From: an uncultured Thermomonas sp.
GTDB lineage: Bacteria > Pseudomonadota > Gammaproteobacteria > Xanthomonadales > Xanthomonadaceae
Length of the DNA: 64,000 nt
Direction of reading: 5' to 3'
Assembly (NCBI GenBank): GCA_966203835.1
Contig: CBIHKW010000004.1
Span: 705-64,704, forward strand
Part shown: one piece after another, positions 1-64,000 of the stretch
How the letters are laid out: the number at the start of each line of letters is the position of its first letter
Numbering within the stretch: the first letter of the stretch is position 1
Made by a program: the position numbers and the translations under genes
The notes under the pieces: generated by a model
Told to the model about the DNA's origin: nothing
Databases searched by the model: none
What the model saw: the letters and a program-made list of their open reading frames with translations, nothing else

Positions 1-26
1 ATCTGGACTTTCTGAAGCATTTTTCG

Positions 27-500
27 ATGGTGATCGCCTTCCTCATGGCGGTGACCCTGGGCCTGATCCTGTTCGCGGTCTATCTCCACGGCTCCTTGCC
101 GCAAGAGGTGAGCCCGATCGAAGCGAAACGCACCGAGAACCGGATCGCCCCGGCCGGCGCGGTGTTCGCGGGCGCCAGCGGCGAAGCCGCGAAGACCGCC
201 GCCGATGCTGCCGCCAAAGCCGCTGCGGCCTCGCAGGTCGCTTACGGCGGCACCATGGACGGCGCGGTGATCTACGACAACCTCTGCGCGGGCTGCCACA
301 AGGCCGGCGTCGGCGGCGCGCCGATGCTGACCGCCGCAGGTATCGGCGCCCGCGCCGGCCAGGGCAAGGACACGCTGCACAAGCACGCGATCGAAGGCTA
401 CACCGGCGGCGCCGGGGTGATGCCGGCCAAGGGCGGCAATCCGGCCCTGACCGACGATCAGGTCAAAGCGACCGTCGACTGGATGCTGGATCAGGTCTGA
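27..500 (+). CDS. cytochrome c5 family protein (membrane-anchored mono-haem c-type cytochrome)
   Basis: 157-aa ORF with an N-terminal hydrophobic anchor, an Ala-rich linker, a CAGCH haem-binding motif and a downstream GVMPAKGG Met region. The frame stays open back to base 3, so the true start may lie upstream of the window. Confidence 0.8.
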   Translation: MVIAFLMAVTLGLILFAVYLHGSLPQEVSPIEAKRTENRIAPAGAVFAGASGEAAKTAADAAAKAAAASQVAYGGTMDGAVIYDNLCAGCHKAGVGGAPMLTAAGIGARAGQGKDTLHKHAIEGYTGGAGVMPAKGGNPALTDDQVKATVDWMLDQV

Positions 501-544
501 GTCCGGCGCACGCTTCTCTGGTGCGCATCAGTAATGCCGCTTTT

Positions 545-570
545 ACAACGCCGCCTCCGGGCGGCGTTGT
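545..570 (+). terminator. possible terminator hairpin after the cytochrome c5 gene
   Basis: Perfect 11-bp stem acaacgccgcc/ggcggcgttgt with loop tccg, 45 nt after the stop codon. The following U-tract is weak. Confidence 0.35.
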
Positions 571-609
571 CCGTTCAGCCCCCCGGCTCCCAAACCAGAG
601 ATCGATCTC

Positions 610-2346
610 TTGAACATCCGCCGCATGCGCCACCCGCTCCTGTCCCCGCTGTCCTTGCTGTGTTTAGGCGGCCTGTTCGCGACCGTCGCATCGGCGCAGG
701 ACGCACCGATCGCCATCGGCAAGGTGCAGGGCACGGGCGAGCGCAGCCCGCTGGCGGGCCAGGAGGTCGTGGTCGAAGGCGTGGTCACCAGCGCTTTCGG
801 TAGTGGTCTGGGCGGCTGGTTCCTGCAGGACGCCGGGGACGGCGACACAGCGACCTCCGACGCGCTGTTCGTGGCCATCGGAGAAGCACCGACAGCCGGC
901 CAGCGGGTGCGCGTCCGCGGCACCGTGGTCGAACTGAACGCCGGCAACGGCACCCGCACCGCCCTGCAGCCGACGGCCGTCACGCCGCTCGGCAAGGGCA
1001 AGGTCCGCAGCGCCGCCATCGCGGCTCCGCCCGCCGACTGGGAGCCCTACGAAAACATGCGCGTGCGGATTACCGCGCCGCTGATCGTGGCCGGCACCCA
1101 TCGCGCCGATAAATACGGCGAATTGATGGTCAACTTCGGCGAACGCCTGCGCACGCCCTCCGACGCGGTAGCGCCCGGCGATGCCGCGCGCGCGCTGGCG
1201 GCCGAGAACGCGCGGCGCATGCTGCGCCTGGACGACGGCAGCGATGCGGAGCAGCCCGCCTCGGTCTGGTATCTGCCGAAGACCGGCCTGCCGCGCACCG
1301 GCGGGCGGCTGTCCAAGGTCGAAGGCATCGTCGATCAGCGCGCTGGCGGCTACCGGCTGCAGCTCACCGCGAAGCCCGCGTTCAAGCACATGGCACCGCC
1401 GGCGGCGCCGAAAGTCGGCGGCGACGTACGCATCGCCAGCTTCAATCTCGAGAATTTCTTCAACGGCGACGGCCAGGGCAGCGGCTTTCCCACCCCGCGC
1501 GGCGCCCGCAATCCGGCCGAACTCGACACCCAGCGCGCCAGACTGGTCGCGACGATCCGCGGACTGAACCCCGATATCGCCGCGCTGATGGAAGTGGAGA
1601 ACGACGGCTTCGGCCCGGAGTCCGCCATCGCGACGCTGATCGATGCGCTGAACGCCGGCGGCGGCGACTGGCGCGCCATCGTCACCGACGCCGACCAGGG
1701 CGGCGACCAGATCCGCGTTGGGATGATCTACCGCACCTCGCGGGTATCGCCGGTCGGCACGGCGGTGACGCTGACCGACGACCTGTTCGGCAGCCGCAAT
1801 CGTCCGCCGCTGGCGCAGACCTTCCGCGCCGGCACTGGAGCTGCAACCGGCCCGGCCTTCACGGTCGTGGCCAACCACTTCAAGTCCAAAGGCTGCGGCA
1901 GCGCCAGCGGCGCCGATGCCGACCAGAAGGACGGCCAGAGCTGCTGGAACGCGACCCGCACCGAATCCGCGCGCCGGCTCGATGCCTGGCTGCGCACCGA
2001 TCCGACCCGCTCCGGTAGCGATCTTGCGATGATCGTCGGCGATCTGAATGCCTACCGCATGGAAGATCCGGTGCGGGCGCTGGTCGCCGCTGGCTGGCGC
2101 GACGCCTTCGCCGGGCATCGCGGGCCGGCGCCGTACAGTTATGTCTACGACGGTCTGACCGGTCGGCTGGACCACGCCCTGCTCAGCCCGGCACTGGCCG
2201 CACGTCTGGCCGGCGCGGCGGAATGGCACAGCAATGCCGACGAACCCGACAGTCGCGGCTACCAGACCCGGCCCGGCGACCGCGCACCGTGGCGCAGTTC
2301 CGACCACGATCCGCTCGTCGTCGGTTTCCGGCTGCGGAAGCCCTGA
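610..2346 (+). CDS. ExeM/NucH-family extracellular endonuclease (endonuclease/exonuclease/phosphatase fold)
   Basis: 578-aa ORF with signal peptide (M)RHPLLSPLSLLCLGGLFATVASAQ and a C-terminal EEP-type domain ending in SDHDPLVV. The track start at 610 is TTG; ATG at 625 is an alternative start. Confidence 0.8.
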   Translation: MNIRRMRHPLLSPLSLLCLGGLFATVASAQDAPIAIGKVQGTGERSPLAGQEVVVEGVVTSAFGSGLGGWFLQDAGDGDTATSDALFVAIGEAPTAGQRVRVRGTVVELNAGNGTRTALQPTAVTPLGKGKVRSAAIAAPPADWEPYENMRVRITAPLIVAGTHRADKYGELMVNFGERLRTPSDAVAPGDAARALAAENARRMLRLDDGSDAEQPASVWYLPKTGLPRTGGRLSKVEGIVDQRAGGYRLQLTAKPAFKHMAPPAAPKVGGDVRIASFNLENFFNGDGQGSGFPTPRGARNPAELDTQRARLVATIRGLNPDIAALMEVENDGFGPESAIATLIDALNAGGGDWRAIVTDADQGGDQIRVGMIYRTSRVSPVGTAVTLTDDLFGSRNRPPLAQTFRAGTGAATGPAFTVVANHFKSKGCGSASGADADQKDGQSCWNATRTESARRLDAWLRTDPTRSGSDLAMIVGDLNAYRMEDPVRALVAAGWRDAFAGHRGPAPYSYVYDGLTGRLDHALLSPALAARLAGAAEWHSNADEPDSRGYQTRPGDRAPWRSSDHDPLVVGFRLRKP

Positions 2347-2371
2347 GCGCCCGGCCGGCTATCATCGGCGC

Positions 2372-3085
2372 ATGACCGCTCCCGCCTTCCCGACCGCCGC
2401 CGCCACTCTGACCCTGCCGGGTCCGGCAGGCGCACTCGAAGTCGCTGTCGACCCGCCCGAGACCGAAGTCGCCGGGCAGCCGGTCGTCGCCCAGCCGATC
2501 ATCGCGGTGCTCTGTCATCCGCTGCCGACCGAGGGCGGCACGATGCACAACAAAGTGGTGACGATGGCCGCGCGCAGCCTGCGCGAGCTGGGCGCGACCA
2601 CCGTGCGCTTCAATTTCCGCGGCACCGGCGCCTCCGAGGGCGCGTTCGACCACGGCGCGGGCGAGCTGGACGACCTGCGCGCCATCGTCGCCTGGGTGCG
2701 CGCGACGCGCGCCGACGCGACGCTGTGGCTGGGCGGCTTCAGCTTCGGCGCCTACGTCAGCCTGCGCGGCGCGATGGAACTGCAGCCGTCGGTGCTGATC
2801 TCGATCGCGCCGCCGGCCGGGCGCTGGGATTTCGACAGCATCGCGCTGCCGACGATGCCGTGGCTGGTGATCCAGGGCGAGGAAGACGAGATCGTCGACC
2901 CGCAGGCGGTCTACGACTGGTTCGCGAAGATTTCGCAGCCGAACGCCGCGGCCGAACTGGTGCGGATGCCGGAGACCAGTCATTTCTTCCATCGCAAACT
3001 GATGGACCTGCGCGGCGCGATCAAACACGGCGTGCAACCTTATCTTCCCAAGCATGACCTGTCGGAGCCCGACGCCGCATCATGA
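2372..3085 (+). CDS. alpha/beta-fold hydrolase
   Basis: I chose the internal ATG of ORF 2234..3085 because the upstream part overlaps the nuclease gene. It has a GFSFG nucleophile elbow. Its stop overlaps the zapE start (ATGA at 3082-3085). Confidence 0.7.
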   Translation: MTAPAFPTAAATLTLPGPAGALEVAVDPPETEVAGQPVVAQPIIAVLCHPLPTEGGTMHNKVVTMAARSLRELGATTVRFNFRGTGASEGAFDHGAGELDDLRAIVAWVRATRADATLWLGGFSFGAYVSLRGAMELQPSVLISIAPPAGRWDFDSIALPTMPWLVIQGEEDEIVDPQAVYDWFAKISQPNAAAELVRMPETSHFFHRKLMDLRGAIKHGVQPYLPKHDLSEPDAAS

Positions 3086-4212
3086 GCGACATCCCGATGA
3101 GCGGCGGCGCGGCGGCACCGTCCGTGCGCTACGCCGAAGGCGTGGCCCGCGGCGACTGGAGCGACGACCCCGCGCAGCACGCGGCCTTGCGCGAACTCGA
3201 TCGCCTGCATGCGGCGCTGTCCGCGCCGCCCAAGCGCAAAGGCCTGCTCGACACCCTGTTCGGCAAACCGGTCACCCCCTCGCCGAACGGCCTGTATCTC
3301 TGGGGCGGCGTCGGTCGCGGCAAGACATTTCTGATCGATCTGTTCCACGCCGGGCTGCCGATCCGCGAAAAACGGCGCACGCATTTCCACCGCTTCATGC
3401 GCGAGGTCCACGAGCGCCTGCGCGCGCACGCGGGCGAGCGCGACCCGCTGGCGGTCATCGCCCGCGAATGGCGCGCGCAGCTGCGCGTGCTGGTGCTGGA
3501 CGAATTCTTCGTCAGCGACATCGGCGACGCGATGCTGCTGGGGCGCTTGATGGAACGGCTGTTCGAAGAAGGCACGATCCTGATCACCAGCTCCAACGCC
3601 GCGCCGTCGGAGTTGTACAAGGACGGCCTGCAGCGCTCGCGCTTCCTGCCCGCGATCGCGCTGCTGGAACGCCACTGCAACGTCGTGCATCTCGACAGCC
3701 CGCACGATTACCGCCTGCGCGCCCTCACCCGCTCGCCGGTGTATCGCGCGCCACTGGACGGCGACAGCGACGCCTGGCTGGAATCGCGCTGGCATGAACT
3801 CGGCGGCGACGGCGTGCTCGGCGAAACCCGTTACCGCGATGCCGGCATCGTCATCGACGGCCGGCGGATTCCGGTACGCGCGCGCACCAAGGGCATGGCC
3901 TGGTTCGATTTCGCGGCACTGTGCGAAGGCCCGCGCGGCAGCGCCGACTACATCGAGATCGCGACCGAATTCCACACCGTGCTGCTCGGCGGCATCCCGG
4001 TGTTCGATGCGATGCGCGACGATGCCGCGCGCCGCTTCGTAACCATGATCGACGAACTCTACGACCGCCACGTCAACCTGATCTGCAGCGCCGATGCAGC
4101 ACCGTCGCAGCTCTATCGCGGCGAGCGGCTCGGCGCCGCGTTCGAGCGCACCGCGTCGCGACTGATCGAGATGCAGTCCGCCGAATACCTGGCGCTGGAA
4201 CATCGCGGTTGA
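3082..4212 (+). CDS. zapE: cell division protein ZapE (AFG1-like ATPase)
   Basis: 376 aa with Walker A GGVGRGKT, Walker B VLVLDEF and AFG1-family length and layout. Confidence 0.9.
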   Translation: MSDIPMSGGAAAPSVRYAEGVARGDWSDDPAQHAALRELDRLHAALSAPPKRKGLLDTLFGKPVTPSPNGLYLWGGVGRGKTFLIDLFHAGLPIREKRRTHFHRFMREVHERLRAHAGERDPLAVIAREWRAQLRVLVLDEFFVSDIGDAMLLGRLMERLFEEGTILITSSNAAPSELYKDGLQRSRFLPAIALLERHCNVVHLDSPHDYRLRALTRSPVYRAPLDGDSDAWLESRWHELGGDGVLGETRYRDAGIVIDGRRIPVRARTKGMAWFDFAALCEGPRGSADYIEIATEFHTVLLGGIPVFDAMRDDAARRFVTMIDELYDRHVNLICSADAAPSQLYRGERLGAAFERTASRLIEMQSAEYLALEHRG

Positions 4213-4253
4213 TAACTCGAGCCCCCGAAACAGCGGCCTGAGCGCTGCGCTCG

Positions 4254-5558
4254 TTACTTCGCGGCGAGCAATCGCACGCCGCGCAATTCAGGCACGCCGT
4301 CGACGACATCGGTCCACACCACGTGCGCGGCGGCACCTTTGAGGACGAGTTTCGGGAAGCCGGTAGCGCGGCCCTTGCCCTGCAGATCGGCGAGTTTGGT
4401 GCGCTGCAGTTGTTTCGACAGATCGGGCGTGTAGCGCGCGAGCCACAGCGACTGCGCGCCGGCCTCTTCGCGCATCCACAGCAACCATACCTGTTGCGCG
4501 TCGACCGCCACCGTCACCCGGCCCTGCGTCGCCACGCCCGTATCCACCGCGACGGGTTTGGCGAACGTGGCGCCGCCATCGACGGAACGCGCGAGCTTCA
4601 CCGTCGGCGTATCGCCGGCCGCGGTGTACCACGCCACCACCACATCCTTGTCGCGCGCGGCGACCGACGGGCCGTTGACCGGACAGGCCGGCATCTTCCA
4701 ATCGTCGGCATGCACGCGCGCCGGCTTCGACCAGACCTTGCCGTCGAAGCGCGTGGCGTAGATGTCGCGGATCTCGTCCTTGGTGCGCCCGCGATATACC
4801 AGCACCGCACCGTCGCCAATGCTGGCGGCATCGGTCTGACAGCAGTCGCAGGTCATGGTGTCGATTTCGGCCGCGGCGCTGGCCTGCAGATTGGCGTCGA
4901 ACACCGCCGCCCGCAGCGTCATCGCACCGCCGCCGCTGTCGCCATGACCATCGCCGTGACCGCTGTTTTGTTTCTGCGCGCCGGCATCGGCCGTGTTGCG
5001 GCCATCGAGCCAAGCCACGCCGATGCTGCCGTCGCTCTGCGGCCACATCGACACGAAACCGTGCTCGGTCTGTGTGTTGTCGTCGTGCGCCTTGCGCGGC
5101 GCGCTCCAGTTCATGCCGTGATCGAGCGAGCGCACCAGCATGACGTCGTAGGCGTAGGGCGCGTCGGCGGATTTCTGCAGCCAATGCGCCCACAGCGCGC
5201 GGTCGGCGGTGGCGGCGATATGCGGCGTGTCGGCCCAGTTGGTGAACATCGAATTGCCCACCGCCACCGTGCGCGGACCTTCCCAATGCCCATCCGGAAA
5301 GAACTCGCCGAACTGGAAGGCGGGCCTGCGCCCACTGGCGGTGTTGATCCAGCTGAGCAGCACGCGGCCGTCGGGCGCGACCGCCAGATCCGGCTGCGCC
5401 GAACCGGGCATCGCCGGCAGCGGCCAGGCTTCGATCGCCAGATCGCCGGCGACGACAGGCTTCGGAGCGACGGGTTTCTCGCCGCAGCCGGAGAGCAGGA
5501 CGAGGGCGAGGACAGCGAGCGGTCGAAGGCGTGTGCGCATGGTCTTAGGGTACGTCAT
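4254..5558 (-). CDS. BNR/Asp-box repeat sialidase-like lipoprotein
   Basis: 434 aa with a lipobox LLSGC after the signal peptide and Asp-box-like motifs SLDHGMNW and SVDGGATF. An alternative start is at 5540. Confidence 0.65.
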   Translation of the reverse strand: MTYPKTMRTRLRPLAVLALVLLSGCGEKPVAPKPVVAGDLAIEAWPLPAMPGSAQPDLAVAPDGRVLLSWINTASGRRPAFQFGEFFPDGHWEGPRTVAVGNSMFTNWADTPHIAATADRALWAHWLQKSADAPYAYDVMLVRSLDHGMNWSAPRKAHDDNTQTEHGFVSMWPQSDGSIGVAWLDGRNTADAGAQKQNSGHGDGHGDSGGGAMTLRAAVFDANLQASAAAEIDTMTCDCCQTDAASIGDGAVLVYRGRTKDEIRDIYATRFDGKVWSKPARVHADDWKMPACPVNGPSVAARDKDVVVAWYTAAGDTPTVKLARSVDGGATFAKPVAVDTGVATQGRVTVAVDAQQVWLLWMREEAGAQSLWLARYTPDLSKQLQRTKLADLQGKGRATGFPKLVLKGAAAHVVWTDVVDGVPELRGVRLLAAK

Positions 5559-5602
5559 CCGATGCTTGCCGGTACCGCCGCCGACCGTTTGAAATCCGCG
5601 AC

Positions 5603-6145
5603 TCAGACCGACGCGGCAACCGACACGGAGCCGGCTGCCGGCAGCGTCGATACGAACCGGGCCACCGCCGCATCCGAATCCAAGACCACGGCGCGCTTAC
5701 CGTCGGCTGCGGCCACAGCGAGCTTGGCCAGGATCGCCTTCCGGCGGCGCAGCCGGTAGAACGCGATCCACAGCAGAAAATCGAGATCCAGGCGTTCCGG
5801 GCAACCCGGCGTCATGTCGGGGCGCGACTCGCCGCGATAACGCAGGCGGCGCTTCATCACTCGCCACAGACAGACGGCGGGCGGCAGGTCGAGGAAGATC
5901 GCGGTGTCGCAGGCGGCGAGGCGCAGATCCAGCGTGCCGCCGAAGTTGCCGTCCATCACCCAGGCCTCGCGCTGCAGCAATCCCGCGACGGTGCCGCGCC
6001 ATTCCGCCGCCGGCGTTTCCACCCAGCCGGGTCGCCAAAACAGCGCATCGAGATGGATCAACGGCAACCCCGTGCGTTCGGCCAGCATGCGCGCGAGCGT
6101 GGACTTGCCGGCGCCGCCGGAACCGATCAGCAGGATCCTGCGCAT
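5603..6145 (-). CDS. P-loop NTPase, adenylate-kinase/topology-modulation (FlaR-like) family
   Basis: 180 aa with an N-terminal Walker A, LLIGSGGAGKST, of the small stand-alone kinase type. Confidence 0.7.
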   Translation of the reverse strand: MRRILLIGSGGAGKSTLARMLAERTGLPLIHLDALFWRPGWVETPAAEWRGTVAGLLQREAWVMDGNFGGTLDLRLAACDTAIFLDLPPAVCLWRVMKRRLRYRGESRPDMTPGCPERLDLDFLLWIAFYRLRRRKAILAKLAVAAADGKRAVVLDSDAAVARFVSTLPAAGSVSVAASV

Positions 6146-6161
6146 CGTCGCGGCTGGGCGG

Positions 6162-7121
6162 TCAGGGCGTCATCTCGCCCAGGCGCTTGCGCAGGCTGTC
6201 GAACTTCGCCTTCTGCTGCGCGCTCAATCGCTCCTGATCGGCCATCCGTTGTTCCAGTGTCGCGCTCGCCGAGCGATATGCGGACAGGCCCGCTTCGGTA
6301 TCGAACAGCAGCTCTTCTCCCTGCATTTGCCAACGATGGGCAAGGAAGACTTCCGCGACACGCTGGATGGCATCCACAATGCCGCGCTCGGAATCGGCGA
6401 CCTCGTCGAACTGGCGATCGAAGTCGCTGCTGTTCGCGCCTTTTTCGATACCGCTCGCGAACCCTGCGGGAAGTTTCAATGCGCGCATGTCGCGGATGAA
6501 GCCGTGGGTGATCGCGCGTTCGCGACCGATCCACGCGGTGATCGACGCGCGCGCCTTCTTCACGCGCTCCGCCAACACCGCTCTTGCGTCCGGCTTGCGC
6601 AGTTCGTCCGGTTCCAACACCCGCTCCCACCCCACCGCGTCGAGCTCGGCAAGATAGCGGTTGTGGCTCTGCGCACGCAGCATCACCATGCGCTTGAGGT
6701 AATAGCCTGCCAGCACGTAGGGGTCATCGCCGGTAGGCGCCTGCAGCCCATCGGGCACCTTGACCGCAGCGCCGTCATTGCCGGCTTTCATGAGTTCGCC
6801 GATCTGATCCGCCGCCACCGACGTATCGCTCAACAGCGCATCCATTTTTCTGCTCGAATCCTGGCGGACAGCGGTGGCGCCGAGCACAATGGCGACCAGC
6901 AAGCCGATCCAGCCCAGGCGGAACCACAACGGGCTATTGCGCAACACCAGGCACATGACGATGGCGGGAATGAGCGCCGTGCCCAGCGCATAGGCGCCGC
7001 CGCTGTCGGCCGGCGCACGGCCTATGGCGGTGATGCACAGGAACAGCGACACCAGCATGCCGGCCAGGGCTGCGCCCCATTGCGGCGGTTTCTCGACGGA
7101 TTGCCTCTCGACCGATCGCAT
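6162..7121 (-). CDS. hypothetical membrane protein (three N-terminal TM helices plus a soluble helical domain)
   Basis: 319-aa ORF on the same strand as its neighbours. I recognise no family. Confidence 0.55.
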   Translation of the reverse strand: MRSVERQSVEKPPQWGAALAGMLVSLFLCITAIGRAPADSGGAYALGTALIPAIVMCLVLRNSPLWFRLGWIGLLVAIVLGATAVRQDSSRKMDALLSDTSVAADQIGELMKAGNDGAAVKVPDGLQAPTGDDPYVLAGYYLKRMVMLRAQSHNRYLAELDAVGWERVLEPDELRKPDARAVLAERVKKARASITAWIGRERAITHGFIRDMRALKLPAGFASGIEKGANSSDFDRQFDEVADSERGIVDAIQRVAEVFLAHRWQMQGEELLFDTEAGLSAYRSASATLEQRMADQERLSAQQKAKFDSLRKRLGEMTP

Positions 7122-7199
7122 TTGAACGCCCCCTGCGTCAATGACTGATCCGGAATGTTAGCCCGCGATCATGCCGCTTGGCACCTCCGCCGGGTTCGC

Positions 7200-9086
7200 T
7201 CAGGCCGCCGCGCCGCGCCGCTGGCGCGTGAGATGCACCAGCAGCAGCGAGATCGCCGCCGGGGTCATGCCCGGAATGCGCTGCGCCTGACCGACGGTTT
7301 CGGGGCGCACGCGCTCGAGTTTCTGCTGCACCTCGAACGACAGGCCGCGTACTGCTGCGTAGTCGAAACCTTCCGGAATGCCGGTATGTTCGTGACGCTG
7401 CTGGCGCGCGATCTCTTCGCGCTGACGCGCGAGGTAGCCGGAATACTTCGCTTCGATCTCGACCTGTTCGGCGACGGCGACATCTTCCACCGCCGGGCCG
7501 AGCATCGGCACGCTCAGCAGCTTCGCGTAGTCGAGTTCGGGCCGGCGCAGCAGATCCAGCGCGTGGGTTTCGCGGCTGAGTTCGATGCCCAGGGTCGCCA
7601 CTGCCTCACGGCCCAGCGCATTGTTCGGCGAGGCCCACAGCGCACCGAGGCGCGCGCTTTCGGCGACGACCGCATCGCGTTTGCGCGCGAAGCGTTCCCA
7701 GCGCGCGTCGTCGACCAGGCCCAGATTGCGGCCGGCTTCCGTGAGGCGAAGATCGGCATTGTCTTCGCGCAACTGCAGCCGGTATTCGGCGCGGCTGGTG
7801 AACATGCGGTACGGTTCTTTGGTGCCGTGGGTGATCAGATCGTCGATCAGCACGCCGATGTAGGCCTCGTCGCGCCGCGGCGACCAGGCGTCGAGTGCGC
7901 GCACATGACGCGCGGCGTTGAGCCCGGCGACCAGCCCCTGTGCCGCCGCTTCCTCGTAGCCGGTGGTGCCGTTGATCTGCCCGGCGAAGAACAGGCCCGA
8001 AACTAGCTTGGTTTCCAGCGAATTCTTCAGCCCGCGCGGGTCGAAGTAGTCGTACTCGATCGCGTAGCCGGCGCGGGTGATGTGCGCGCGCTCGAAGCCG
8101 CGGATGCTGCGCACCAGATCGAGCTGCACGTCGAACGGCAGCGAGGTGGAAATGCCGTTCGGATAGATTTCGGTCACGTCGAGGCCTTCGGGCTCGACGA
8201 AAATCTGATGCGACGCTTTTTCGGCGAAACGCACCACCTTGTCTTCGATCGACGGACAGTAGCGCGGGCCGATGCCTTCGATCTGGCCGCTGTACATCGG
8301 CGAGCGATGCAGCGCGCCGCGGATGATCTCGTGGGTGCGCTCGGACGTATGCGTGATCCAGCACGAGATCTGCGGCGGGTGATCGGCGGTGCTGCCCATG
8401 AACGAGAACACCGGGCGTGGATCGTCGCCGGGCTGCTCTTCCATCACCGAATAGTCGAGGCTGCGGCCGTCGATACGCGGCGGCGTGCCGGTCTTGAGCC
8501 GGTCGACCTGGAACGGACGTTCGCGCAGTCGCGCGGCGAGCGTGGTCGCCGGCGGGTCGCCGGCGCGACCGGCGGCGAACTGGGTTTCGCCGATGTGGAC
8601 CTTGCCGGCCAAGAAAGTGCCGGCGGTCAGCACCACCGCGGGCGCCTCGAAGCGCAGGCCGGTCTGGGTGATCGCGCCGCACACGGCGTCGCCTTCAATA
8701 ATGAGATCGTCGACCGCCGACTGGAACACGGTGAGGTTCGGCTGCGATTCCACCGCGCGGCGGATGAAGCTGCGGTAGAGCGCGCGGTCGGCTTGGCAGC
8801 GGGTGGCGCGCACGGCCGGGCCTTTCGAGGCGTTCAGACGACGCCACTGGATGCCGGCGGCGTCCGCGGCGCGGGCCATGATCCCGCCGAGCGCGTCGAT
8901 CTCCCTGACCAGATGTCCCTTGCCGATGCCGCCGATGGCCGGGTTGCAGCTCATCGCGCCGACGGTCTCGATGTTGTGCGTGAGCAGCAGCGTGCGCGCA
9001 CCGGCGCGCGCGGACGCCAGCGCGGCCTCGGTGCCGGCGTGGCCGCCGCCGATGACGATGACGTCGAAGCGATAGAAATCGTTCAT
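7200..9086 (-). CDS. mnmG: tRNA uridine 5-carboxymethylaminomethyl modification enzyme MnmG (GidA)
   Basis: 628 aa with N-terminal FAD fold [15 protein letters not shown] and the signature [24 protein letters not shown]. Confidence 0.97.
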
Positions 9087-9217
9087 CTGTGTACCTGTTG
9101 TCGCAGTCGTATCGCGACGTGGATTGCCGCGAGCGGCATCAGCAACCTTGGTTTGCAGCGCATTCTAACGAATCGAGTCACCGCAAGGCCGCGTTGATCG
9201 CTACGTCAGCACCAGAG

Positions 9218-9235
9218 TTGGCACGCAACCTGCTT
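9218..9235 (+). promoter_or_regulatory. sigma54-type -24/-12 promoter element
   Basis: TTGGCACGCAACCTGCTT compared with the consensus YTGGCACG-N4-TTGCW. The GG and GC dinucleotides are correctly spaced, with one mismatch (CTGC for TTGC). Confidence 0.45.
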
Positions 9236-9244
9236 ATCTCAAGT

Positions 9245-9356
9245 GGCACTCAACGCGGCATGCGCGAAAGCGCAGGCTGGGGTGGAACAGGGCTGGCCAC
9301 GTGCGCGCTGAGGGAGCCAGGGGCCGAATGTCGGGGGACATTCGGCCCCTTTTTTT
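9245..9356 (+). ncRNA. candidate small RNA (orphan promoter-to-terminator unit, about 110 nt)
   Basis: Bounded by the sigma54-like element and a perfect intrinsic terminator. No ORF ends before the terminator. Contains a gcgc-GAAA-gcgc tetraloop hairpin. The 5' end is only inferred. Confidence 0.35.
9320..9356 (+). terminator. rho-independent terminator
   Basis: Perfect 13-bp stem ggggccgaatgtc/gacattcggcccc, loop gggg, then seven T. It is oriented on the + strand, yet no + strand gene lies upstream (mnmG is divergent). Confidence 0.85.
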
Positions 9357-9716
9357 GTTCGTCGATTTCAAATCGGCATGCACCCATTGGGCATGCTGCA
9401 AACAAAAATCGGAATCTTCCGATCGGCATCCGCCGAACCGACACGACTCTTCATCTTCCCGACCACGAACAAGGTCGATCCGAAGGCATCGACCCGATCA
9501 GGATCGACATGCGGTGTTGGGGAGGGTCCGGGCAGTCCCGGAGGGCGCAAACGCATCGCGCCGAAGAAAGGTGCCGACGCCCGACGGGGAGCGGAACAGG
9601 GGGGATCCGGATTTCCCCGCCGGGGGTCGGCGATTCATACCGTGATACGTCGGATTCCGACGCAACCGGTCAGACTGGATTAGCTTGCGACCAATTCGGG
9701 CGCTTGGCAAGGGCTT

Positions 9717-10502
9717 TCAAGGTGTTGGATCGCGACGGGATTCTCGTTCCCGCGGTTCGCTTCGACGTTCGGGCGGCGAGGGCCGCGGCGATTCCATCCT
9801 TGGTCGCGGCGATTCCATGCGCGGCCGCGATTGCGGCTCCGACGCCGGCATCGAAACCGGGGCGAGACGCACCTGAGGCACTGCGCCGGGCGCCCCATTG
9901 CCAACGGTCAATCCCGGCTGCGACACCATGATGCGGCGTCGTGGACGGTCGTCCGGAATCAGTACGCCGGGCGGCGTTTGATTGCCCGGGCCACCGGGCG
10001 GCGGTGTCGTACCGGGGCGGCGACGCCGATCGAGGTGACGCCACGGCCCGCCTTCACGGTCGTGATCGACGACCTGCGGACCACCGTTGCCGCCGGGCGG
10101 CGTGACGATCACGCCAGGCGGCAGCGTGCCCGGAGGCGTCACGTACGGCGGGCGCGGATGACGCGGCCGACGGTGAGGATAGGGGTAGTACGAGTAGGGA
10201 TGACCCCAGTACGGATAACCGTAGCGGTAATTGTCGTAGCCGAAGGGGAAGCCGAAGCGCGAGTACGGCGTATGGCCATAACCGAATCCGAAGCCGAAAC
10301 CGCCATACCAGCCGCCGGGATAGCCATATCCTATCGAACTGTACGGCCCGCCATAGACGTCGTGATACTGAACCGACGGCTCGGAATAGTAGTAGTCCCC
10401 GCCGTCATCGTCGCGATAAGCGTATGTACTGACGCAGCCGGTCAGAATCAGCGCGGAGAGTGTCGCAAGCAGACCAAGACGGAACATGCCAAGACGAAAC
10501 AT
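9717..10502 (-). CDS. Gly/Tyr/Pro-rich low-complexity lipoprotein
   Basis: I chose the start at MFRLGMFRLGLLATLSALILTGC (AGGGG SD-like sequence upstream; lipobox LTGC). The mature part has GYGYPGGWYGGFGFGFGYG and PPG-rich tracts. The track ORF extends to 10643. Confidence 0.6.
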   Translation of the reverse strand: MFRLGMFRLGLLATLSALILTGCVSTYAYRDDDGGDYYYSEPSVQYHDVYGGPYSSIGYGYPGGWYGGFGFGFGYGHTPYSRFGFPFGYDNYRYGYPYWGHPYSYYPYPHRRPRHPRPPYVTPPGTLPPGVIVTPPGGNGGPQVVDHDREGGPWRHLDRRRRPGTTPPPGGPGNQTPPGVLIPDDRPRRRIMVSQPGLTVGNGAPGAVPQVRLAPVSMPASEPQSRPRMESPRPRMESPRPSPPERRSEPRERESRRDPTP

Positions 10503-10748
10503 GGAGCACCCCTGTGGGATCGTTGCCGACGGCATCGGCCCGTCGGAGTATCGAGCATCTACCCGTCGCGTTGAACCCGTCCTTAAGAAAATGGTCCGCG
10601 CGTCGATGAATCGCCGCATCGGGCGCCGAACACCCGGGATCACCGTTCATCTTCGCCATGTCCCTGGCGGCGTTCGCGACCGTGTGCGTCACGCGCGCCG
10701 GTACCAACGGCACCCGGATCGACTTCTAGCGCCTGTTACGATGACGCG

Positions 10749-11720
10749 ATGACCGCCGCCGTACCGATGTTGCCCGACTTTGCCGCCGTGCTTTCGGCCG
10801 CGGCCCGGATCGCCCCGCATGCCCAGCGCACCCCGGTGCTGCGCTCGCGTTCGCTCGACGACATCGCCGGGTGCGAACTCCACTTCAAGTGCGAGAACCT
10901 GCAGCGGGTCGGCGCCTTCAAGTTCCGCGGCGCCTGCAATGCGATCTTCGCACTGAGCGACAGCGCCGCCGCCCGCGGCATCGTGACCCAGAGTTCCGGC
11001 AACCACGGCGCCGCGGTGGCCTTGGCCAGCCGTCTGCGCGGGGTGCCTGCGACCGTGGTGGTGCCCGAGGGCGCACCGGCGGTGAAACTGAAGGCGATCG
11101 CCGGCTACGGCGCGACCATCGTCCGCTGCGCGCCGACCATGGCCGCGCGCAACGCCGCGGCGGACGCACTGGTCGCCCAGACCGGCGGGCATCTGGTACA
11201 CCCATTCGACGACAGCGACGTGATCGCCGGGCAAGGCACGGTGGCGCTGGAACTGTTGCGCAGCGAACCCGATCTCGACGCGCTGCTGGCGCCGGTCGGC
11301 GGCGGCGGCCTGCTCTCGGGCTGCGCGCTGACCGCGCGCACGCTGCGGCCGGATCTGCAGATCTGGGGTGCGGAACCCGAAGGCGCGGCCGACGCCCACG
11401 CCTCGCTGCGAGAAGGTCGCTGCATCACCGACATGACCGCCAACACCATCTGCGACGGCCTGCGCGGGCATCTCGCGCCGCGCACGCTGGCGCTGCTGCA
11501 GCGTCACATCGACGGCATCCTCGTCATCGACGACAACGCAGTGATCGAAGCGATGCGGCTGTTGTGGGAACGACTCAAGCTGGTGATCGAACCTTCGGGC
11601 GCGATCGCGTTCGCCGCGGTGCTGCGCAATCGCGAACGCTTCGCCGGGCGCCGCATCGGCATCGTGATTTCCGGCGGCAACGTCGATCTCGACACCCTGC
11701 CCTGGCAGACGCAGGCATGA
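10749..11720 (+). CDS. PLP-dependent serine/threonine dehydratase family enzyme
   Basis: 323 aa with the PLP-lysine motif GAFKFRGA and a glycine loop GGGGLLSG. Confidence 0.85.
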   Translation: MTAAVPMLPDFAAVLSAAARIAPHAQRTPVLRSRSLDDIAGCELHFKCENLQRVGAFKFRGACNAIFALSDSAAARGIVTQSSGNHGAAVALASRLRGVPATVVVPEGAPAVKLKAIAGYGATIVRCAPTMAARNAAADALVAQTGGHLVHPFDDSDVIAGQGTVALELLRSEPDLDALLAPVGGGGLLSGCALTARTLRPDLQIWGAEPEGAADAHASLREGRCITDMTANTICDGLRGHLAPRTLALLQRHIDGILVIDDNAVIEAMRLLWERLKLVIEPSGAIAFAAVLRNRERFAGRRIGIVISGGNVDLDTLPWQTQA

Positions 11721-12376
11721 GCCGCGGCGCGTTGCCACCTCTGATCCAGCGTGCGTCAGGAAAACGCCGCAAGCGCCGCGGCCTGTTCCGCTGGCTGCGG
11801 CGCCTGTTGGTATTGCTGCTGCTCTGGCTGTGCGGCGTTGCGCTGTACATCATGCATGTCGGCGGTCGCGACGACGCCGCCGACGATGAGGTTCGCGCCG
11901 ACACCATCATCGTGCTCGGCGCCGCCGCCTACGACGCGCGGCCGTCGCCGGTGTTCGAGGAACGCATCCGCCACGGCATCGATCTCTACAAACGCGGACT
12001 GGCGCCGACGCTGATCTTCACCGGCGGCTTCGGCGGCAATGGCGCGCGGTTCGCCGAATCGCAGGTCGGGCGTCGCTACGCGCTGCGCCGCGAGGTGCCC
12101 GCCGACGCGATCATGATCGAAACCGTATCGCGCAACACCCGCGAGAACCTCAGCGAGGCGGCGGCGCTGATGCGTCAACGCAAACTCGGCAGCGCGGTCG
12201 TGGTCAGCGACCCATTGCACATGTCGCGCGCGCTGCGGATCTGCGGCGAAGTCGGCATCGCCTGCCTCGGCTCGCCCACGCCGACCAGCCGCTACCGGAG
12301 TTTCGACACGCGCTGGCGCTTCCTGCTCAGCGAGGTGTACTTCTTCCACCGCGATCTGTTCGTGTCGCCGCGCTGA
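11717..12376 (+). CDS. YdcF/DUF218 (ElyC/SanA-like) family protein
   Basis: The ATG overlaps the upstream stop (ATGA). It has an N-terminal TM segment and a DUF218-like core: IIVLGAA, LIFTGG, NTRENL. Confidence 0.8.
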   Translation: MSRGALPPLIQRASGKRRKRRGLFRWLRRLLVLLLLWLCGVALYIMHVGGRDDAADDEVRADTIIVLGAAAYDARPSPVFEERIRHGIDLYKRGLAPTLIFTGGFGGNGARFAESQVGRRYALRREVPADAIMIETVSRNTRENLSEAAALMRQRKLGSAVVVSDPLHMSRALRICGEVGIACLGSPTPTSRYRSFDTRWRFLLSEVYFFHRDLFVSPR

Positions 12377-12399
12377 ACCGCTTCCAGGAGCACCACCCC

Positions 12400-12840
12400 A
12401 TGATCATCGACGGCACCCGCGCCCACGACCGCGCCACCACACTCATCCTTGCCTACTACGCCGCCTTCAATCGCAGCGACTGGGCCGCGATGCTGGCGCT
12501 ACTCACCGACGACGTCACCCACGACCTCAACCAGGGCGCACGCGAAACCGGCCGCAACGCCTTCGCCGCATTCCTCGCGCGCATGGACCACAGCTATCGC
12601 GAACAACTGCGCGACATCGTGGTGATGGCCTCACCCGACGGCGCCCGCGCCGCCGCCGAATATGTCGTGCATGGCGAATATCTCGCTGCGGATGAAGGTC
12701 TGCCGCCTGCGAACGGTCAGAAATACGCGCTGCCCGGCGGCGCGTTCTTCGACATCGTGTTTCCGGACGGCGGCACCGGCAAGATCGCGCGGGTCACGAA
12801 TTACTACAACCTGCAGGACTGGATCACGCAGATCAGCTGA
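12400..12840 (+). CDS. NTF2/SnoaL-like (ketosteroid-isomerase-like) protein
   Basis: 146 aa with an NTF2-fold-type N-terminus, ILAYYAAFNRSDWAAMLALLTDDV. Confidence 0.7.
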   Translation: MIIDGTRAHDRATTLILAYYAAFNRSDWAAMLALLTDDVTHDLNQGARETGRNAFAAFLARMDHSYREQLRDIVVMASPDGARAAAEYVVHGEYLAADEGLPPANGQKYALPGGAFFDIVFPDGGTGKIARVTNYYNLQDWITQIS

Positions 12841-12930
12841 GACGACAGCTCGACGGTTTGCGCACCCGCTGCGATTCCGCATTTCGCCAGACCTCACCCA
12901 TCCGCAATTCCGACATCCGCAACATCGTAG

Positions 12931-12948
12931 GGCGTGCTCAAGCACGCC
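12931..12948. repeat. REP-type palindrome (GTAGGGCGTGCTCAAGCACGCC family)
   Basis: ggcgtgct-ca-agcacgcc preceded by gtag. A second copy in inverse orientation lies at 41025-41046. Confidence 0.7.
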
Positions 12949-12987
12949 GAATGAGCACACGGAAAACGCCTGATCGCGCGGCAACTC

Positions 12988-13074
12988 AGCCCGGATACGG
13001 CCAAAGGCCGTATCCGGATTGCATGAAGTCTGTGTCATTTCATCCCGGGTGCACGCGGCACGCGAACCCGGGCT
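12988..13074. repeat. REP pair (CCCGGG/CCGGAT hairpin family)
   Basis: Perfect 12-bp stem ccggatacggcc-aaa-ggccgtatccgg plus cccgggt-N15-acccggg. Same family as 13847-13923, 14444-14539 and 38017-38049. Confidence 0.7.
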
Positions 13075-13108
13075 ATCTACTGAATTGAACAGACCCGCAA
13101 AGCGGCCA

Positions 13109-13378
13109 CTAGAAAAAGATTGCGACGATTCCCGCAATGAAAACAATAGCGGAATATGCCATCAGCTTTGTCATGAACATCGTCCAACGGAAAACACGCT
13201 TGTGCGTTTCAGGGTTTTCTTTGATCGATGTGGACAGGGCGAGGACGAGCGCCAAGCATCCGCCGATGACCCACGTATTGATCGCCGCAGGTCCGTTACC
13301 CATGTCCGAAGCCGATGCACTGAATGAGCAGAGCAGCAAGCAGACAAAGCAATAGAAAACCCTCATGTGTACGTTCAT
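13109..13378 (-). CDS. small hypothetical membrane/secreted protein
   Basis: 89-aa ORF in the low-GC island with a signal-like N-terminus and two hydrophobic segments. An alternative start is at 13366. Confidence 0.45.
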   Translation of the reverse strand: MNVHMRVFYCFVCLLLCSFSASASDMGNGPAAINTWVIGGCLALVLALSTSIKENPETHKRVFRWTMFMTKLMAYSAIVFIAGIVAIFF

Positions 13379-13456
13379 CGCCTGCTCAATCCAATATTGA
13401 TCCTACACGCTGGAAAACATCACTGAATACGCCGAACGGCCCAGATCGGAGCGTGC

Positions 13457-13807
13457 TCATTCGCGCAAGAATTCCAGCCGCTTGATGAACAGGAATTCTT
13501 CGTCATCGGAAGGCCCGGCAATACGACCATCGTTGGGTTCGTGTTTGACGACGACCCGTACCTTGCGACCGACCATCGATTTCCTGAGATGCGATATCGC
13601 GTCATCGTCTTCAACAAACCAATCCCCGCATTGTTGGTTGCAGTAAGCGGAAATCGACTTGGACGAAGAAATCTGGACAGTGATCTGCATATCGTCGATG
13701 CCTCCGCCGTCCACGATCTTTCCTTCATATGTCTGCGCTTGCACGAGACGAGGCAACGCCATCAATGCGAAAAGCGCCAGGCTTGATGAAATATTTCGAT
13801 GAGTCAA
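13457..13807 (-). CDS. small secreted hypothetical protein
   Basis: 116 aa, TTG start preceded by AAGGA, signal peptide SSSLALFALMALPRLVQAQ. I recognise no family. Confidence 0.5.
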   Translation of the reverse strand: MTHRNISSSLALFALMALPRLVQAQTYEGKIVDGGGIDDMQITVQISSSKSISAYCNQQCGDWFVEDDDAISHLRKSMVGRKVRVVVKHEPNDGRIAGPSDDEEFLFIKRLEFLRE

Positions 13808-13846
13808 TTTGTAATTTCCTTAAAAATAAGACCTGCAACGCATCAG

Positions 13847-13923
13847 TTCCCGGCAAACGCAACGCACGCCCGGGATGAGGCCAATCCCAAGATCCCCGGG
13901 CGCAACCTTCCGCCTTGCTCCGG
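13847..13923. repeat. REP pair (CCCGGG hairpin family), degenerate
   Basis: Collinear with the 14444-14539 element. It directly abuts the stop codon of the NTF2-like ORF. Confidence 0.6.
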
Positions 13924-14310
13924 CTACTTAGCTACAAGCATGGCGCCCATGCGCTCGTGGATAAGCCCAATGGCTTTGAGCGGGCGGATCATGACCTTGA
14001 ACTCGACGACCTTGCCCGATTCGTTCCACTTGATGATGTCGACGCCGTTGACCAATACCCCATCGATCTCCGTCTCGAATTCCAGCATCGCATCGGAAGG
14101 ACCAATGATCTCGCGCACGTAGCGGAAGCTCGGGTTGAAGAACACCTGGAATGCGGCCGCGAGATAAGCCTGCGCTAGGGCTTTGCCGCGTTGGGGTGTA
14201 TGGACGACCGGCGAAAAGAACACGGCATCGTCAGCCAAGAGCTGATCCAGGCCTGAGGGATCGACGGATTCGACGAGTCGGTGCCATGTCTCGATTGGAT
14301 GCGGGTTCAT
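13924..14310 (-). CDS. NTF2/SnoaL-like domain protein
   Basis: 128 aa with the N-terminus WHRLVESVDPSGLDQLLADDAVFFSPVVHTP, typical of SnoaL-like proteins. Confidence 0.75.
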   Translation of the reverse strand: MNPHPIETWHRLVESVDPSGLDQLLADDAVFFSPVVHTPQRGKALAQAYLAAAFQVFFNPSFRYVREIIGPSDAMLEFETEIDGVLVNGVDIIKWNESGKVVEFKVMIRPLKAIGLIHERMGAMLVAK

Positions 14311-14346
14311 TGCGCTGACTCGCCTTCGATGGGGTTCATGACGCCT

Positions 14347-14416
14347 GGCACCTATTCGACCCCATCAAGGGGCGGTACCGAATAGTGATCCGGAATCTTC
14401 AAAAGTGTCAATGAAG
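14347..14416 (-). other. copy B of a ~70-bp island-specific repeat (TTGACA box plus nested hairpin) 5' of the NTF2-like ORF
   Basis: Roughly three-quarters identical, by eye, to the copy at 15791-15865. Reading the - strand: TTGACA, then N18, CACTAT, then ctattcg[...cccc-ttgat-gggg...]cgaatag. Confidence 0.5.
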
Positions 14417-14443
14417 GCTCATCAACGGCAGCAGTGCAGGGTC

Positions 14444-14539
14444 GTAGCCCGGGTAAGCGCAACGCGCGCACCCGGGATGGAGTCAAGTTCAACCTCTCCG
14501 AAGATTCCCGGGTGCGGCCTTCGGCCTTACCCGGGCTAC
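14444..14539. repeat. REP pair (GTAGCCCGGGTAAG...CTTACCCGGGCTAC)
   Basis: Two cccgggt-N15-acccggg hairpins in a ~96-bp imperfect palindrome. Confidence 0.75.
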
Positions 14540-14540
14540 G

Positions 14541-14669
14541 TCACTCAAATATTTCTGCATTTAACTCAAGTAGACCGTCATCTACAGAAAGAATATTCCC
14601 GTGGCGAGTCACAGGCAGGCCGTGTGATTCGAGTGCTTCTTTCAGATGGACGGTAATGATGTTGTTCAA
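14541..14669 (-). CDS. 42-codon ORF in a cassette slot (possible remnant)
   Basis: TTG start 4 nt after the GTTAGCC core of attC1. It translates to LNNIITVHLKEALESHGLPVTRHGNILSVDDGLLELNAEIFE. It is below the track threshold and I recognise no homology. Confidence 0.2.
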   Translation of the reverse strand: MNNIITVHLKEALESHGLPVTRHGNILSVDDGLLELNAEIFE

Positions 14670-14672
14670 AGG

Positions 14673-14732
14673 GGCTAACGCCTGAATTAAGCCGAGCCGC
14701 GAAGCGGCTTTGTCTTGAATGAATTGTTAGAT
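14673..14732 (-). other. integron attC site (60 bp, aadA-like 59-base element)
   Basis: The - strand reads ATCTAAC-AATTCATTCAAG...GCCGCTTCGCGGC...CGGCTTAATTCAGGC-GTTAGCC. It has RYYYAAC/GTTRRRY boxes and L boxes with one extrahelical base. The TAA stop of the upstream GNAT lies inside the R'' box. Confidence 0.8.
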
Positions 14733-15179
14733 GCCACGCGCATTGTCGCGCCGCATCATAAGCACAGGATCTGAATAGTGCTGATTGCACCAGAGATGTT
14801 TCTTTGCCACGTGGTCCGGAACACGCTGATCGGGCGACAAAAGTTGGAACCCCAGCCCTTCATACAGGGCGCGCAGATGGTTAAACGGTAGGCAATACAG
14901 GGTGTCGAGACCGCTTTCATCTATCAGATAGCGCACTAACGCAGATGAGATTCCGCCGCCGCGATGCTCAGGAAAAACATACATGCCCCCGAGCTCGCCT
15001 GCGATCTCTGAGATTCGTGTAACCCGACCTAGGCCAGCCGGAGTGCCAGCCACCTCCGCGACTGCGATGAGATCGGAAGGTGGTGATGGAAGAAAATCTA
15101 CCTCACCGTATCGTTGATTTGCCCAATCAAGCTCGTCGCCTCTCAGCTTTCTGACGCGAAGTGCGAGTGAATTCATCAT
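14727..15179 (-). CDS. GNAT family N-acetyltransferase (cassette ORF)
   Basis: 150 aa with the acetyl-CoA motif region VFPEHRGGGISSALV. The ATG sits 3 nt after the GTTAGAT core of attC2. Confidence 0.85.
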   Translation of the reverse strand: MMNSLALRVRKLRGDELDWANQRYGEVDFLPSPPSDLIAVAEVAGTPAGLGRVTRISEIAGELGGMYVFPEHRGGGISSALVRYLIDESGLDTLYCLPFNHLRALYEGLGFQLLSPDQRVPDHVAKKHLWCNQHYSDPVLMMRRDNARGI

Positions 15180-15182
15180 GGC

Positions 15183-15294
15183 ATCTAACGCCTGAGTTAA
15201 GCCGCCCCGCAGCGGGGCGGCGGACGCGTGCTAGCGTAGCGTATGCATGTGGCCGATGCCACGACATGGGGTCGGCTTGAACGAACTGTTAGGT
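15183..15294 (-). other. integron attC site (112 bp)
   Basis: The - strand reads ACCTAAC-AGTTCGTTCAAGCCG...(variable centre)...CGGCTTAACTCAGGC-GTTAGAT. The L'' box has an extrahelical C. The TAA stop of the upstream GNAT lies inside the R'' box. Confidence 0.75.
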
Positions 15295-15786
15295 GCCAAC
15301 CAGTTGATGCGCCATTTGTAACTCATCAATGTAGCTGCCATTGATTAAGACTGCACCGGGCTCACGAGCGAACTCACGGAACTGCAAGGACGAATACAAG
15401 TGGATGGCCCGAGTATTTGAAGCCAAGACCGTAAGGTAGAGATAGCGGAGGTCGCCCAAGTCATTTGCTAGATAGATGAGGTGCTTCAGCAATTCTCTTC
15501 CCGCACCTTGGCCGGCAGCATCGGGATGGATAAACATACGGGAAATAAGTCCCTTATGGCGCGTCTTGCTGCGTAGATCGCGCTCAAAGCTCACGATGCC
15601 GGTAAGCTTTTGACCGGTAAATGCCCCGAGAGTGAAGCTACCCGGCTTGTAGCGCGTCGGGATGCCCATAGGCAAATCATCGTCCGGAGCAATACGAAAG
15701 AAGGTGGAGTGTTCAGTGATGCCGTAGAGCCATAATGCCCGATATGCTTCGGTGTCATCTGGTTCGAGTTTGCGGATTTCTATCAT
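15289..15786 (-). CDS. GNAT family N-acetyltransferase (cassette ORF)
   Basis: MIEIRKLEPDD..., with the motif IHPDAAGQGAGRELL. I prefer the ATG at 15786 over the track's GTG at 15792, which lies inside the GTTAGGT core. Confidence 0.85.
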   Translation of the reverse strand: MIEIRKLEPDDTEAYRALWLYGITEHSTFFRIAPDDDLPMGIPTRYKPGSFTLGAFTGQKLTGIVSFERDLRSKTRHKGLISRMFIHPDAAGQGAGRELLKHLIYLANDLGDLRYLYLTVLASNTRAIHLYSSLQFREFAREPGAVLINGSYIDELQMAHQLVGT

Positions 15787-15790
15787 TGGC

Positions 15791-15865
15791 ACCTAACGCC
15801 TATTCGACCCCATCCGAGGGGTGGTGCCGGATATTGATCCGAAATCTTTATAGGTGTCAACGAAG
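15791..15865 (-). other. copy A of the ~70-bp repeat, ending in an AGGCGTTAGGT attC/attI-type core
   Basis: The - strand reads TTGACA-N18-CAATAT...cccc-tcggat-gggg...cgaatAGGCGTTAGGTgccaATG. Both attC sites share the same AGGCGTTAG 3' end. No matching CTAAC box lies between it and bioC. Confidence 0.5.
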
Positions 15866-15905
15866 ACTCGTCAAGCCAATGACGATAACCGCAGTCTGCC
15901 TCGTT

Positions 15906-16844
15906 CTACTCGACCCGACGCCGCACCGGAATCCCACTCGCCGGAAACCTCGCCACATCTTCTCCGCTTTCGCGAATCGGCACGCCGTGTTCGGGCGCCC
16001 ATGCCAGCGCCGAGATGATTTCCCAGGTCGCAGGCAGATGATCGTTGTCGCGAAACGTTTCGTAGGCATTCGCGGCCGCGGCGAAGCGCGCCTTGCCGGT
16101 GAGCGTGTGCCGGCGCGCGTGCAGGGCGTTGGTGGCGCCGATGGCGCGCAGTTCGCGCATCAGCGCGGGCAGGTCGTCGTAGCGGGTGGTGAGTTCGTCG
16201 CGGTCGAGCACCGGGTTGCGGAAGCCGCTGGCGATCAGCGCATCGCCGAACTGCGCGATGGAGGCGAACGGGCTGACGTGCGGCACGGCGTCGGCCTCGG
16301 CGAACGCGCCGCGCAGTTCGTACAGCGTGTCGGGGCCGAAGGTTGAGACCACCAGCATGCCGCCGGGTTTGAGCACGCGGCGGAATCCTGCGAACACCGC
16401 GGGCAGATCCTCGATCCACTGCAGGCAGAGATTCGAGAACAGCAGATCGACGCTGTGATCGGCCAGCGGCAGCGCGCGCGCGTCGGCGCAGATGCGTGCG
16501 GGTGCGCGAGCGAGCAGGCGCGAGAGCGCGCCGGGCAGCGCACGCGCGAAGGCCGAGGTTTCGGCGTCGTGCTGGCGCAGCATCGGCAATGCGAGATCGA
16601 TCGCGAGCACCTGCGCTTTCGGCCAACGCTGCTGCAGCGCGCGCGAGGCATGGCCCGGGCCGCAGCCGAGATCGACGACGAGCGACGGCGTCTGCGCATC
16701 GCCGTCGCGGCCTTCCGCGTAGTAATCGAGCGATTCTAGCAGCCACGATTCGACTTCACGCTGCAACTTCGCGGCATCGGCATAGCTGGCGGACGCGCGC
16801 GAGAACGCACGACGCACCTGGCGCGGGTCGAACAGGGCGGTCAT
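15906..16844 (-). CDS. bioC: malonyl-ACP O-methyltransferase BioC
   Basis: 312 aa with the SAM motif VVDLGCGPG, in bio-operon context. Its start overlaps the bioH stop (ATGA). Confidence 0.9.
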   Translation of the reverse strand: MTALFDPRQVRRAFSRASASYADAAKLQREVESWLLESLDYYAEGRDGDAQTPSLVVDLGCGPGHASRALQQRWPKAQVLAIDLALPMLRQHDAETSAFARALPGALSRLLARAPARICADARALPLADHSVDLLFSNLCLQWIEDLPAVFAGFRRVLKPGGMLVVSTFGPDTLYELRGAFAEADAVPHVSPFASIAQFGDALIASGFRNPVLDRDELTTRYDDLPALMRELRAIGATNALHARRHTLTGKARFAAAANAYETFRDNDHLPATWEIISALAWAPEHGVPIRESGEDVARFPASGIPVRRRVE

Positions 16845-17650
16845 CGCGATGCGTCGTTCATCGGAATATCCGACAGAAATGTCGATACATGCGCAACAAC
16901 CTCATCGACATGGGTCAGAAACGGCGCATGCCCCGCGTGTTCGATCTGCGCGAAGGTCGCGGGCGCATGGCCAGTCTGTTCGATCATCGCGACGGCCTCG
17001 CGCATCGCGCGCGGGTCGACCAGGCGGTCGCGACGGCCGGCGATCCACAGACTCGGCACGCGCAATTGCGGGAGCAGCGGCCGCTGATCGACGGTTTCGA
17101 GAATGCGCAGGCCGTCGACGAGCACGCGCGCCGCGGGTTCGCCGCGTGCGAACAGTTCGGCGCGCAGTTCGCGCATCTCTTCCTTGGCGTGATCGGAGCC
17201 GAAGGCTTCCAGCGCGACGAAACGATCGAGCGTGGCGCGATAATCGTCGCTCAGGCCTTTGGCGAAATCGCGGAAGATCTCCGCCGACACGCCGTAGCGC
17301 CAGTCGGGGCCGCGCACGAAACACGGGCTGCTGCACAGCGCGATCAGCGCCGGCACTCGAGCTGGGTCGCGTACCGCCGCATGCAGCGCGAACATGCCGC
17401 CCAACGACCAGCCGAGCCACGGCGCGACCGGCGTCTGTGCGCGGATGGCCTCGCAGACCGCATCGAATTCGAGCGGCGTTGCGTGATCGCGACTCAGGCC
17501 GTGACCGGGCAGGTCGATCACATGCAGCGTGTATCGATCGCGCAGGCGTTCGACCAGCGCAGCGAAGACGCCGCCGTGCATCGCCCAGCCGTGCAGCAAC
17601 ACCAGCGGCGGGCCGTCGCCGCTGACAGTCATGTGCAGACGTTCGCTCAT
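16841..17650 (-). CDS. bioH: pimeloyl-ACP methyl ester carboxylesterase BioH
   Basis: I chose the internal start [29 protein letters not shown]. It has the nucleophile elbow GWSLGG and sits between bioF and bioC. Confidence 0.85.
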   Translation of the reverse strand: MSERLHMTVSGDGPPLVLLHGWAMHGGVFAALVERLRDRYTLHVIDLPGHGLSRDHATPLEFDAVCEAIRAQTPVAPWLGWSLGGMFALHAAVRDPARVPALIALCSSPCFVRGPDWRYGVSAEIFRDFAKGLSDDYRATLDRFVALEAFGSDHAKEEMRELRAELFARGEPAARVLVDGLRILETVDQRPLLPQLRVPSLWIAGRRDRLVDPRAMREAVAMIEQTGHAPATFAQIEHAGHAPFLTHVDEVVAHVSTFLSDIPMNDASR

Positions 17651-18059
17651 GATTGCGGCGCGAGTGGCTCTGGTGTGAGTGGCCGCGGTGCGGCGCTCCG
17701 CGCGGCGCGGATCATCGGTTCGAGGATGCGCCACTGCACGCCGATGTCGCGCGCGAACCAGTGGGTGATGCGGCGGCGCCAGCGCGGCTGACGGCGGATC
17801 GTTTCGATGCGTTCGAGCAGCCAGGCTTCGTCGAAGCCCGCCCATTCGCCGGTCACGCTCATCAGGTTCTGGTACAGCGCCGGATGCACGTCGTACATCA
17901 GCATTTCGTGCAGTGCTTCGAGTGAATACGGCGACGCGACCAGCGTGCGCACGATGTAATCGTGCAACAGCGCGACATCGGTATCGAGATAGAGATCCGA
18001 CAGCGCGTTCCAGACCGGGATGCGTGCGTCGGCGTCATCGGGAACAGCCACCACCGACC

Positions 18060-18063
<4 letters not shown>
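17647..18063 (-). CDS. hypothetical protein embedded in the biotin operon
   Basis: 138-aa ORF with ATGA overlaps at both ends (with the bioF stop and the bioH start). I recognise no family. Confidence 0.6.
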
Positions 18064-19265
<1,202 letters not shown>

Positions 19266-19292
19266 GGCGGACAGCTCGGTCGGGCGGTGCGG

Positions 19293-20366
19293 TCAGGCTG
19301 CTTGGAAGCAGGGAGTCGGGGTCTCGCCGGTATCGGCGGCGTTGGTATCGAGAGGATTTGTGTCAAGAATATCGGCATGCACGGTGCCGGCGGTTTCCAC
19401 CACCGCCATCGGCTTCAGACCGAGGCGCTCGAACAGCGCGAGGTCGCGCTCGGTGTCCGGGTTACCGGTGGTCAGCAGCTTTTCGCCGTAGAAGATCGAG
19501 TTGGCGCCGGCGAGGAAGCATAGCGCCTGCAGCTCGTCGCTCATGGTTTCGCGGCCGGCCGACAGCCGTACCATCGATTTGGGCATCATGATCCGCGCCG
19601 CGGCAATGGTGCGCACGAACTCGAACGGGTCCAACTCGGTCGTCCCGTGCAGCGGCGTGCCTTCCACCTGCACCAGCCGGTTGATCGGCACCGAATCCGG
19701 GTGCGCCGGCAGGTTCGCCAGCATCTGCAGCAGGCCAGCGCGCTGGCGGCGGCTCTCGCCCATGCCGACAATGCCGCCGCAGCAGGTCTTCATGCCGGCG
19801 TCGCGGACATGGCCGAGGGTGTCGAGGCGGTCCTGCAGTTCGCGGGTCTGGATGATGTCGCCGTAGAACTCGGGCGCGGTGTCCAGATTGTGGTTGTAGT
19901 AATCGAGGCCGGCGGCCTTCAGCGCCGTGGCCTGTTCGCCGCTGAGCATGCCCAGGGTGGCGCAGGTTTCCAGCCCCAGCGCCTTCACCTCGCGGATCAT
20001 CGCGGCGACTTTCGGGATGTCGCGATCCTTCGGCGAGCGCCACGCGGCGCCCATGCAGAAGCGCGAGGCGCCGGCGGCCTTGGCCTGCTTCGCCTTCTCC
20101 ACCACAGCGTCGGTGTCCATCAGCTTGGTGGCTTCGACGCCGGTGTGGTAACGCTGGGCCTGCGGACAGTAGGCGCAGTCTTCCGGGCAGCCGCCGGTCT
20201 TCACCGACAGCAGGGTGCTGACCTGGACCTCGCTGGGGTCGAAGTGGTCCCGATGCACCTCGCCCGCGCGCTGCAACAGCACCGGGAACGGCAGCGCGAG
20301 CAGCGCCTCGACCTCGGTACGGCTCCAATCGTGGCGCGGGAGGGCGGAAAGACTGACAGCAGGCAT
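19293..20366 (-). CDS. bioB: biotin synthase BioB
   Basis: Radical-SAM motif [11 protein letters not shown] chose the start at [14 protein letters not shown]; the track ORF extends to 20582. Confidence 0.95.
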
Positions 20367-20415
20367 CGGGGTTTCCTGACGGACACGGCGCAGCGGGACG
20401 GGCAGTCTGGAAAGC

Positions 20416-21147
20416 ATGTTCAGCCCTGTCAACCTTATACAACGCCAACGCGTCAGTCCGCGCCTCGCCCGGCTGCTGGACCGGCTGTGGCCGGCGCACT
20501 GCCTGGTCTGCGGCGAAACCGGCGGATCGGGCCGCCATACCCTGTGCCCGGCCTGCCATCGGACCCTGCCCTGGAACCGCAACGCCTGCCTGCGCTGCGG
20601 CCTGCCGCTGGCCCTGCCGGCCGACGCCTGCGGCCACTGCCAGCGCCGACCGCCGCCGCTGACCGAAACCCGGGCGGTGTTCCGCTACGAACGCCCGCTG
20701 GACCGCCTGCTGCCGCGGCTGAAGTTCCACAACGACCTCGCCGCCGGCCGGCTCTGCGGCGAACTCATGGCCAGCACCCTGGCCGAAGCCCAACGGCCGG
20801 ACGCGCTGATCCCGCTACCGCTGCACCGCAGGCGCCTGCGCGGCCGCGGCTTCGATCAGGCGTTCGAGCTGGCCAAACCGCTGGCCGGCGCCCTGCGCCT
20901 GCCGCTGCTGGACGATGCGCTGCTGCGGGTGCGCGACACCGCCCCGCAGTCGCGACTGGACGCCCCGGCCCGGCGCCGCAACCTGCGCCGCGCATTCGCG
21001 GTGCGGCCGGGAACGGCATTGCCCGCGCACATCGCGCTGGTCGACGACGTGATGACCACAGGCGCGACCCTGCACGCCGCCGCCGATGCGCTGCTGCGCG
21101 CGGGCGTCATACGGGTGGATGCCTGGGTGTGCGCGCGGGTGGCGTGA
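20416..21147 (+). CDS. comF: ComF family protein (phosphoribosyltransferase domain)
   Basis: 243 aa with N-terminal Cys pairs (CLVC, CPAC, CLRC, CGHC) and the C-terminal PRTase motif [14 protein letters not shown]. Confidence 0.8.
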
Positions 21148-21165
21148 AAACAACCACGCTGCGCG

Positions 21166-22125
21166 TTATTGAACATAGGTTGCGGGCGGCGGCGGCGGAG
21201 GTGGCGGTTCTCCGGGCGGGCGCGGGCGGGATGGATCCGGAGGAGGAGGCAGAGGCTCACAGATCGGGCAGTGGCCAAGATCGGTTTCCGAAGCACGACC
21301 GGCCACGGCGAGCGTCTGCCGGATATCTTCCAGACGCGCGGCCACCAACGGTGTGCGCTCCATTCCGTAACGTTCGGCGAGTCGGTACAGCGCTCCTGCG
21401 TTCTCGATCGGTCCACCGGCGAGATTGAGCGTGGCCCAATCAGACAGCAGATTGGCGACGACCGGATCCTTCGGTTTCACGAACGGCAATCGTTCGCGGA
21501 GTTGATAAGCGAACGCGCGCTCCAGCTCATGAGGCTTCACTGGTCGGCCGTCGTTGCCGTCCGGATAGGCTTTTGGCAGCGAGGGCACGACGATAGGGTC
21601 GAAAACGACACCGGCGACAGAACGACCGTCGAGAAAGCGCGGGTTGTCTTTCAACGCGAGCTTGGCCACCAGAATGCGCGCATGCAGCCATTCGGTGCCT
21701 TCGTGCTCGCGACGGTCGCGACGGATGCCGAGCCGGATCCAGCGCAATGCGAGCGCGTCGCGGCCCATCAGCTCGAGCGCCGTGCCGAGATTGGCCGCGG
21801 TCTGGTGTCGCCCCGGATACAGGGCCTCGATCCGGACGAACAGGCGGGTCGCAGCGGCGTAGTTGTCCTGATAGATCAGCAGGACGCCCAGATTGGTCAA
21901 ACTGTCGAAATCCGGCTTGGCCAGGGCCTGCTCGATGATCTCTTCTTTCCGGCTTCGCCAGGATTCCTGTGCATACGGATTGGTCATGGTGGCGATCATG
22001 TCGTCGCCGACGAACTCGAACGCTTCGAAACGTCGCCCGGCGTGATCGGTCGTCGGCGAGGGATTGATGCACGCCAACACCGACGGCGACACCAGCAGCG
22101 CCCCCAACAGCCACCATTTCTTCAT
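21166..22125 (-). CDS. secreted TPR-like hypothetical protein with a poly-proline C-terminus
   Basis: 319 aa with a signal peptide, helical-repeat-like middle and the tail CPICEPLPPPPDPSRPRPPGEPPPPPPPP. Confidence 0.55.
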   Translation of the reverse strand: MKKWWLLGALLVSPSVLACINPSPTTDHAGRRFEAFEFVGDDMIATMTNPYAQESWRSRKEEIIEQALAKPDFDSLTNLGVLLIYQDNYAAATRLFVRIEALYPGRHQTAANLGTALELMGRDALALRWIRLGIRRDRREHEGTEWLHARILVAKLALKDNPRFLDGRSVAGVVFDPIVVPSLPKAYPDGNDGRPVKPHELERAFAYQLRERLPFVKPKDPVVANLLSDWATLNLAGGPIENAGALYRLAERYGMERTPLVAARLEDIRQTLAVAGRASETDLGHCPICEPLPPPPDPSRPRPPGEPPPPPPPPATYVQ

Positions 22126-22192
22126 CCGAACACTCCTCGACCCGTTTCGTCGTTCGACACCAGAACCGGGACCGGGTTCCAGCGCAAGCCGC

Positions 22193-22480
22193 TCACCACT
22201 CGAACAACTTGAAATACACCGGCGACACGTCCTTGTCCTCGTCGAGGCGGCCGTCGCCGTTGCGGTCGTAGAGATAGAACGCCGGGCCGCGCTTGGGCTG
22301 GACCTTCACCACCCGCAGCTGGCCCGCAACGCGGTATTCGGTGATCTCGTCGCCGTTGGGCTGGATCTTGGTCGCGGCGACCGCATCGGCCGGAATCCCG
22401 GTGTCGGCGCTGTCGCCGGTGGTGGCGCAACCGCCGAGGGCAAGCATCAGGGGCAGTACGAGCAGGATCGAACGGCGCAT
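22193..22480 (-). CDS. DUF2782-like small lipoprotein
   Basis: I chose the start MRRSILLVLPLMLALGGC (lipobox). It lies divergent from polA, the position I recall for DUF2782 genes in gammaproteobacteria. Confidence 0.7.
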   Translation of the reverse strand: MRRSILLVLPLMLALGGCATTGDSADTGIPADAVAATKIQPNGDEITEYRVAGQLRVVKVQPKRGPAFYLYDRNGDGRLDEDKDVSPVYFKLFEW

Positions 22481-22587
22481 GGCGGTCTCCGGCGGCGGGG
22501 GTGCGGCGATTATGCGCCGCAGGGCGTGAACCATCCGTGCCGCCGGTGGCGGTTCGGTCGCCCGGAGACGCGGAGTAGAATCCGCCC

Positions 22588-25353
22588 ATGACACGACTCG
22601 TACTGATCGACGGTTCTTCCTACCTCTACCGCGCCTTCCACGCGCTGCCGCCGCTGAGCAACGCGCAGGGCGAGCCCACCGGCGCGCTGTTCGGCATCGT
22701 CAACATGCTGCGCAGCCATCTCAAGGAAAAACCCGAATACATCGCCTTCGTGGTCGATGCCTCCGGCCCGACCTTCCGCGACGACCTCGACCCGCAGTAC
22801 AAGGCCAATCGCCCGCCGATGCCGGACGAGTTGCGCGCGCAGATCGAGCCGATGATGAAGATCGTCGAAGCCCTGGGCATGCCGATCCTGCGCGTGCCGG
22901 GCGTGGAAGCCGACGATGTGATCGGCACGCTGGCGGTGCAGGGCGCCGCCGACGGCCTGACCGTCACTATTTCCACCGGCGACAAGGACTTCGCACAGCT
23001 GGTGCGCCCGGGTCTGGCGCTGGTCAATACGATGAGCGGCAGCCGTCTCGACAGCGACGAATCGGTGATGGCGAAGTTCGGCGTGCGCGCCGACCAGATC
23101 ATCGATCTGCTGTCGCTGATGGGCGATTCGGTCGACAACATTCCCGGCGTCGAGAAGTGCGGGCCGAAGACCGCGGCGAAATGGCTGGCCGAGTACGACT
23201 CGCTGGAGAACGTCATCGCCCATGCCGATGCGATCAAGGGCAAGATCGGCGAGAACCTGCGCGCGGCATTGCCGCGGCTGCCGCTGAACCGGCAGCTGGC
23301 GACGATCAAGCTCGATGTACCGCTCGACGGCGGCCCGACCACGCTGGCGCTGCGAGAACCGCACGTCGACGATCTGCGCGTGCTGTACGCGCGCTACGGC
23401 TTCAATCAGGCGCTGAAGGAACTCGGCGGCGGCGACCCTGCGGCGATCGCATCGGCAGAGCTTGCCGGGATGCGCAACACCGCAGCCGGCTACGCGCGCA
23501 GCACGACGACCGAAGACGAGGCGCCGGATCCCGCGCTGGCCGCCAAAGGCACGTACGAGACCGTGCAGACCCGCGAACAACTCGACGCGTGGATCGCCAG
23601 ACTCGACGCCGCGGAAGAATTCGCGTTCGACACCGAAACCGACGCGCTGGACGCGATGCGGGCAAACCTGGTCGGGCTGAGTTTTTCCACCGAACCCGGC
23701 AACGGCTGCTACATCCCGGTCGGCCACACCTATCCCGGCGCGCCGGCGCAGCTCGACCTGCGCGACACGCTCGACGCGCTGCGCCCGCTGCTGGAAAGCG
23801 CGCGGCACCGCAAGCTTGGCCAGCACGGCAAATACGACATCCACATCCTGCGCCGCCACGGCGTGAACGTCGACGGCTACGCCGACGACACCATGCTGGA
23901 AAGTTTCATCTGGAATTCCAGCGCAACCCGCCACGACATGGATTCGCTGGCCAAACGCTATCTCGGCTACGACACCATCAAGTTCGAGGCCGTGGCCGGC
24001 AAGGGCGCGAAGCAGATTTCGTTCTCGGAAGTGGCGATCGACGACGCCACGACCTACGCCGCCGAGGATGCCGACATCACCCTGCGCCTGCATCGCGTGC
24101 TCTCGGCGAAGCTCGCGGAGATCCCGACGCTGCAGACGGTCTACCGCGACATCGAAATCCCACTGGTGCCGGTGCTGGCGCGGATGGAAGCCAACGGCAT
24201 CCTGATCGACGCCGACGAACTGCGCCGACAGAGCGTCGACCTGTCGCGGCGGATGCTCATCGCGCAGCAGAAGGCGACCGAGCTAGCGGGGCGCACCTTC
24301 AATCTCGACTCGCCCAAGCAGTTGCAGGCGCTGCTGTTCGACGAACTCAAGCTGCCGGCGCTGGTGAAAACACCGACCGGCCAGCCGTCGACGAACGAAG
24401 AGGCGCTGGAAGCCATCGCCGACCAGCACGAGCTGCCGCGGATCATCCTCGAATACCGCGGCCTCGCGAAACTGCGCAGCACCTACACCGACAAGCTCTC
24501 GGAAATGGTGAATCCGGACACCGGCCGCGTGCATACCAGCTATCACCAGGCCGGCGCCGCCACCGGCCGCCTGTCGTCCAACGATCCGAATCTGCAGAAC
24601 ATCCCGATCCGCACCGAGGACGGCCGCCGCATCCGCAAGGCCTTCATCGCACCGCCGGGCCGCAAGCTGATCGCCTGCGATTACTCGCAGATCGAACTGC
24701 GGATCATGGCCCACCTCTCCGAAGACGCCGGCCTGCTGCGCGCCTTCGCCGCCGGCGCCGACATCCACCGCGCCACCGCGGCGGAAGTGTTCGGCAAACC
24801 GCTGGAAGACGTGAGCGGCAACGAACGCCGCGCCGCCAAGGCGATCAACTTCGGCCTGATGTACGGCATGAGCGCCTTCGGCCTCGCGAAGCAGCTGGAC
24901 ATCGGCCGCGGCGAGGCCCAGGACTACATCGCGCTGTACTTCAGCCGTTATCCCGGCGTGCGCGAATTCATGGACCGCACCCGCAAGGACGCGCACGAAC
25001 GCGGCTACGTCGAAACCGTGTTCGGCCGCCGGCTGTATCTGGACAACATCAACGCCCGCAACCAGGGCCTGCGCGCCGGCGCCGAACGCGCCGCGATCAA
25101 CGCGCCGATGCAGGGCACCGCCGCCGACATCATCAAGCGGGCGATGATCGACATCGACCTCTGGATCGCCGGCCATGCCGACACAGCGAAAATGCTGCTG
25201 CAGGTCCACGACGAACTGGTGTTCGAGTGCGACGAGGGTTTCGTCGACACTCTGGTGCGTGAAGCCACCGCGCGGATGGCGGCGGCCGCCGAGCTGCGGG
25301 TGCCGTTGGTGATCGATTCGGGAGTTGGGGATAACTGGGACGAGGCGCACTGA
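22588..25353 (+). CDS. polA: DNA polymerase I
   Basis: 921 aa with a 5'-nuclease N-terminus, a 3'-5' exonuclease region (FDTETD) and polymerase motifs DYSQIELR and QVHDELVFE. Confidence 0.98.
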   Translation: MTRLVLIDGSSYLYRAFHALPPLSNAQGEPTGALFGIVNMLRSHLKEKPEYIAFVVDASGPTFRDDLDPQYKANRPPMPDELRAQIEPMMKIVEALGMPILRVPGVEADDVIGTLAVQGAADGLTVTISTGDKDFAQLVRPGLALVNTMSGSRLDSDESVMAKFGVRADQIIDLLSLMGDSVDNIPGVEKCGPKTAAKWLAEYDSLENVIAHADAIKGKIGENLRAALPRLPLNRQLATIKLDVPLDGGPTTLALREPHVDDLRVLYARYGFNQALKELGGGDPAAIASAELAGMRNTAAGYARSTTTEDEAPDPALAAKGTYETVQTREQLDAWIARLDAAEEFAFDTETDALDAMRANLVGLSFSTEPGNGCYIPVGHTYPGAPAQLDLRDTLDALRPLLESARHRKLGQHGKYDIHILRRHGVNVDGYADDTMLESFIWNSSATRHDMDSLAKRYLGYDTIKFEAVAGKGAKQISFSEVAIDDATTYAAEDADITLRLHRVLSAKLAEIPTLQTVYRDIEIPLVPVLARMEANGILIDADELRRQSVDLSRRMLIAQQKATELAGRTFNLDSPKQLQALLFDELKLPALVKTPTGQPSTNEEALEAIADQHELPRIILEYRGLAKLRSTYTDKLSEMVNPDTGRVHTSYHQAGAATGRLSSNDPNLQNIPIRTEDGRRIRKAFIAPPGRKLIACDYSQIELRIMAHLSEDAGLLRAFAAGADIHRATAAEVFGKPLEDVSGNERRAAKAINFGLMYGMSAFGLAKQLDIGRGEAQDYIALYFSRYPGVREFMDRTRKDAHERGYVETVFGRRLYLDNINARNQGLRAGAERAAINAPMQGTAADIIKRAMIDIDLWIAGHADTAKMLLQVHDELVFECDEGFVDTLVREATARMAAAAELRVPLVIDSGVGDNWDEAH

Positions 25354-25390
25354 GAACCTGTTCAAAATCCCGGGCCTGGAAAAATATTCT

Positions 25391-25490
25391 GTCATCCCGA
25401 ACGAGGGCGAAGCCCGAGGAGGGATCTGCTTATCGCCGGCAGCCACAACAGCAGATCCCTCCACCCGCTGGCGCGGGCGTTCGGGATGAC
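25391..25490. mobile_element. MITE/REP-like 100-bp imperfect palindrome
   Basis: Terminal inverted repeats gtcatcccgaacg/cgttcgggatgac with inner arms aggagggatctgct/agcagatccctcc. It has no coding capacity. Confidence 0.5.
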
Positions 25491-25854
25491 ACGGCGTAGC
25501 GGTTTGCGGTTGAGGGTCCCACTGCTGCAGGAAATGCTCATGCGGTGACAGGAGATTTTGGACAGGCTCTGAGAGCATCCGCGCTTCCAGTCCATCGCGC
25601 ATGGCGATGCGTTTGTCCACGCTACGGATTTGAAGTCCGACTGGCGCGGACGAAGCGCACTGACAGCAATCGCTGTGTTCTACTGGAAAGCCTTGAAAAC
25701 ATTATGATCCTGCCAGTTCAGACAGGTTTTTCAGGCCGATTCATCGTTAGCTGAACGAACGATGCACCAGCAGTGAATCGATCCTGAATTCATCGCGCCG
25801 ATAAGCGAAATCTTTACGAACTCTCCGCCCACTCCATGGTCAACTTACTCGCGA

Positions 25855-25968
25855 CGGATGCAACGTCCGTCGCAGACCACCCCCTCCCCTGGAGTGGTCG
25901 CCGGAACGTAAGACTCTCCCCAAGTCCCGTTCCCAGCCCCGCCGGTTCCCCCACCTGCGGGGCTTTTT
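25855..25968 (+). ncRNA. sX13-like small RNA (three C-rich-loop hairpins, the last a terminator)
   Basis: Three hairpins: 25875-25899 (loop CCCCUCCCCUGGA), 25903-25933 (apical loop CUCCCCA) and 25935-25964 (loop containing UUCCCCCA) followed by a U-run. It lies downstream of polA, as I recall for Xanthomonas sX13. The 5' end is uncertain by about 20 nt. Confidence 0.6.
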
Positions 25969-26038
25969 ATTGCCCGACGTTTTGTCATTGCCCGGCACCA
26001 GGAGGACACTGGCCGCATCTGCCCCTCCGGTGCCGCCC

Positions 26039-26548
26039 ATGTCCGACCTTTTCCAACTGTCAGCGCCCTGGTGGCATTTCCCGCTGCGCGCGGTCGCTGT
26101 CTATGTGCTGGTCATGGTGCTGGTGCGCGCATCCGGCAAGCGCGCGGTGGGGCAGTTCACGCCGTTCGACCTGGTGCTGCTGATCCTGATCGGCAACGCG
26201 GTGCAGAACGGGCTCAACGGCGGCGACAACTCGCTGACCGGCGCCGCGCTGCTGGCGGTCTGCCTGATCGCACTGAATTACGCGGTCGCCCTGATCGCCG
26301 CGCGCAGCCCGGGCGCACGCAAGGTGATCGAAGGCGAACCGGTGATCCTGGCGCGCGATGGCACGGTCCACCGCGACGTGCTGCGCCGGCAACTGGTGAG
26401 CAATGCCGACTTCCACGAGGCCATGCGCGAGGCCGGCTGCACCGACATCGAGCGGATCCGCGTGGCGACGCTGGAAACCAACGGGCGGATCAGCATCGTG
26501 TTGGCCGATCCGCCAAGCCCGCCTTCGCAGGAGGGCCTGCCTTTGTAG
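26039..26548 (+). CDS. DUF421 (YetF-like) membrane protein
   Basis: I chose the start MSDLFQLSAPWW. It has the N-terminal TM region ASGKRAVGQFTPFDLVLLILIGNAVQN, typical of DUF421. Confidence 0.75.
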   Translation: MSDLFQLSAPWWHFPLRAVAVYVLVMVLVRASGKRAVGQFTPFDLVLLILIGNAVQNGLNGGDNSLTGAALLAVCLIALNYAVALIAARSPGARKVIEGEPVILARDGTVHRDVLRRQLVSNADFHEAMREAGCTDIERIRVATLETNGRISIVLADPPSPPSQEGLPL

Positions 26549-26642
26549 GAGGGCCTTCAGGCCCGAGCTTTGTGTGAAGGCTCTCTGCGAACATCGGTCT
26601 GAAGCCCTCACGCAAAAAGCTCGGGCCTGAAGGCCCTCCTAC
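26545..26642. repeat. REP inverted pair (GTAGGAGGGCCTTCAGGCCCGAGC family)
   Basis: 26-nt arms gtaggagggccttcaggcccgagctt / aagctcgggcctgaaggccctcctac. Partial extra copies run to 26678. A second pair is at 55472-55548. Confidence 0.8.
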
Positions 26643-26673
26643 GGAAGCGGGCCTTCCTACGGAGCCGGGCCTC

Positions 26674-27591
26674 CTACGACGCCTCGCCCAGCCAATCCCG
26701 CGGCGTGAGGTACGCCTGCAGCCGCGCCTCGTCGCTGTCGGTTTCGGGCTGGTAGCCGTATTCCCAGCGCACCAGCGGCGGCAGGCTCATCAGGATCGAT
26801 TCGGTGCGCCCGCCGGATTGCAGGCCGAACAGGGTGCCGCGGTCGAACACCAGATTGAATTCGACGTAGCGACCACGCCGATACAACTGGAACTGGCGTT
26901 CCCGTTCGCCATAGGCCGTGTCCTTGCGACGTTCGACCAGCGGCAGATAGGCATCGAGGAAACCGTCGCCGACCGCGCGCTGATACGCGAAGTCGCGCTC
27001 GAAGTCGCCATGCAGATCGTCGAAGAACAGCCCGCCGACGCCGCGGGTCTCATTGCGATGCTTGAGGAAGAAATACTCGTCGCACCACTGCTTGTGCGCG
27101 ACGTAGCGCGCTTCGCCGCCGAAGGGTTCGCACAGATCGCGCGCGGTCCGGTGCCAGTGGCGCACGTCGTCGTCGAAGGGATAGAACGGCGTCAGGTCGA
27201 AGCCGCCGCCGAACCACCAGGCCACGGTTTCGCCGTCGCGCGTCGCGCGGAAATGGCGGACATTGGCATGCGTGGTCGGCAGGTAGGGATTGCGCGGATG
27301 GAACACCAGCGACACGCCGACCGCGCGCCACGACGCCCCCGCAAGCTCCGGCCGCGCCGCGGTCGCCGACGGCGGCAACTTGATGCCCGAAACATCCGAG
27401 AATCCGACCCCGGCCTGCTCGAACACCGCGCCGTCGCGCAGGATCCGCGTGCGGCCACCGCCACCCTCGGCGCGCTCCCAGAGATCTTCCTTGAACGTCG
27501 CGCCCCCGTCGGCGCCCTCGATCGCGGTGCAGAGGCGGTCCTGCAGACCGGTGAGGTAGTCGCGGACGCGGAGAAATTCGGAGTCGGTCAT
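26674..27591 (-). CDS. hemF: oxygen-dependent coproporphyrinogen III oxidase
   Basis: 305 aa with full-length HemF-like sequence ([41 protein letters not shown]). Confidence 0.95.
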
Positions 27592-27619
27592 GGTTGCGGG
27601 CTCGTAACGAAGCGGTGTC

Positions 27620-27740
27620 GTAGGGCGGGCCCTGGCCCGCCGTTACGGTACATCCGTTCGCACAGCACGTTCGGCGAAACGGTTTTGATCATTGTCGAAA
27701 GCATCGGAAAATTGCAATGGCGGGCCTGGGCCCGCCCTAC
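27620..27740. repeat. REP inverted pair (GTAGGGCGGGCCCTGGCCCGCC family)
   Basis: gtagggcgggccctggcccgcc at 27620-27641 and ggcgggcctgggcccgccctac at 27719-27740, between hemF and uvrD. Confidence 0.75.
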
Positions 27741-27747
27741 AAGACAA

Positions 27748-29943
27748 TCACGCCGGCTGCAGATTCGCGTACGCCATCACCAGCCACTTGCTGCCTTCGT
27801 CCTCGAAATTGACCTGGATGCGCGCATGCGCGCCACTGCCTTCGATATCGGTGACCACACCGCCGCCGAATTTCGCGTGAGTCACGTTCTGGCCGATGAG
27901 CAGACCGGGATTTTCCTGCAGCGACGCATGGCCGCGGCTCTGCTGCCACAGTTCGCGACGCGGCTGGGCGTTGTACATCGGCCGCGCGACCTGGATCTTC
28001 GGCCGCACTTCGTGGATCAGCGTCGTGGGAATCTCGCGCAGGAAGCGCGACGGCAGGCCGTACATGTCCTGGCCGTGCAGGCGGCGCGCTTCGGCATAGG
28101 TGATGACCAGCTTCTGGCGCGCACGGGTGATGCCGACGTAAGCGAGCCGGCGCTCTTCTTCCAGGCGGCCAGCTTCCTCTATCGATTTGTTGTTCGGGAA
28201 AAGCCCTTCTTCCAGGCCGACCAGAAACACCAGCGGAAATTCCAGACCCTTGGCGCTGTGCAGGGTCATCAGCTGCACGCCGTCCTCGCCGGCTTCGGTC
28301 TGACCTTCGCCGGCTTCGAGCGCGGCATACGCGAGGAACGCGATCAGCTCCGGCAGCGCCGCGGACTCCTCGTCGTCGCCCTTCACAAAGCGCGACGCCA
28401 CCGACACCAGTTCGTCGAGGTTGTCGGTGCGCGAATCCAGCGAGCCCTTCGACAGCGCGGCGTAATGGTCGCGTAATGCGGAACGCGCGAGCACGTGATC
28501 GATCTTGTCCTTCAGCGGCAGATCGCCCGATTCCTCGGCGATGGTGTCGATCAGGCCTTCGAACAGCGCCAAAGCGTTCCGCGCGCGGCCGGGCAGCAGG
28601 TCGCTGCGCGACACCAGCGCCGCCGCTTTCCACAGCGAAATGCCGTGGGCGCGCGCATAGCGGCGCACTTCGTCGAGCGTGCGCTCGCCGATGCCGCGCG
28701 TCGGCGTGTTGACCGCGCGCTCGAACGCCGCGTCGTCGTCGCGGTTAGCGATCAGGCGCATGTACGCCAGCGTGTCCTTGATTTCGGCGCGCTCGAAGAA
28801 GCGCATGCCGCCGTAGACGCGGAACGGAATCTGTTCGCCCAGCAGGGTTTCTTCGAACGCGCGCGACTGCGCGTTGCTGCGGTAGAGGATCGCGGTTTCG
28901 CCGTGGCTGCCGCCGTCGCGCACCCAGGCGCGGATGCGTTCGATCACGAACCGCGCTTCGTCGATTTCGTTGTAGGCCGCGTACAGATCGATCGGCTCGC
29001 CTTCGCCGCTGTCGGTCCACAGCTGTTTGCCGAGCCGCGACGGATTGTGCGCGATCACCGCGTTGGCGGCGTTGAGGATATTCGCGCTGGAGCGATAGTT
29101 CTGTTCCAGCCGGATGGTGCGCGCGCCGGGAAAATCGCGCAGGAAACGCTGCACGTTCTCGACTTTCGCGCCGCGCCACCCGTAGATCGCCTGATCGTCG
29201 TCGCCGACGGTGAACACCTGGCCGGTGTCGCCGGCGAGCAGGCGGATGAAGGCGTACTGCAGGCTGTTGGTGTCCTGGAACTCGTCGATCAACAGCTGCT
29301 GGAAACGATGGCGATAGTGCTGCAGCAGCGCCGGATGGTCGCGCAGCAGTTCGTGCGCGCGCAGCAGGATTTCGGCGAAATCGACAAGCCCCGACTGCTC
29401 GCAGCGTTCCTGATACAACGTGTAGGCGCGCAGCATCACGCTGGCCCATTCATCTTTTTCCGGTTGAATGTGCTGCGGGCGGCGGCCTTCGTCCTTCTGC
29501 GCGTTGATCCACCACGCGATTTGCCGCGGCGGGAACCGCGCCTCGTCCAGCTCCAGCGCCTGCACCACGCGCTTGACCAGCCGCAGCTGATCGTCGCTGT
29601 CGAGAATCTGGAAACCTTCCGGCAGCTTCGCGTCCTGCCAGTGCAGGCGCAGCAGGCGATGGGCGAGGCCGTGGAAGGTGCCGATCCACATGCCGCGGCT
29701 GCCGCCGGGCAGCAGCGATTCGGCGCGATGGCGCATCTCGCCCGCGGCCTTGTTGGTGAAGGTCACCGCAAAAATGCCGTGCATCGGCACGCCGTAGACT
29801 TCATGCAGCCAGGCGATGCGGTGGGTGAGGACACGGGTCTTGCCGGAACCGGCGCCGGCGAGCACGAGCAGGTGGCCGGATTCGGCGCTGATCGCTTCGC
29901 GTTGCGCGGCGTTCAGGCCGTCGAGCAGGTGGGAGACATCCAT
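27748..29943 (-). CDS. uvrD: DNA helicase II (UvrD)
   Basis: 731 aa with Walker A AGAGSGKT and UvrD/Rep superfamily-1 motifs throughout. Confidence 0.95.
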   Translation of the reverse strand: MDVSHLLDGLNAAQREAISAESGHLLVLAGAGSGKTRVLTHRIAWLHEVYGVPMHGIFAVTFTNKAAGEMRHRAESLLPGGSRGMWIGTFHGLAHRLLRLHWQDAKLPEGFQILDSDDQLRLVKRVVQALELDEARFPPRQIAWWINAQKDEGRRPQHIQPEKDEWASVMLRAYTLYQERCEQSGLVDFAEILLRAHELLRDHPALLQHYRHRFQQLLIDEFQDTNSLQYAFIRLLAGDTGQVFTVGDDDQAIYGWRGAKVENVQRFLRDFPGARTIRLEQNYRSSANILNAANAVIAHNPSRLGKQLWTDSGEGEPIDLYAAYNEIDEARFVIERIRAWVRDGGSHGETAILYRSNAQSRAFEETLLGEQIPFRVYGGMRFFERAEIKDTLAYMRLIANRDDDAAFERAVNTPTRGIGERTLDEVRRYARAHGISLWKAAALVSRSDLLPGRARNALALFEGLIDTIAEESGDLPLKDKIDHVLARSALRDHYAALSKGSLDSRTDNLDELVSVASRFVKGDDEESAALPELIAFLAYAALEAGEGQTEAGEDGVQLMTLHSAKGLEFPLVFLVGLEEGLFPNNKSIEEAGRLEEERRLAYVGITRARQKLVITYAEARRLHGQDMYGLPSRFLREIPTTLIHEVRPKIQVARPMYNAQPRRELWQQSRGHASLQENPGLLIGQNVTHAKFGGGVVTDIEGSGAHARIQVNFEDEGSKWLVMAYANLQPA

Positions 29944-30100
29944 GCCGGCATTCTACGCGATGGGCCATACGCGGCCCACGCATCTCCCGTACATCTTCCC
30001 GTAGAGGGTTCCGTAGAGCGGCCTTCAGGTCGCTGCTTTTCGCCGGCAATCAAAATCAGCCGCCTGAATGCCCCTCTAAGGGGATGTCACGTCGGTCGCG

Positions 30101-30748
30101 TCAGTGGTGATCGCGCTTGGTCGAACTGCCCATCATGATCCGGTCGGTCCAGGCGATGCCGATGGCCGAAACGATGAACAGCGCGTGGATGATCGCCTGC
30201 CACATCACACCGGTCGAGGTGATCGTGGTGCAGGGCTTGAGTTTCTGCCCGGCATCGATGAACGGCTGCATTGCTTGCATCGCTTCGATGCCGGCCATGG
30301 TGCTGCATAGCGGCAGACCGTCGACCATGCCGACCTCGATGAAACTCTTGAGCAGATGGATCGAGGAGATGCCGATGATCGCCATCGCCAGCTTCACTTT
30401 CAGCACGCTGGCGTTGACGTGGCTCAACCATTCCGGCTGGTCGGGATGACCCGCCAGATTCATCCGCGAGACGAAGGTTTCGTAGCCGCCCACGATCACC
30501 ATCATCAGCAGGTTGGAGATCATCACCACGTCGATCAGGCCCAGCACGATCAGCATGATGTCCTGTTCGCTGAGCGTCGGCGTTTCGTGGATGAGGTGCC
30601 ACAGCTCCTTGCCGAACAGGAACACGTACACGCCCTGGGCCACGATCAGGCCCAGATACAGCGGCAGCTGCAGCCAGCGCGAGGCGAAGATCAGCCGCGA
30701 CAGAGGGGTGAGCGACGGGTTGAGCGGTTTGTGCGAAGCGTTGGCCAT
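30101..30748 (-). CDS. yqhA: YqhA (UPF0114) family membrane protein
   Basis: 215 aa with the N-terminus IFASRWLQLPLYLGLIVAQ, characteristic of UPF0114. Confidence 0.8.
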   Translation of the reverse strand: MANASHKPLNPSLTPLSRLIFASRWLQLPLYLGLIVAQGVYVFLFGKELWHLIHETPTLSEQDIMLIVLGLIDVVMISNLLMMVIVGGYETFVSRMNLAGHPDQPEWLSHVNASVLKVKLAMAIIGISSIHLLKSFIEVGMVDGLPLCSTMAGIEAMQAMQPFIDAGQKLKPCTTITSTGVMWQAIIHALFIVSAIGIAWTDRIMMGSSTKRDHH

Positions 30749-30784
30749 GGGTGTACTGCGAAGGCGAAATCCGTCATAGGGTAG

Positions 30785-34409
<3,625 letters not shown>

Positions 34410-34413
<4 letters not shown>

Positions 34414-35300
34414 GCTCGCGCGCCGCGTTCCGTGCGCCGCTTTTGTGCGCGCTGCTTTTTTACGGGATGTTCTGCGCGACCGATGTCGCGGCGCAGACGA
34501 CCGTCTCCGCTCAAGCAAAACCAAAGCCCACCACCGAACAGGCCCGCGCGTTCGTCCAGAGCCTGCTGGTGAAATCGCCGTACCGGATGTCGGCGCAGGC
34601 GCGCGCAGGCGAGATCCGCTACCGGCTGCGTTTCGAATCGTCGCGCGAGTGGGCCTGGCCGGAGACCGGCGAACAGCGGTCAACGACCGATGCGAACGGC
34701 ATCGAACTGCGGATCTGCAACGACTGCGGCCGCGAGCCGCCGCCCACCGACGCGATGCTGCGCCGTTATCTCGCGCCCAACGCCTGGGTGCAAAGCGACG
34801 ACCGCCGCATCCGCAATTTCGCGCGCCAGCACACTCGCGGCGGCTCGCCGCACACCCGCATGCGCGCACTGGTGACGGCGATCCAGAAACACATGACCGG
34901 CGGCATCGACTACCGCGATTACCACGACGCGCTGACCGCGCTGGACACCCGCAGCGGCGACTGCACCGAATACGCGGTGCTGTTGGCGGCGTCGGCGCGC
35001 GCGCTGGGCATTCCGACGCGTCTGGCGCACGGCATCGCCTATTCCAGCCGCTTCACCGGGCAGGCGCACGTGTTCAGTCCGCACGTCTGGGTACAGGTCT
35101 GGGACGGCAAGCGTTGGACCAGCTACGACGCCGGGCTCGGCCGCTTCGACGCAGGGCACTTGGCGCTGTATCTCGGCGATGGCAGCCCCGACGGCCTCAG
35201 CGGCCTCGCGCGCATCATCCGCGACCTGCGGATCGAGGAAGCCGCCGGGATCCTGCACGCACCGGCTGCGGATGCCTCCGCAGCCTCGATCGGACATTAA
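34410..35300 (+). CDS. transglutaminase-like cysteine peptidase domain protein
   Basis: 296 aa with a signal peptide and the core SGDCTEYAVLLAASARALGIPTR...HVWVQVW...YDAG. Confidence 0.75.
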
Positions 35301-35905
35301 CGCGAGCCGTCGCTTCCGGCAGGCAGCTCGTCCTGCGCTGCGATCATCGGCAACTCCGGCAGCAGCGATTCTTCGTCGACCCACTCGGCATCCGCGGGGT
35401 CATGGATGCCGCCGCCGGTCACGACTATCGAATCGAGTTCTTCCTCATCCATTTCCTGACCGCCGCCCGGAGCGAGCGCCAGCGTATGCATGGGCAGCAC
35501 CGGCACGCTCATGTCCAGCGCCGCCAATGCCTCCTGCGAATCGTTCACGCCGCCGACGAATACGATCTCGTCGAAAAACACGTCGTCTTCCTCCACGCCC
35601 TGCAGCGCGGCCGCCACCGTGGGTTGGCCAACCGATGCGGCTGCGGGATCGCCGGCATACGCGGTCGTCGTGATCAGGGTCGCGGCGATGGCGGCGCCGA
35701 TGCGGCCTACGCGGCGCGGCGCGGGCCGGCGATACGACACGCAGATCGGGCCTGTGGCAGCGGCGAGCAGCGCACGGCGCTCAGCCTCGCTCATGTCGCT
35801 CAGGGCGTGCACGTGCTTGTCGCAGCGGTCGCAGTGACCGTCGATGGCGCGCAGTTCCTCTGCGCTCAGCGGGCAGGGGCTGTCGATCCTGGGAAAACTG
35901 GGCAT
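35297..35905 (-). CDS. single-pass membrane protein with an N-terminal Cys/His cluster and an acidic C-terminal domain
   Basis: CPLS...GHCDRCDKHVH, then the TM segment IGAAIAATLITTTAYAG, then the acidic tail containing ELDSIVVTGGG. The track ORF extends to 35947. Confidence 0.5.
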   Translation of the reverse strand: MPSFPRIDSPCPLSAEELRAIDGHCDRCDKHVHALSDMSEAERRALLAAATGPICVSYRRPAPRRVGRIGAAIAATLITTTAYAGDPAAASVGQPTVAAALQGVEEDDVFFDEIVFVGGVNDSQEALAALDMSVPVLPMHTLALAPGGGQEMDEEELDSIVVTGGGIHDPADAEWVDEESLLPELPMIAAQDELPAGSDGSR

Positions 35906-36077
35906 GCACGGCTCCGGAGTGGCGTTTCTACGGCTTCTGGATACCACAGCGGCGGCGGCGCGGACAATCTCAGGCCCTGCGCCGGGCCTGGCGGATCATC
36001 GTCCGCATGACCTTCGACGCTGGCCCCACCCATGGCCCCGGCGTAGTGTCGTCCCACTCCTCCGACCGGATCCGCCG

Positions 36078-37886
36078 ATGAAACCCCTCGCACTCGCTGC
36101 CGCGCTCTGCTGCGCGCTCGCCATTCCCCTGCACGCCCACGCGGCATCGCCCGCGCCTGCCGCCGCGGCTAAAACCGCGGCCGCCAAACCCGCGCCCGCC
36201 TGGGTGACCACCAGCAACGCCAACGCCCAGATCCTGCTGGAAGCGCAGCTGCAGTTCCAGCCGGAAGCCGGCTCGTTCTTCGGCATTCCCGGCTACGACG
36301 AAAAGGTCGCCGATCTCGGCCCGGACAACGGCGCGCGCCTGCGCAAGGCCACCGCCGACGCCAAGGCCAAGCTGCAGGAAAAGCTGCAGCTGGAGCGCGA
36401 CCCCAACGTGCGCCAGGATCTGGAAATCATGATCCAGGCCGCGGACGACACCATCGAGTCGTCGCTGGTCAACGAGCGCCTGGTGGTGCCGTACATCGAC
36501 GCGCCGCAATTGGTGTTCCAGGGCTTGAAGGGCTTGTTGTCCGAGCAGACCCCGGCCGATCGCCGCGCCAAGGCGCTGGATCGTCTCAAGGCCTACACCG
36601 GCATCGCGCCGGGCACGACCGCGACCACGGTGCTGGCGCGCCAGCGCTACGAGGAACGCGCCACCAACGCCGAACTGCTGCGGCCGACCAAACTCGAAGT
36701 GGAGCAGGCGCTGGGCAACGCCGAGACCTACATCGCCGGCATCCGCAAACTCTTCGCGGAATACAAGATCGAAGGCAGCGCGGCCGCGCTCGACGCGCTC
36801 GAAAAGCAGTTCGCTGATTACGTGGCCTGGACGCGCAAGGACGTGCTGCCGAAGGCGCGCACCGACACACAGCTGCCGCCGGAGCTGTACGCATTGCAGC
36901 TGAAGCAGGTCGGCATCGACATTCCGCCGGCACTGCTGATCCAACGCGCGCGGCTCGCGTTCATGGAAACCCGCGCCGCGATGGACCGGCTGGCGCCGCT
37001 GGTGGCGAAGGACAAAGGCATCGCCGCCACCGATTACCGCGGCGTGATCCGCGCGCTGAAACGCGACACGATCCCGAACGATCAACTCGAAGCGCGCTAC
37101 CGCACGGTCATCGACATCATCGATCCGATCATCCTTCGCGAGCGCATCGTCGATGTGCCGAACCGGCCGATGGTGATGCGCCTGGGCACCGAAGCCGAAA
37201 GCGCCGCGCAGCCCGCACCGCATTTCCTGCCCGCGCCGCTGGTCGGCAACACCGGTCAGCAGGGCCAGTTCGTGCTGCCGCTGAGCAATCCGGCGCTCAG
37301 CGAAAAGGCCGAAGCCTACGACGACTTCAACTTCCCGGCGGTGGCGTGGACGCTCTCCGCCCATGAAGGCCGCCCGGGCCACGAACTGCAGTTCACCGCG
37401 ATGGTCGAACGCGGCGTCTCGCTGGCGCGCACGCTGTTCGCGTTCAATTCGGTGAACGTGGAAGGCTGGGCGCTGTACGCCGAAGCCGAAATGATCCCCT
37501 ACGAACCGCTGGACGGCCAGCTGATCGCACTGCAGTTCCGGCTGCTGCGCGCAGCGCGCGCGATGCTCGACCCGATGCTCAACCTCGGCATGATCGATCG
37601 CGCGCGCGCCGAGAAAGTATTGATCGACGACGTGGGCCTGTCGAAAGCGATGGCGCGCCAGGAACTGGATCGCTACACCTTCAACGCACCCGGCCAGGCC
37701 GGCAGCTACTTCTACGGCTACGCCCGCATCCTCGAACTGCGCGCCGAAACCGAACTCGCACTGGGCGACAAATTCGACCGCCTCGCCTTCAACAACTTCC
37801 TGCTGGACCAAGGCATGCTGCCGCCGGATCTGCTGGCGAAGGCCGTGCGCGAGCAGTTCGTGCCGGCGCAGTTGAAGAAACGCTGA
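36078..37886 (+). CDS. DUF885 family protein (secreted)
   Basis: I chose the start MKPLALAAALCCALAIPLHAHA. It has the signature HEGRPGHELQF. Confidence 0.85.
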   Translation: MKPLALAAALCCALAIPLHAHAASPAPAAAAKTAAAKPAPAWVTTSNANAQILLEAQLQFQPEAGSFFGIPGYDEKVADLGPDNGARLRKATADAKAKLQEKLQLERDPNVRQDLEIMIQAADDTIESSLVNERLVVPYIDAPQLVFQGLKGLLSEQTPADRRAKALDRLKAYTGIAPGTTATTVLARQRYEERATNAELLRPTKLEVEQALGNAETYIAGIRKLFAEYKIEGSAAALDALEKQFADYVAWTRKDVLPKARTDTQLPPELYALQLKQVGIDIPPALLIQRARLAFMETRAAMDRLAPLVAKDKGIAATDYRGVIRALKRDTIPNDQLEARYRTVIDIIDPIILRERIVDVPNRPMVMRLGTEAESAAQPAPHFLPAPLVGNTGQQGQFVLPLSNPALSEKAEAYDDFNFPAVAWTLSAHEGRPGHELQFTAMVERGVSLARTLFAFNSVNVEGWALYAEAEMIPYEPLDGQLIALQFRLLRAARAMLDPMLNLGMIDRARAEKVLIDDVGLSKAMARQELDRYTFNAPGQAGSYFYGYARILELRAETELALGDKFDRLAFNNFLLDQGMLPPDLLAKAVREQFVPAQLKKR

Positions 37887-37951
37887 GACGCGTAGTTCGC
37901 TGATCGCTGCGGTCAGCCATCGCAGCGATCACGCAATCGTCGCAACCGCGG

Positions 37952-37977
37952 AGCGCCGGGAAACCGGCGCTTTTTTT
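37952..37977 (+). terminator. rho-independent terminator of the DUF885 gene
   Basis: agcgccgg-gaaa-ccggcgct followed by seven T. Confidence 0.85.
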
Positions 37978-38016
37978 GTGCCTGCTGCACGCAGGCAACC
38001 ATCGGTCCGCCAACCC

Positions 38017-38049
38017 GTAGCCCGGGTCTCGCCACCGGCGAGACCCGGG
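38017..38049. repeat. REP (GTAGCCCGGG hairpin family) in a core intergenic region
   Basis: gtag + cccgggtctcgcc-acc-ggcgagacccggg. It shows that the CCCGGG hairpin family is genome-wide and not specific to the island. Confidence 0.75.
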
Positions 38050-38157
38050 GAACACTCACCGCAAGCCAAGACATTTTCGACATCACATCATCCGTGACCG
38101 AACCAGCACGATCGTGCTCCGAAGCTGCACATCGCTGCGCTCACCTCACCCCACGCG

Positions 38158-39081
38158 CTATGCAACTGCCCGCAACCATGCCAGCAAATCCGCCTGCGGA
38201 CTGTCCGGCCGCAAGGGCTGCGGCGACAACAGGCAGTAGCGCGAGTCGTCCTCGATAAACCCCAGCGGCGCGGCGAGCACGCCGTTGTCCAGGTCGTCGC
38301 GCACCAGATGCCACGGGCCGATCGCCACGCCCAGACCAGCCACGGCCGCCTGCAAGCTGAAATAGAAATGCTCGAAGGTTTGCCCGTTCACATCGGATGC
38401 GGGCTGGCCTGCGGCCGCAGCCCATCCCGGCCACGCGCCCGGCCGCGTGCGCGTGTGCAGGCGCGGAGCGCCGGACTTGAGCGCAGCGCCGGCCTTCTTC
38501 ATCGTGAACCAAGCCGCCACCTTGTCGGGGCGACAGACCGGGCCGACCTTTTCCGCAAACAAGGGTTCGGCGTGATAGCCCTCGGGCCAGGGGAAGTCGT
38601 CGCGGCGGATGGCCAAGTCGATGCCGCTGGCGAAGGAGAACGGCCCGCCACCGGCGACCAGGTGAACGTCGATCCCCGGATGCCGGGCCTGGAAGTCCGG
38701 CCAGCGCGGGATCAACCAGCGCATCAACAGTGTCGGCTCGCACGACAGCACCCAGCGTCGCCCCTGGCGGGCGCGGGCGCGCAACTCGCCGACGGCCTGC
38801 CTCATCAGATCCAAACCATTGCCTACCGCCCGCGCCAGCGTGCGGCCGGCATCGGTCAGGAACACGCGCTGGCTGCGCCGCTCGAACAACGCCACGCCCA
38901 GCTCGTCTTCGAGGAGGCGCACTGCACGGCTGACCGCGCCGTGGGTCAGGTGCAGTTCGGCGGCGGCCCGGCTGAAATTCTCCAACCGGGCCGCCGCCTC
39001 GAAGCAGCGCAGCGCCAGCAAGGAGGGCAGGCGCACATCCGTTGATGGTGAATCTGGCTCACCATTGCTGTCAGAAAACAT
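38158..39081 (-). CDS. LysR family transcriptional regulator
   Basis: 307 aa with the N-terminal wHTH FEAAARLENFSRAAAELHLTHGAVSRAV. It is divergent from the LysE gene. Confidence 0.9.
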   Translation of the reverse strand: MFSDSNGEPDSPSTDVRLPSLLALRCFEAAARLENFSRAAAELHLTHGAVSRAVRLLEDELGVALFERRSQRVFLTDAGRTLARAVGNGLDLMRQAVGELRARARQGRRWVLSCEPTLLMRWLIPRWPDFQARHPGIDVHLVAGGGPFSFASGIDLAIRRDDFPWPEGYHAEPLFAEKVGPVCRPDKVAAWFTMKKAGAALKSGAPRLHTRTRPGAWPGWAAAAGQPASDVNGQTFEHFYFSLQAAVAGLGVAIGPWHLVRDDLDNGVLAAPLGFIEDDSRYCLLSPQPLRPDSPQADLLAWLRAVA

Positions 39082-39085
39082 CGTT

Positions 39086-39098
39086 ATTCACCCGGAAT
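39086..39098. promoter_or_regulatory. possible LysR-type T-N11-A box
   Basis: The palindrome ATTC-N5-GAAT (attcacccggaat) in the LysR/LysE divergent intergenic region. Confidence 0.3.
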
Positions 39099-39145
39099 TC
39101 TTGTCGGTATCGTCTGGCTGATTCGTTGTTTCGAGAAGATACGCC

Positions 39146-39763
39146 ATGACCGAATTGATAGCTGTCATCACAATCACCTTACTGGCTGTCATCAGCCCTG
39201 GGCCGGACTTCGCGATGGTCTCGCGCAACAGCCTCATGCTCTCGCGCCGTGCCGGCGTGCTGACGGCCGTGGGTATCGGTCTGGGCGTGCTCGTCCACAT
39301 CACCTACACCCTCGTCGGTGTCGGCCTGCTGATCCAGCAATCGCTCTGGCTGTTCAACGCCATCAAGCTGGTCGGCGCCGTCTATCTGGTCTATCTCGGC
39401 GTGAAGCTGCTGCGGGCCAAGCCCAGCGGCGGGCTCGCCGAAAGCGCCGTCGCACCATTGTCGGATGCTGCGGCCTTGCGTACCGGCTTCCTGACCAATG
39501 CGCTGAACCCCAAGACCACGGTGTTCATCGTCAGCCTGTTCATGCAGGTGGTGCGTCCCGAAACGCCGCTGGCAGTGCAGATCGGCTATGGCGCTTTCAT
39601 CTCGGCGGCGCACATGGCCTGGTTCGGCCTCGTGGCGCTTTGCTTCTCGGCTGGAGCCGTGCGCGACCGGCTACTGGCCGTGCGCCACTGGATCGACCGC
39701 GCCTTCGGCGGGCTGCTGATCGGCTTCGGCATCCTGCTGGCGGTGGCGCGCGGATCGCGCTGA
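39146..39763 (+). CDS. LysE/RhtB family amino-acid exporter
   Basis: 205 aa with the N-terminus SPGPDF and six hydrophobic segments. Confidence 0.9.
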   Translation: MTELIAVITITLLAVISPGPDFAMVSRNSLMLSRRAGVLTAVGIGLGVLVHITYTLVGVGLLIQQSLWLFNAIKLVGAVYLVYLGVKLLRAKPSGGLAESAVAPLSDAAALRTGFLTNALNPKTTVFIVSLFMQVVRPETPLAVQIGYGAFISAAHMAWFGLVALCFSAGAVRDRLLAVRHWIDRAFGGLLIGFGILLAVARGSR

Positions 39764-39821
39764 CCGCGCGGGGCATCCATCACGATTGGATCATCCAAAT
39801 CACGGCGCAGACCGCGTAGCA

Positions 39822-39847
39822 AGCAGGGCGGGCTTGAGCCCGCCCTG
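39822..39847. repeat. REP-like hairpin between convergent genes
   Basis: gcagggcgggc-ttga-gcccgccctgc preceded by gtagcaa. Confidence 0.6.
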
Positions 39848-39859
39848 CGCGACTCGACC

Positions 39860-40948
39860 TTACCGAATCTCCGTCACCAACGTCGGCAACTCCCACGCAC
39901 CACCCGCGAAGCCTTTGCACATCCCCGTGGAAGATGCGCTGGTCTGCACGAAGCCGGTGCCGTTCCAGGTCCATTCTTCGGAGCCCCAGCAGTCGCCGAT
40001 GCCGCGCGCTTTCTGGGTGGAGCCCAGGGTGCCGTTATCGAAGTCGGTGGCGTCGGCGGTGACCAGTTCGGGACGATAAGGTGCGGTGTCGTTGATGATC
40101 CAGTAGCCGCTGCCGGCGTTGTAGGCGGCCAGCCAGCAGCGGGTGGAGACCAGCAGTTTCGTCTTCGTCAGTCGCACCACGTCGAGTGCCCGCTCTTCGT
40201 CGCCCGTCTCTTCGCCCGTTTCGTGCAGATCGCCGCAGCTGTCCTCATCGGTCGCGCTGCGCAGCGCCTTGCGCAGGGCGTCGCCGTGCTGGGCGATGAA
40301 GCGCGCGTCGCCGGGTTTGGCCGGCACTAGCGGTGCGGCTTTCACGACCGGCGCGGGCAGCGGCGGCGGCACGGTCGCTTCGGTCTTCTTGCCTTTGCGA
40401 TACGCGGCGCCGACGGTGCCGATGCGGCCCTGGAATTCGTCCATCTTCAGCAGCACCGCAGCGGCGCCGCGATCGGAAAGCGCCCAGACGGTCTTGCCTG
40501 CGCGGAATTCGATCTCCGTGTCGCGCGTCAGCGCTTTCAGCAATGCCGCGACCTGCGCAGCGGTGAGGTCGGCTTGAAGCGCGGTCTTGCCCACGGTGCG
40601 CTCACCGTAGGATTTGCCGTCGATCCACAGCGCGACGCGGAACTGCGCGGGCAGGGCGTCGAGCATGCTGTCCGCCCAGCCGTCGCCCAATGTCACCTGA
40701 CCCGCGACGGCTGTGCCCGCACCGGCCTTGCGGGTGAGCAGCACGCTGACCGGCATGTCGGCATCGTCGCGCTGATAGCCGGCCACACGACAGGTGCGGG
40801 TGTTGTCGCAGACCATCTGCCAGTCCTGATGATCGAAGCTGCCTTCCTCGGCCCGCGCCGGTAACGCCGCGGGCGCGGCCAATGCGAGGAACAGGGCGGC
40901 ATGAAGGATGCGGCTGCGTTGCGGGATGCGGGTCATGCGCGATTCCAA
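39860..40948 (-). CDS. secreted Cys-containing protein, probably DUF1176 family
   Basis: 362 aa with a signal peptide, WQMVCDNTRTCRVAGYQ near the N-terminus and further conserved-looking Cys residues at the C-terminus. The family assignment is from memory only. Confidence 0.55.
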   Translation of the reverse strand: MESRMTRIPQRSRILHAALFLALAAPAALPARAEEGSFDHQDWQMVCDNTRTCRVAGYQRDDADMPVSVLLTRKAGAGTAVAGQVTLGDGWADSMLDALPAQFRVALWIDGKSYGERTVGKTALQADLTAAQVAALLKALTRDTEIEFRAGKTVWALSDRGAAAVLLKMDEFQGRIGTVGAAYRKGKKTEATVPPPLPAPVVKAAPLVPAKPGDARFIAQHGDALRKALRSATDEDSCGDLHETGEETGDEERALDVVRLTKTKLLVSTRCWLAAYNAGSGYWIINDTAPYRPELVTADATDFDNGTLGSTQKARGIGDCWGSEEWTWNGTGFVQTSASSTGMCKGFAGGAWELPTLVTEIR

Positions 40949-41024
40949 GCGTGGGCGATGTGCGCGTGAGCATAGCGAATCGGCCGATGGCGGATTGGCC
41001 CGCGTGCGCGACGGCAGCGATGGC

Positions 41025-41046
41025 GGCGTGCTTGAGCACGCCCTAC
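41025..41046. repeat. REP (GGCGTGCTTGAGCACGCCCTAC)
   Basis: Inverse copy of the element at 12927-12948. Confidence 0.7.
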
Positions 41047-41088
41047 TCGATCTCGATCACTCGATGCGCGCGATCTTTCCGCGGCGCT

Positions 41089-42528
41089 TTACCCGCGCGG
41101 CCGAACCCGCGGCCGCGCACCTTCGACCGGAATCGGCTCGAACATCGCCGGATTCAGCAGTTTCAGCGCGTCGCGACAGTCGAGATACGGATAGTTGCGG
41201 CCGGTGGCGCCGTCCTGGATGCGCGTCGGCGACAGCTTCATCGCTTCCATCCGCTGCGCGACCGTGCTGGCGGGCGCGGCCTGTTTCAACGCGACCGCGC
41301 AGGCGGCGACCATCGGCGCGGCCTGCGAGGTGCCGCCGAAATTCGAAGTGCCGCCGTTGATGCCCGGCGCGCGGACGAACGCGCCGGCGGCGAACAGATC
41401 GGTGGTGGTGCTGCGATTGGAGAAACAGGTCGGCTGGAAGGGCGCAGTCGCGCCTTCGGTGCAGCCCAGGAAGGTGATCGCGGGGCCGGTGAAATCCCAG
41501 GTCGCGGCCGTGGAGACCACGTTGCGGATGCACGACGGCGCGCCCATGTTGCCGAGATTGCCCTGATTGCCCGAGGAGGCGGTCACCACCGCGCCCAATG
41601 CATTGAGATTGGCCACCGCCACCGCGAGCGCCTGCGTCCACGCGGCCGAGGTGTCGCAGTCGCCGGGTAAAAGCGTGTCGGTGCCGAGGCTGAGATTGAC
41701 CGCATCGATGTCGGGATGCTGCGTCGCCAGCCAATCCAGCGCGGCCACTACGTCCGAGGTCGAATTGAAGCGGTTGTTGCGGTCGATCACCTTCACCGCG
41801 ACCAGATTCACCGCCGGCAGCGCGCCGCGCGGCGCGACCGTGCCGGCGCCGCCGATGATGCCGGCGACATTCGTACCGTGGCCCTGGTCGTCTTCGGCCG
41901 AACCCACGCCCGACTGGCTGCTGCCGCCGTTCGGACAACAGCCGCTGCCGACGCTGCAGAAACACGCCTGACCAACGATCCTGCCGAGGAAATCGGCGTG
42001 ATCGGTATCGATGCCGGTGTCGACCACGCCGACCTTCATCCCGGCGCCGCCGACGCCGAGCGCCGTGAGCTGATGCACCTGGTTCTGCACCGACGCCGCG
42101 TCGGGCTCGACCGCGTGACCGGCGCCGCCGACATCCAGATCCACGCGGACCACGCGACGGTCGCGCGCCAGCGCCGCCAGCGTGTTCGCATCGGCCATCA
42201 GCACGAACGCCGGCACGCGCTCGAAACGCCGCAGCACCTTGCCGCGCGCCCGCGCCGGCAACGCCGACAGCACGCCATCGACCTCACTGCGCACGCGCGG
42301 GTGCAGCTTCGGCGCGGCATCGCGTGTGGGCAAGCGGCCGTTCGCGGCGAGGACAGCATTCGCGGCGCGATCGCGCAACATCACCACCACGCGCACCTCG
42401 CCGTCGCGCTGCGCCTGTTGCTGCGCCGCCGCGGACACCAGCTGCGCCTGCGCCGGCAGCGCCGCCGCCAACAGCGAGGCCGTCAAAAGCGCGATCCAGA
42501 TCGCGCTCAAAGTCCGAATCGTTTTCAT
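41089..42528 (-). CDS. S8 family (subtilisin-like) serine peptidase, secreted
   Basis: I chose the start MKTIRTLSAIWIALL, preceded by GAGAGG. It has a propeptide-like N-terminus and the catalytic triad motifs VGVVDTGID, HGTNVAGII and GGTSQAAPMV. Confidence 0.9.
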   Translation of the reverse strand: MKTIRTLSAIWIALLTASLLAAALPAQAQLVSAAAQQQAQRDGEVRVVVMLRDRAANAVLAANGRLPTRDAAPKLHPRVRSEVDGVLSALPARARGKVLRRFERVPAFVLMADANTLAALARDRRVVRVDLDVGGAGHAVEPDAASVQNQVHQLTALGVGGAGMKVGVVDTGIDTDHADFLGRIVGQACFCSVGSGCCPNGGSSQSGVGSAEDDQGHGTNVAGIIGGAGTVAPRGALPAVNLVAVKVIDRNNRFNSTSDVVAALDWLATQHPDIDAVNLSLGTDTLLPGDCDTSAAWTQALAVAVANLNALGAVVTASSGNQGNLGNMGAPSCIRNVVSTAATWDFTGPAITFLGCTEGATAPFQPTCFSNRSTTTDLFAAGAFVRAPGINGGTSNFGGTSQAAPMVAACAVALKQAAPASTVAQRMEAMKLSPTRIQDGATGRNYPYLDCRDALKLLNPAMFEPIPVEGARPRVRPRG

Positions 42529-42561
42529 GGTCGCCTCTCGGGTTGTTCGCTGCGCATGCAT

Positions 42562-45500
42562 TCAGTCGACTTTCTTTTCGGGCGGCGATGCGGTCGTCGC
42601 CACGATTTCCGCAGCGATCGCGATCCGCGCCGCGGCGGTGCGCGCGCGGGTCGACTCGCCGTACATCAGTTCCGCCAGCGCGGGCGCGGCGAGATAGTCG
42701 CCGGTGTTGCCGACGCGCGCGAAATAATGCACCTCATGCCGGCCCGCAGGCAGGAATTCGGCATAGAACTTCGGCGCGCGCGGATCCAGCCGGCGGGTGC
42801 GGAACCAGTCGCTGCCCTCGTCGGATACCTGCTGCAGATCCAGCCCAGCCACCCCGCTCAAGGCCAGATCGGTCGGACGCAAACCGCCCGGCACCGCGTC
42901 GGTGATCGCCACGAAATAGCGATCCGCGCCGGTGTCGAGCGTCAGCGTGACGCGCAGCCAGTCGCCGTCGCGGAGCGTTTCTTTGTCGGCCGCTACCCAG
43001 CCGCGCTCGCGCAGCACCGCGTATCGCCGCGCCAATACGAAACCGACCGCGGTCGAACTGGCCTCGCGCGCGTCTTCGCGATAGCTGATTTCGGCGATGT
43101 AACTGGCTGGGGCATCGCCTTCGACATGCGGGGTCAGCTGCAGCGGCGCTTTCGCCGTGCTCGACGTCAGGGCACGCTGCCAATGCTGCGCGGGTGCGCC
43201 GGGTTCGAGGCGTAGCGCGCCGCGTTCGTCGCCGTGCGCGATGTCGAGCGCCAACGTCTCATCGGGTTTGCGCTTACCCAATGCGCGCAGTGCGATCAGG
43301 CAGCTGGCGCCGGTCTGTGTGTCCACGGCCGCGAAGCCGCCGGCATACAGATCGCCGAGACCTGCGATCAGCGAACGCCGCAATGCGACATCCCCGGCGT
43401 CCGGGAAATCGAAGAGCAGGCCGATGAATTCGCACTGCTCGCGCAGATCGGAGCTCATCCAGCGGTCGTGACGGATATCGCTGCGCAGGGTGCTCGCTTC
43501 GCCGCGGCGTCTGGTCGCGTCGCGCAGCTTCGCGACCGCTTCGGCCGCGGCCGGATGCTGGCCGGCGAGCATCGCGCGCGTGGTCGCCACCCGCGCCGGC
43601 AAGCCGAGCGCGGGCCACTGCCGCCACAGAAAGCCCACCACATCGCTGCCGGGGCGCGTTTGCGCCGCAGCGACGAACGCGGTCTGCTCGGCCTGCGCGA
43701 TGCCGTCTCCGGAAGGCCGACTGCGCCGCTGCAGGAAGCCTTCGCCGCGCCCCACCGCTTCGCCGGGCACCGCATGGCCCATCTCGCCCAACAGGCGCAG
43801 CGCGCGCACGCTATAGGCGGTCAGCGCGTGCTGCGCCTTCTCTTCGTCGTAGCGCCCCGGGTCTTCGCCATCGGCAAAATAACGGAAGGCGCCGTTCTCG
43901 CCCTGGAACACCGCAATATTTTCGACGACTTCCTGCACCGCGGCCTTGGCATCCGGCCAGCGGTCGCCATCGCCGCGTTCGATCGCGATGGCCGCAGCGA
44001 CACCGCGACTGAGGATCTGTTCCCAGCAGCGATGCGGATACGCATGCAGATCGTCGATCCATTGATGCACCAGCGCATCGGCGCCGGGCAGCAGCGACAC
44101 CCGCAGCGCGATATCGCTGGCGCTGCGCGGCAGCGCCGGCGCATCGAGACGCAAGGGCGTGGCGCCGAGCCAGCCGGCCTGGACCTTGCGCGCTTCGATG
44201 GTCGGCGAGGCGAGTTCGATCAATGCCGACACCGCGTCGCTGTCCTCGCCGCTGCGCGCGGCGGCCACCGCTGTCAGCGTCCGCGATGCGCCATCGGTCT
44301 GTTCGCGGAGATCGATATCGGCCGGCGCGATCCGCAACGGCAGCGTCGTCTGCCCGCGCGGCGCCAGCGCGAGCATGCGGGTCGCATCAACGCCGAGCGT
44401 CTCGACCTGCAGCGTCGCATCGACATCGGCGACGCGATCGCCGCTCTGACGCACGTTGGCGACCAGATCCGCACGGTCGCCCGGATACACCCGCACCGGC
44501 GTCTGCAGGCGCACTTCCAGCGGCAGTCCGACCTCGAACGTGGCCTCGGCCATTTCGAAGCCGTCGTCGGCGTCGCTGCTCCAGGCCACCGCGCGCCAGC
44601 GGGTGAGGTTGTCGGGCGTGGTGAATTCGATGGTGCGGGTTTCGCCCGGCGCGAGACGGATGTCGGGCTGCCACAGCGCGGTGTCGGCGAAGTCGCGACG
44701 CAGGCGTGCGCCGAACAGCGCTTTGGCGTCGGCTACACGCTGTGCGTCGCCGTTGCGCGGCGGGATGTCCAAGCGTCCCTGTCCATCGCGCGGCAGTCCA
44801 TTATTGATGCCCGGCAGCACATCGCCAGCGGATTTCAATCCTTCCGCCTCGATCTTCGCGCGATCGATCAACAGCACCGGCGACGCCCCCTCACCCGGAG
44901 AGAATTCATCGACGCGCGCGATACGCGAACCGGTGACGACGATGCTATCCAGCCCATCGTCCGATTCTGCGCCGGCATTCGTTTGCAGCGCCGGCGGTGG
45001 CGGGGGTGACGGCGCCGCTGCTGCTTGCGGACCGTCCACCGGGCTGGTTTCATCGAACACCACAGGCGGCGGCTCTTCGGACGACGCAGCGTCCGCTACC
45101 TCGGGCTGCGCTGCTTCTTGCGCAGGCTGGCGCGCGTTGGGCCAGTGCAACCGACGCTGCCACGGGGTCTTATTCCAGTCGCGGAAGCCGGCGAGGAACG
45201 GCCGATGGCTCCAGTCGTCGGCCCGCATGCCCAGCCAGCGTTCGCCACTCGGATCGAAATACAACCACCATTCGGCACCGAGCGCACGCACCGCATCGTC
45301 CAGTACCGCCAGGGTCGCGGTGCGCGGCGTGCTGCCGCCGTTGTGCAGGCGGATGCGCAGCACCTGCGCCGGCGCGGTGCGTTCCTTGTCGAGCGTCAAC
45401 CCGAGCTGCGGTGCGCGATCGGGACGCGGCACGACGATCATGATGGAGGTCGCGTCGCTCTTCGCCGGCAGACGCAGACCGTTCGCATCGATCCCGGCGT

Positions 45501-48450
45501 CGGCGCGTTCGCGCACCAGCGCATGCACATTGACCTGGCCGCGCCCAGCGGCGCCCAGCGGCAGTAGCAGCTCGCGCGCACCGCCCTCGATGGCGATCGC
45601 CCGGCTGTCGAGCAGCGCGCCCTCGGATTCGATGACGATCATCGCCTGCGCGCGCGCGTACGGCGATTTCAGCAGCAGGCGCGCAGGCGCGTCGGGGGTG
45701 GCCGGCGCTTCGACGATCTCGATCGCGAGCCGCTGCGACGTTGCGCCGCTGCCTCCGGCCCACACATAGCGCTCGATCTCGACCGGCGCCGCGTCGCCGC
45801 TGCGCGCGGTGATCAGGTAGCGGCCACTGCGCTTGCGCGGGAAATCGCAGGGGGTCGTGGTGCCGGCCATCAGTGCGCAGCGGGCGATGGTTTCGCGCTT
45901 CGCGTCCTTGTCGCCGTCGCCGCCGAAACCGGGCAGATATTCGACCGCGACTTCGATCGCGGCGCCAGCCTGGGCGTGGCCGTCGGCATCGATCACCACC
46001 CCGTCGAGGCGCAGCGGCGTGGTCGCATCGAACCAGCGCGGTGCGATACGCAGGCCGACATAGCGCGGGTACCGCGCATAGCGCGCCTGCGCCGCATTGC
46101 TCACGGTGCCTTCGCGCGCTTCCAGCTTGACCTCCGCGGTGAGCTGCAGCCGACCGAACGCGGGCAGATCAGCCTCGGTGTCGCCCTTGTCGAGTTCGAA
46201 TGTCAGCGGCAGCTCGATCCTTTTCTTTCCGTCGCGGTCGAGCTTGCCCCAGTCGCGGGACTGGCCCCGCAGCGACACGCCATCGCGGCCGGCACCGCGG
46301 TCGACGTCGATGAAACTGTAGTCGGCATAGGCGGGATACGCGCTGGACAGCGGCAGGCCGGTGAGCATGGCCGACACCCGACCCAGCGCGACTTCCGCGG
46401 CACCGCCGCCGGAGTAATAGCCTGCGGCGATATCGGCGACGAACGTATCGCCGTCGCGCAACACGCGGTCCTCGGCGCTGGCTTCCGCCCACAGATCCTG
46501 CGAACGGTAGGTACCGACGAAGAAACACACGTCGTTGTCCCCTCGCCCGGCGTCCATCCGGATGCAGTAATTGCCGTCCACCAGATGCTGCGGCAGACGT
46601 TCCTCGCCCGCGATGCCGCCCAGATCGTCGGGCGTCGCGGTCCAGGTGCGCAGCGTTTTGTCTTCGTCGCTGAAATACAGATTCAGCTGGACCTTCGCCG
46701 TCTCCTGCATGCGCAGCAGACGGCCTTCTCTGCGCTCGCGCAGCCACAGGCGATAGCGGACGGTGTCGCCGGCGCGGTATAGCGGACGGTCGACGACGCC
46801 CCACAGACGCGCGTCGATCCGATGCATGCCGAGATTCAGGCCGTAACGCTGCACGGCGTCCAGCGGCAGCAGCGCGCGGCGCGCGCCAGTCTGCGCGCGC
46901 AACAACCACTGCGGCGGCGGCACGCCGCGCTTCTCCGCGGGCATGCGGAAGTCATCCGGCAAGCGCAGGCGCAGCAAGCCGTCTCGGTCACTGCGGCCGG
47001 CAACGATGCGTGTCGGAGGCTCACCATTTATATGCAACAGCAATTCGATATCTGCACCGGCGATCGCGGCGCCGCCCTTCCATTCCGTCGCCCATGCCAC
47101 CAGCTCGCGTCGGGTGGCGTAGGCGCTGAGTTCGAACTGCGGCGCGACGACGTGCATGGTCTCGCGATCGCCATGACGCCATTGCGCCCAGCCGCCCGCT
47201 GCGAGCGCACGTGCGCTGGCATCGGCATTCACGCCCGCCGCGCCGCCGCGCGAATCGGGCGTGCTCACGGTGTTGGCGGCGAATCCACCCGCAAGCGCGT
47301 CCACCCGCAGTTCGACCGGTTCGGCATTGACGCTGCGGATCGGGTCGCGCGCCGGGTCGCCGAGCAGCAGCGCGCGAGCCGAAGCCTGCAGTTGCGGGCG
47401 CGCCTCGCTGGTGGCGATGCGCAACCGCACCGGCGCCAGCGCGCGGCTGCGATCATCATGGATCGTGTCGCCGAGCGCGAAGGTTTCGCTCGACGACGAC
47501 GCATCGAAACGCAGTTGAAAGCCGGCGCCCGGCCGGCGCTGCACGTTGTCGGAGCCGCGCATGCCCGGCCACCAGCCGTTGTCGTTCTGGTCCTCAACGT
47601 TCAAGGCCTTCGGCAACATCGCTGCGATCGCGTTCCGGCCGGCCACGTTTAGTGGCGACGAAAACGTCAGCCAGATCGGTTCGCCGGGCACGCAAACGGT
47701 ATTGAGCAGTCCCTTGCGCACCGAGCGCTGTACCTGGCGCGACGGTCCTTCGCAATGCACCGACCGTAATTGGAACGGCTCGCGGTCCACGAAGCGCAGG
47801 AGTTGGCCATTCTGTTTGCCGGGCAGCGGGCCTTCGGTCGTGCGCAGCCCGGGCACGATCCGCAGCTCGACTTCCGCGCCGATATCGAGGTCGTCGGGCA
47901 AGTTCAGCGCGAAGCGCGACTTCAGCCACTCCTGTCCTTCGAACGGCAGCGCCTGCAGTGAGAGATTCGACCACTCGCGACCGTTGCTGCGCAGACGCAG
48001 CACGTTCGCCACCGCGTCGAGCGCCAATGCGCGCTCACTTTCGATCAGGATCCGCGGCCGCAGGCCATCCCACCCGCCGATGCTCGCGCGCAGGCTCGGC
48101 CGGGAAGTCTCTGTCTTGAAGGTGCGCACGGGCAGCCGCTGGCCTGCGGCCGTCTGCAGTCCTTCGGAAAGTACGAGGGCCACCGGGGTCGCAGCAGGCA
48201 GCGGATCGCCTTCGATCTTGCAGTTGAGCTCGATATCGTCCTGCCAGACGCAGACGTAACGACGCGACGGCACGGACGACACGAGGTCGTGCAACTCGAC
48301 GTTGTCCAACACCCGCATCGACTCGGAAAATTCGATCCGCAGCCTGTCTTCTCCGAGATCGACTTCGATCTCCGGATCCTTGCCGATGGCGACCGGCGCG
48401 ACGAGCGCTGCCCACAACGCGAACATGCCAATGGCGATGCGATGCGGCAT
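42562..48450 (-). CDS. alpha-2-macroglobulin family protein with a thioester motif
   Basis: 1962 aa with a signal peptide lacking a lipobox. Post-bait signature RRDFADTALWQPDIRL...TTPDNLTRWRAVAW. Thioester motif YPHRCWEQ (Cys at about residue 1475, codon at 44026-44028). GAGGGGA SD sequence upstream. Confidence 0.9.
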   Translation of the reverse strand: MPHRIAIGMFALWAALVAPVAIGKDPEIEVDLGEDRLRIEFSESMRVLDNVELHDLVSSVPSRRYVCVWQDDIELNCKIEGDPLPAATPVALVLSEGLQTAAGQRLPVRTFKTETSRPSLRASIGGWDGLRPRILIESERALALDAVANVLRLRSNGREWSNLSLQALPFEGQEWLKSRFALNLPDDLDIGAEVELRIVPGLRTTEGPLPGKQNGQLLRFVDREPFQLRSVHCEGPSRQVQRSVRKGLLNTVCVPGEPIWLTFSSPLNVAGRNAIAAMLPKALNVEDQNDNGWWPGMRGSDNVQRRPGAGFQLRFDASSSSETFALGDTIHDDRSRALAPVRLRIATSEARPQLQASARALLLGDPARDPIRSVNAEPVELRVDALAGGFAANTVSTPDSRGGAAGVNADASARALAAGGWAQWRHGDRETMHVVAPQFELSAYATRRELVAWATEWKGGAAIAGADIELLLHINGEPPTRIVAGRSDRDGLLRLRLPDDFRMPAEKRGVPPPQWLLRAQTGARRALLPLDAVQRYGLNLGMHRIDARLWGVVDRPLYRAGDTVRYRLWLRERREGRLLRMQETAKVQLNLYFSDEDKTLRTWTATPDDLGGIAGEERLPQHLVDGNYCIRMDAGRGDNDVCFFVGTYRSQDLWAEASAEDRVLRDGDTFVADIAAGYYSGGGAAEVALGRVSAMLTGLPLSSAYPAYADYSFIDVDRGAGRDGVSLRGQSRDWGKLDRDGKKRIELPLTFELDKGDTEADLPAFGRLQLTAEVKLEAREGTVSNAAQARYARYPRYVGLRIAPRWFDATTPLRLDGVVIDADGHAQAGAAIEVAVEYLPGFGGDGDKDAKRETIARCALMAGTTTPCDFPRKRSGRYLITARSGDAAPVEIERYVWAGGSGATSQRLAIEIVEAPATPDAPARLLLKSPYARAQAMIVIESEGALLDSRAIAIEGGARELLLPLGAAGRGQVNVHALVRERADAGIDANGLRLPAKSDATSIMIVVPRPDRAPQLGLTLDKERTAPAQVLRIRLHNGGSTPRTATLAVLDDAVRALGAEWWLYFDPSGERWLGMRADDWSHRPFLAGFRDWNKTPWQRRLHWPNARQPAQEAAQPEVADAASSEEPPPVVFDETSPVDGPQAAAAPSPPPPPALQTNAGAESDDGLDSIVVTGSRIARVDEFSPGEGASPVLLIDRAKIEAEGLKSAGDVLPGINNGLPRDGQGRLDIPPRNGDAQRVADAKALFGARLRRDFADTALWQPDIRLAPGETRTIEFTTPDNLTRWRAVAWSSDADDGFEMAEATFEVGLPLEVRLQTPVRVYPGDRADLVANVRQSGDRVADVDATLQVETLGVDATRMLALAPRGQTTLPLRIAPADIDLREQTDGASRTLTAVAAARSGEDSDAVSALIELASPTIEARKVQAGWLGATPLRLDAPALPRSASDIALRVSLLPGADALVHQWIDDLHAYPHRCWEQILSRGVAAAIAIERGDGDRWPDAKAAVQEVVENIAVFQGENGAFRYFADGEDPGRYDEEKAQHALTAYSVRALRLLGEMGHAVPGEAVGRGEGFLQRRSRPSGDGIAQAEQTAFVAAAQTRPGSDVVGFLWRQWPALGLPARVATTRAMLAGQHPAAAEAVAKLRDATRRRGEASTLRSDIRHDRWMSSDLREQCEFIGLLFDFPDAGDVALRRSLIAGLGDLYAGGFAAVDTQTGASCLIALRALGKRKPDETLALDIAHGDERGALRLEPGAPAQHWQRALTSSTAKAPLQLTPHVEGDAPASYIAEISYREDAREASSTAVGFVLARRYAVLRERGWVAADKETLRDGDWLRVTLTLDTGADRYFVAITDAVPGGLRPTDLALSGVAGLDLQQVSDEGSDWFRTRRLDPRAPKFYAEFLPAGRHEVHYFARVGNTGDYLAAPALAELMYGESTRARTAAARIAIAAEIVATTASPPEKKVD

Positions 48451-48711
48451 TCAGGATTCCCCTCGACAGACTGCTGGCGGTCATCGTGACCGATCGAACC
48501 CGGATCGCCAACATGGACGGACCGGAGTCATCGGCAACGCGCGTCGATGGAAAAAGGGGTCGAAAGCGGGCGTTACGGGCGCGATCCGCCGCGCGGGCCG
48601 ACATGGCCATCATTGCGATGGCTTCGCGCGCGCGCGCGGCGCTGTCAGCGGGAAACCCCGCGGGCGGGCGCTGCCGCGCGCCGCGGGGCGAAAGCGATGA
48701 TCCGGATGCGG

Positions 48712-49119
48712 TTATTCGATGGCCGACAACTGCATGTTGGTGGCCATGTCCTTGGCGATGTTGTTGACCCAGCCCAGGTAGTTCGAGTGGATGAAGCGCT
48801 TGCCGTTGCGCTGTTTGTAATCGAGGTCGACGCTGCTGACGTAGGCGATGCGGACGGTCTGGGCGTCCCAGGTCACGAGGATCTTCGCGGTGTGGGTGCG
48901 GAGGTTGAGGGTGGATTCGATTTCGCCGGGACGCTCGGCGGTGATCGCCCAGCCGCGGCCGATCAGGGCGCGCTTGATGTCCTTGACCGCCTTCTCCTGC
49001 GAGAGGCCGGCGGGAATGGACACCGGGGCGGGATCGACCAGCGGCGCCTGGCGGGCCTGGATGGCGCCGCTGAAGGCGAGCAGCGTAAGAGCGGACAGAA
49101 CGATGGCGGAAAAACGCAC
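48712..49119 (-). CDS. small secreted hypothetical protein
   Basis: 135 aa, GTG start preceded by AAGGGGG, signal peptide FSAIVLSALTLLAFSGAIQA. I recognise no family. Confidence 0.55.
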   Translation of the reverse strand: MRFSAIVLSALTLLAFSGAIQARQAPLVDPAPVSIPAGLSQEKAVKDIKRALIGRGWAITAERPGEIESTLNLRTHTAKILVTWDAQTVRIAYVSSVDLDYKQRNGKRFIHSNYLGWVNNIAKDMATNMQLSAIE

Positions 49120-49285
49120 GGAAACCCCCTTGGAATACGACGAATGAAAAGGAAACTGAACAGGAATGCGGCTCCCCGTCCGGCGGCGAACAGGATAACG
49201 CGCGGTTTCGCGGGAATCGACCCGCGGACCCGCCGGGAATGGACAGCGACGGCTATAATCCGGCTCTTTTTCGAAAACAGGCGAC

Positions 49286-50572
49286 GTGGTGTCTTTCGCA
49301 GCGATGTCCTTCCCGCCGATGACGCCACTGGCGATCCGCGCCTATACCGCCACCACCGCGCTCGGCCATGGCCGCGAGGCGCAGGCCGAGGCGCTGCGCG
49401 TGCGCCGCAGCGGCCTGCGCCGCAACGATTTCGGCGACGGCGCCACCGCCGACGCCCGCCTGGACACCTGGATCGGCCGGGTCGACGGCATCGAAACGCT
49501 GGTGCTGCCGCCCGAATTGGCCGCCTACGACTGCCGCAACAACCGCCTCGCCTGGCTGGCGCTGCAGCAGGACGGCCTGCCCGAGGCCATCGCCGCGCTG
49601 CGCGAACGCCACGGCGCCGAGCGCGTCGCGGTGGTCATCGGCACCTCGACCTCCAGCATCGGCGCCAGCGAAGAGGCCTACACGCGACTCGATGACGGTG
49701 CCTTCCCGGCCGATCTGCGCCGCCCGCTGCTGCATACGCCGCATTCGCCGGGCTATTTCGTACAGCTCGCGACCGGTCTGCGCGGCCCCTGCGTCACCGT
49801 GGCCACCGCCTGTTCGTCCAGCGCCAAAGTGTTCGCGCAGGCGGCGCGGCTGATCCACGCGGGCGTGGTCGATGCCGCGCTGGTCGGCGGCGTCGATACC
49901 CTTTGCGGCAGCGTGTTGTTCGGTTTCAACGCGCTGGGGCTGGTCTCGACGCAGCGCTGTCTGCCGTTCGACGCCCGCCGCGACGGCCTGAATCTCGGCG
50001 AAGCCGGCGGCTACGCGCTGCTGGAACGCTGCGACCCCGCGCAGCCGGGCCTGACCCTGCGCGGCTACGGCGAAAGCAGCGACGCCCACCACATGTCCAC
50101 GCCGCATCCGGAAGGGCTCGGCGCGCGGCTGGCGATGCAGGGCGCACTGGCCCGCGCGGGTCTGGCGCCGGCCGATGTCGGTTATCTGAATCTGCACGGC
50201 ACTGCCACGCCGGCCAACGACACCACCGAAGCGATCGCGGTCCGCGGGCTGTTCGGCGAGGGCGCGTTCGGTGACCGCCTGCTCGAAGACGGCATGCCCG
50301 GCAATGGCCTGCACGCAAGTTCCACCAAAGGCTGGACCGGGCACACGCTGGGCGCCGCCGGCATCGTCGAATCGGTGTTCGCGCTGCTCGCGCTTGAGCG
50401 CGGCCTGCTGCCCGGCACGCTCGGCAGCGGTGAAGCTGACGACACGCAGCCCGACCCCGCCTGCGGCCCACAGATCCGTTTCGACAATGCAGAACGCACG
50501 ATCCGATACGCCATGAACAATTCTTTCGGCTTCGGCGGCAACAACGCCTCGCTGGTGTTCGGACGCGAATGA
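49286..50572 (+). CDS. beta-ketoacyl-ACP synthase (aryl-polyene/xanthomonadin KS)
   Basis: Active-site Cys in TVATACSSSAKVF and the His motifs HGTATPAND and GHTLGAAG. The start is uncertain (GTG 49286, ATG 49304 or ATG 49319). Confidence 0.9.
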   Translation: MVSFAAMSFPPMTPLAIRAYTATTALGHGREAQAEALRVRRSGLRRNDFGDGATADARLDTWIGRVDGIETLVLPPELAAYDCRNNRLAWLALQQDGLPEAIAALRERHGAERVAVVIGTSTSSIGASEEAYTRLDDGAFPADLRRPLLHTPHSPGYFVQLATGLRGPCVTVATACSSSAKVFAQAARLIHAGVVDAALVGGVDTLCGSVLFGFNALGLVSTQRCLPFDARRDGLNLGEAGGYALLERCDPAQPGLTLRGYGESSDAHHMSTPHPEGLGARLAMQGALARAGLAPADVGYLNLHGTATPANDTTEAIAVRGLFGEGAFGDRLLEDGMPGNGLHASSTKGWTGHTLGAAGIVESVFALLALERGLLPGTLGSGEADDTQPDPACGPQIRFDNAERTIRYAMNNSFGFGGNNASLVFGRE

Positions 50573-51378
50573 TGACGACCACTGCATCGACTACCACATC
50601 GACCACCGCGCTCATCGCGCATATCGAAAGCATCGGCTTCTGGACCAACGGTCTGCCGTCTTGGCAGGCCGCCCGCGATTTCGTCGCCACCGGCGCGCTG
50701 CCCGAGGGCGCGCCCGCCAAACCGTCGCCGCAGCTGCTGGCGCCGAACGAACGACGCCGCTCGCCGGAATCGGTCGCGGTGGCGCTGGACGTCGCGCTGG
50801 CTGCGTGCGCGGACGCCGGACGCGCGCCCGCGGACCTGCCGTCGGTATTCACCTCGACCCACGGCGATCTGTCGATCACCGACTACATGTGCGCGACGCT
50901 GGCCACCGCGCCGCGCGACATCTCGCCGACCAAATTCCACAACTCGGTCCACAACGCCGCCGCCGGCTACTGGACCATCGGCGCCACCTGCATGCGCGAG
51001 GCGACCGCGATCAGCGCCTACGACGCCAGCTTCGCCCAGGGCCTGATCGAGGCCATGGCCCAGCTCGCCGAAGGCAGCGAAGCGGTGCTGCTGGTCGGCT
51101 ACGACACCGGTTCGGTCGGCCCGCTGCTGTCGGTACACGACTGCGCCGGCTTGCTCGGCGGCGCGCTGGTGCTGTCGCGCCACGGCCAAGGTCCGCGCCT
51201 CGTCGCGACGCTGGCCGATGGCGAAGCGTCGGCGCCGGGCGCGCTGGGCCGCCACGCCGGTGCCAACCCGATGGCGCCGATGCTGCCGCTGTTCGATGCC
51301 TTGGCGACGGGCGCATCGAGCACCGCGCTGAAGGCAGGGCCAAACCGCGTGCTGAGGCTGGAGATCGCGTATGACTGA
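50569..51378 (+). CDS. KS-like chain-length-factor protein (no active-site Cys)
   Basis: 269 aa with an ATGA overlap with the KS gene. This is the typical partner gene in aryl-polyene clusters. Confidence 0.8.
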   Translation: MMTTTASTTTSTTALIAHIESIGFWTNGLPSWQAARDFVATGALPEGAPAKPSPQLLAPNERRRSPESVAVALDVALAACADAGRAPADLPSVFTSTHGDLSITDYMCATLATAPRDISPTKFHNSVHNAAAGYWTIGATCMREATAISAYDASFAQGLIEAMAQLAEGSEAVLLVGYDTGSVGPLLSVHDCAGLLGGALVLSRHGQGPRLVATLADGEASAPGALGRHAGANPMAPMLPLFDALATGASSTALKAGPNRVLRLEIAYD

Positions 51379-52207
51379 TGTCGTCGCCACGCCTGCCCCG
51401 ACGACAGCCGCCGTCGTGCTCGACCGCCGCAACGTCGCCGTGGTCATCCCCGCGCTCAACGAAGCCCTGCGCATCCGCGAAGTGGTGGAAGGCGCGCTGA
51501 GCGCATGCGACCACGTGATCGTGATCGACGACGGCTCCGACGACGACACCGCCGCGAAGATCGCCGACCTGCCGGTCACCCTGCTGCGCCACCCGCAGCG
51601 CATGGGCAAGGGCGCGAGCCTGCGCGACGGCTTCCGCGAAGCCGAGCGTCTGGGCATGGCCGCGGTCACCACCATGGACGGCGACGGCCAGCATTCGGCC
51701 GGCGACATCCCGCGACTGATCGCCGCCGCCAATCGTCATCCCGGCTGCGTCGTGATCGGCGCGCGCCTGCGCAAGCGCGCCTCGCAGCCGATCTATCGCC
51801 GCATCGGCAACGATTTCGGCGACTGGGGCATCGCCTGGGGCTGCGGCTTCCGGGTGCGCGACACCCAGAGCGGCCAACGCCTGTATCCGGCATCGGTGTT
51901 CACCCTGCGCGACGTCCGCGGCGAAGGTTTCGTGTTCGAGGCGCAGCTGCTGATCTCCGCCGCACGCCGCGCCGGCGCACGCGTGGTCGGCGTGCCGATC
52001 GAAACCCGCTACCAGTGCGCGGACGCGCCGCAGACCTTCCGCAAAAGCCATTTCCGCCTGTTCCGCGACCTGTACGCCATCACTTCGCATGTGGTGGTAC
52101 AAGTCCTGGGCTATGGCCACGTGTTCCGCGAATACCGCCGCGCGCGCGCCAACCCGCCTGTGATCGAAGATCCCAGCGGCGAATTCTCTTCGAGGACGCA
52201 ACGATGA
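51371..52207 (+). CDS. family 2 glycosyltransferase
   Basis: VVIPALNE ... VIVIDDGSDDDT ... TTMDGDGQH. Confidence 0.85.
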   Translation: MTDVVATPAPTTAAVVLDRRNVAVVIPALNEALRIREVVEGALSACDHVIVIDDGSDDDTAAKIADLPVTLLRHPQRMGKGASLRDGFREAERLGMAAVTTMDGDGQHSAGDIPRLIAAANRHPGCVVIGARLRKRASQPIYRRIGNDFGDWGIAWGCGFRVRDTQSGQRLYPASVFTLRDVRGEGFVFEAQLLISAARRAGARVVGVPIETRYQCADAPQTFRKSHFRLFRDLYAITSHVVVQVLGYGHVFREYRRARANPPVIEDPSGEFSSRTQR

Positions 52208-53865
52208 CCGAGACAGCGGCGACAGACGCGACGACAACGCCCAGCCGGCAGCACGATGTGGTGGTGCTCGGCGGCGGCCTCGCCGGCCTCACGCTCGCGA
52301 TGCAGCTCAAGCAGCGCGATCCCGGCATCGACGTGGCGGTGCTGGAACGCCGCGCGCACCCGGTCCGCGAAGCCGCGTTCAAGGTCGGCGAATCCACGGT
52401 CGAGATCGGCGCGAGCTATTTCGCCAACGTGCTCGGCCTGCGCGAACACCTGGAAACCGAACAGATCCGCAAATTCGGCTTCCGCTTCTTCTTCAGCGAA
52501 GGCCGCACCGAGATCGACCGCTGCACCGAACTGGGCGTCAGCGAGCTGCTGCCGGCGCCGTCGTGGCAGCTGGACCGCGGCCGTTTCGAGAATTTCCTCG
52601 GCGAAGAAGCGCGCAAGCTCGGCGTGCATTTCCACGATGCGGCGACCGTGCGCGGCGTGGACTTCGGCGCCGGCGAGGACGCGCATACGGTGACCTTCGA
52701 ATCCGCCGGCGACAGCCATACGCTGTCCTCGCGCTGGGTGGTCGACGCCAGCGGCCGCGCCGGGCTGCTCAAGCGCAAGCTCGACCTGGCGCAGAGCAAC
52801 GATCACGACGTCAACGCGGTGTGGTGGCGGGTGGACGGCTTCGTCGATCCGCGGCTGTGGTCGGACGATGCCGAGTGGCAGGCGCGCTGCACGCCGCCGG
52901 ACCGCTGGCGCTCCACCAACCACATGTGCGGGCCGGGCTACTGGTTCTGGCTGATCCCGCTGTCGTCGGGCGCGCATTCGCTGGGCATCGTCTGCGACGC
53001 GAAAATGCATCCGCTGGACACCATGAACACCCACGAAAAAGCCACCGCCTGGCTGCGCGAACACCAGCCGCGCATGGCCGAAGCGCTGGACAAGCCCGAA
53101 CACGGGCTGCAGGACTTCCTGTTCCTGCGCCATTTCTCCTACGGCTGCAAACAGGTGTTCAGCGGCGACCGCTGGGCATTGACCGGCGAGGCCGGCCTGT
53201 TCCTCGATCCGTTCTATTCGCCGGGCAGCGATTTCATCGCGATGTCGAACACGCTGATCTGCGACCTCATCGACAAGGACCGCGCCGGCCAGTCGTTCGC
53301 GCCCTATGCCGACATCTACCAGCAGCTGTATTTCTCGTTCTACGAAAACACGCTGACGATCTATCAGGACCAGTACCCGCTGTTCGGCGACGCGCAGGTG
53401 ATGCCGGTCAAGGTGATCTGGGACTACACCTACTACTGGGCGCTGCTGGCGCCGCTGTTCTGCGGCGGCAAACTCACCGACATCCAATTGCTGGGCAAGC
53501 TGCGCCCGCAGTTCGAACGCGGTCGCGACCTCAATCTGGCGATGCAGAAATTCCTGCGCGGCTGGGGCGAGCGCAACATCGCGGCGGGCGTGGACGGCTC
53601 TCCGCTGGACGGCCGCTTCCTCAACCAGCACGGCATCGACTGGTTCCACGAAATGAACCGCGCGCTGCACGACATGCTGGACAACCCGGCGTTCCAGCAG
53701 CGCATCCACGACAACGTCGCGCGGATGGATTGGCTGGCGGCGGAAAGCCTGCAGCGCGCGCGCCAGACGTATGCGGACATCGACGACTGCGGCCTGGATG
53801 CGCTGCTGCAGGGGTCGACGGCGAAGACCTCGCTCGCCCCGATCTGGTACGCCGCCGCGGCCTGA
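52204..53865 (+). CDS. FAD-dependent halogenase-like oxidoreductase
   Basis: Start MTETAATD (ATGA overlap). It has the motifs VVVLGGGLAGL and the flavin-halogenase-type GYWFWLIPL (WxWxIP). Confidence 0.8.
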   Translation: MTETAATDATTTPSRQHDVVVLGGGLAGLTLAMQLKQRDPGIDVAVLERRAHPVREAAFKVGESTVEIGASYFANVLGLREHLETEQIRKFGFRFFFSEGRTEIDRCTELGVSELLPAPSWQLDRGRFENFLGEEARKLGVHFHDAATVRGVDFGAGEDAHTVTFESAGDSHTLSSRWVVDASGRAGLLKRKLDLAQSNDHDVNAVWWRVDGFVDPRLWSDDAEWQARCTPPDRWRSTNHMCGPGYWFWLIPLSSGAHSLGIVCDAKMHPLDTMNTHEKATAWLREHQPRMAEALDKPEHGLQDFLFLRHFSYGCKQVFSGDRWALTGEAGLFLDPFYSPGSDFIAMSNTLICDLIDKDRAGQSFAPYADIYQQLYFSFYENTLTIYQDQYPLFGDAQVMPVKVIWDYTYYWALLAPLFCGGKLTDIQLLGKLRPQFERGRDLNLAMQKFLRGWGERNIAAGVDGSPLDGRFLNQHGIDWFHEMNRALHDMLDNPAFQQRIHDNVARMDWLAAESLQRARQTYADIDDCGLDALLQGSTAKTSLAPIWYAAAA

Positions 53866-53882
53866 GCGCAGCGATTCACGTA

Positions 53883-53938
53883 GAGCGGCCTTCAGGCCGC
53901 TGCTTCGTTCCGGGAAAAGCAGCGGCCTGAAGGCCGCT
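53883..53938. repeat. REP inverted pair (AGCGGCCTTCAGGCCGCTGCTT)
   Basis: 22-nt arms at 53883-53904 and 53917-53938. Confidence 0.8.
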
Positions 53939-53960
53939 GTCCGGCATCTCGACGCAGAGC

Positions 53961-54038
53961 CTGTGGGAGCGACGCAAGTCGCGACGAACTACGCGGATAT
54001 GTCTCCGGAAAGCGTCGCGACTTGCGTCGCTCCCACAG
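53961..54038. repeat. REP inverted pair (CTGTGGGAGCGACGCAAGTCGCGACG)
   Basis: Perfect 26-nt arms at 53961-53986 and 54013-54038. Confidence 0.85.
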
Positions 54039-54056
54039 ATCTTCGCGCCGATCGTT

Positions 54057-54794
54057 TCAACTCATCCCGCCATCGACGCCGATCACCTGGCCGTTGATGT
54101 AAGCCGCGCCATCGCTGCACAGAAAACCGACCAGCGCGGCGACTTCTTCCGGCGTGCCGGCGCGGCCGGCGGGCACGATCTGCTTGATGTGTTCGGGCGG
54201 GAACACGTCCTTGGTCATGCTGCCGGCGATCATGCCCGGCGCAACGACATTCACCGCGATGCCGCGGCTGGCCATTTCCCGCGCCAGCGATTTCGACGCG
54301 CCATGCAGCGCGGCCTTCGCCGCGGCGTAGTTGGTCTGGCCGCGATTGCCGAGCACGCCGGACACCGACGAAATGCTGACTACGCGCCCCCAGCGCGTGC
54401 GCGCCATCGGCAGCAGCAGCGGCTGGGTGACGTGGAAGAAGCCGTGCAGCGAGACGTCGATCACCCGCTTCCACTGCTCTTCGCGCATGCCGGCCATCGG
54501 CGCATCGTCGTGGATACCGGCGTTGTTGACCACGATCTGGATGGTGCCGGCTTCGAGCAGCGCGGTCAGCGCCGCGCGCGTGGCGTCGCCGTCGGCGACA
54601 TCGAAGGCCACCGCTTCGGCCGAACCGCCCGCAGCCACGATCTCATCGCGCACCTGTTCCGCACGCGCGAGATTGCCGTTGGCGTGGACGATCACATGCG
54701 CGCCGTCGGCCGCGAGTTTCCGGCAGATCGCGCCGCCGAGATCGCCGCTGCCGCCGGTGACGAGGGCGCGGCGTTGTTGGTGGTTCGACATCAA
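54057..54794 (-). CDS. 3-oxoacyl-ACP reductase (SDR, FabG-like)
   Basis: 245 aa with TGGSGDLGGAI and the catalytic YAAAKAAL (YxxxK). Confidence 0.9.
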   Translation of the reverse strand: MMSNHQQRRALVTGGSGDLGGAICRKLAADGAHVIVHANGNLARAEQVRDEIVAAGGSAEAVAFDVADGDATRAALTALLEAGTIQIVVNNAGIHDDAPMAGMREEQWKRVIDVSLHGFFHVTQPLLLPMARTRWGRVVSISSVSGVLGNRGQTNYAAAKAALHGASKSLAREMASRGIAVNVVAPGMIAGSMTKDVFPPEHIKQIVPAGRAGTPEEVAALVGFLCSDGAAYINGQVIGVDGGMS

Positions 54795-54840
54795 TATTCT
54801 CCCGGTGAAACGTTGCGGCGGCCTGCATCAGGAAACACTA

Positions 54841-54950
54841 CTCCCTCCCTTTCGCGCAGCGAAGGGGAGGGCTGGGGAGGGGTTTGCTGTCGGCCCCGTC
54901 AAAGCACCCCCTCCCAGCCTCCCCCTGCGCTGTGCGCAAGGGGAGGAGAA
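54841..54950. repeat. G/C-run palindromic repeat (GGGGAGGGCTGGGGAGGGG / CCCCTCCCAGCCTCCCC)
   Basis: Inverted arms at 54864-54882 and 54907-54924 with flanking small hairpins. A related element is at 57925-57948. Confidence 0.7.
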
Positions 54951-55030
54951 AAGCGGACCGCAGCTTGCTTGTAGAAGCATTCATCGACTGGGATATCACG
55001 GTCGAGGTGCTTTTGCTTTTACGAGCGCGA

Positions 55031-55459
55031 TCAGCCCTGCAACATCACCGCCGCGCGCCCTTCGGCGACGACATCGCCCGCGTGCATGATGCGAAACCCG
55101 TACTGCTGACTGGTCGCACTTTCGGCCAGCAACTCCGCCTCACACTCCAGCGAATCCGAAAGGTCGTCGATGCGGGCGACGTGCAGTTGCACATCGCGCA
55201 GCGCAACCAGGAAGCCGACCTTCGGCTCGCCGCCGGCCGCAGCGCCGCGCAGCCCGCCGTGGACCGCCATCGCCTGCGCGCCGTACTCGCACAGATGCAC
55301 CGCGCGCAGGCGGCCGTCGCTGCGCAGCGGATGCGCGGCGGCGCGATGCCCGTCGCTGCGCAGGCGGATGCGCTGCGCGTCCCAGTCGACGACTTCATTC
55401 CACAGGCACATCGCACCTTTGTGCGGAATCATCGTTTCGATATCGTGGCGCGAGATCAT
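55031..55459 (-). CDS. hotdog-fold dehydratase (aryl-polyene cluster)
   Basis: 142 aa beginning MISRHDIETMIPHKGAMCLW. This is the typical position between the MMPL and FabG genes. Confidence 0.75.
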   Translation of the reverse strand: MISRHDIETMIPHKGAMCLWNEVVDWDAQRIRLRSDGHRAAAHPLRSDGRLRAVHLCEYGAQAMAVHGGLRGAAAGGEPKVGFLVALRDVQLHVARIDDLSDSLECEAELLAESATSQQYGFRIMHAGDVVAEGRAAVMLQG

Positions 55460-57885
55460 GCCGCCGCTCCTGTAGGAGGGCCTTCAGGCCCGAGCTCTGC
55501 CATAGGAGGCCATTCAGGGGCAGTGCTCGGGCCTGATGGCCCTCCTACAGAAGGATCCACCGAATGCCTGGCGATCAACAACGCCAGCACGAAATTGCCG
55601 ACGACGCCCAGGGTCACCGTCACGCCGATCGCGCGCAGCACCGGAATGCTGGACAACGCCAGCAGGAAGAACACCAGCAGCGTCATCAGGCTGCAGACGA
55701 TCAGCGCGTGCAGCGTGCGCAACTGATCTTCGTAATCGTCGCCGGCATGTTCGAAGAACAGCGCGTAATCGAGGCCAAGACCCGCGGCGAGGATCAGCGC
55801 GACCAGATGGAACAGCGTCAGCTCGACGCCGCAGCCGCGCAGCACCGCGAGGATCAGCAGGGTGGTCAGCGCCATCGGCAACAGCACGCGCAGTGCGCGG
55901 CGCGGCGCACGCAGCGCCAGCCACACGGTGACGGCGAGCAGCAGCGCGGCGGCGGCGAGCGCCATCAGCACGCGCTCGCGGTAGGCTTCCACCAGCGATT
56001 CCGAGGCGGTCTTCAGGTCGAGCAATTCGACGCCGGGCGCGTTCACGGCGCGCGCGACCGCATCCGGATCGATCAAACCGGTCATCGACACCAGCGCGGT
56101 GGCATGGTCTTTATTTTCGAGCAACAGCCCGCCGACGCGCGTCGCCAGCGGCGTGCCGGCGAGATCGCGCACGTCCAGCGGCGCAGCGACGCGCGCGCGT
56201 TCGACATCGGCGACGAAATCCTCGAAGGCATCGCTGCGGAACGGCGTGGCCGCGACCGCGGCGTCCAGCGATGCGTGCAGCGCGTCAGGCGTCGGCAGCT
56301 TCGCTTGGCGCGCGCGCTGGGTCGCGGCGCTGGGCAAGGTCCGCGCCACGCTGTCGTAGCCGGCGATGGCCTTGCGTTCGATCAGTGCATCGAGTTTCGG
56401 ATGCAGGGTTTCGACGCGCTGCAGCGCTTCCTCGGCATTCGCGCCGCGCACCGCGAGCAGGTATCGCACGTCGGGCGCGCCGAGTTCTTCGCGCAGATGC
56501 GCATCGCGCGCGAGCGCGTCCGCCGGCACCGGCGTGAGCTTGGACAGATCGTTCTGCCAGAAAGCGCCGGGCGCGAACGCGACGATGGCGATACAGACGG
56601 CGGCCAGCGATGCGAGCTGCCATGCGCGCGGACGCGGAATGCGCGCGACCGTTTTCCACAATGCAGCGAGACGCGGCGATGTCGCGATATCGCCATTATC
56701 GAAACCGCGCGGCGCCGGATCGATCAGCGCCGGCAGCAGGAAGCGCGTGGTCAGGGCCGCGACGCCGAATCCGGCGATGGTGAACACCGCAAGCTGCTGC
56801 AGACCATCGACGCCGGAGAACAAAAAGGTCACGTACGCGATGCACGTCGACGCCACGCCGGTGGCGAGCGTCGGCCAGATCGCGCGCGCGTTCGCCCACG
56901 GCGAAATGCCGGCGCGCTGATGGCTGAAGAGATGGATCGGATAATCCTGGACCACGCCGATCAAGGTGAAACCGAAGGCGACGGTGATGCCGTGTACGCC
57001 CTCGAACAGCAGCGCGACCGCGCCCAAGCCGGCGAGGCCCGCACTCGCGAGCGGCAGCACGCCGAACAGCGGCGTGCGCCAACTGCGATAGGCGATGAGC
57101 AACAGCAGGATCAGGCCGATGGTATCGACCATGCCGATCAGACTCGCTTCGCGCTGGGTGCGGCCGCCGATCTCGACCGAGAACGCACCGGGGCCGGTCA
57201 GCGTCATCGTCGTTTTGCTGTCGCCACGCGCTTCGTTGAACGCGGCTTCGATCGCGCTCACCGCCAACTGTTGGCCGGTGGGATCGAAACCCGCGGCTTT
57301 GGTTTCGATCGCGAGCAAGATCTCGCGACCGGCCTTGTCGAACCACACGCCGTGCAGGCGCTGCGGCGCGTTCGCCGGCTGCATCGCTTCGGCGATGCGC
57401 AGGGTTTCGAGCGTGGGGTCGGAGGGCAGCAGCGGTTCGATCAGCGCCGCCGCGGGCGAGCCGAGATCCTGCACGCGCGCGTCGAGTTCATCGCGCAGAT
57501 AGGCTTCGTCGAGAGGGCGCGTATCGAGGGCCGGCGACAGCAGATAACGATACGGGCGCAGGCGTTCGGGGATCGCGTCGAGCCCATCCTCGCCGCCGTT
57601 GGCGACGAGGCTGAAGCGTTCGTCGGCGGCCAGGGTCTGGGCGATGCGCTGCGACTGCGCCGCGAGGGTTTCGGCATCGGCGCCGGCCAACGACATCAGC
57701 AGCAGCCGCGAGCCCGGGCCTTCGCCGAGTTCGTCCAGCAGCAGTTTCTGCGCCGGGGTTTCGGCGGAGGGCATGAATTTGCGGAGGTCGCCGCTGACCT
57801 GCAGGTGGCCGCTGATGAAGACGCCGGCGCCGATCAGCACGATCAGCCAGACGAGGGCGAGCGCGGTGCGGCGGGTGGCGGTCAT
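55456..57885 (-). CDS. MMPL/RND-superfamily exporter
   Basis: 809 aa with two 6-TM bundles. The last ~30 codons are read through a REP pair (see findings). Confidence 0.9.
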   Translation of the reverse strand: MTATRRTALALVWLIVLIGAGVFISGHLQVSGDLRKFMPSAETPAQKLLLDELGEGPGSRLLLMSLAGADAETLAAQSQRIAQTLAADERFSLVANGGEDGLDAIPERLRPYRYLLSPALDTRPLDEAYLRDELDARVQDLGSPAAALIEPLLPSDPTLETLRIAEAMQPANAPQRLHGVWFDKAGREILLAIETKAAGFDPTGQQLAVSAIEAAFNEARGDSKTTMTLTGPGAFSVEIGGRTQREASLIGMVDTIGLILLLLIAYRSWRTPLFGVLPLASAGLAGLGAVALLFEGVHGITVAFGFTLIGVVQDYPIHLFSHQRAGISPWANARAIWPTLATGVASTCIAYVTFLFSGVDGLQQLAVFTIAGFGVAALTTRFLLPALIDPAPRGFDNGDIATSPRLAALWKTVARIPRPRAWQLASLAAVCIAIVAFAPGAFWQNDLSKLTPVPADALARDAHLREELGAPDVRYLLAVRGANAEEALQRVETLHPKLDALIERKAIAGYDSVARTLPSAATQRARQAKLPTPDALHASLDAAVAATPFRSDAFEDFVADVERARVAAPLDVRDLAGTPLATRVGGLLLENKDHATALVSMTGLIDPDAVARAVNAPGVELLDLKTASESLVEAYRERVLMALAAAALLLAVTVWLALRAPRRALRVLLPMALTTLLILAVLRGCGVELTLFHLVALILAAGLGLDYALFFEHAGDDYEDQLRTLHALIVCSLMTLLVFFLLALSSIPVLRAIGVTVTLGVVGNFVLALLIARHSVDPSVGGPSGPSTAPEWPPMAELGPEGPPTGAAA
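55472..55548. repeat. REP inverted pair (GTAGGAGGGCCTTCAGGCCCGAGC family) inside the MMPL 3' end
   Basis: Arms at 55472-55495 and 55525-55548. Same family as 26545-26642. Confidence 0.8.
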
Positions 57886-57924
57886 GCGCGCGTTCCCCCA
57901 CCCATTCGCGCTACGCGCGAATCT

Positions 57925-57948
57925 CCCTCCCCCGCATGCGGGGGAGGG
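57925..57948. repeat. G/C-run palindrome
   Basis: ccctcccccgc-at-gcgggggaggg followed by ttggggagggg. Confidence 0.65.
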
Positions 57949-57973
57949 TTGGGGAGGGGCCGCGTGAAGATGT

Positions 57974-58663
57974 TCACTTCACACCATTCCGACACAACAC
58001 CTGCATCGCTTTCGCATCGGTGCCGGCCTTCACCGCCAGCGCGGCGCTGGCGAGCAGCGTGCGCTGCAATTCGCCCTTCTCCGGCCGCGTTTCGATGCAG
58101 CGCAGTTCGGCGCCTTGGCCGTACAGCACGATGTCGCGAACGCGCGCGGCCAGCGCCTTGTCTTTCGGCGCGAGCGTCAGCGTCCAGCGCGCGCGGTCGC
58201 CCTGCGCCGTCACGCGGTAGACGCGCTCGATCTTTGCCCGGTCGCCTGCGAGCAGCGCACCGAAGCTGTTCTGCAGGCTGGCGAGTTCCGGCGCGCGCGA
58301 TAGCGAGAACGTGCGCGGCGCCTTGCCGTCGCGTGAGATGGTGGCTTCGCCCGCGCGCAGCGTCGTGGTTTCGCGATACGGCGCGCGCACTTCGCGCACC
58401 AGCGTGTCTTCGCGCGGGCGGCGGTATTCGCCGGACAGCTGCAGCGGATTCTTCAGCAGCGGCGAATCGCGCACTTCGACGAAATCGGTGCGCATCGGCG
58501 CCGGCCGCGCCAACGCGCGCAGGATCCAGTCGGCGTCGGCGCTCTGCGCCTGTGCGGTCGAAGCGGCCATGATCGAAGCGAACACGACCGCCACCAACGC
58601 GATCGCCGCGAAGCGCGATGTGCGACGTGGAAGTCCGGAGGCGCGGTCATGCATCATCGTCAT
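57974..58663 (-). CDS. LolA-like outer-membrane lipoprotein carrier family protein
   Basis: Signal peptide FAAIALVAVVFASIMAASTAQA. Size and position are typical of aryl-polyene clusters. The start is one of the ATGs at 58663, 58657 or 58654. Confidence 0.65.
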   Translation of the reverse strand: MTMMHDRASGLPRRTSRFAAIALVAVVFASIMAASTAQAQSADADWILRALARPAPMRTDFVEVRDSPLLKNPLQLSGEYRRPREDTLVREVRAPYRETTTLRAGEATISRDGKAPRTFSLSRAPELASLQNSFGALLAGDRAKIERVYRVTAQGDRARWTLTLAPKDKALAARVRDIVLYGQGAELRCIETRPEKGELQRTLLASAALAVKAGTDAKAMQVLCRNGVK

Positions 58664-59567
58664 GGTTCCAGAAATCGTAGAAGTTGAACCAGTTGTACGG
58701 GGCGGTACGCGCAACATCCTCCAGCCGCGCAGCGTAACGGCGGATCAACGCCTCGATCGCGGTCTTGCGCTCGGCGCGCGGGATGATGATGTCGTCGCTG
58801 AAATTCTCGAAGATCAGGTCGTAGCGGTTGCCGCCGCGATACAGCCCGAAACCCAGCGTCACCGGCGCCTTCAGCGCGGCGGCGATCAGCCAGGGCGCGG
58901 TGGGAAACGGCGCCTCGCGGCCGAAGAACGGCGCCATGATGGTCTGGCCGCCGGGATGCGCGCGGTCGATCAGCAGCGCGACCAGCGCGCCTTCCTGCAC
59001 CGCCTGCTGGATCGCCAGCATCAGCCCGGGGCCGTCCTGGCCGGCGTCGATCACGGTCGCGGCGATCTCCGGATTGAGCGCATCCAGCAGCTCGGTCACC
59101 GCCTTGTTGTGGGCTTTGTCCAGCACCACGCGGATGGTGTATTCCGGCCGCTGCCGCGCCAGCACGCGCAGCACTTCGAAGCTGCCGAGATGCGAGCCGA
59201 ACAGCAGCATGCCGCGCTTCTGGTCGAGATGCGCATGCAGTTCGTCGAGGCCGTGTACGACCACGTCGAAGCGGCGCGCCAACCGCTCGGGACTTTCGCC
59301 GAGCAGGAAAATGCGGTCGAGAATGGTCGCGGCGAAGGTGTGGATGTGTTTCGCGGCATCCCACAGCGTGGCCCGGCGGCCCAGCGCGCAGCCGAGCCAC
59401 CCGCATGAGGCCGCGCGTTCGGGGCCGCGGCGGATCAGGAAATACAGGGTGATCGGGTACAGCAGCAGCCGCGAGACGCCGCGCCCGCCGTAGCGGCCGA
59501 TGCTGCGGATCAGCCACAGCGCGAAACGGCCGCCGCCTTCAGGCCGCTGTTTCCATTCGGTGCTCAT
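58647..59567 (-). CDS. LpxL/HtrB-like lysophospholipid acyltransferase
   Basis: 306 aa with an N-terminal TM segment, in aryl-polyene cluster context. Confidence 0.75.
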   Translation of the reverse strand: MSTEWKQRPEGGGRFALWLIRSIGRYGGRGVSRLLLYPITLYFLIRRGPERAASCGWLGCALGRRATLWDAAKHIHTFAATILDRIFLLGESPERLARRFDVVVHGLDELHAHLDQKRGMLLFGSHLGSFEVLRVLARQRPEYTIRVVLDKAHNKAVTELLDALNPEIAATVIDAGQDGPGLMLAIQQAVQEGALVALLIDRAHPGGQTIMAPFFGREAPFPTAPWLIAAALKAPVTLGFGLYRGGNRYDLIFENFSDDIIIPRAERKTAIEALIRRYAARLEDVARTAPYNWFNFYDFWNHDDDA

Positions 59568-59914
59568 GCTGCTGTCTTCACGATGACATCTTCGCGACTG
59601 CTGTCGTCGGCCGCGCGCACTTCGCCGCTGGCCAGCAGCGCGTCGCCGCGCAGCACGCGGAACCGCCAGCGCGGCGGTGCGATGTCCAGCAGCGGCTCAA
59701 GTTCGATGCGCGCTTCCTCACCGGGCAGCAACGGCTGCGCGAATTTCACCTGCGGCATCCGCAGCGGACCCAGCGCACCGTGGCTGGCTTCGATCGCAGC
59801 CAGCACATGATCGAGTACGAGCACGCCGGGCACGATCGGCTGGCCCGGGAAGTGGCCGGGCAGGCACGGGTGATCGTGGGGGACCGTGAATATTGTCGTC
59901 GCCGGATGCGTCAT
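59564..59914 (-). CDS. hotdog-fold (FabZ-like) dehydratase
   Basis: 116 aa with HFPGQPIVPGVLVLD. Confidence 0.75.
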   Translation of the reverse strand: MTHPATTIFTVPHDHPCLPGHFPGQPIVPGVLVLDHVLAAIEASHGALGPLRMPQVKFAQPLLPGEEARIELEPLLDIAPPRWRFRVLRGDALLASGEVRAADDSSREDVIVKTAA

Positions 59915-60696
59915 GCCGAAGGCGTCCGTTCCAGCATCGCGACCACCGCGGCCTGGGCCTCACTGGCCAAGGCCTGACGGTCCTTGCCGACGGTGGACAA
60001 GGGCGTGCCGATGCGCACGGCGATGCGGCCGGGCCGCACCCGGAACAGGCCCTCGGTCGGCAGGACTGCGCCGGCGCCGGAGATCGCGATCGGCAACACA
60101 TCGACGCCGGCGTCGTCCGCCGTCTGGAACGCGCCGACCTTGAACGTGCCGACGCGGCCATCGCGGCTGCGGGTGCCTTCGGGAAAGATGCACACGGTCG
60201 CGCCGGTGCGCAGCAGCGCCGCCGCATCGCGCAGCATCTTCGGCGCGGCGCGTCGGCTGTCGCGGTCGATGAACAGCATCCCGGTGAATTTCGCGTATCG
60301 GCCGACCAGCGGCACCCGGGTCATTTCCTGCTTCAGCACGAAGCGCAACGGCACCGGCACCGCGCGGAACAGCGCGCAGATGTCGATCACCGACTGGTGG
60401 TTGGCGACGATCATGTAGGGCTTGGACCAGTCGACGGCGTCGGCGCCCTCGACCGAGAAGCGCACGCCCGCGCCGTACAGCAGGCCCGGCGCCCAGACCC
60501 GCGACGCGGTGCGCAACAGGAGCCGGGGCGAGCGCGTCAAGGCGCCGATCGGCAGCACGATCAGGATGCCCACGCCGGTCCACAGCAGCATGAACGCGAG
60601 TTGCAGCGCGTTCCAGAGCGTCCACAGCGCGCGCACCGGCGCCGACTCGCGGCGTCGCGGATCGGCGGTCTGCAGCGGCAATTCAATCGAGGACAT
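59911..60696 (-). CDS. 1-acyl-sn-glycerol-3-phosphate acyltransferase family protein
   Basis: The HX4D motif NHQSVID plus FPEGTRS. I chose the start MSSIELPL; the track ORF extends to 60744. Confidence 0.85.
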   Translation of the reverse strand: MSSIELPLQTADPRRRESAPVRALWTLWNALQLAFMLLWTGVGILIVLPIGALTRSPRLLLRTASRVWAPGLLYGAGVRFSVEGADAVDWSKPYMIVANHQSVIDICALFRAVPVPLRFVLKQEMTRVPLVGRYAKFTGMLFIDRDSRRAAPKMLRDAAALLRTGATVCIFPEGTRSRDGRVGTFKVGAFQTADDAGVDVLPIAISGAGAVLPTEGLFRVRPGRIAVRIGTPLSTVGKDRQALASEAQAAVVAMLERTPSA

Positions 60697-60816
60697 GATG
60701 TGCGGCCTCGCAAACGGTGATCTCGAACATACGGCGGAACGCATCGGTACGGGACACGATCATGGCCTCGCACGGATCGTGCCGGTTCATTCCATGCCGG
60801 TTTATCTGATGCCGAT

Positions 60817-61557
60817 TCATCGCGGCGCTCCGTTGCCATCAGCGCCAGTGTTGTCGGTGCCCGCACGCTCGGCATCGAAGAAGCTCTGCCAGAACGCGGG
60901 GCCCAGCGCAGCCATCTGGCGGCCGAAGTCGACGATGTTGCGATACGGCCGCACCGGGAACACGAACTTCCGCACCTGGTATTCGATCAGCGCGAACCCG
61001 CCGAGCACGCCATAGTTGGCGATGTTGGCGACCAGCGACCACTGCGCATTGGTCACGGTGACCGGCGCCCGCACGCCCAACTGCATCAGCACGCCGTCCG
61101 GCACCGCGATCAGCGCGAGGACCAGATTCACCACGGTCAGCAGCCCCAGCAAGACCGCCCAAGCCAGCGTGAGGCCGCGGGTATAACGGCGATGCCGTTC
61201 CGACAGCGGCATGCCGGCCCGCGCGTACAGCGCGCCCACGACCTTGGCGATGATCGGCTCGCGCCCCGGACGCAGGCTGCGCGCGAACCACCAGCCGATC
61301 ATCGCGGTGAACAGGGGCGGCACCAGCAGCAGCGGCATCAGCGCGTGGCGCGACTGCGCCAGCGCGAACAGCGCGACCGCGGATACGGCCAGCGCCAGCC
61401 ATGCGCCGGGACGCCGATGCAGCAGACCTTCGATCAGCACCATCAGGGCCAGATCGCCCAGCGCCAGCACCGCCAGCATCGGCGACTGCAGAGTTCCGGC
61501 GAAATGCGCCAGCGGTGCGTACACCACCAGCAACAGCAGCCGCAGTACGGCGATCAC
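60817..61557 (-). CDS. integral membrane protein of the pigment cluster
   Basis: 246 aa with multiple TM helices. Its GTG start overlaps the ACP stop. Confidence 0.65.
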   Translation of the reverse strand: MIAVLRLLLLVVYAPLAHFAGTLQSPMLAVLALGDLALMVLIEGLLHRRPGAWLALAVSAVALFALAQSRHALMPLLLVPPLFTAMIGWWFARSLRPGREPIIAKVVGALYARAGMPLSERHRRYTRGLTLAWAVLLGLLTVVNLVLALIAVPDGVLMQLGVRAPVTVTNAQWSLVANIANYGVLGGFALIEYQVRKFVFPVRPYRNIVDFGRQMAALGPAFWQSFFDAERAGTDNTGADGNGAPR

Positions 61558-61823
61558 TCCGCCTTGTGCTGCTGGACGTGGGCCGACAGCGCGCGCAGCG
61601 AACCGAAGATGAGGCGGTTGTCGTCGTTGTCGGAACGCAGCTGGAAACCGTATTTCTTGCTGATCGCCAGCGACAGTTCCAGCGCGTCGATCGAGTCCAG
61701 GCCGAGGCCGGCGCCGAACAGGGGCGCGTCCGGGTCGATCCCGGCGGGGGCGATGCTTTCGAGGTTCAGGCTCTCGACCAGCAATTCCGCCAGTTCAAGT
61801 TCGGCGGGAGTCAGTGCAGACAT
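61554..61823 (-). CDS. acyl carrier protein
   Basis: 89 aa with the phosphopantetheine site LGLDSID. I chose the internal start MSALTPAELE of track ORF 61554..62291. Confidence 0.85.
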   Translation of the reverse strand: MSALTPAELELAELLVESLNLESIAPAGIDPDAPLFGAGLGLDSIDALELSLAISKKYGFQLRSDNDDNRLIFGSLRALSAHVQQHKAE

Positions 61824-62034
61824 GGCAAACAATCCAGAATTCGAAGGAAACAGCGCCGCGCGAAGCGGGCACCTGAGGGCCGCCGCACGGCGTCGTCGGA
61901 CGCGCCGACCGGCAGTGCAGGTCGGCCTGAGATGGGGGAAGGCATACCGGAGCCTGTGTCGCCGCCCCATGAGACCGGACGGCGATGGCATGCCACGCGG
62001 TATGATGCCAGTCTCAGACTGCAACAAGAAGAGC

Positions 62035-63492
62035 ATGACGGCCCAATCAGGCGATGGACGCACGATGCCGGCGGAAACGGACCTCCCGCCACCCCCGACG
62101 CCCCCTTCCGTGGACCACGCTGCCGTCGACCGCGAGGCCGCGGACCGCGCTGCGGTCGATTGCGCTGCCGTCGACTGCGATGTGCTGGTGATCGGCGGCG
62201 GCCCCGCCGGCAGCACCGCCGCCATTTCCCTGGCCCGCCGCGGCTGGCGGGTGCTGCAGCTGGAAAAGGCGCACCACCCGCGCTTCCACATCGGCGAATC
62301 GCTGCTGCCGATGAATCTGCCGATCCTCCAGCGCCTGGGCGTGCTGGATCGGGTCGCTGCGATCGGGGTCTACAAACCCGCCGCCGACTTCCCGCTGACC
62401 CTGGCGGACGGCACGCCCAAGGTCCAGGTCTTCCGTTTCGATCGCGCCCTGAACCCGCAGTTCGGCTATGCCTATCAGGTCAAGCGCGAGGAATACGATC
62501 AACTGCTGTTCAAGGCGGCCGGTGAAGCCGGCGCCGACAGCCGCGAGGGCGTGACCGTGCTCTCGGTGGAGAACGACGCAGGCGAGCGACCGACACGGGC
62601 GCGGGCGCGCAACGCCGACGGCAGCGAGTTCGAGGTGCGGATGCGCTATCTGGTGGACGCCAGCGGCCGCGACACCTTCATGGGCGCGCGCCGCAAGCTC
62701 AAGCGCAAGAATCCGAAACACCAGTCCGCGGCGCTGTTCAGCCATTTCCGCGGCGTGGTCCGGCGCGACGGCGAGCAAGCCGGCAACATCACCGTCGAGC
62801 GTTTCGACCACGGCTGGATCTGGATGATCCCGCTGCGCGACGACGTGATGAGCATCGGTGCGGTGTGTTCGCCCCAATACCTCAAGCAGCGCGACGAGGA
62901 CACCGAAAGCTTCCTGCTGCGCACCCTGCGCACGGTGCCGTCGGTGGAAGCGCGGATGCGCCAGGCCGAGCGCGTGGCGCCGGTCCATGCCACCGGCAAC
63001 TACTCGTATATCTGTTCGCAGATGGCCGGCCCGGGCTGGACGATGGTCGGCGACGCCTACGCCTTCATCGACCCGGTCTTCTCTTCCGGCGTGTATCTGG
63101 GCATGCACAGCGCCGAACGCGCCGCGATGATGGTCGACGGCGCCCTGCGCGAACCGGCCCGCGAGCCGGCGCTGCAGTTGGAGATGACGCGACGCTTGAA
63201 CCGCGGCCTGAAGGAATTCTCCTGGTTCATCTACCGCTTCACCACCCCGGTGATGCAACGCCTGTTCGCCCGCCCCAGCAACAAATTCCAGATCGAGCAG
63301 GCGGTGATCTCGCTGCTCGCCGGCGATGTGTTCGACAACCCGGCCGTCGTCCGCCGGCTGCGCCTGTTCCGGCTGATCTACGCCCTGAACGCCGCCAGCA
63401 TGGCGCCGCGCGCGCTAGGCGCGTGGTGGCGCACCCGTCGCGGCCGTCGCGCCGGTTTCAGCGGCGACACCCTGCAGGCGGAGCGTCCATGA
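62035..63492 (+). CDS. FAD-dependent halogenase-like oxidoreductase (second copy)
   Basis: It has VLVIGGGPAGS and GWIWMIPL (WxWxIP). The start MTAQSG at 62035 or MPAETD at 62065 is possible. Confidence 0.8.
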   Translation: MTAQSGDGRTMPAETDLPPPPTPPSVDHAAVDREAADRAAVDCAAVDCDVLVIGGGPAGSTAAISLARRGWRVLQLEKAHHPRFHIGESLLPMNLPILQRLGVLDRVAAIGVYKPAADFPLTLADGTPKVQVFRFDRALNPQFGYAYQVKREEYDQLLFKAAGEAGADSREGVTVLSVENDAGERPTRARARNADGSEFEVRMRYLVDASGRDTFMGARRKLKRKNPKHQSAALFSHFRGVVRRDGEQAGNITVERFDHGWIWMIPLRDDVMSIGAVCSPQYLKQRDEDTESFLLRTLRTVPSVEARMRQAERVAPVHATGNYSYICSQMAGPGWTMVGDAYAFIDPVFSSGVYLGMHSAERAAMMVDGALREPAREPALQLEMTRRLNRGLKEFSWFIYRFTTPVMQRLFARPSNKFQIEQAVISLLAGDVFDNPAVVRRLRLFRLIYALNAASMAPRALGAWWRTRRGRRAGFSGDTLQAERP

Positions 63493-64000
63493 GCCCGCCG
63501 ATGTACCTCGCCGGGCAGGGCTCGGCGCTGACGGTCGATTATGTGCAGGCGAGCGCGCCGGAGGCATTGCTCACCGCCGACACCCTGGCGGTGTTCGGTT
63601 TCGGCAACGATGCCCCGCACTGCGACGACCCCCGCTATCTGCGCATCCCGCTGCAGCCGTACGGCACCGCGCCGTTCGAACGCTGGCGCTGCGCGGCGCC
63701 GGTCGAATTCGGGCGCCACGGCGACCCGGTCAACGGCCAGATCTGCTGGTCCACCGACGGCCACCTCACCTTCGGCGTGATCGAAGTCGACGAGCCGCCG
63801 GGCGACCATCCCGACCACAGCGACATCTGCGAAGCCGCCGAGCGCGCCTACTCGCATCTGGTCGATTTCGTCTCCGGCAGCCGTACGCCGCATCTGCTGC
63901 GGGTGTGGAACTACCTCGACGCGATCACCCAGGGCGACGGCGACACCGAACGCTACCGCCAGTTCTGCATCGGCCGCGCCCGCGGACTGGGCCGTTTCGA
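63489..64000 (+). CDS. xanB2: chorismatase, XanB2/FkbO/Hyg5 family (3' end beyond the window)
   Basis: My own translation from the ATG at 63489 (ATGA overlap): MSPPMYLAGQG...HLLRVWNYLDAITQGDGDTERYRQFCIGRARG. The frame is open to base 64000. Confidence 0.85.
   Translation, partial: MSPPMYLAGQGSALTVDYVQASAPEALLTADTLAVFGFGNDAPHCDDPRYLRIPLQPYGTAPFERWRCAAPVEFGRHGDPVNGQICWSTDGHLTFGVIEVDEPPGDHPDHSDICEAAERAYSHLVDFVSGSRTPHLLRVWNYLDAITQGDGDTERYRQFCIGRARGLGRF

Follow-up and report, generated by a model that had tools for sequence, protein, structure and literature searches.

Between bioC and a convergent SnoaL-like gene: probable remains of a sedentary chromosomal integron

Downstream of bioC, the DNA stretch analysed here (64,000 nucleotides, referred to as the window) contains a low-GC block with short ORFs and two imperfect palindromes, raising the question of whether this block is an integron cassette array without integrase (CALIN) and how it came to lie at this site. 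CALINs are defined as attC sites lacking a nearby intI gene, and two such sites suffice (PMC4889954). In this study, two or more attC sites had to lie on one strand, with less than 4 kb between them.

Composition and flanks of the low-GC island

The GC content of the island (12841-15905) is 0.543, compared with 0.675 for the remaining window. Sliding GC values are 0.52-0.57 across ~12850 to 15900 and 0.65-0.72 in both flanks, and GC3 is 0.42-0.74 in the island ORFs versus 0.75-0.87 in bioC, bioH, bioF, the PALP gene and the flanking SnoaL gene. The shift towards A+T that the original prediction had placed by eye at 13100-15870 was thus confirmed by calculation, but its left edge was not; since sliding GC is low from ~12850, the low-GC block begins ~250 bp to the left of 13100. 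All six plausible island ORFs are on the - strand, as had been expected, and Pfam supports both predicted GNAT acetyltransferases as well as a SnoaL_2 domain in the SnoaL-like protein. No sigma-70-like promoter was found within the island.

The bioC gene is transcribed towards the array and its product shows 95-97% amino acid identity to those of Lysobacteraceae MAGs. The adjacent alpha/beta-hydrolase gene (Pfam Abhydrolase_1) was taken to be bioH, and another ORF in the bioC run was taken, from the ORF list, to be bioF. On the other side, the flanking SnoaL-like gene is convergent with bioC. In Stenotrophomonas and Pseudoxanthomonas this gene lies ~80 bp from bioC with nothing in between, and in the Lysobacteraceae clade the two genes are 1-8 kb apart. 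The features of the locus are listed in Table 1.

Table 1. Features of the bioC-SnoaL interval and its flanks (window coordinates)
Feature	Position	Strand	Remarks
bioC (malonyl-ACP O-methyltransferase-like)	15906..16844	-	Conserved left flank; Methyltransf_11/25 domains
Putative attI (copy 1), ~84 nt	15791..15874	-	Ends in predicted crossover core GTTAGGT (15797→15791)
Cassette 1, 608 bp	15189..15796	-	GNAT acetyltransferase (Pfam Acetyltransf_1, E 2e-14) and attC1
attC1, long class, 112 bp	15183..15294	-	R'' ACCTAAC, R' GTTAGAT
Cassette 2, 510 bp	14679..15188	-	Second GNAT acetyltransferase (Pfam Acetyltransf_7 and Acetyltransf_1) and attC2
attC2, short class, 60 bp	14673..14732	-	R'' ATCTAAC, R' GTTAGCC
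Truncated cassette 3, first 133 bp	14546..14678	-	42-aa ORF 14541-14669, TTG start
Palindrome A, ~100 nt	14440..14545		Inverted GTAG-CCCGGG hairpin pair (REPIN-like); 40-nt arms, 80% complementary
attI paralogue (copy 2)	14351..14425	-	83% identical to copy 1; directly upstream of SnoaL128
SnoaL128, SnoaL_2-domain protein, 128 aa	13924..14310	-	Pfam SnoaL_2, E 1e-8
Palindrome B	13845..13925		Degraded copy of palindrome A; starts at TAG stop of SnoaL128
Variable segment V2	13109..13807	-	Two small ORFs; no Pfam or NCBIfam match
116-aa putative secreted protein	13457-13807	-	ORF; signal-peptide-like N-terminus
89-aa hydrophobic protein	13109-13378	-	ORF
Possible relic of L'-R' half of short attC (GCGGGTCTGTTCAATTCAGTAGATAG)	13073..13098	-	73% identical to matching half of attC2
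Flanking SnoaL-like gene, 146 aa	12400..12840	+	Conserved right flank; Pfam SnoaL_2, E 6e-15

attC sites and gene cassettes

The two palindromes bounded by RYYYAAC...GTTRRRY were recovered at 15294→15183 and 14732→14673 with the predicted boxes. To score them, a covariance model (R1) was trained on 29 attC sites taken from six other genomes, the window's own sites being left out; R1 is a family-specific stand-in for the general model attc_4 of IntegronFinder, and its E-values are rough. The R1 consensus structure of these 29 related sites has five pairs in the R boxes and eight in the L boxes, separated by 6 unpaired nt, and two of the pairs show compensatory changes. Both predicted sites were matched exactly, attC1 with 103.1 bits (E 6.2e-26, + strand) and attC2 with 56.3 bits (E 4.2e-13); each aligned end to end, on the strand expected for cassettes on the - strand. 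R1 revealed no further significant attC in the 64-kb window, the next best match having an E-value of 0.28. The two sites are 451 bp apart and both have their bottom strand on the + strand of the window. Two significant attC sites are the minimum for a CALIN.

The bottom strand of an attC site forms an imperfect hairpin in which the R boxes and the L boxes pair, with an unpaired spacer between them and a central part that varies, and the integrase cuts within the core at G/TT; known attC sites also carry a bulged (extrahelical) base that marks the bottom strand for the integrase. The bottom strand of attC1 (the + strand of the window) adopts this pairing of both box types on its own (-28.6 kcal/mol, z -2.8), and attC2 alone (60 nt) has unpaired R boxes in its minimum-energy fold. 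L'' (GTTCAAGCC) is one base longer than the complement of L' (GGCTTAAC), which implies a predicted bulged G on the bottom strand. attC1 is 88-93% identical to long-class attC sites of four related genomes (L072, L021, L024 and L003), and attC2 is 96-98% identical to short attC sites of L072 and L019. Furthermore, at least 5000 plasmids carry class 1 integron cassettes, among them qacF, aadA16, catB3 and sat2, whose attC sites resemble attC2 with identities reaching 92%; the best plasmid match follows qacF, with intI1 lying upstream. These four cassettes have been placed in the Xanthomonadales-type attC clade (PMC8352920). On the R1 matches, the plasmid attC identity and this placement, both palindromes can be taken as genuine Xanthomonadales-type attC sites, and both look still recombination-competent.

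The original prediction of an exact cassette architecture also held: the TAA stop of each GNAT gene lies inside the RYYYAAC box, and the next ORF starts 3 nt past each GTTRRRY core. The ORFs preceding both attC sites have canonical cassette boundaries. The GNAT of cassette 1 (165 aa) extends from an ATG at 15786 (alternative ORF start 15792) to a TAA at 15289, and that of cassette 2 (150 aa) occupies 14727-15179, in a cassette bounded by the G/TT of attC1 and attC2. Neither GNAT protein matched an NCBIfam resistance family, and no protein of the searched plasmids exceeded 43% identity to either of them. Mobility across arrays was tested for cassette 1 only. Its 608 bp are 92.4% identical, with no indels, to positions 1709-2316 of L083, a 7.5-kb metagenomic contig with an array of at least 15 attC sites, and beyond each crossover point identity drops to ~50% over 60 nt. 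The unit is joined to attI in the window and to another attC in L083, and its neighbours are unrelated; the same unit in different arrays points to a gene cassette. Since the homology starts and ends exactly at both G/TT points, cassette 1 was probably inserted by an attI x attC event. Beyond attC2, the region 14730→14545 shows 83% nucleotide identity to L072 16796-16982, and the homology stops at the edge of palindrome A. The L072 counterpart of the 42-aa ORF encodes 225 aa in a cassette bounded by attC sites at 16794-16854 and 17530-17640; from this alignment, the 42-aa ORF is predicted to be the N-terminal fragment of that cassette protein.

The demonstrable array is therefore the segment from 15874 to ~14545, with two complete cassettes and a truncated one. 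R1 found no significant attC in 14545-12850, the right-hand two thirds of the island; this part is not demonstrably made of cassettes, so that the island as a whole is composite. The prediction that all of 13100-15870 is a cassette array thus held for 15874 to ~14545 but not for the rest of the low-GC block (SnoaL128 and the 116-aa and 89-aa ORFs), which is without significant attC and contains other repeats. SnoaL128 shows 84-93% amino acid identity in seven relatives (L001, L003, L004, L005, L085, L086 and L090), and the block 14539→13849 shows 82-88% nucleotide identity among relatives. SnoaL128 is part of a block common to all close relatives and is not demonstrably a cassette. Palindrome A, which is confined to this island in the window and in relatives, folds strongly as DNA (-38.5 kcal/mol, z -7.3); it was rejected as an attC candidate, having no R1 match. 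Palindrome B folds no better than shuffled sequences (z -0.15). Segment V2 is found in L085 and L086 and is absent from L001, L003 and L005. Pfam and NCBIfam scans of its two ORFs gave no match, and homologues of the 116-aa ORF lie directly 3' of bioC in L010, L012, L015 and L037, where neither attI nor attC is present. Evidence for the possible attC relic is weak, as its core is mutated (GTT to GTA) and it was not picked up by R1.

attI, integrase loss and origin of the array

A third core ahead of the first GNAT gene was found as predicted, with GTTAGGT at 15797→15791, 4 nt before the ATG; it lies 108 bp from the bioC stop, close to the expected ~110 bp. From its sequence context this core is predicted to be the attI crossover site. 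An attI lies between intI and the first cassette, is specific to its integrase and ends in a GTTRRRY core that serves as the point of cassette insertion. The putative attI of the window includes two direct repeats of GTTGAC, a palindrome (CGGAT-CAAT-ATCCG) and CCCC-N5-GGGGTC, and is collinear with the attI beside intact intI genes in L072 and L020 and with that of L019. Identity to the attI of the intI-bearing relatives is roughly 45-50%, estimated by eye, and the likeness consists of shared landmarks, i.e. TTGAC, CCCC..GGGGTC and GTTAGG. Homology to the L083 cassette starts right after the CGTT of attI, where close relatives diverge. In the attI paralogue, the GTT core is replaced by GCC in the window and by GCG in relatives; this second copy is conserved in L001, L003, L004, L005, L085, L086 and L090.

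In the Lysobacteraceae relatives L072 and L020, a convergent protein of 355 and 352 aa, respectively, is encoded directly 3' of bioC and exceeds the cutoff (265 bits) of the TIGR02249 'integron integrase' model, scoring 482 and 455 bits. Next come attI and an array with 14 attC matches in L072 and 10 in L020. Three other relatives (L019, L018 and L016) keep only intI fragments at the locus, and neither intI nor a fragment was found in the window, L001, L003 or L005. A tblastn search of the 64-kb window with the L072 integrase gave nothing at E <= 1e-3; the best match (E 0.79, 51 aa at 29% identity) is ~5.7 kb away. The window therefore lacks the intI that a complete integron has beside attI and array. 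Of the intI/attI module, which had been thought lost or located elsewhere, intI is indeed absent from the window, but attI is probably kept at 15874-15791.

With two attC sites and no nearby intI, the predicted CALIN fits the published definition. The segment from 15874 to ~14545 is very probably a decayed remnant of a sedentary chromosomal integron, turned into a CALIN by loss of intI in situ. An ancestor in the Lysobacteraceae lineage would have carried a chromosomal integron between bioC and the convergent SnoaL-like gene. Subsequently, intI would have been deleted outright, with attI, two complete cassettes and 133 bp of a third remaining. Each of the two complete cassettes pairs a promoterless GNAT gene with an intact attC hairpin downstream of it. 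Of the two proposals that the array had been inserted or left behind after the bio operon, the latter is favoured, because relatives carry intI, attI and array at exactly this position. With no integrase in cis, the cassettes would be fixed unless an integrase were supplied from elsewhere in the genome or by an incoming element. Their expression probably depends on read-through from bioC and the neighbouring bioH- and bioF-like ORFs, which lie upstream in the same orientation, or on a promoter within attI.

Whether the array is still in use is a separate matter. One collinear intI-less bioC-attI junction is shared throughout the closest clade, by at least nine genomes (the window, L001, L003, L004, L005, L007, L085, L086 and L088). 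Alignment of the bioC-to-SnoaL interval across relatives showed the strongly variable cassette content expected of an array: the first cassette differs in every intI-less-clade array examined, being joined precisely at the attI G/TT and diverging right after CGTT, and within the array the closest relatives are similar only in the attC sites themselves. A cassette joined to attI cannot be changed by homologous recombination between attC sites, and the window combines intact attC sites with a cassette whose counterpart in a foreign array is 92% identical. It is therefore conceivable, at somewhat less than an even chance, that attI and the attC sites are used by an integrase acting in trans and that first-position cassettes still turn over. 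Against this, whole arrays could have been swapped by homologous recombination with DNA of other strains, the crossovers falling in bioC/attI on one side and within the conserved block to the right of the array on the other. Furthermore, R1 scored the attC sites of L085 weakly (36 and 23 bits) and found none in L086, as expected for decay without use, and L003, L004 and L007 have an altered attI core, although the bases after G/TT derive from the incoming cassette. The integrase search, moreover, covered only the 64-kb window. Should use in trans prove true, attI-retaining CALINs would have to be seen as live 'orphan docking sites' and not as fossils.

Cassettes might also have been placed secondarily, at a fortuitous GTT (attG-type) or by rearrangement, in a lineage that had no resident integron. 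Both are recognised routes to CALINs (PMC4889954), and no intI pseudogene is left in the window. This origin is nevertheless improbable: relatives bear intI, attI and array at precisely this intergenic site, others are at intermediate stages of intI decay, and the 84 nt before the first cassette are collinear with the attI of relatives and conserved across the intI-less clade. Also, no IS element or transposase was noticed beside the array in the ORF list. Finally, that the palindromes are ordinary REP elements or terminators in an acquired low-GC island, with a coincidental match to the boxes, is hardly credible and already contradicted by the sequence comparisons: although the island does contain a GTAG-type palindrome that folds strongly without being an attC, and a weak, sub-threshold Rfam match to a REP-derived sRNA family, the R1 E-values (6e-26 and 4e-13) stand against a background of 0.28 or worse, attC2 is 92% identical to attC sites beside intI1 in plasmid integrons, the same two repeat classes form arrays beside bona fide integron integrases, and the homology breakpoints are cassette-exact.

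Comparison with known integrons

CALINs are an already known kind of element, of which the window contains a new instance. As in the CALINs described previously, two attC sites on the same strand each close off a short promoterless ORF at its 3' end, with no intI near, and the cassettes are of unknown function and are not resistance genes (PMC4889954). Of 279 CALINs, only 15 had a recognisable intI pseudogene nearby (Cury et al. 2016, PMC4889954); the present element has no intI pseudogene either, but attI is probably still present, which is unusual. Since relatives carry the integrase at the same spot, its origin can be traced through syntenic relatives in which intI is intact, fragmented or absent at the locus.

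Sedentary integrons of Xanthomonadales include that of Xanthomonas downstream of ilvD and that of Lysobacter oculi with catB3 and qacI (PMC8352920; bioRxiv 10.1101/2025.06.18.660453). The window element shares with them the host order and the 'Xanthomonadales-like' attC family, which is also found on the aadA, catB3, qacF and sat2 resistance cassettes, as well as the character of ancestral, lineage-specific arrays with frequent inactivation of intI. It differs from the Xanthomonas integron in its site, which is between bioC and the convergent SnoaL gene and not at ilvD (the term bioC is absent from the Xanthomonas integron paper), and in that intI was removed completely and not inactivated by point mutations. 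In contrast to class 1 integrons, it is chromosomal and lacks intI1 and a Tn402 or 3'-CS context. The resemblance to class 1 cassettes is nevertheless close: the stop codon lies in R'', the next ORF begins a few nucleotides past R', and over 65 nt attC2 shares 92% identity with the site that follows qacF in the array qacF-blaOXA-10-aadA1 of plasmid pTB221 (NZ_CP032238.1).

Composition and attC sites of the island

The A+T-rich shift described in the original prediction was confirmed by sliding GC values in 400-nt windows, which were 0.52-0.57 from about 12850 to 15900 and 0.65-0.72 on either side. The island (12841-15905) had a GC content of 0.543, the remainder of the window 0.675, and GC3 of the island ORFs was 0.42-0.74, compared with 0.75-0.87 for bioC, bioH, bioF, the PALP gene and the flanking SnoaL gene. 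As predicted, every plausible ORF was short and on the - strand, and Pfam supported both GNATs and a SnoaL_2 domain. The boxes that had been reported for two attC sites, attC1 and attC2, were present, the TAA stop of both GNATs lay inside the first box, and the next ORF, expected 3-4 nt past the second box, followed after 3 nt. The proposed third core was also found, 108 bp past the bioC stop.

Features of the island, with conservation in the related loci L001, L003, L005 and L004
Feature	Coordinates	Strand	Remarks
Flanks			~90% nt identity
bioC and attI	down to ~15783		conserved
attI	15874-15791		84 nt ahead of first cassette
Third core	15797->15791		GTTAGGT
V1 (variable segment)	15783->14545		only attC sites themselves in common
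First GNAT (record P0001)	15289-15786	-	165 aa counted from ATG
attC1	15294->15183		ACCTAAC...GTTAGAT
Second GNAT	14727-15179	-	150 aa
attC2	14732->14673		ATCTAAC...GTTAGCC
42-aa ORF	14541-14669	-	
Conserved block	14539->13849		82-88% identity
Palindrome A	14440-14545		begins at stop codon of ORF upstream
attI-like copy 2	14351-14425		
SnoaL128 (SnoaL_2 protein)	13924-14310	-	128 aa
Palindrome B	13845-13925		begins at stop codon of ORF upstream
V2 (variable segment)	13849->12945		differs again
116-aa ORF	13457-13807	-	signal-peptide-like start
89-aa ORF	13109-13378	-	hydrophobic
Possible attC relic	13073-13098		26 nt
Third palindrome copy (C)	13041-13075		begins at stop codon of ORF upstream
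Right flank			conserved

The attC repeats of related loci fell into two length classes of ~112 bp and ~60 bp. A covariance model, R1, was built from the bottom strands of 29 sites from L072, L020, L019, L018, L021 and L024, with the window sites left out. The consensus fold was the textbook attC skeleton of R-box pairs, unpaired spacer and L-box pairs, two pairs being maintained by compensatory changes. When the whole window was searched with filters off, R1 matched attC1 (103.1 bits, E 6e-26) and attC2 (56.3 bits, E 4e-13), the next unrelated site reaching only E 0.28. Both matches lay on the + strand; for cassettes encoded on the - strand, this is the bottom strand. Among 80 related loci, significant matches were confined to the region downstream of bioC in the Lysobacteraceae clade, save for a single attC-like match in Pseudoxanthomonas sacheonensis (L047 1132-1191; 36 bits, E 3.5e-6), ~9 kb upstream of bioC. 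A 689-bp ENA contig (L082, sample ERZ27396981) was near-identical to the window attI, cassette 1 and the start of cassette 2; its attC1 R' core reads GTTTGAT and that of the window GTTAGAT, a point difference inside the crossover core between two samples.

The 60-bp attC2 matched at least 5000 plasmid records, with identities of up to 92%. The best match was the attC after qacF in an intI1-qnrVC4-qacF-blaOXA-10-aadA1-dfrA14 array, and further matches lay at the ends of aadA16, catB3 and sat2. Cassettes carrying aadA16, catB3, sat2 and qacF were placed by Ghaly et al. in a Xanthomonadales-like attC clade that was also detected in Lysobacter, Luteimonas, Thermomonas and others (PMC8352920).

Decay of intI and probable retention of attI at bioC

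BioC was 95-97% identical in amino acid sequence to that of several uncultured Lysobacteraceae MAGs, 80-85% to that of Lysobacter brunescens, L. hankyongensis and related MAGs, and 61-68% to that of Stenotrophomonas, Pseudoxanthomonas and Luteimonas. At gathering thresholds Rfam, which has no attC family, matched only the Xanthomonadaceae sRNAs asX1 (80.6 bits) and sX13 (56.7 bits) in the window, at 9247-9355 and 25862-25969, both outside the island; the two matches helped to place the organism.

BioC, the flanking SnoaL gene and the island proteins were mapped onto the 80 related loci. The distance from bioC to the convergent SnoaL gene was ~80 bp in Stenotrophomonas and Pseudoxanthomonas, and 1 to 8 kb, with variable content, in the Lysobacteraceae clade. 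The L'-R' half of the window palindromes recurred in arrays after bioC in L072, L019, L020, L021, L024, L018, L001 and L003, always on the bioC strand. In L072 and L020 an ORF of 355 and 352 aa, respectively, convergent with bioC, lay between bioC and the array and passed the NCBIfam model TIGR02249 'integron integrase' (482 and 455 bits, cutoff 265). It was followed by an attI-like stretch ending ...CCCC-N5-GGGGTC-N8-GTTAGGC and by the first cassette. Searching by tblastn with this integrase revealed internally deleted fragments in L019 and L018 and an N-terminal stub in L016; no intI was detected in L001, L003, L005 or the window (best match E 0.79), and the predicted absence of intI near the array was thus borne out. 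One chromosomal site displays a natural series from intact intI through internal deletion and N-terminal stub to clean deletion with a probable attI kept, which documents the 'loss of intI' route to a CALIN directly. An island of the tRNA/phage-integrase type was rejected, as the sole tRNA lies at 61735 and no tyrosine recombinase was detectable in the window. In L015 (~11400-11570), a homologue of the 116-aa ORF is followed by an apparent partial duplication of the bioC 3' end, read by eye as ...LDRDDLVTRYDDLPALMRALRATGATNALHARRHTLTGK..., indicating rearrangements at the bioC site even in genomes without attC.

The stretch ahead of the first cassette was conserved directly after bioC in L001, L003, L004, L005, L006 and L007 and aligned collinearly with attI of L072, L020, L019 and L016, sharing the TTGAC motif, CCCC..GGGGTC and the GTTAGG core. 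This homology starts only ~30 nt past the bioC stop, and the collinearity indicates that the third core is probably the attI crossover site. The intI/attI module had been proposed to be lost or located elsewhere; this held for intI, while attI, judged by alignment with the relatives, appears to be retained and intI alone to be missing.

An attI-like copy 2 was located mid-island, directly upstream of SnoaL128, and also in L001 (12724-12827), L003 (12844-12952) and L005 (12380-12488). In place of the crossover core GTT, this copy has GCC or GCG. After it, the window has a 10-codon uORF (MNPIEGESAQ*), the stop of which overlaps the SnoaL128 start (ATGA). Scanning metagenomes with a long attI pattern gave no matches; a shorter pattern recovered more intI-less relatives, and no intI-linked copy of the window's attI type.

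Probable cassette exchange and the composite island

A protein 92% identical to the first GNAT (P0004) was found on L083, a 7.5-kb metagenomic contig with at least 15 attC sites by R1. The window and L083 could be aligned at 92.4% identity over exactly 608 bp, with no indels; the alignment started at the TT of the upstream core and stopped at the G of the downstream one, and identity was ~50% in the 60 nt beyond each end. Upstream of this unit lies attI in the window and another attC in L083; downstream, the neighbouring cassettes are unrelated. Breakpoints this exact appear to be a mark of site-specific recombination of the attI x attC and attC x attC types. A homologue of the first GNAT with 79% identity (P0010) was found in L084 (8001-8498) in an ordinary chromosomal context without attC, between a DegP-like protease and a glutathione S-transferase, and could represent the sort of resident gene that was recruited into cassette 1. 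The 42-aa ORF after attC2 is a fragment corresponding to the N-terminus of a 225-aa cassette protein, which L072 carries intact, and cassette 3 ends abruptly at 14545.

With NCBIfam, the first GNAT gave only RimI-like matches below cutoff and the second none. By tblastn against plasmids their identities were at most 37% and 43%, with none in a resistance integron. Judged from these searches, the two acetyltransferases would not be recognisable resistance genes, which limits the practical weight of the finding. Within 12300-16100, no sigma-70-like promoter was detected and terminator-like hairpins did not exceed chance level, so that the route of cassette expression remains inferred.

Segment by segment comparison with L001, L003, L005 and L004 revealed the expected polymorphism in cassette content. 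The metagenome relatives L085, L086 and L088/L090 (L088 is contig JAESGK010000004.1) had the same intI-less junction as the window, yet other arrays, some with weak attCs only or none. All intI-less relatives shared one collinear bioC-attI junction and diverged directly after the attI 'CGTT'. The simplest reading of these alignments is that intI was lost once and that the cassettes at attI changed later. Change after intI loss would require either an integrase acting in trans or homologous recombination that replaced the cassettes; there is a hint that cassettes kept changing after that loss.

The conserved block consisted of palindrome A, attI-like copy 2, the SnoaL128 gene and the degraded palindrome B. 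Palindrome A is REPIN-like, with two inverted GTAG-CCCGGG hairpins in ~100 nt (-38.5 kcal/mol, z -7.3), and folds strongly; a sub-threshold match to naRNA4, a REP-derived sRNA, on this palindrome was the sole match in a permissive Rfam scan of the island. The left edge of palindrome A, at which cassette 3 is cut off, is precisely the point where homology with close relatives resumes. In the window and eight relatives, the palindrome was confined to the bioC-SnoaL island, and it was absent elsewhere in the 64-kb window and from ~1.3 Mb of related loci outside the island. Palindromes A, B and C were rejected as a third attC class, having neither AAC/GTT cores nor an R1 score, and as a genome-wide REP, being found inside the island only. 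In L021 (~15360-15420) a truncated attC (L'' box only, ttcgttcaagccg) is fused to a short fragment that resembles the flanking SnoaL gene at its 3' end; the REPIN-like palindrome comes after both.

The 116-aa and 89-aa ORFs were not accepted as cassettes, since they have no attC and, in another clade, the 116-aa gene follows bioC without attI or attC. The possible attC relic looks like one half of a short attC whose core has mutated; as evidence it is weak. As the island to the right of the array has no demonstrable attC, the low-GC island is composite, with a demonstrable CALIN in its left 1.3 kb only.

Relation to known integrons

A CALIN was defined by Cury et al. as at least two attC sites without a nearby intI (PMC4889954). 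The predicted CALIN is real and well supported by two R1 attC matches and no intI in the window. It is what an ancestral sedentary chromosomal integron left behind at the bioC/SnoaL site in a Lysobacteraceae lineage: intI has been deleted and attI probably persists. Loss of intI is among the possible origins of CALINs, 95% of which have no recognisable neighbouring pseudogene (PMC4889954). The origin of most CALINs is not traceable (PMC4889954), whereas the window locus has a traceable decay series in its relatives. Points of modest interest are this series, the probable retention of attI together with its duplication, and the hint of cassette change after integrase loss.

In a limited literature search, no description of a bioC-linked integron was found. 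In Xanthomonas, integrons are located downstream of ilvD and were present in the ancestor of the genus, their intI is often inactivated, and CALINs are common at other loci; the term bioC is absent from the paper that describes them (bioRxiv 10.1101/2025.06.18.660453). The present finding widens the host range of the Xanthomonadales-type attC family, which is carried by many clinical resistance cassettes (aadA, catB3, qacF, sat2), by an uncultured Lysobacteraceae lineage; it also adds a second conserved site in the chromosome, bioC in the lineage of the window in contrast to ilvD in Xanthomonas.

Follow-up and report, generated by a model that had tools for sequence, protein, structure and literature searches.

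Bacterial alpha-2-macroglobulins (A2Ms) are divided into two types, with baits that are generic and short (PMC5764988). Type I A2Ms are encoded in an operon with pbpC (PBP1c), and type II is represented by MagD of Pseudomonas aeruginosa, which belongs to the six-gene mag operon (PMC5764988). The window, a 64,000-nt stretch of DNA from an uncultured Thermomonas sp., encodes an A2M in a row of genes for secreted proteins, directly followed by the gene of a subtilisin-like S8 peptidase. This arrangement raises the questions of whether the S8 peptidase is the cognate partner of the A2M, to which type the A2M belongs, and what its bait is made of.

Gene layout and the S8 peptidase

The block consists of the following genes.

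48712..49119, minus strand: orf135, small protein, exported, family unnamed
42562..48450, minus strand: A2M of 1962 aa with a signal peptide and without a lipobox (translation, Pfam)
41089..42528, minus strand: S8 peptidase, subtilisin-like, secreted; start at ATG 42528, open reading frame (ORF) open to 42561
39860..40948, minus strand: DUF1176 protein, exported, Cys-containing (Pfam DUF1176)

Four minus-strand genes in a row, all with signal peptides, had been described in the initial annotation. The ORFs are present at these coordinates, and on visual inspection all four N-termini resemble signal peptides. The start of the S8 gene 33 nt past the A2M stop, with a Shine-Dalgarno (SD) sequence of its own, was confirmed; GAGG lies 6 nt upstream of ATG 42528. 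The S8 peptidase matches PF00082 (Peptidase_S8, E 1.6e-30). Its D170/H217/S401 triad is intact and in subtilase order, and the protein has 10 Cys. The DUF1176 protein matches Pfam DUF1176 (E 3.5e-85), and ATG 40936 is a likelier start of its gene than TTG 40948. Downstream of orf135 come a GC-rich hairpin and a 261-nt gap to the A2M gene. orf135 itself has no match in Pfam or NCBIfam, its nearest Atlas clusters are unnamed "lipoprotein family" proteins, and it lies upstream of A2M in 9 of 45 related loci. NCBIfam also gave no match for the A2M or the DUF1176 protein. A promoter/terminator scan returned 0 promoter-like sites and 8 terminator-like sites, the latter at chance level (6.8 expected).

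The A2M and the S8 peptidase had been proposed to be cognate, with the S8 peptidase activating or processing the A2M, or with the A2M shielding the cell from the exported S8 peptidase in transit. The 33-nt gap, the separate SD sequence, the shared strand, the intact triad, and the signal peptide of the S8 peptidase are in line with such a pair. In a survey of gene neighborhoods, which the initial annotation had called for, 11 of 45 related loci contained an S8 ortholog within 10 kb of the A2M gene, and in 6 of them (L006, L007, L010, L011, L018, and L019) the two genes are direct neighbors; this may reflect a lineage-specific functional link. However, among the 41 loci whose downstream flank spans at least 2 kb, 30 had no S8 ortholog. 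Of the 11 S8-bearing loci, 5 have the S8 gene 1.1-3.5 kb downstream of A2M; a DUF808 gene intervenes in L014, L015, and L028, accompanied by an S9 peptidase gene in L014. A sample of genomes from 150 species of the family contained A2M in 15 genomes, S8 in 11, and both in 3, with S8 absent from 12/15 A2M genomes and A2M absent from 8/11 S8 genomes. Two of the three genomes with both genes carry them on different contigs, and adjacency was seen in the window's genome only. The conserved bait motifs described below are also independent of S8 presence. Lack of conserved linkage in orthologs had been named at the outset as an outcome speaking against the pairing, and linkage is indeed not conserved; the S8 peptidase as cognate partner was therefore not borne out, and we consider it decidedly improbable.

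The real conserved pair is S8-DUF1176, not A2M-S8. The spacing from S8 to DUF1176 is approximately 21 nt in two same-genus genomes. One same-genus genome carries KS-S8-DUF1176 at this site without A2M, which is a further point against a cognate A2M-S8 pair, and another carries the S8-DUF1176 pair on a different contig from A2M. DUF1176 was found near A2M only in L006, L007, L010, and L011. Judged from the 33-nt gap, co-transcription of A2M and S8 is possible in this lineage, and the S8 gene is at most a lineage-specific co-transcribed neighbor. The block is best explained as a juxtaposition of three units, namely orf135, a solitary A2M gene, and the S8-DUF1176 pair. The four genes are neighbors and not a dedicated team.

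Fold and class of the A2M

The features within the A2M gene are listed below.

44752..45228, minus strand: bait, residues 1075-1233, approximately 160 residues, disordered and Pro/Ala-rich
45028..45078, minus strand: copied stretch of the proline-rich linker of the resident TonB, residues 1125-1141 (blastp)
44920..44952, minus strand: TonB box of the L-D-x-I-x-V-T-G-S-R-I type, residues 1167-1177
44806..44919, minus strand: homolog of the plug start of a TonB-dependent receptor, residues 1178-1215 (blastp)
44017..44028, minus strand: thioester motif CWEQ, residues 1475-1478 (translation)

The intact CWEQ motif and the lack of a lipobox in the 1962-aa protein, both noted in the initial annotation, were verified in the translation; a lipobox is excluded because no Cys occurs among the first 60 residues. 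CWEQ is invariant in family alignment A1, and 119 of 120 homologs have it; the remaining sequence is truncated. No canonical lipobox was seen among the family N-termini inspected by eye. Annotation of the MG domains with HMMs, which had been suggested, yielded the Pfam domains MG2, A2M, and bMG10. The protein was modeled with AF2 in two parts, residues 1-859 (pLDDT 85.9) and residues 860-1962 (pLDDT 77.6). The best Foldseek matches of both halves were ECAM 5a42 and SaA2M 4u48 (E 3e-38 and 1e-16). The window's A2M is thus predicted to have the multi-MG, CUB, and thioester-domain A2M fold; this type-I snap-trap fold was modeled for the window's A2M only among the clade members.

The overall fold, the CXEQ thioester, and the position of the bait before MG7 are shared with ECAM/YfhM and SaA2M. 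Nevertheless, the window's A2M has only approximately 16% identity to ECAM and SaA2M, and the A2M family profile did not reach the ECAM/SaA2M chains by sequence at E ≤ 0.001. It is also approximately 300 residues longer than these proteins, and differs from them in its bait of approximately 160 residues, which is built from Ton-system mimics. Unlike type I A2Ms, it has neither a lipobox nor a pbpC partner. Bait cleavage followed by covalent trapping of the protease, a feature of type I, is putative for the window's A2M.

With MagD, the window's A2M shares a large size, export, the absence of a lipobox, and dependence on the bait region. MagD is thioester-less and needs its Mag partners (PMC5764988), whereas the window's A2M has CWEQ and no mag-like neighbors. 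Type II identity was ruled out by CWEQ and by unrelated housekeeping neighbors. The initial annotation had called the A2M non-canonical, with neither a pbpC nor a mag partner. This description holds: the thioester is present, the lipobox is absent, the window contains no pbpC, and no mag-like genes occur among the neighbors. A tblastn search with the genome's own PbpC gave 0 matches in the window or in the 45 related loci.

A canonical lipoprotein A2M-pbpC pair, with the lipobox L-P-G-C, is present in the same genome on contig C44, where pbpC follows the canonical A2M gene. Since this pair exists elsewhere in the genome, the window's A2M represents an extra, divergent clade. The clade is found in Lysobacterales and is additional to the canonical lipoprotein A2M-pbpC system; 10 distant family members carry no more specific name than "Gammaproteobacteria bacterium". 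Its members are best explained as soluble, exported, and thioester-bearing proteins. The combination of a soluble thioester A2M with a canonical A2M-pbpC pair in one genome adds a third configuration to the two described types.

The bait and its likeness to the Ton system

The bait is flanked by the last N-terminal MG domain on one side and by MG7 on the other. It corresponds to the stretch with pLDDT < 50 in the AF2 model of residues 860-1962 (model residues 216-374), and in a profile alignment it sits immediately N-terminal to the segment aligned with human A2M residues 725-877. In alignment A1 the bait is hypervariable except at its motifs. The TonB box is invariant in this alignment, its strict pattern occurs in 105 of 120 homologs, and a TonB box HMM matches the bait in 160 of 197 family members, without a match elsewhere in these proteins. 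The genome's own large TonB-dependent receptors (TBDRs) carry this same motif.

For the receptor search, residues 1140-1250 of the A2M were compared with the six-frame ORFs of its own genome using blastp. The best non-self matches of the bait in its own proteome were 4-5 TBDR N-termini (E 1.7e-11 to 9e-5). The top match, on contig C28, is 62% identical across 53 aa (E 1.7e-11); further matches are on C1 (5e-10), C1 (4e-7), and C103 (9e-5). The matched TBDRs are Plug-positive, and the two that were checked consist of Plug plus barrel. An HMM built exclusively from TBDR N-termini of this genome recognized, among 197 full-length members, the bait window of 146 and no other part of these proteins. 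Where baits lack the classical motif, plug starts from a different receptor class take its place. Those of genome G045 have 55-67% identity to its own CarboxypepD_reg-type receptors, and nothing matched in G000. The canonical A2M paralog has none of the bait motifs. No paper linking a macroglobulin bait with a TonB box or with TonB-dependent receptors was found in a literature search.

No Plug or barrel Pfam domain was detected in the whole A2M, and even at E ≤ 10 the excised bait (86 and 201 aa) matches no Pfam family. The receptor likeness, only approximately 50 residues, does not have the length that the Plug model requires. We also considered whether the A2M is itself a full TonB-dependent receptor; a TonB box is present, but a complete Plug and a 22-strand beta-barrel are not.

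The best non-self match of the linker copy is the tonB gene beside exbB/exbD on contig C106 (E 7e-9, blastp without composition correction); composition-corrected blastp gave no match of the copy to tonB. The core 8-residue pattern is found only in tonB and the A2M gene among the 25,894 ORFs of the genome. Among 197 members, a TonB-linker HMM finds the copy in 52 baits, approximately a quarter of the family. In a co-variation sample of 7 genomes from 5 genera, the resident TonB was the best or tied-best match of the bait, among 14 TonBs, in 6/7 genomes (4/5 genera), with ties included and related genomes not independent. In genome G146, the bait matches TonB at each of 20 aligned residues. Within these residues, a 46-nt aligned stretch has 7 differences, which read by eye as third-codon-position changes. 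Identity of the residues despite nucleotide differences suggests that selection acts at the protein level. The ExbD-binding D-box of TonB is located directly after the membrane anchor (PMC10907165). The copied stretch lies between the two proline tracts of TonB, and its identity as the D-box was rejected by position.

Possible functions of the bait

The TonB linker and the receptor N-termini of the cell itself are both copied in the bait, and the copies are kept in step with the resident genes. Our tentative preference, with a probability somewhat short of even, is that the bait is a sacrificial mimic, that is, an integrated decoy. The bait is assembled from copies of linear, periplasm-exposed Ton segments, namely a TonB linker stretch, the TonB box, and the beginning of the plug. 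A protease that enters the periplasm and is able to cut TonB or receptor N-termini would cut the bait at least as readily. The cut would spring the trap, and the protease would then be covalently bound via the CWEQ thioester. The A2M would act in the periplasm, a location taken from the by-eye signal peptide only. This cleavage, trapping, and decoy logic is our inference. Proteases directed against TonB or TonB boxes are not known to us, and a literature search for TonB-degrading periplasmic proteases found none.

Conceptual parallels come from other systems. Plant NLR proteins with integrated decoys carry a copy of the pathogen's target within the sensor that detects the attack. Colicins and pyocins have TonB boxes, and in colicins the TonB box works outside a receptor. 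Neither is homologous to the A2M bait; unlike in NLR decoys and colicins, there is no sign here of pathogen effectors or import. If the bait is a decoy, it would be a bacterial example of the integrated-decoy strategy, and it would suggest that the flexible periplasmic segments of the Ton system are worth guarding against protease attack.

The main rival, which we regard as rather unlikely, is that the bait TonB box is a putative true TonB-binding site. TonB might tether the lipobox-less trap beneath the receptors, replacing the type I lipid anchor, or the Ton motor might pull the bait and thereby trigger or regulate the trap mechanically. It fits such docking that the motif is the TonB box of the genome's own large receptors and the most conserved element of a hypervariable loop (strict pattern, 105/120; HMM, 160/197), and a need to bind TonB would account equally well for the near-invariance of the TonB box. 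The family lacks the lipobox, which the canonical paralog has. However, simple TonB docking is insufficient because the bait also copies TonB's own linker; the linker copy and its tracking of the resident TonB are left unexplained, as are the swapped and duplicated plug starts of different receptor classes. A tether within a loop that must be cut is also awkward. With docking on TonB, the Ton system would gain a new client that is not involved in transport. Both the decoy and the docking reading are directly testable with peptides and purified protein. In a more elaborate arrangement, which appears improbable, the trap would be wired into the Ton machine: TonB would grip the bait TonB box while a second partner recognizes the linker copy. 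Pulling by the proton motive force, instead of or alongside proteolysis, would then position the trap under outer-membrane transporters or spring it, making it a force-coupled periplasmic immune device.

Finally, the bait could be a neutral mosaic that gathers fragments of receptor genes and tonB, which are abundant and related, by illegitimate recombination and serves as a mere flexible, cleavable spacer. The order, number, and type of the fragments differ among members, and at the DNA level they are only 85-90% identical to their source genes across 30-56 nt, as might be expected of such a mosaic. This explanation is nonetheless very improbable. The TonB box is retained in 160/197 members, down to approximately 26% overall identity and always in the bait window, and nucleotide differences leave residues identical to the resident TonB. 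Moreover, the fragments come only from periplasm-facing segments of the Ton system and not from random genes.

The four-gene block and the fold of the A2M

The minus-strand block described in the initial annotation, comprising orf135, an alpha-2-macroglobulin (A2M), an S8 peptidase, and a DUF1176 protein, was confirmed by ORF positions, including the short spacing between A2M and S8. The features are listed below.

42562-48450, minus strand: A2M, 1962 aa (Pfam MG2, A2M, and bMG10)
ATG at 42528, minus strand: S8 peptidase, 33 nt past the A2M stop; GAGG precedes the ATG by 6 nt
Start at 40948 (TTG) or, likelier, 40936 (ATG), minus strand: DUF1176 protein (Pfam, E 3.5e-85)
48655-48705, minus strand: GC-rich inverted repeat with a weak T tract, just past the orf135 stop
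49286-53865, plus strand: aryl-polyene/xanthomonadin-like cluster (two ketosynthases, GT2, flavin halogenase-like), divergent from the block

The Asp/His/Ser motifs of the S8 peptidase were intact, and orf135 matched no family in Pfam or NCBIfam. On its 3' side, orf135 has a GC-rich hairpin and is separated from A2M by a 261-nt gap. The inverted repeat, which was missed by a consensus scan, may be a terminator dividing orf135 from A2M. The aryl-polyene/xanthomonadin-like cluster forms the upper flank of the block; LysE, LysR, and DUF885 genes form the lower flank.

In the A2M translation, the thioester motif CWEQ occupies residues 1475-1478, and the signal region is free of cysteine, in agreement with the earlier description of a thioester protein without a lipobox. 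The genome carries two A2M genes, the second on contig C44:

C44:1916-9643 (locus L005): lipoprotein A2M with an L-P-G-C lipobox and a CAEQ thioester motif, followed directly by pbpC

The C44 protein matches all bacterial MG-domain models in Pfam, and this A2M-pbpC pair is a canonical type I system; the window A2M is thus a further paralog, a divergent one, and does not represent a displaced type I gene. A contig scan for A2M relatives gave 45 loci. The reported lack of a pbpC partner held for the window and for all of these loci (45/45).

A word-indexed search with the A2M retrieved 170 proteins, nearly all of 1850-2050 aa, with named relatives in Lysobacter, Luteimonas, Pseudoxanthomonas, and kin. 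In an exhaustive representative search with residues 860-1962, 160 representatives scored E <= 1e-30. Two AF2 models, one of residues 1-859 (pLDDT 85.9) and one of 860-1962 (pLDDT 77.6), contained all-beta MG domains and a helical thioester domain, and the best structural matches of both halves were ECAM (5a42) and SaA2M (4u48), at ~16% identity. The only PDB matches of the family sequence profile were human A2M and CD109 MG7. Residues 1075-1233 (model residues 216-374) were disordered and lie directly before the stretch aligned to human A2M 725-877; these ~160 residues are the bait, the loop that an attacking protease would have to cut to spring the trap, and the bait is long. The window A2M is a type-I-like thioester A2M with a putative signal peptide, no lipobox, and a bait that occupies the canonical position and is both long and disordered.

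In PMC5764988, bacterial A2Ms are divided into type I (thioester, pbpC operon) and type II (MagD, mag operon). The clade of the window A2M shares the thioester of type I and, in the models of the window protein, its fold; it lacks the lipobox and pbpC, and its bait also differs.

Gene neighbourhood of the A2M

The S8 peptidase had been proposed as a cognate partner of the A2M. The window proteins were searched against the related loci by tblastn, and S8 was sought within 10 kb downstream of A2M. An S8 ortholog was found in 11 of 45 loci; 41 loci had >=2 kb of downstream flank, and all 11 belonged to these. S8 directly adjoined A2M in six (L006, L007, L010, L011, L018, and L019) and lay 1.1-3.5 kb downstream in the remaining five; gene calls placed a DUF808 gene between the two in L014, L015, and L028, plus an S9 peptidase in L014. 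DUF1176 and orf135 were near A2M in 4 and 9 of the 45 loci, respectively. The species sample comprised 150 genomes of the taxonomic family, with two A2M candidates scored per genome, so that the A2M count is a floor. A2M occurred in at least 15 of these genomes (11/64 genera) and an S8 ortholog (E <= 1e-30) in 11; both occurred in three, on different contigs in two of them. Two same-genus genomes carried S8 and DUF1176 as a pair ~21 nt apart:

L118 (G091:C1) 4541-8497: S8-DUF1176 pair in a genome without A2M
L117 (G030:C14) 6027-8558: S8-DUF1176 pair on a contig other than that of A2M

At the equivalent site in G091, ketosynthase is followed directly by S8 and then by DUF1176, and neither orf135 nor A2M intervenes. 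Since S8-DUF1176 is kept without A2M or away from it, this is the stable pair, and the adjacency of S8 to A2M is a trait of the window's sub-lineage. Linkage of A2M orthologs to S8 is thus not conserved, the outcome that the initial annotation had named as refuting its proposal. Co-transcription of A2M and S8 in the window's lineage is possible; the proposed module is ordinary neighbourhood variation. The non-canonical character claimed for it holds for the A2M itself, which lacks lipobox and pbpC, and not for a module with S8.

Commoner neighbours in the 45 loci were a ketosynthase upstream, DUF885 downstream, and an S9 peptidase on either strand. The aryl-polyene/xanthomonadin-like cluster was the most conserved (ketosynthase in 26/45). 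These genes and DUF218 are only syntenic with A2M. A DUF218 (PF02698) gene of ~230-260 aa lies immediately upstream of A2M on the same strand in 14/45 loci (L013-L016, L018, L019, L021, L022, L024-L026, L028, L037, and L038), mostly at 4-70 nt and up to 185 nt; it could be the more frequent operon partner. In the window it is missing, and the 261-nt gap takes its place. In L009 (A2M 75% identical), a 1666-aa RHS-repeat protein (19502-24502, minus strand) downstream of A2M replaces S8-DUF1176.

Receptor and TonB segments in the bait

An alignment of 16 members (40-83% identity) showed a bait that was hypervariable save for an invariant L-D-x-I-x-V-T-G-S-R-I at 1167-1177. This is a TonB box of the type found in the large TonB-dependent receptors of the same genome. 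Residues 1140-1250 served as blastp query, and the genome's full set of 25,894 six-frame ORFs as target. The best non-self matches were receptor N-termini, led by one on C28 (62% over 53 aa, E 1.7e-11) and followed by two on C1 (5e-10 and 4e-7), C103 (9e-5), and C207 (0.04). All matched ORFs were Plug-positive, and Plug plus barrel was confirmed for two. The similarity takes in the TonB box plus ~35 residues at the start of the plug; Pfam found no complete plug in the whole A2M or the excised bait.

The strict TonB box motif was present in 105/120 homologs; in the other 15 the motif varied, plug starts were duplicated, or the plug starts belonged to another receptor class. Among 197 full-length thioester members, an HMM built solely from the genome's own receptor N-termini matched the bait window in 146, a TonB-box HMM built from the A2M family in 160, and either in 168, with no match outside the bait. 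The G045 bait, itself of the other receptor class, matched four ORFs of its own genome (~1040-1260 aa, 55-67% identity), two of which were checked with Pfam and are CarboxypepD_reg-type receptors; it matched nothing in the window's genome. Baits are therefore similar to the receptors that their own genomes encode. The closest matches to the G045 bait are the plug starts of a tandem trio, of which L128, the one checked with Pfam, is a CarboxypepD_reg-type TonB-dependent receptor:

G045:C1:1880953-1887833 (L128, L132, and L134): three tandem ORFs of ~1040-1053 aa

A further segment resembles TonB, encoded on contig C106:

C106:2-2754 (L082): tonB, with its N-terminus cut by the contig end, next to exbB and followed by three exbD genes

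A stretch of the proline-rich linker of this TonB recurs almost unchanged at A2M residues 1125-1141, ~30 residues before the bait TonB box. This TonB was the best non-self blastp match of the bait without composition correction (E 7e-9); with correction there was no match. The linker core pattern occurred in only two six-frame ORFs of the genome, TonB and A2M. The linker stretch was present in the TonB orthologs of all 13 other A2M-bearing genomes compared, and its copy in the baits of seven genomes (HMM i-E <= 0.02); a TonB-linker HMM matched the bait in 52/197 members. In six of the seven genomes (4/5 genera), the resident TonB was the best or tied-best bait match among 14 TonBs, with ties mostly within the same genus; in the seventh it ranked third. 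Variant residues were shared: in the two genomes of one genus, TonB and bait alike carry one and the same substitution. For G146, the bait was identical to TonB over 20 aligned residues, within which a 46-nt aligned stretch held seven differences, read by eye as third-codon-position changes. Because the residues are identical despite these changes, selection on the protein match is a better explanation of the pattern than fresh gene conversion. Overall, sequence comparison shows a bait made of Ton-system segments that the family conserves and that correspond to resident genes.

The copied stretch was considered as the ExbD-binding D-box and ruled out by the D-box position given in PMC10907165. 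The C-terminal domain of the C106 TonB has a weak TonB_C score (29 bits) and contains cysteines; this type occurs in 6/14 TonB orthologs compared.

Possible roles of the bait

We tentatively favour a reading in which the A2M would act in the periplasm as a snap-trap, with the bait as a sacrificial decoy mimicking Ton-system targets; taken whole, this statement falls slightly short of an even chance. The copied segments would be flexible and periplasm-exposed, and hence protease-vulnerable, parts of an essential system. In the main rival, appreciably less probable, the trap would dock onto TonB through its TonB box, which would serve as an anchor or as a trigger worked by force. An invariant TonB box is just as compatible with docking, but a TonB ligand would need no copy of TonB's own linker, whereas copying and tracking of that linker fits a target mimic. 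The S8 partnership of the initial annotation, with its adjacency in the window's sub-lineage and its absence from most related loci, is improbable and might be a side function in that lineage. A neutral mosaic bait is very unlikely in view of its conservation.

What is new is an A2M with a surprising bait, the adjacency to S8 being ordinary; in the open-access full texts searched, no paper linking TonB boxes or TonB-dependent transporters to macroglobulin baits was found. In several A2M orthologs (G127, G108, G024, G033, and L115 on G016:C14), the match is split or interrupted by an in-frame stop. The G016 stop falls inside the bait, and a single TGA is present in others; such cases may reflect pseudogenes or errors of assembly.
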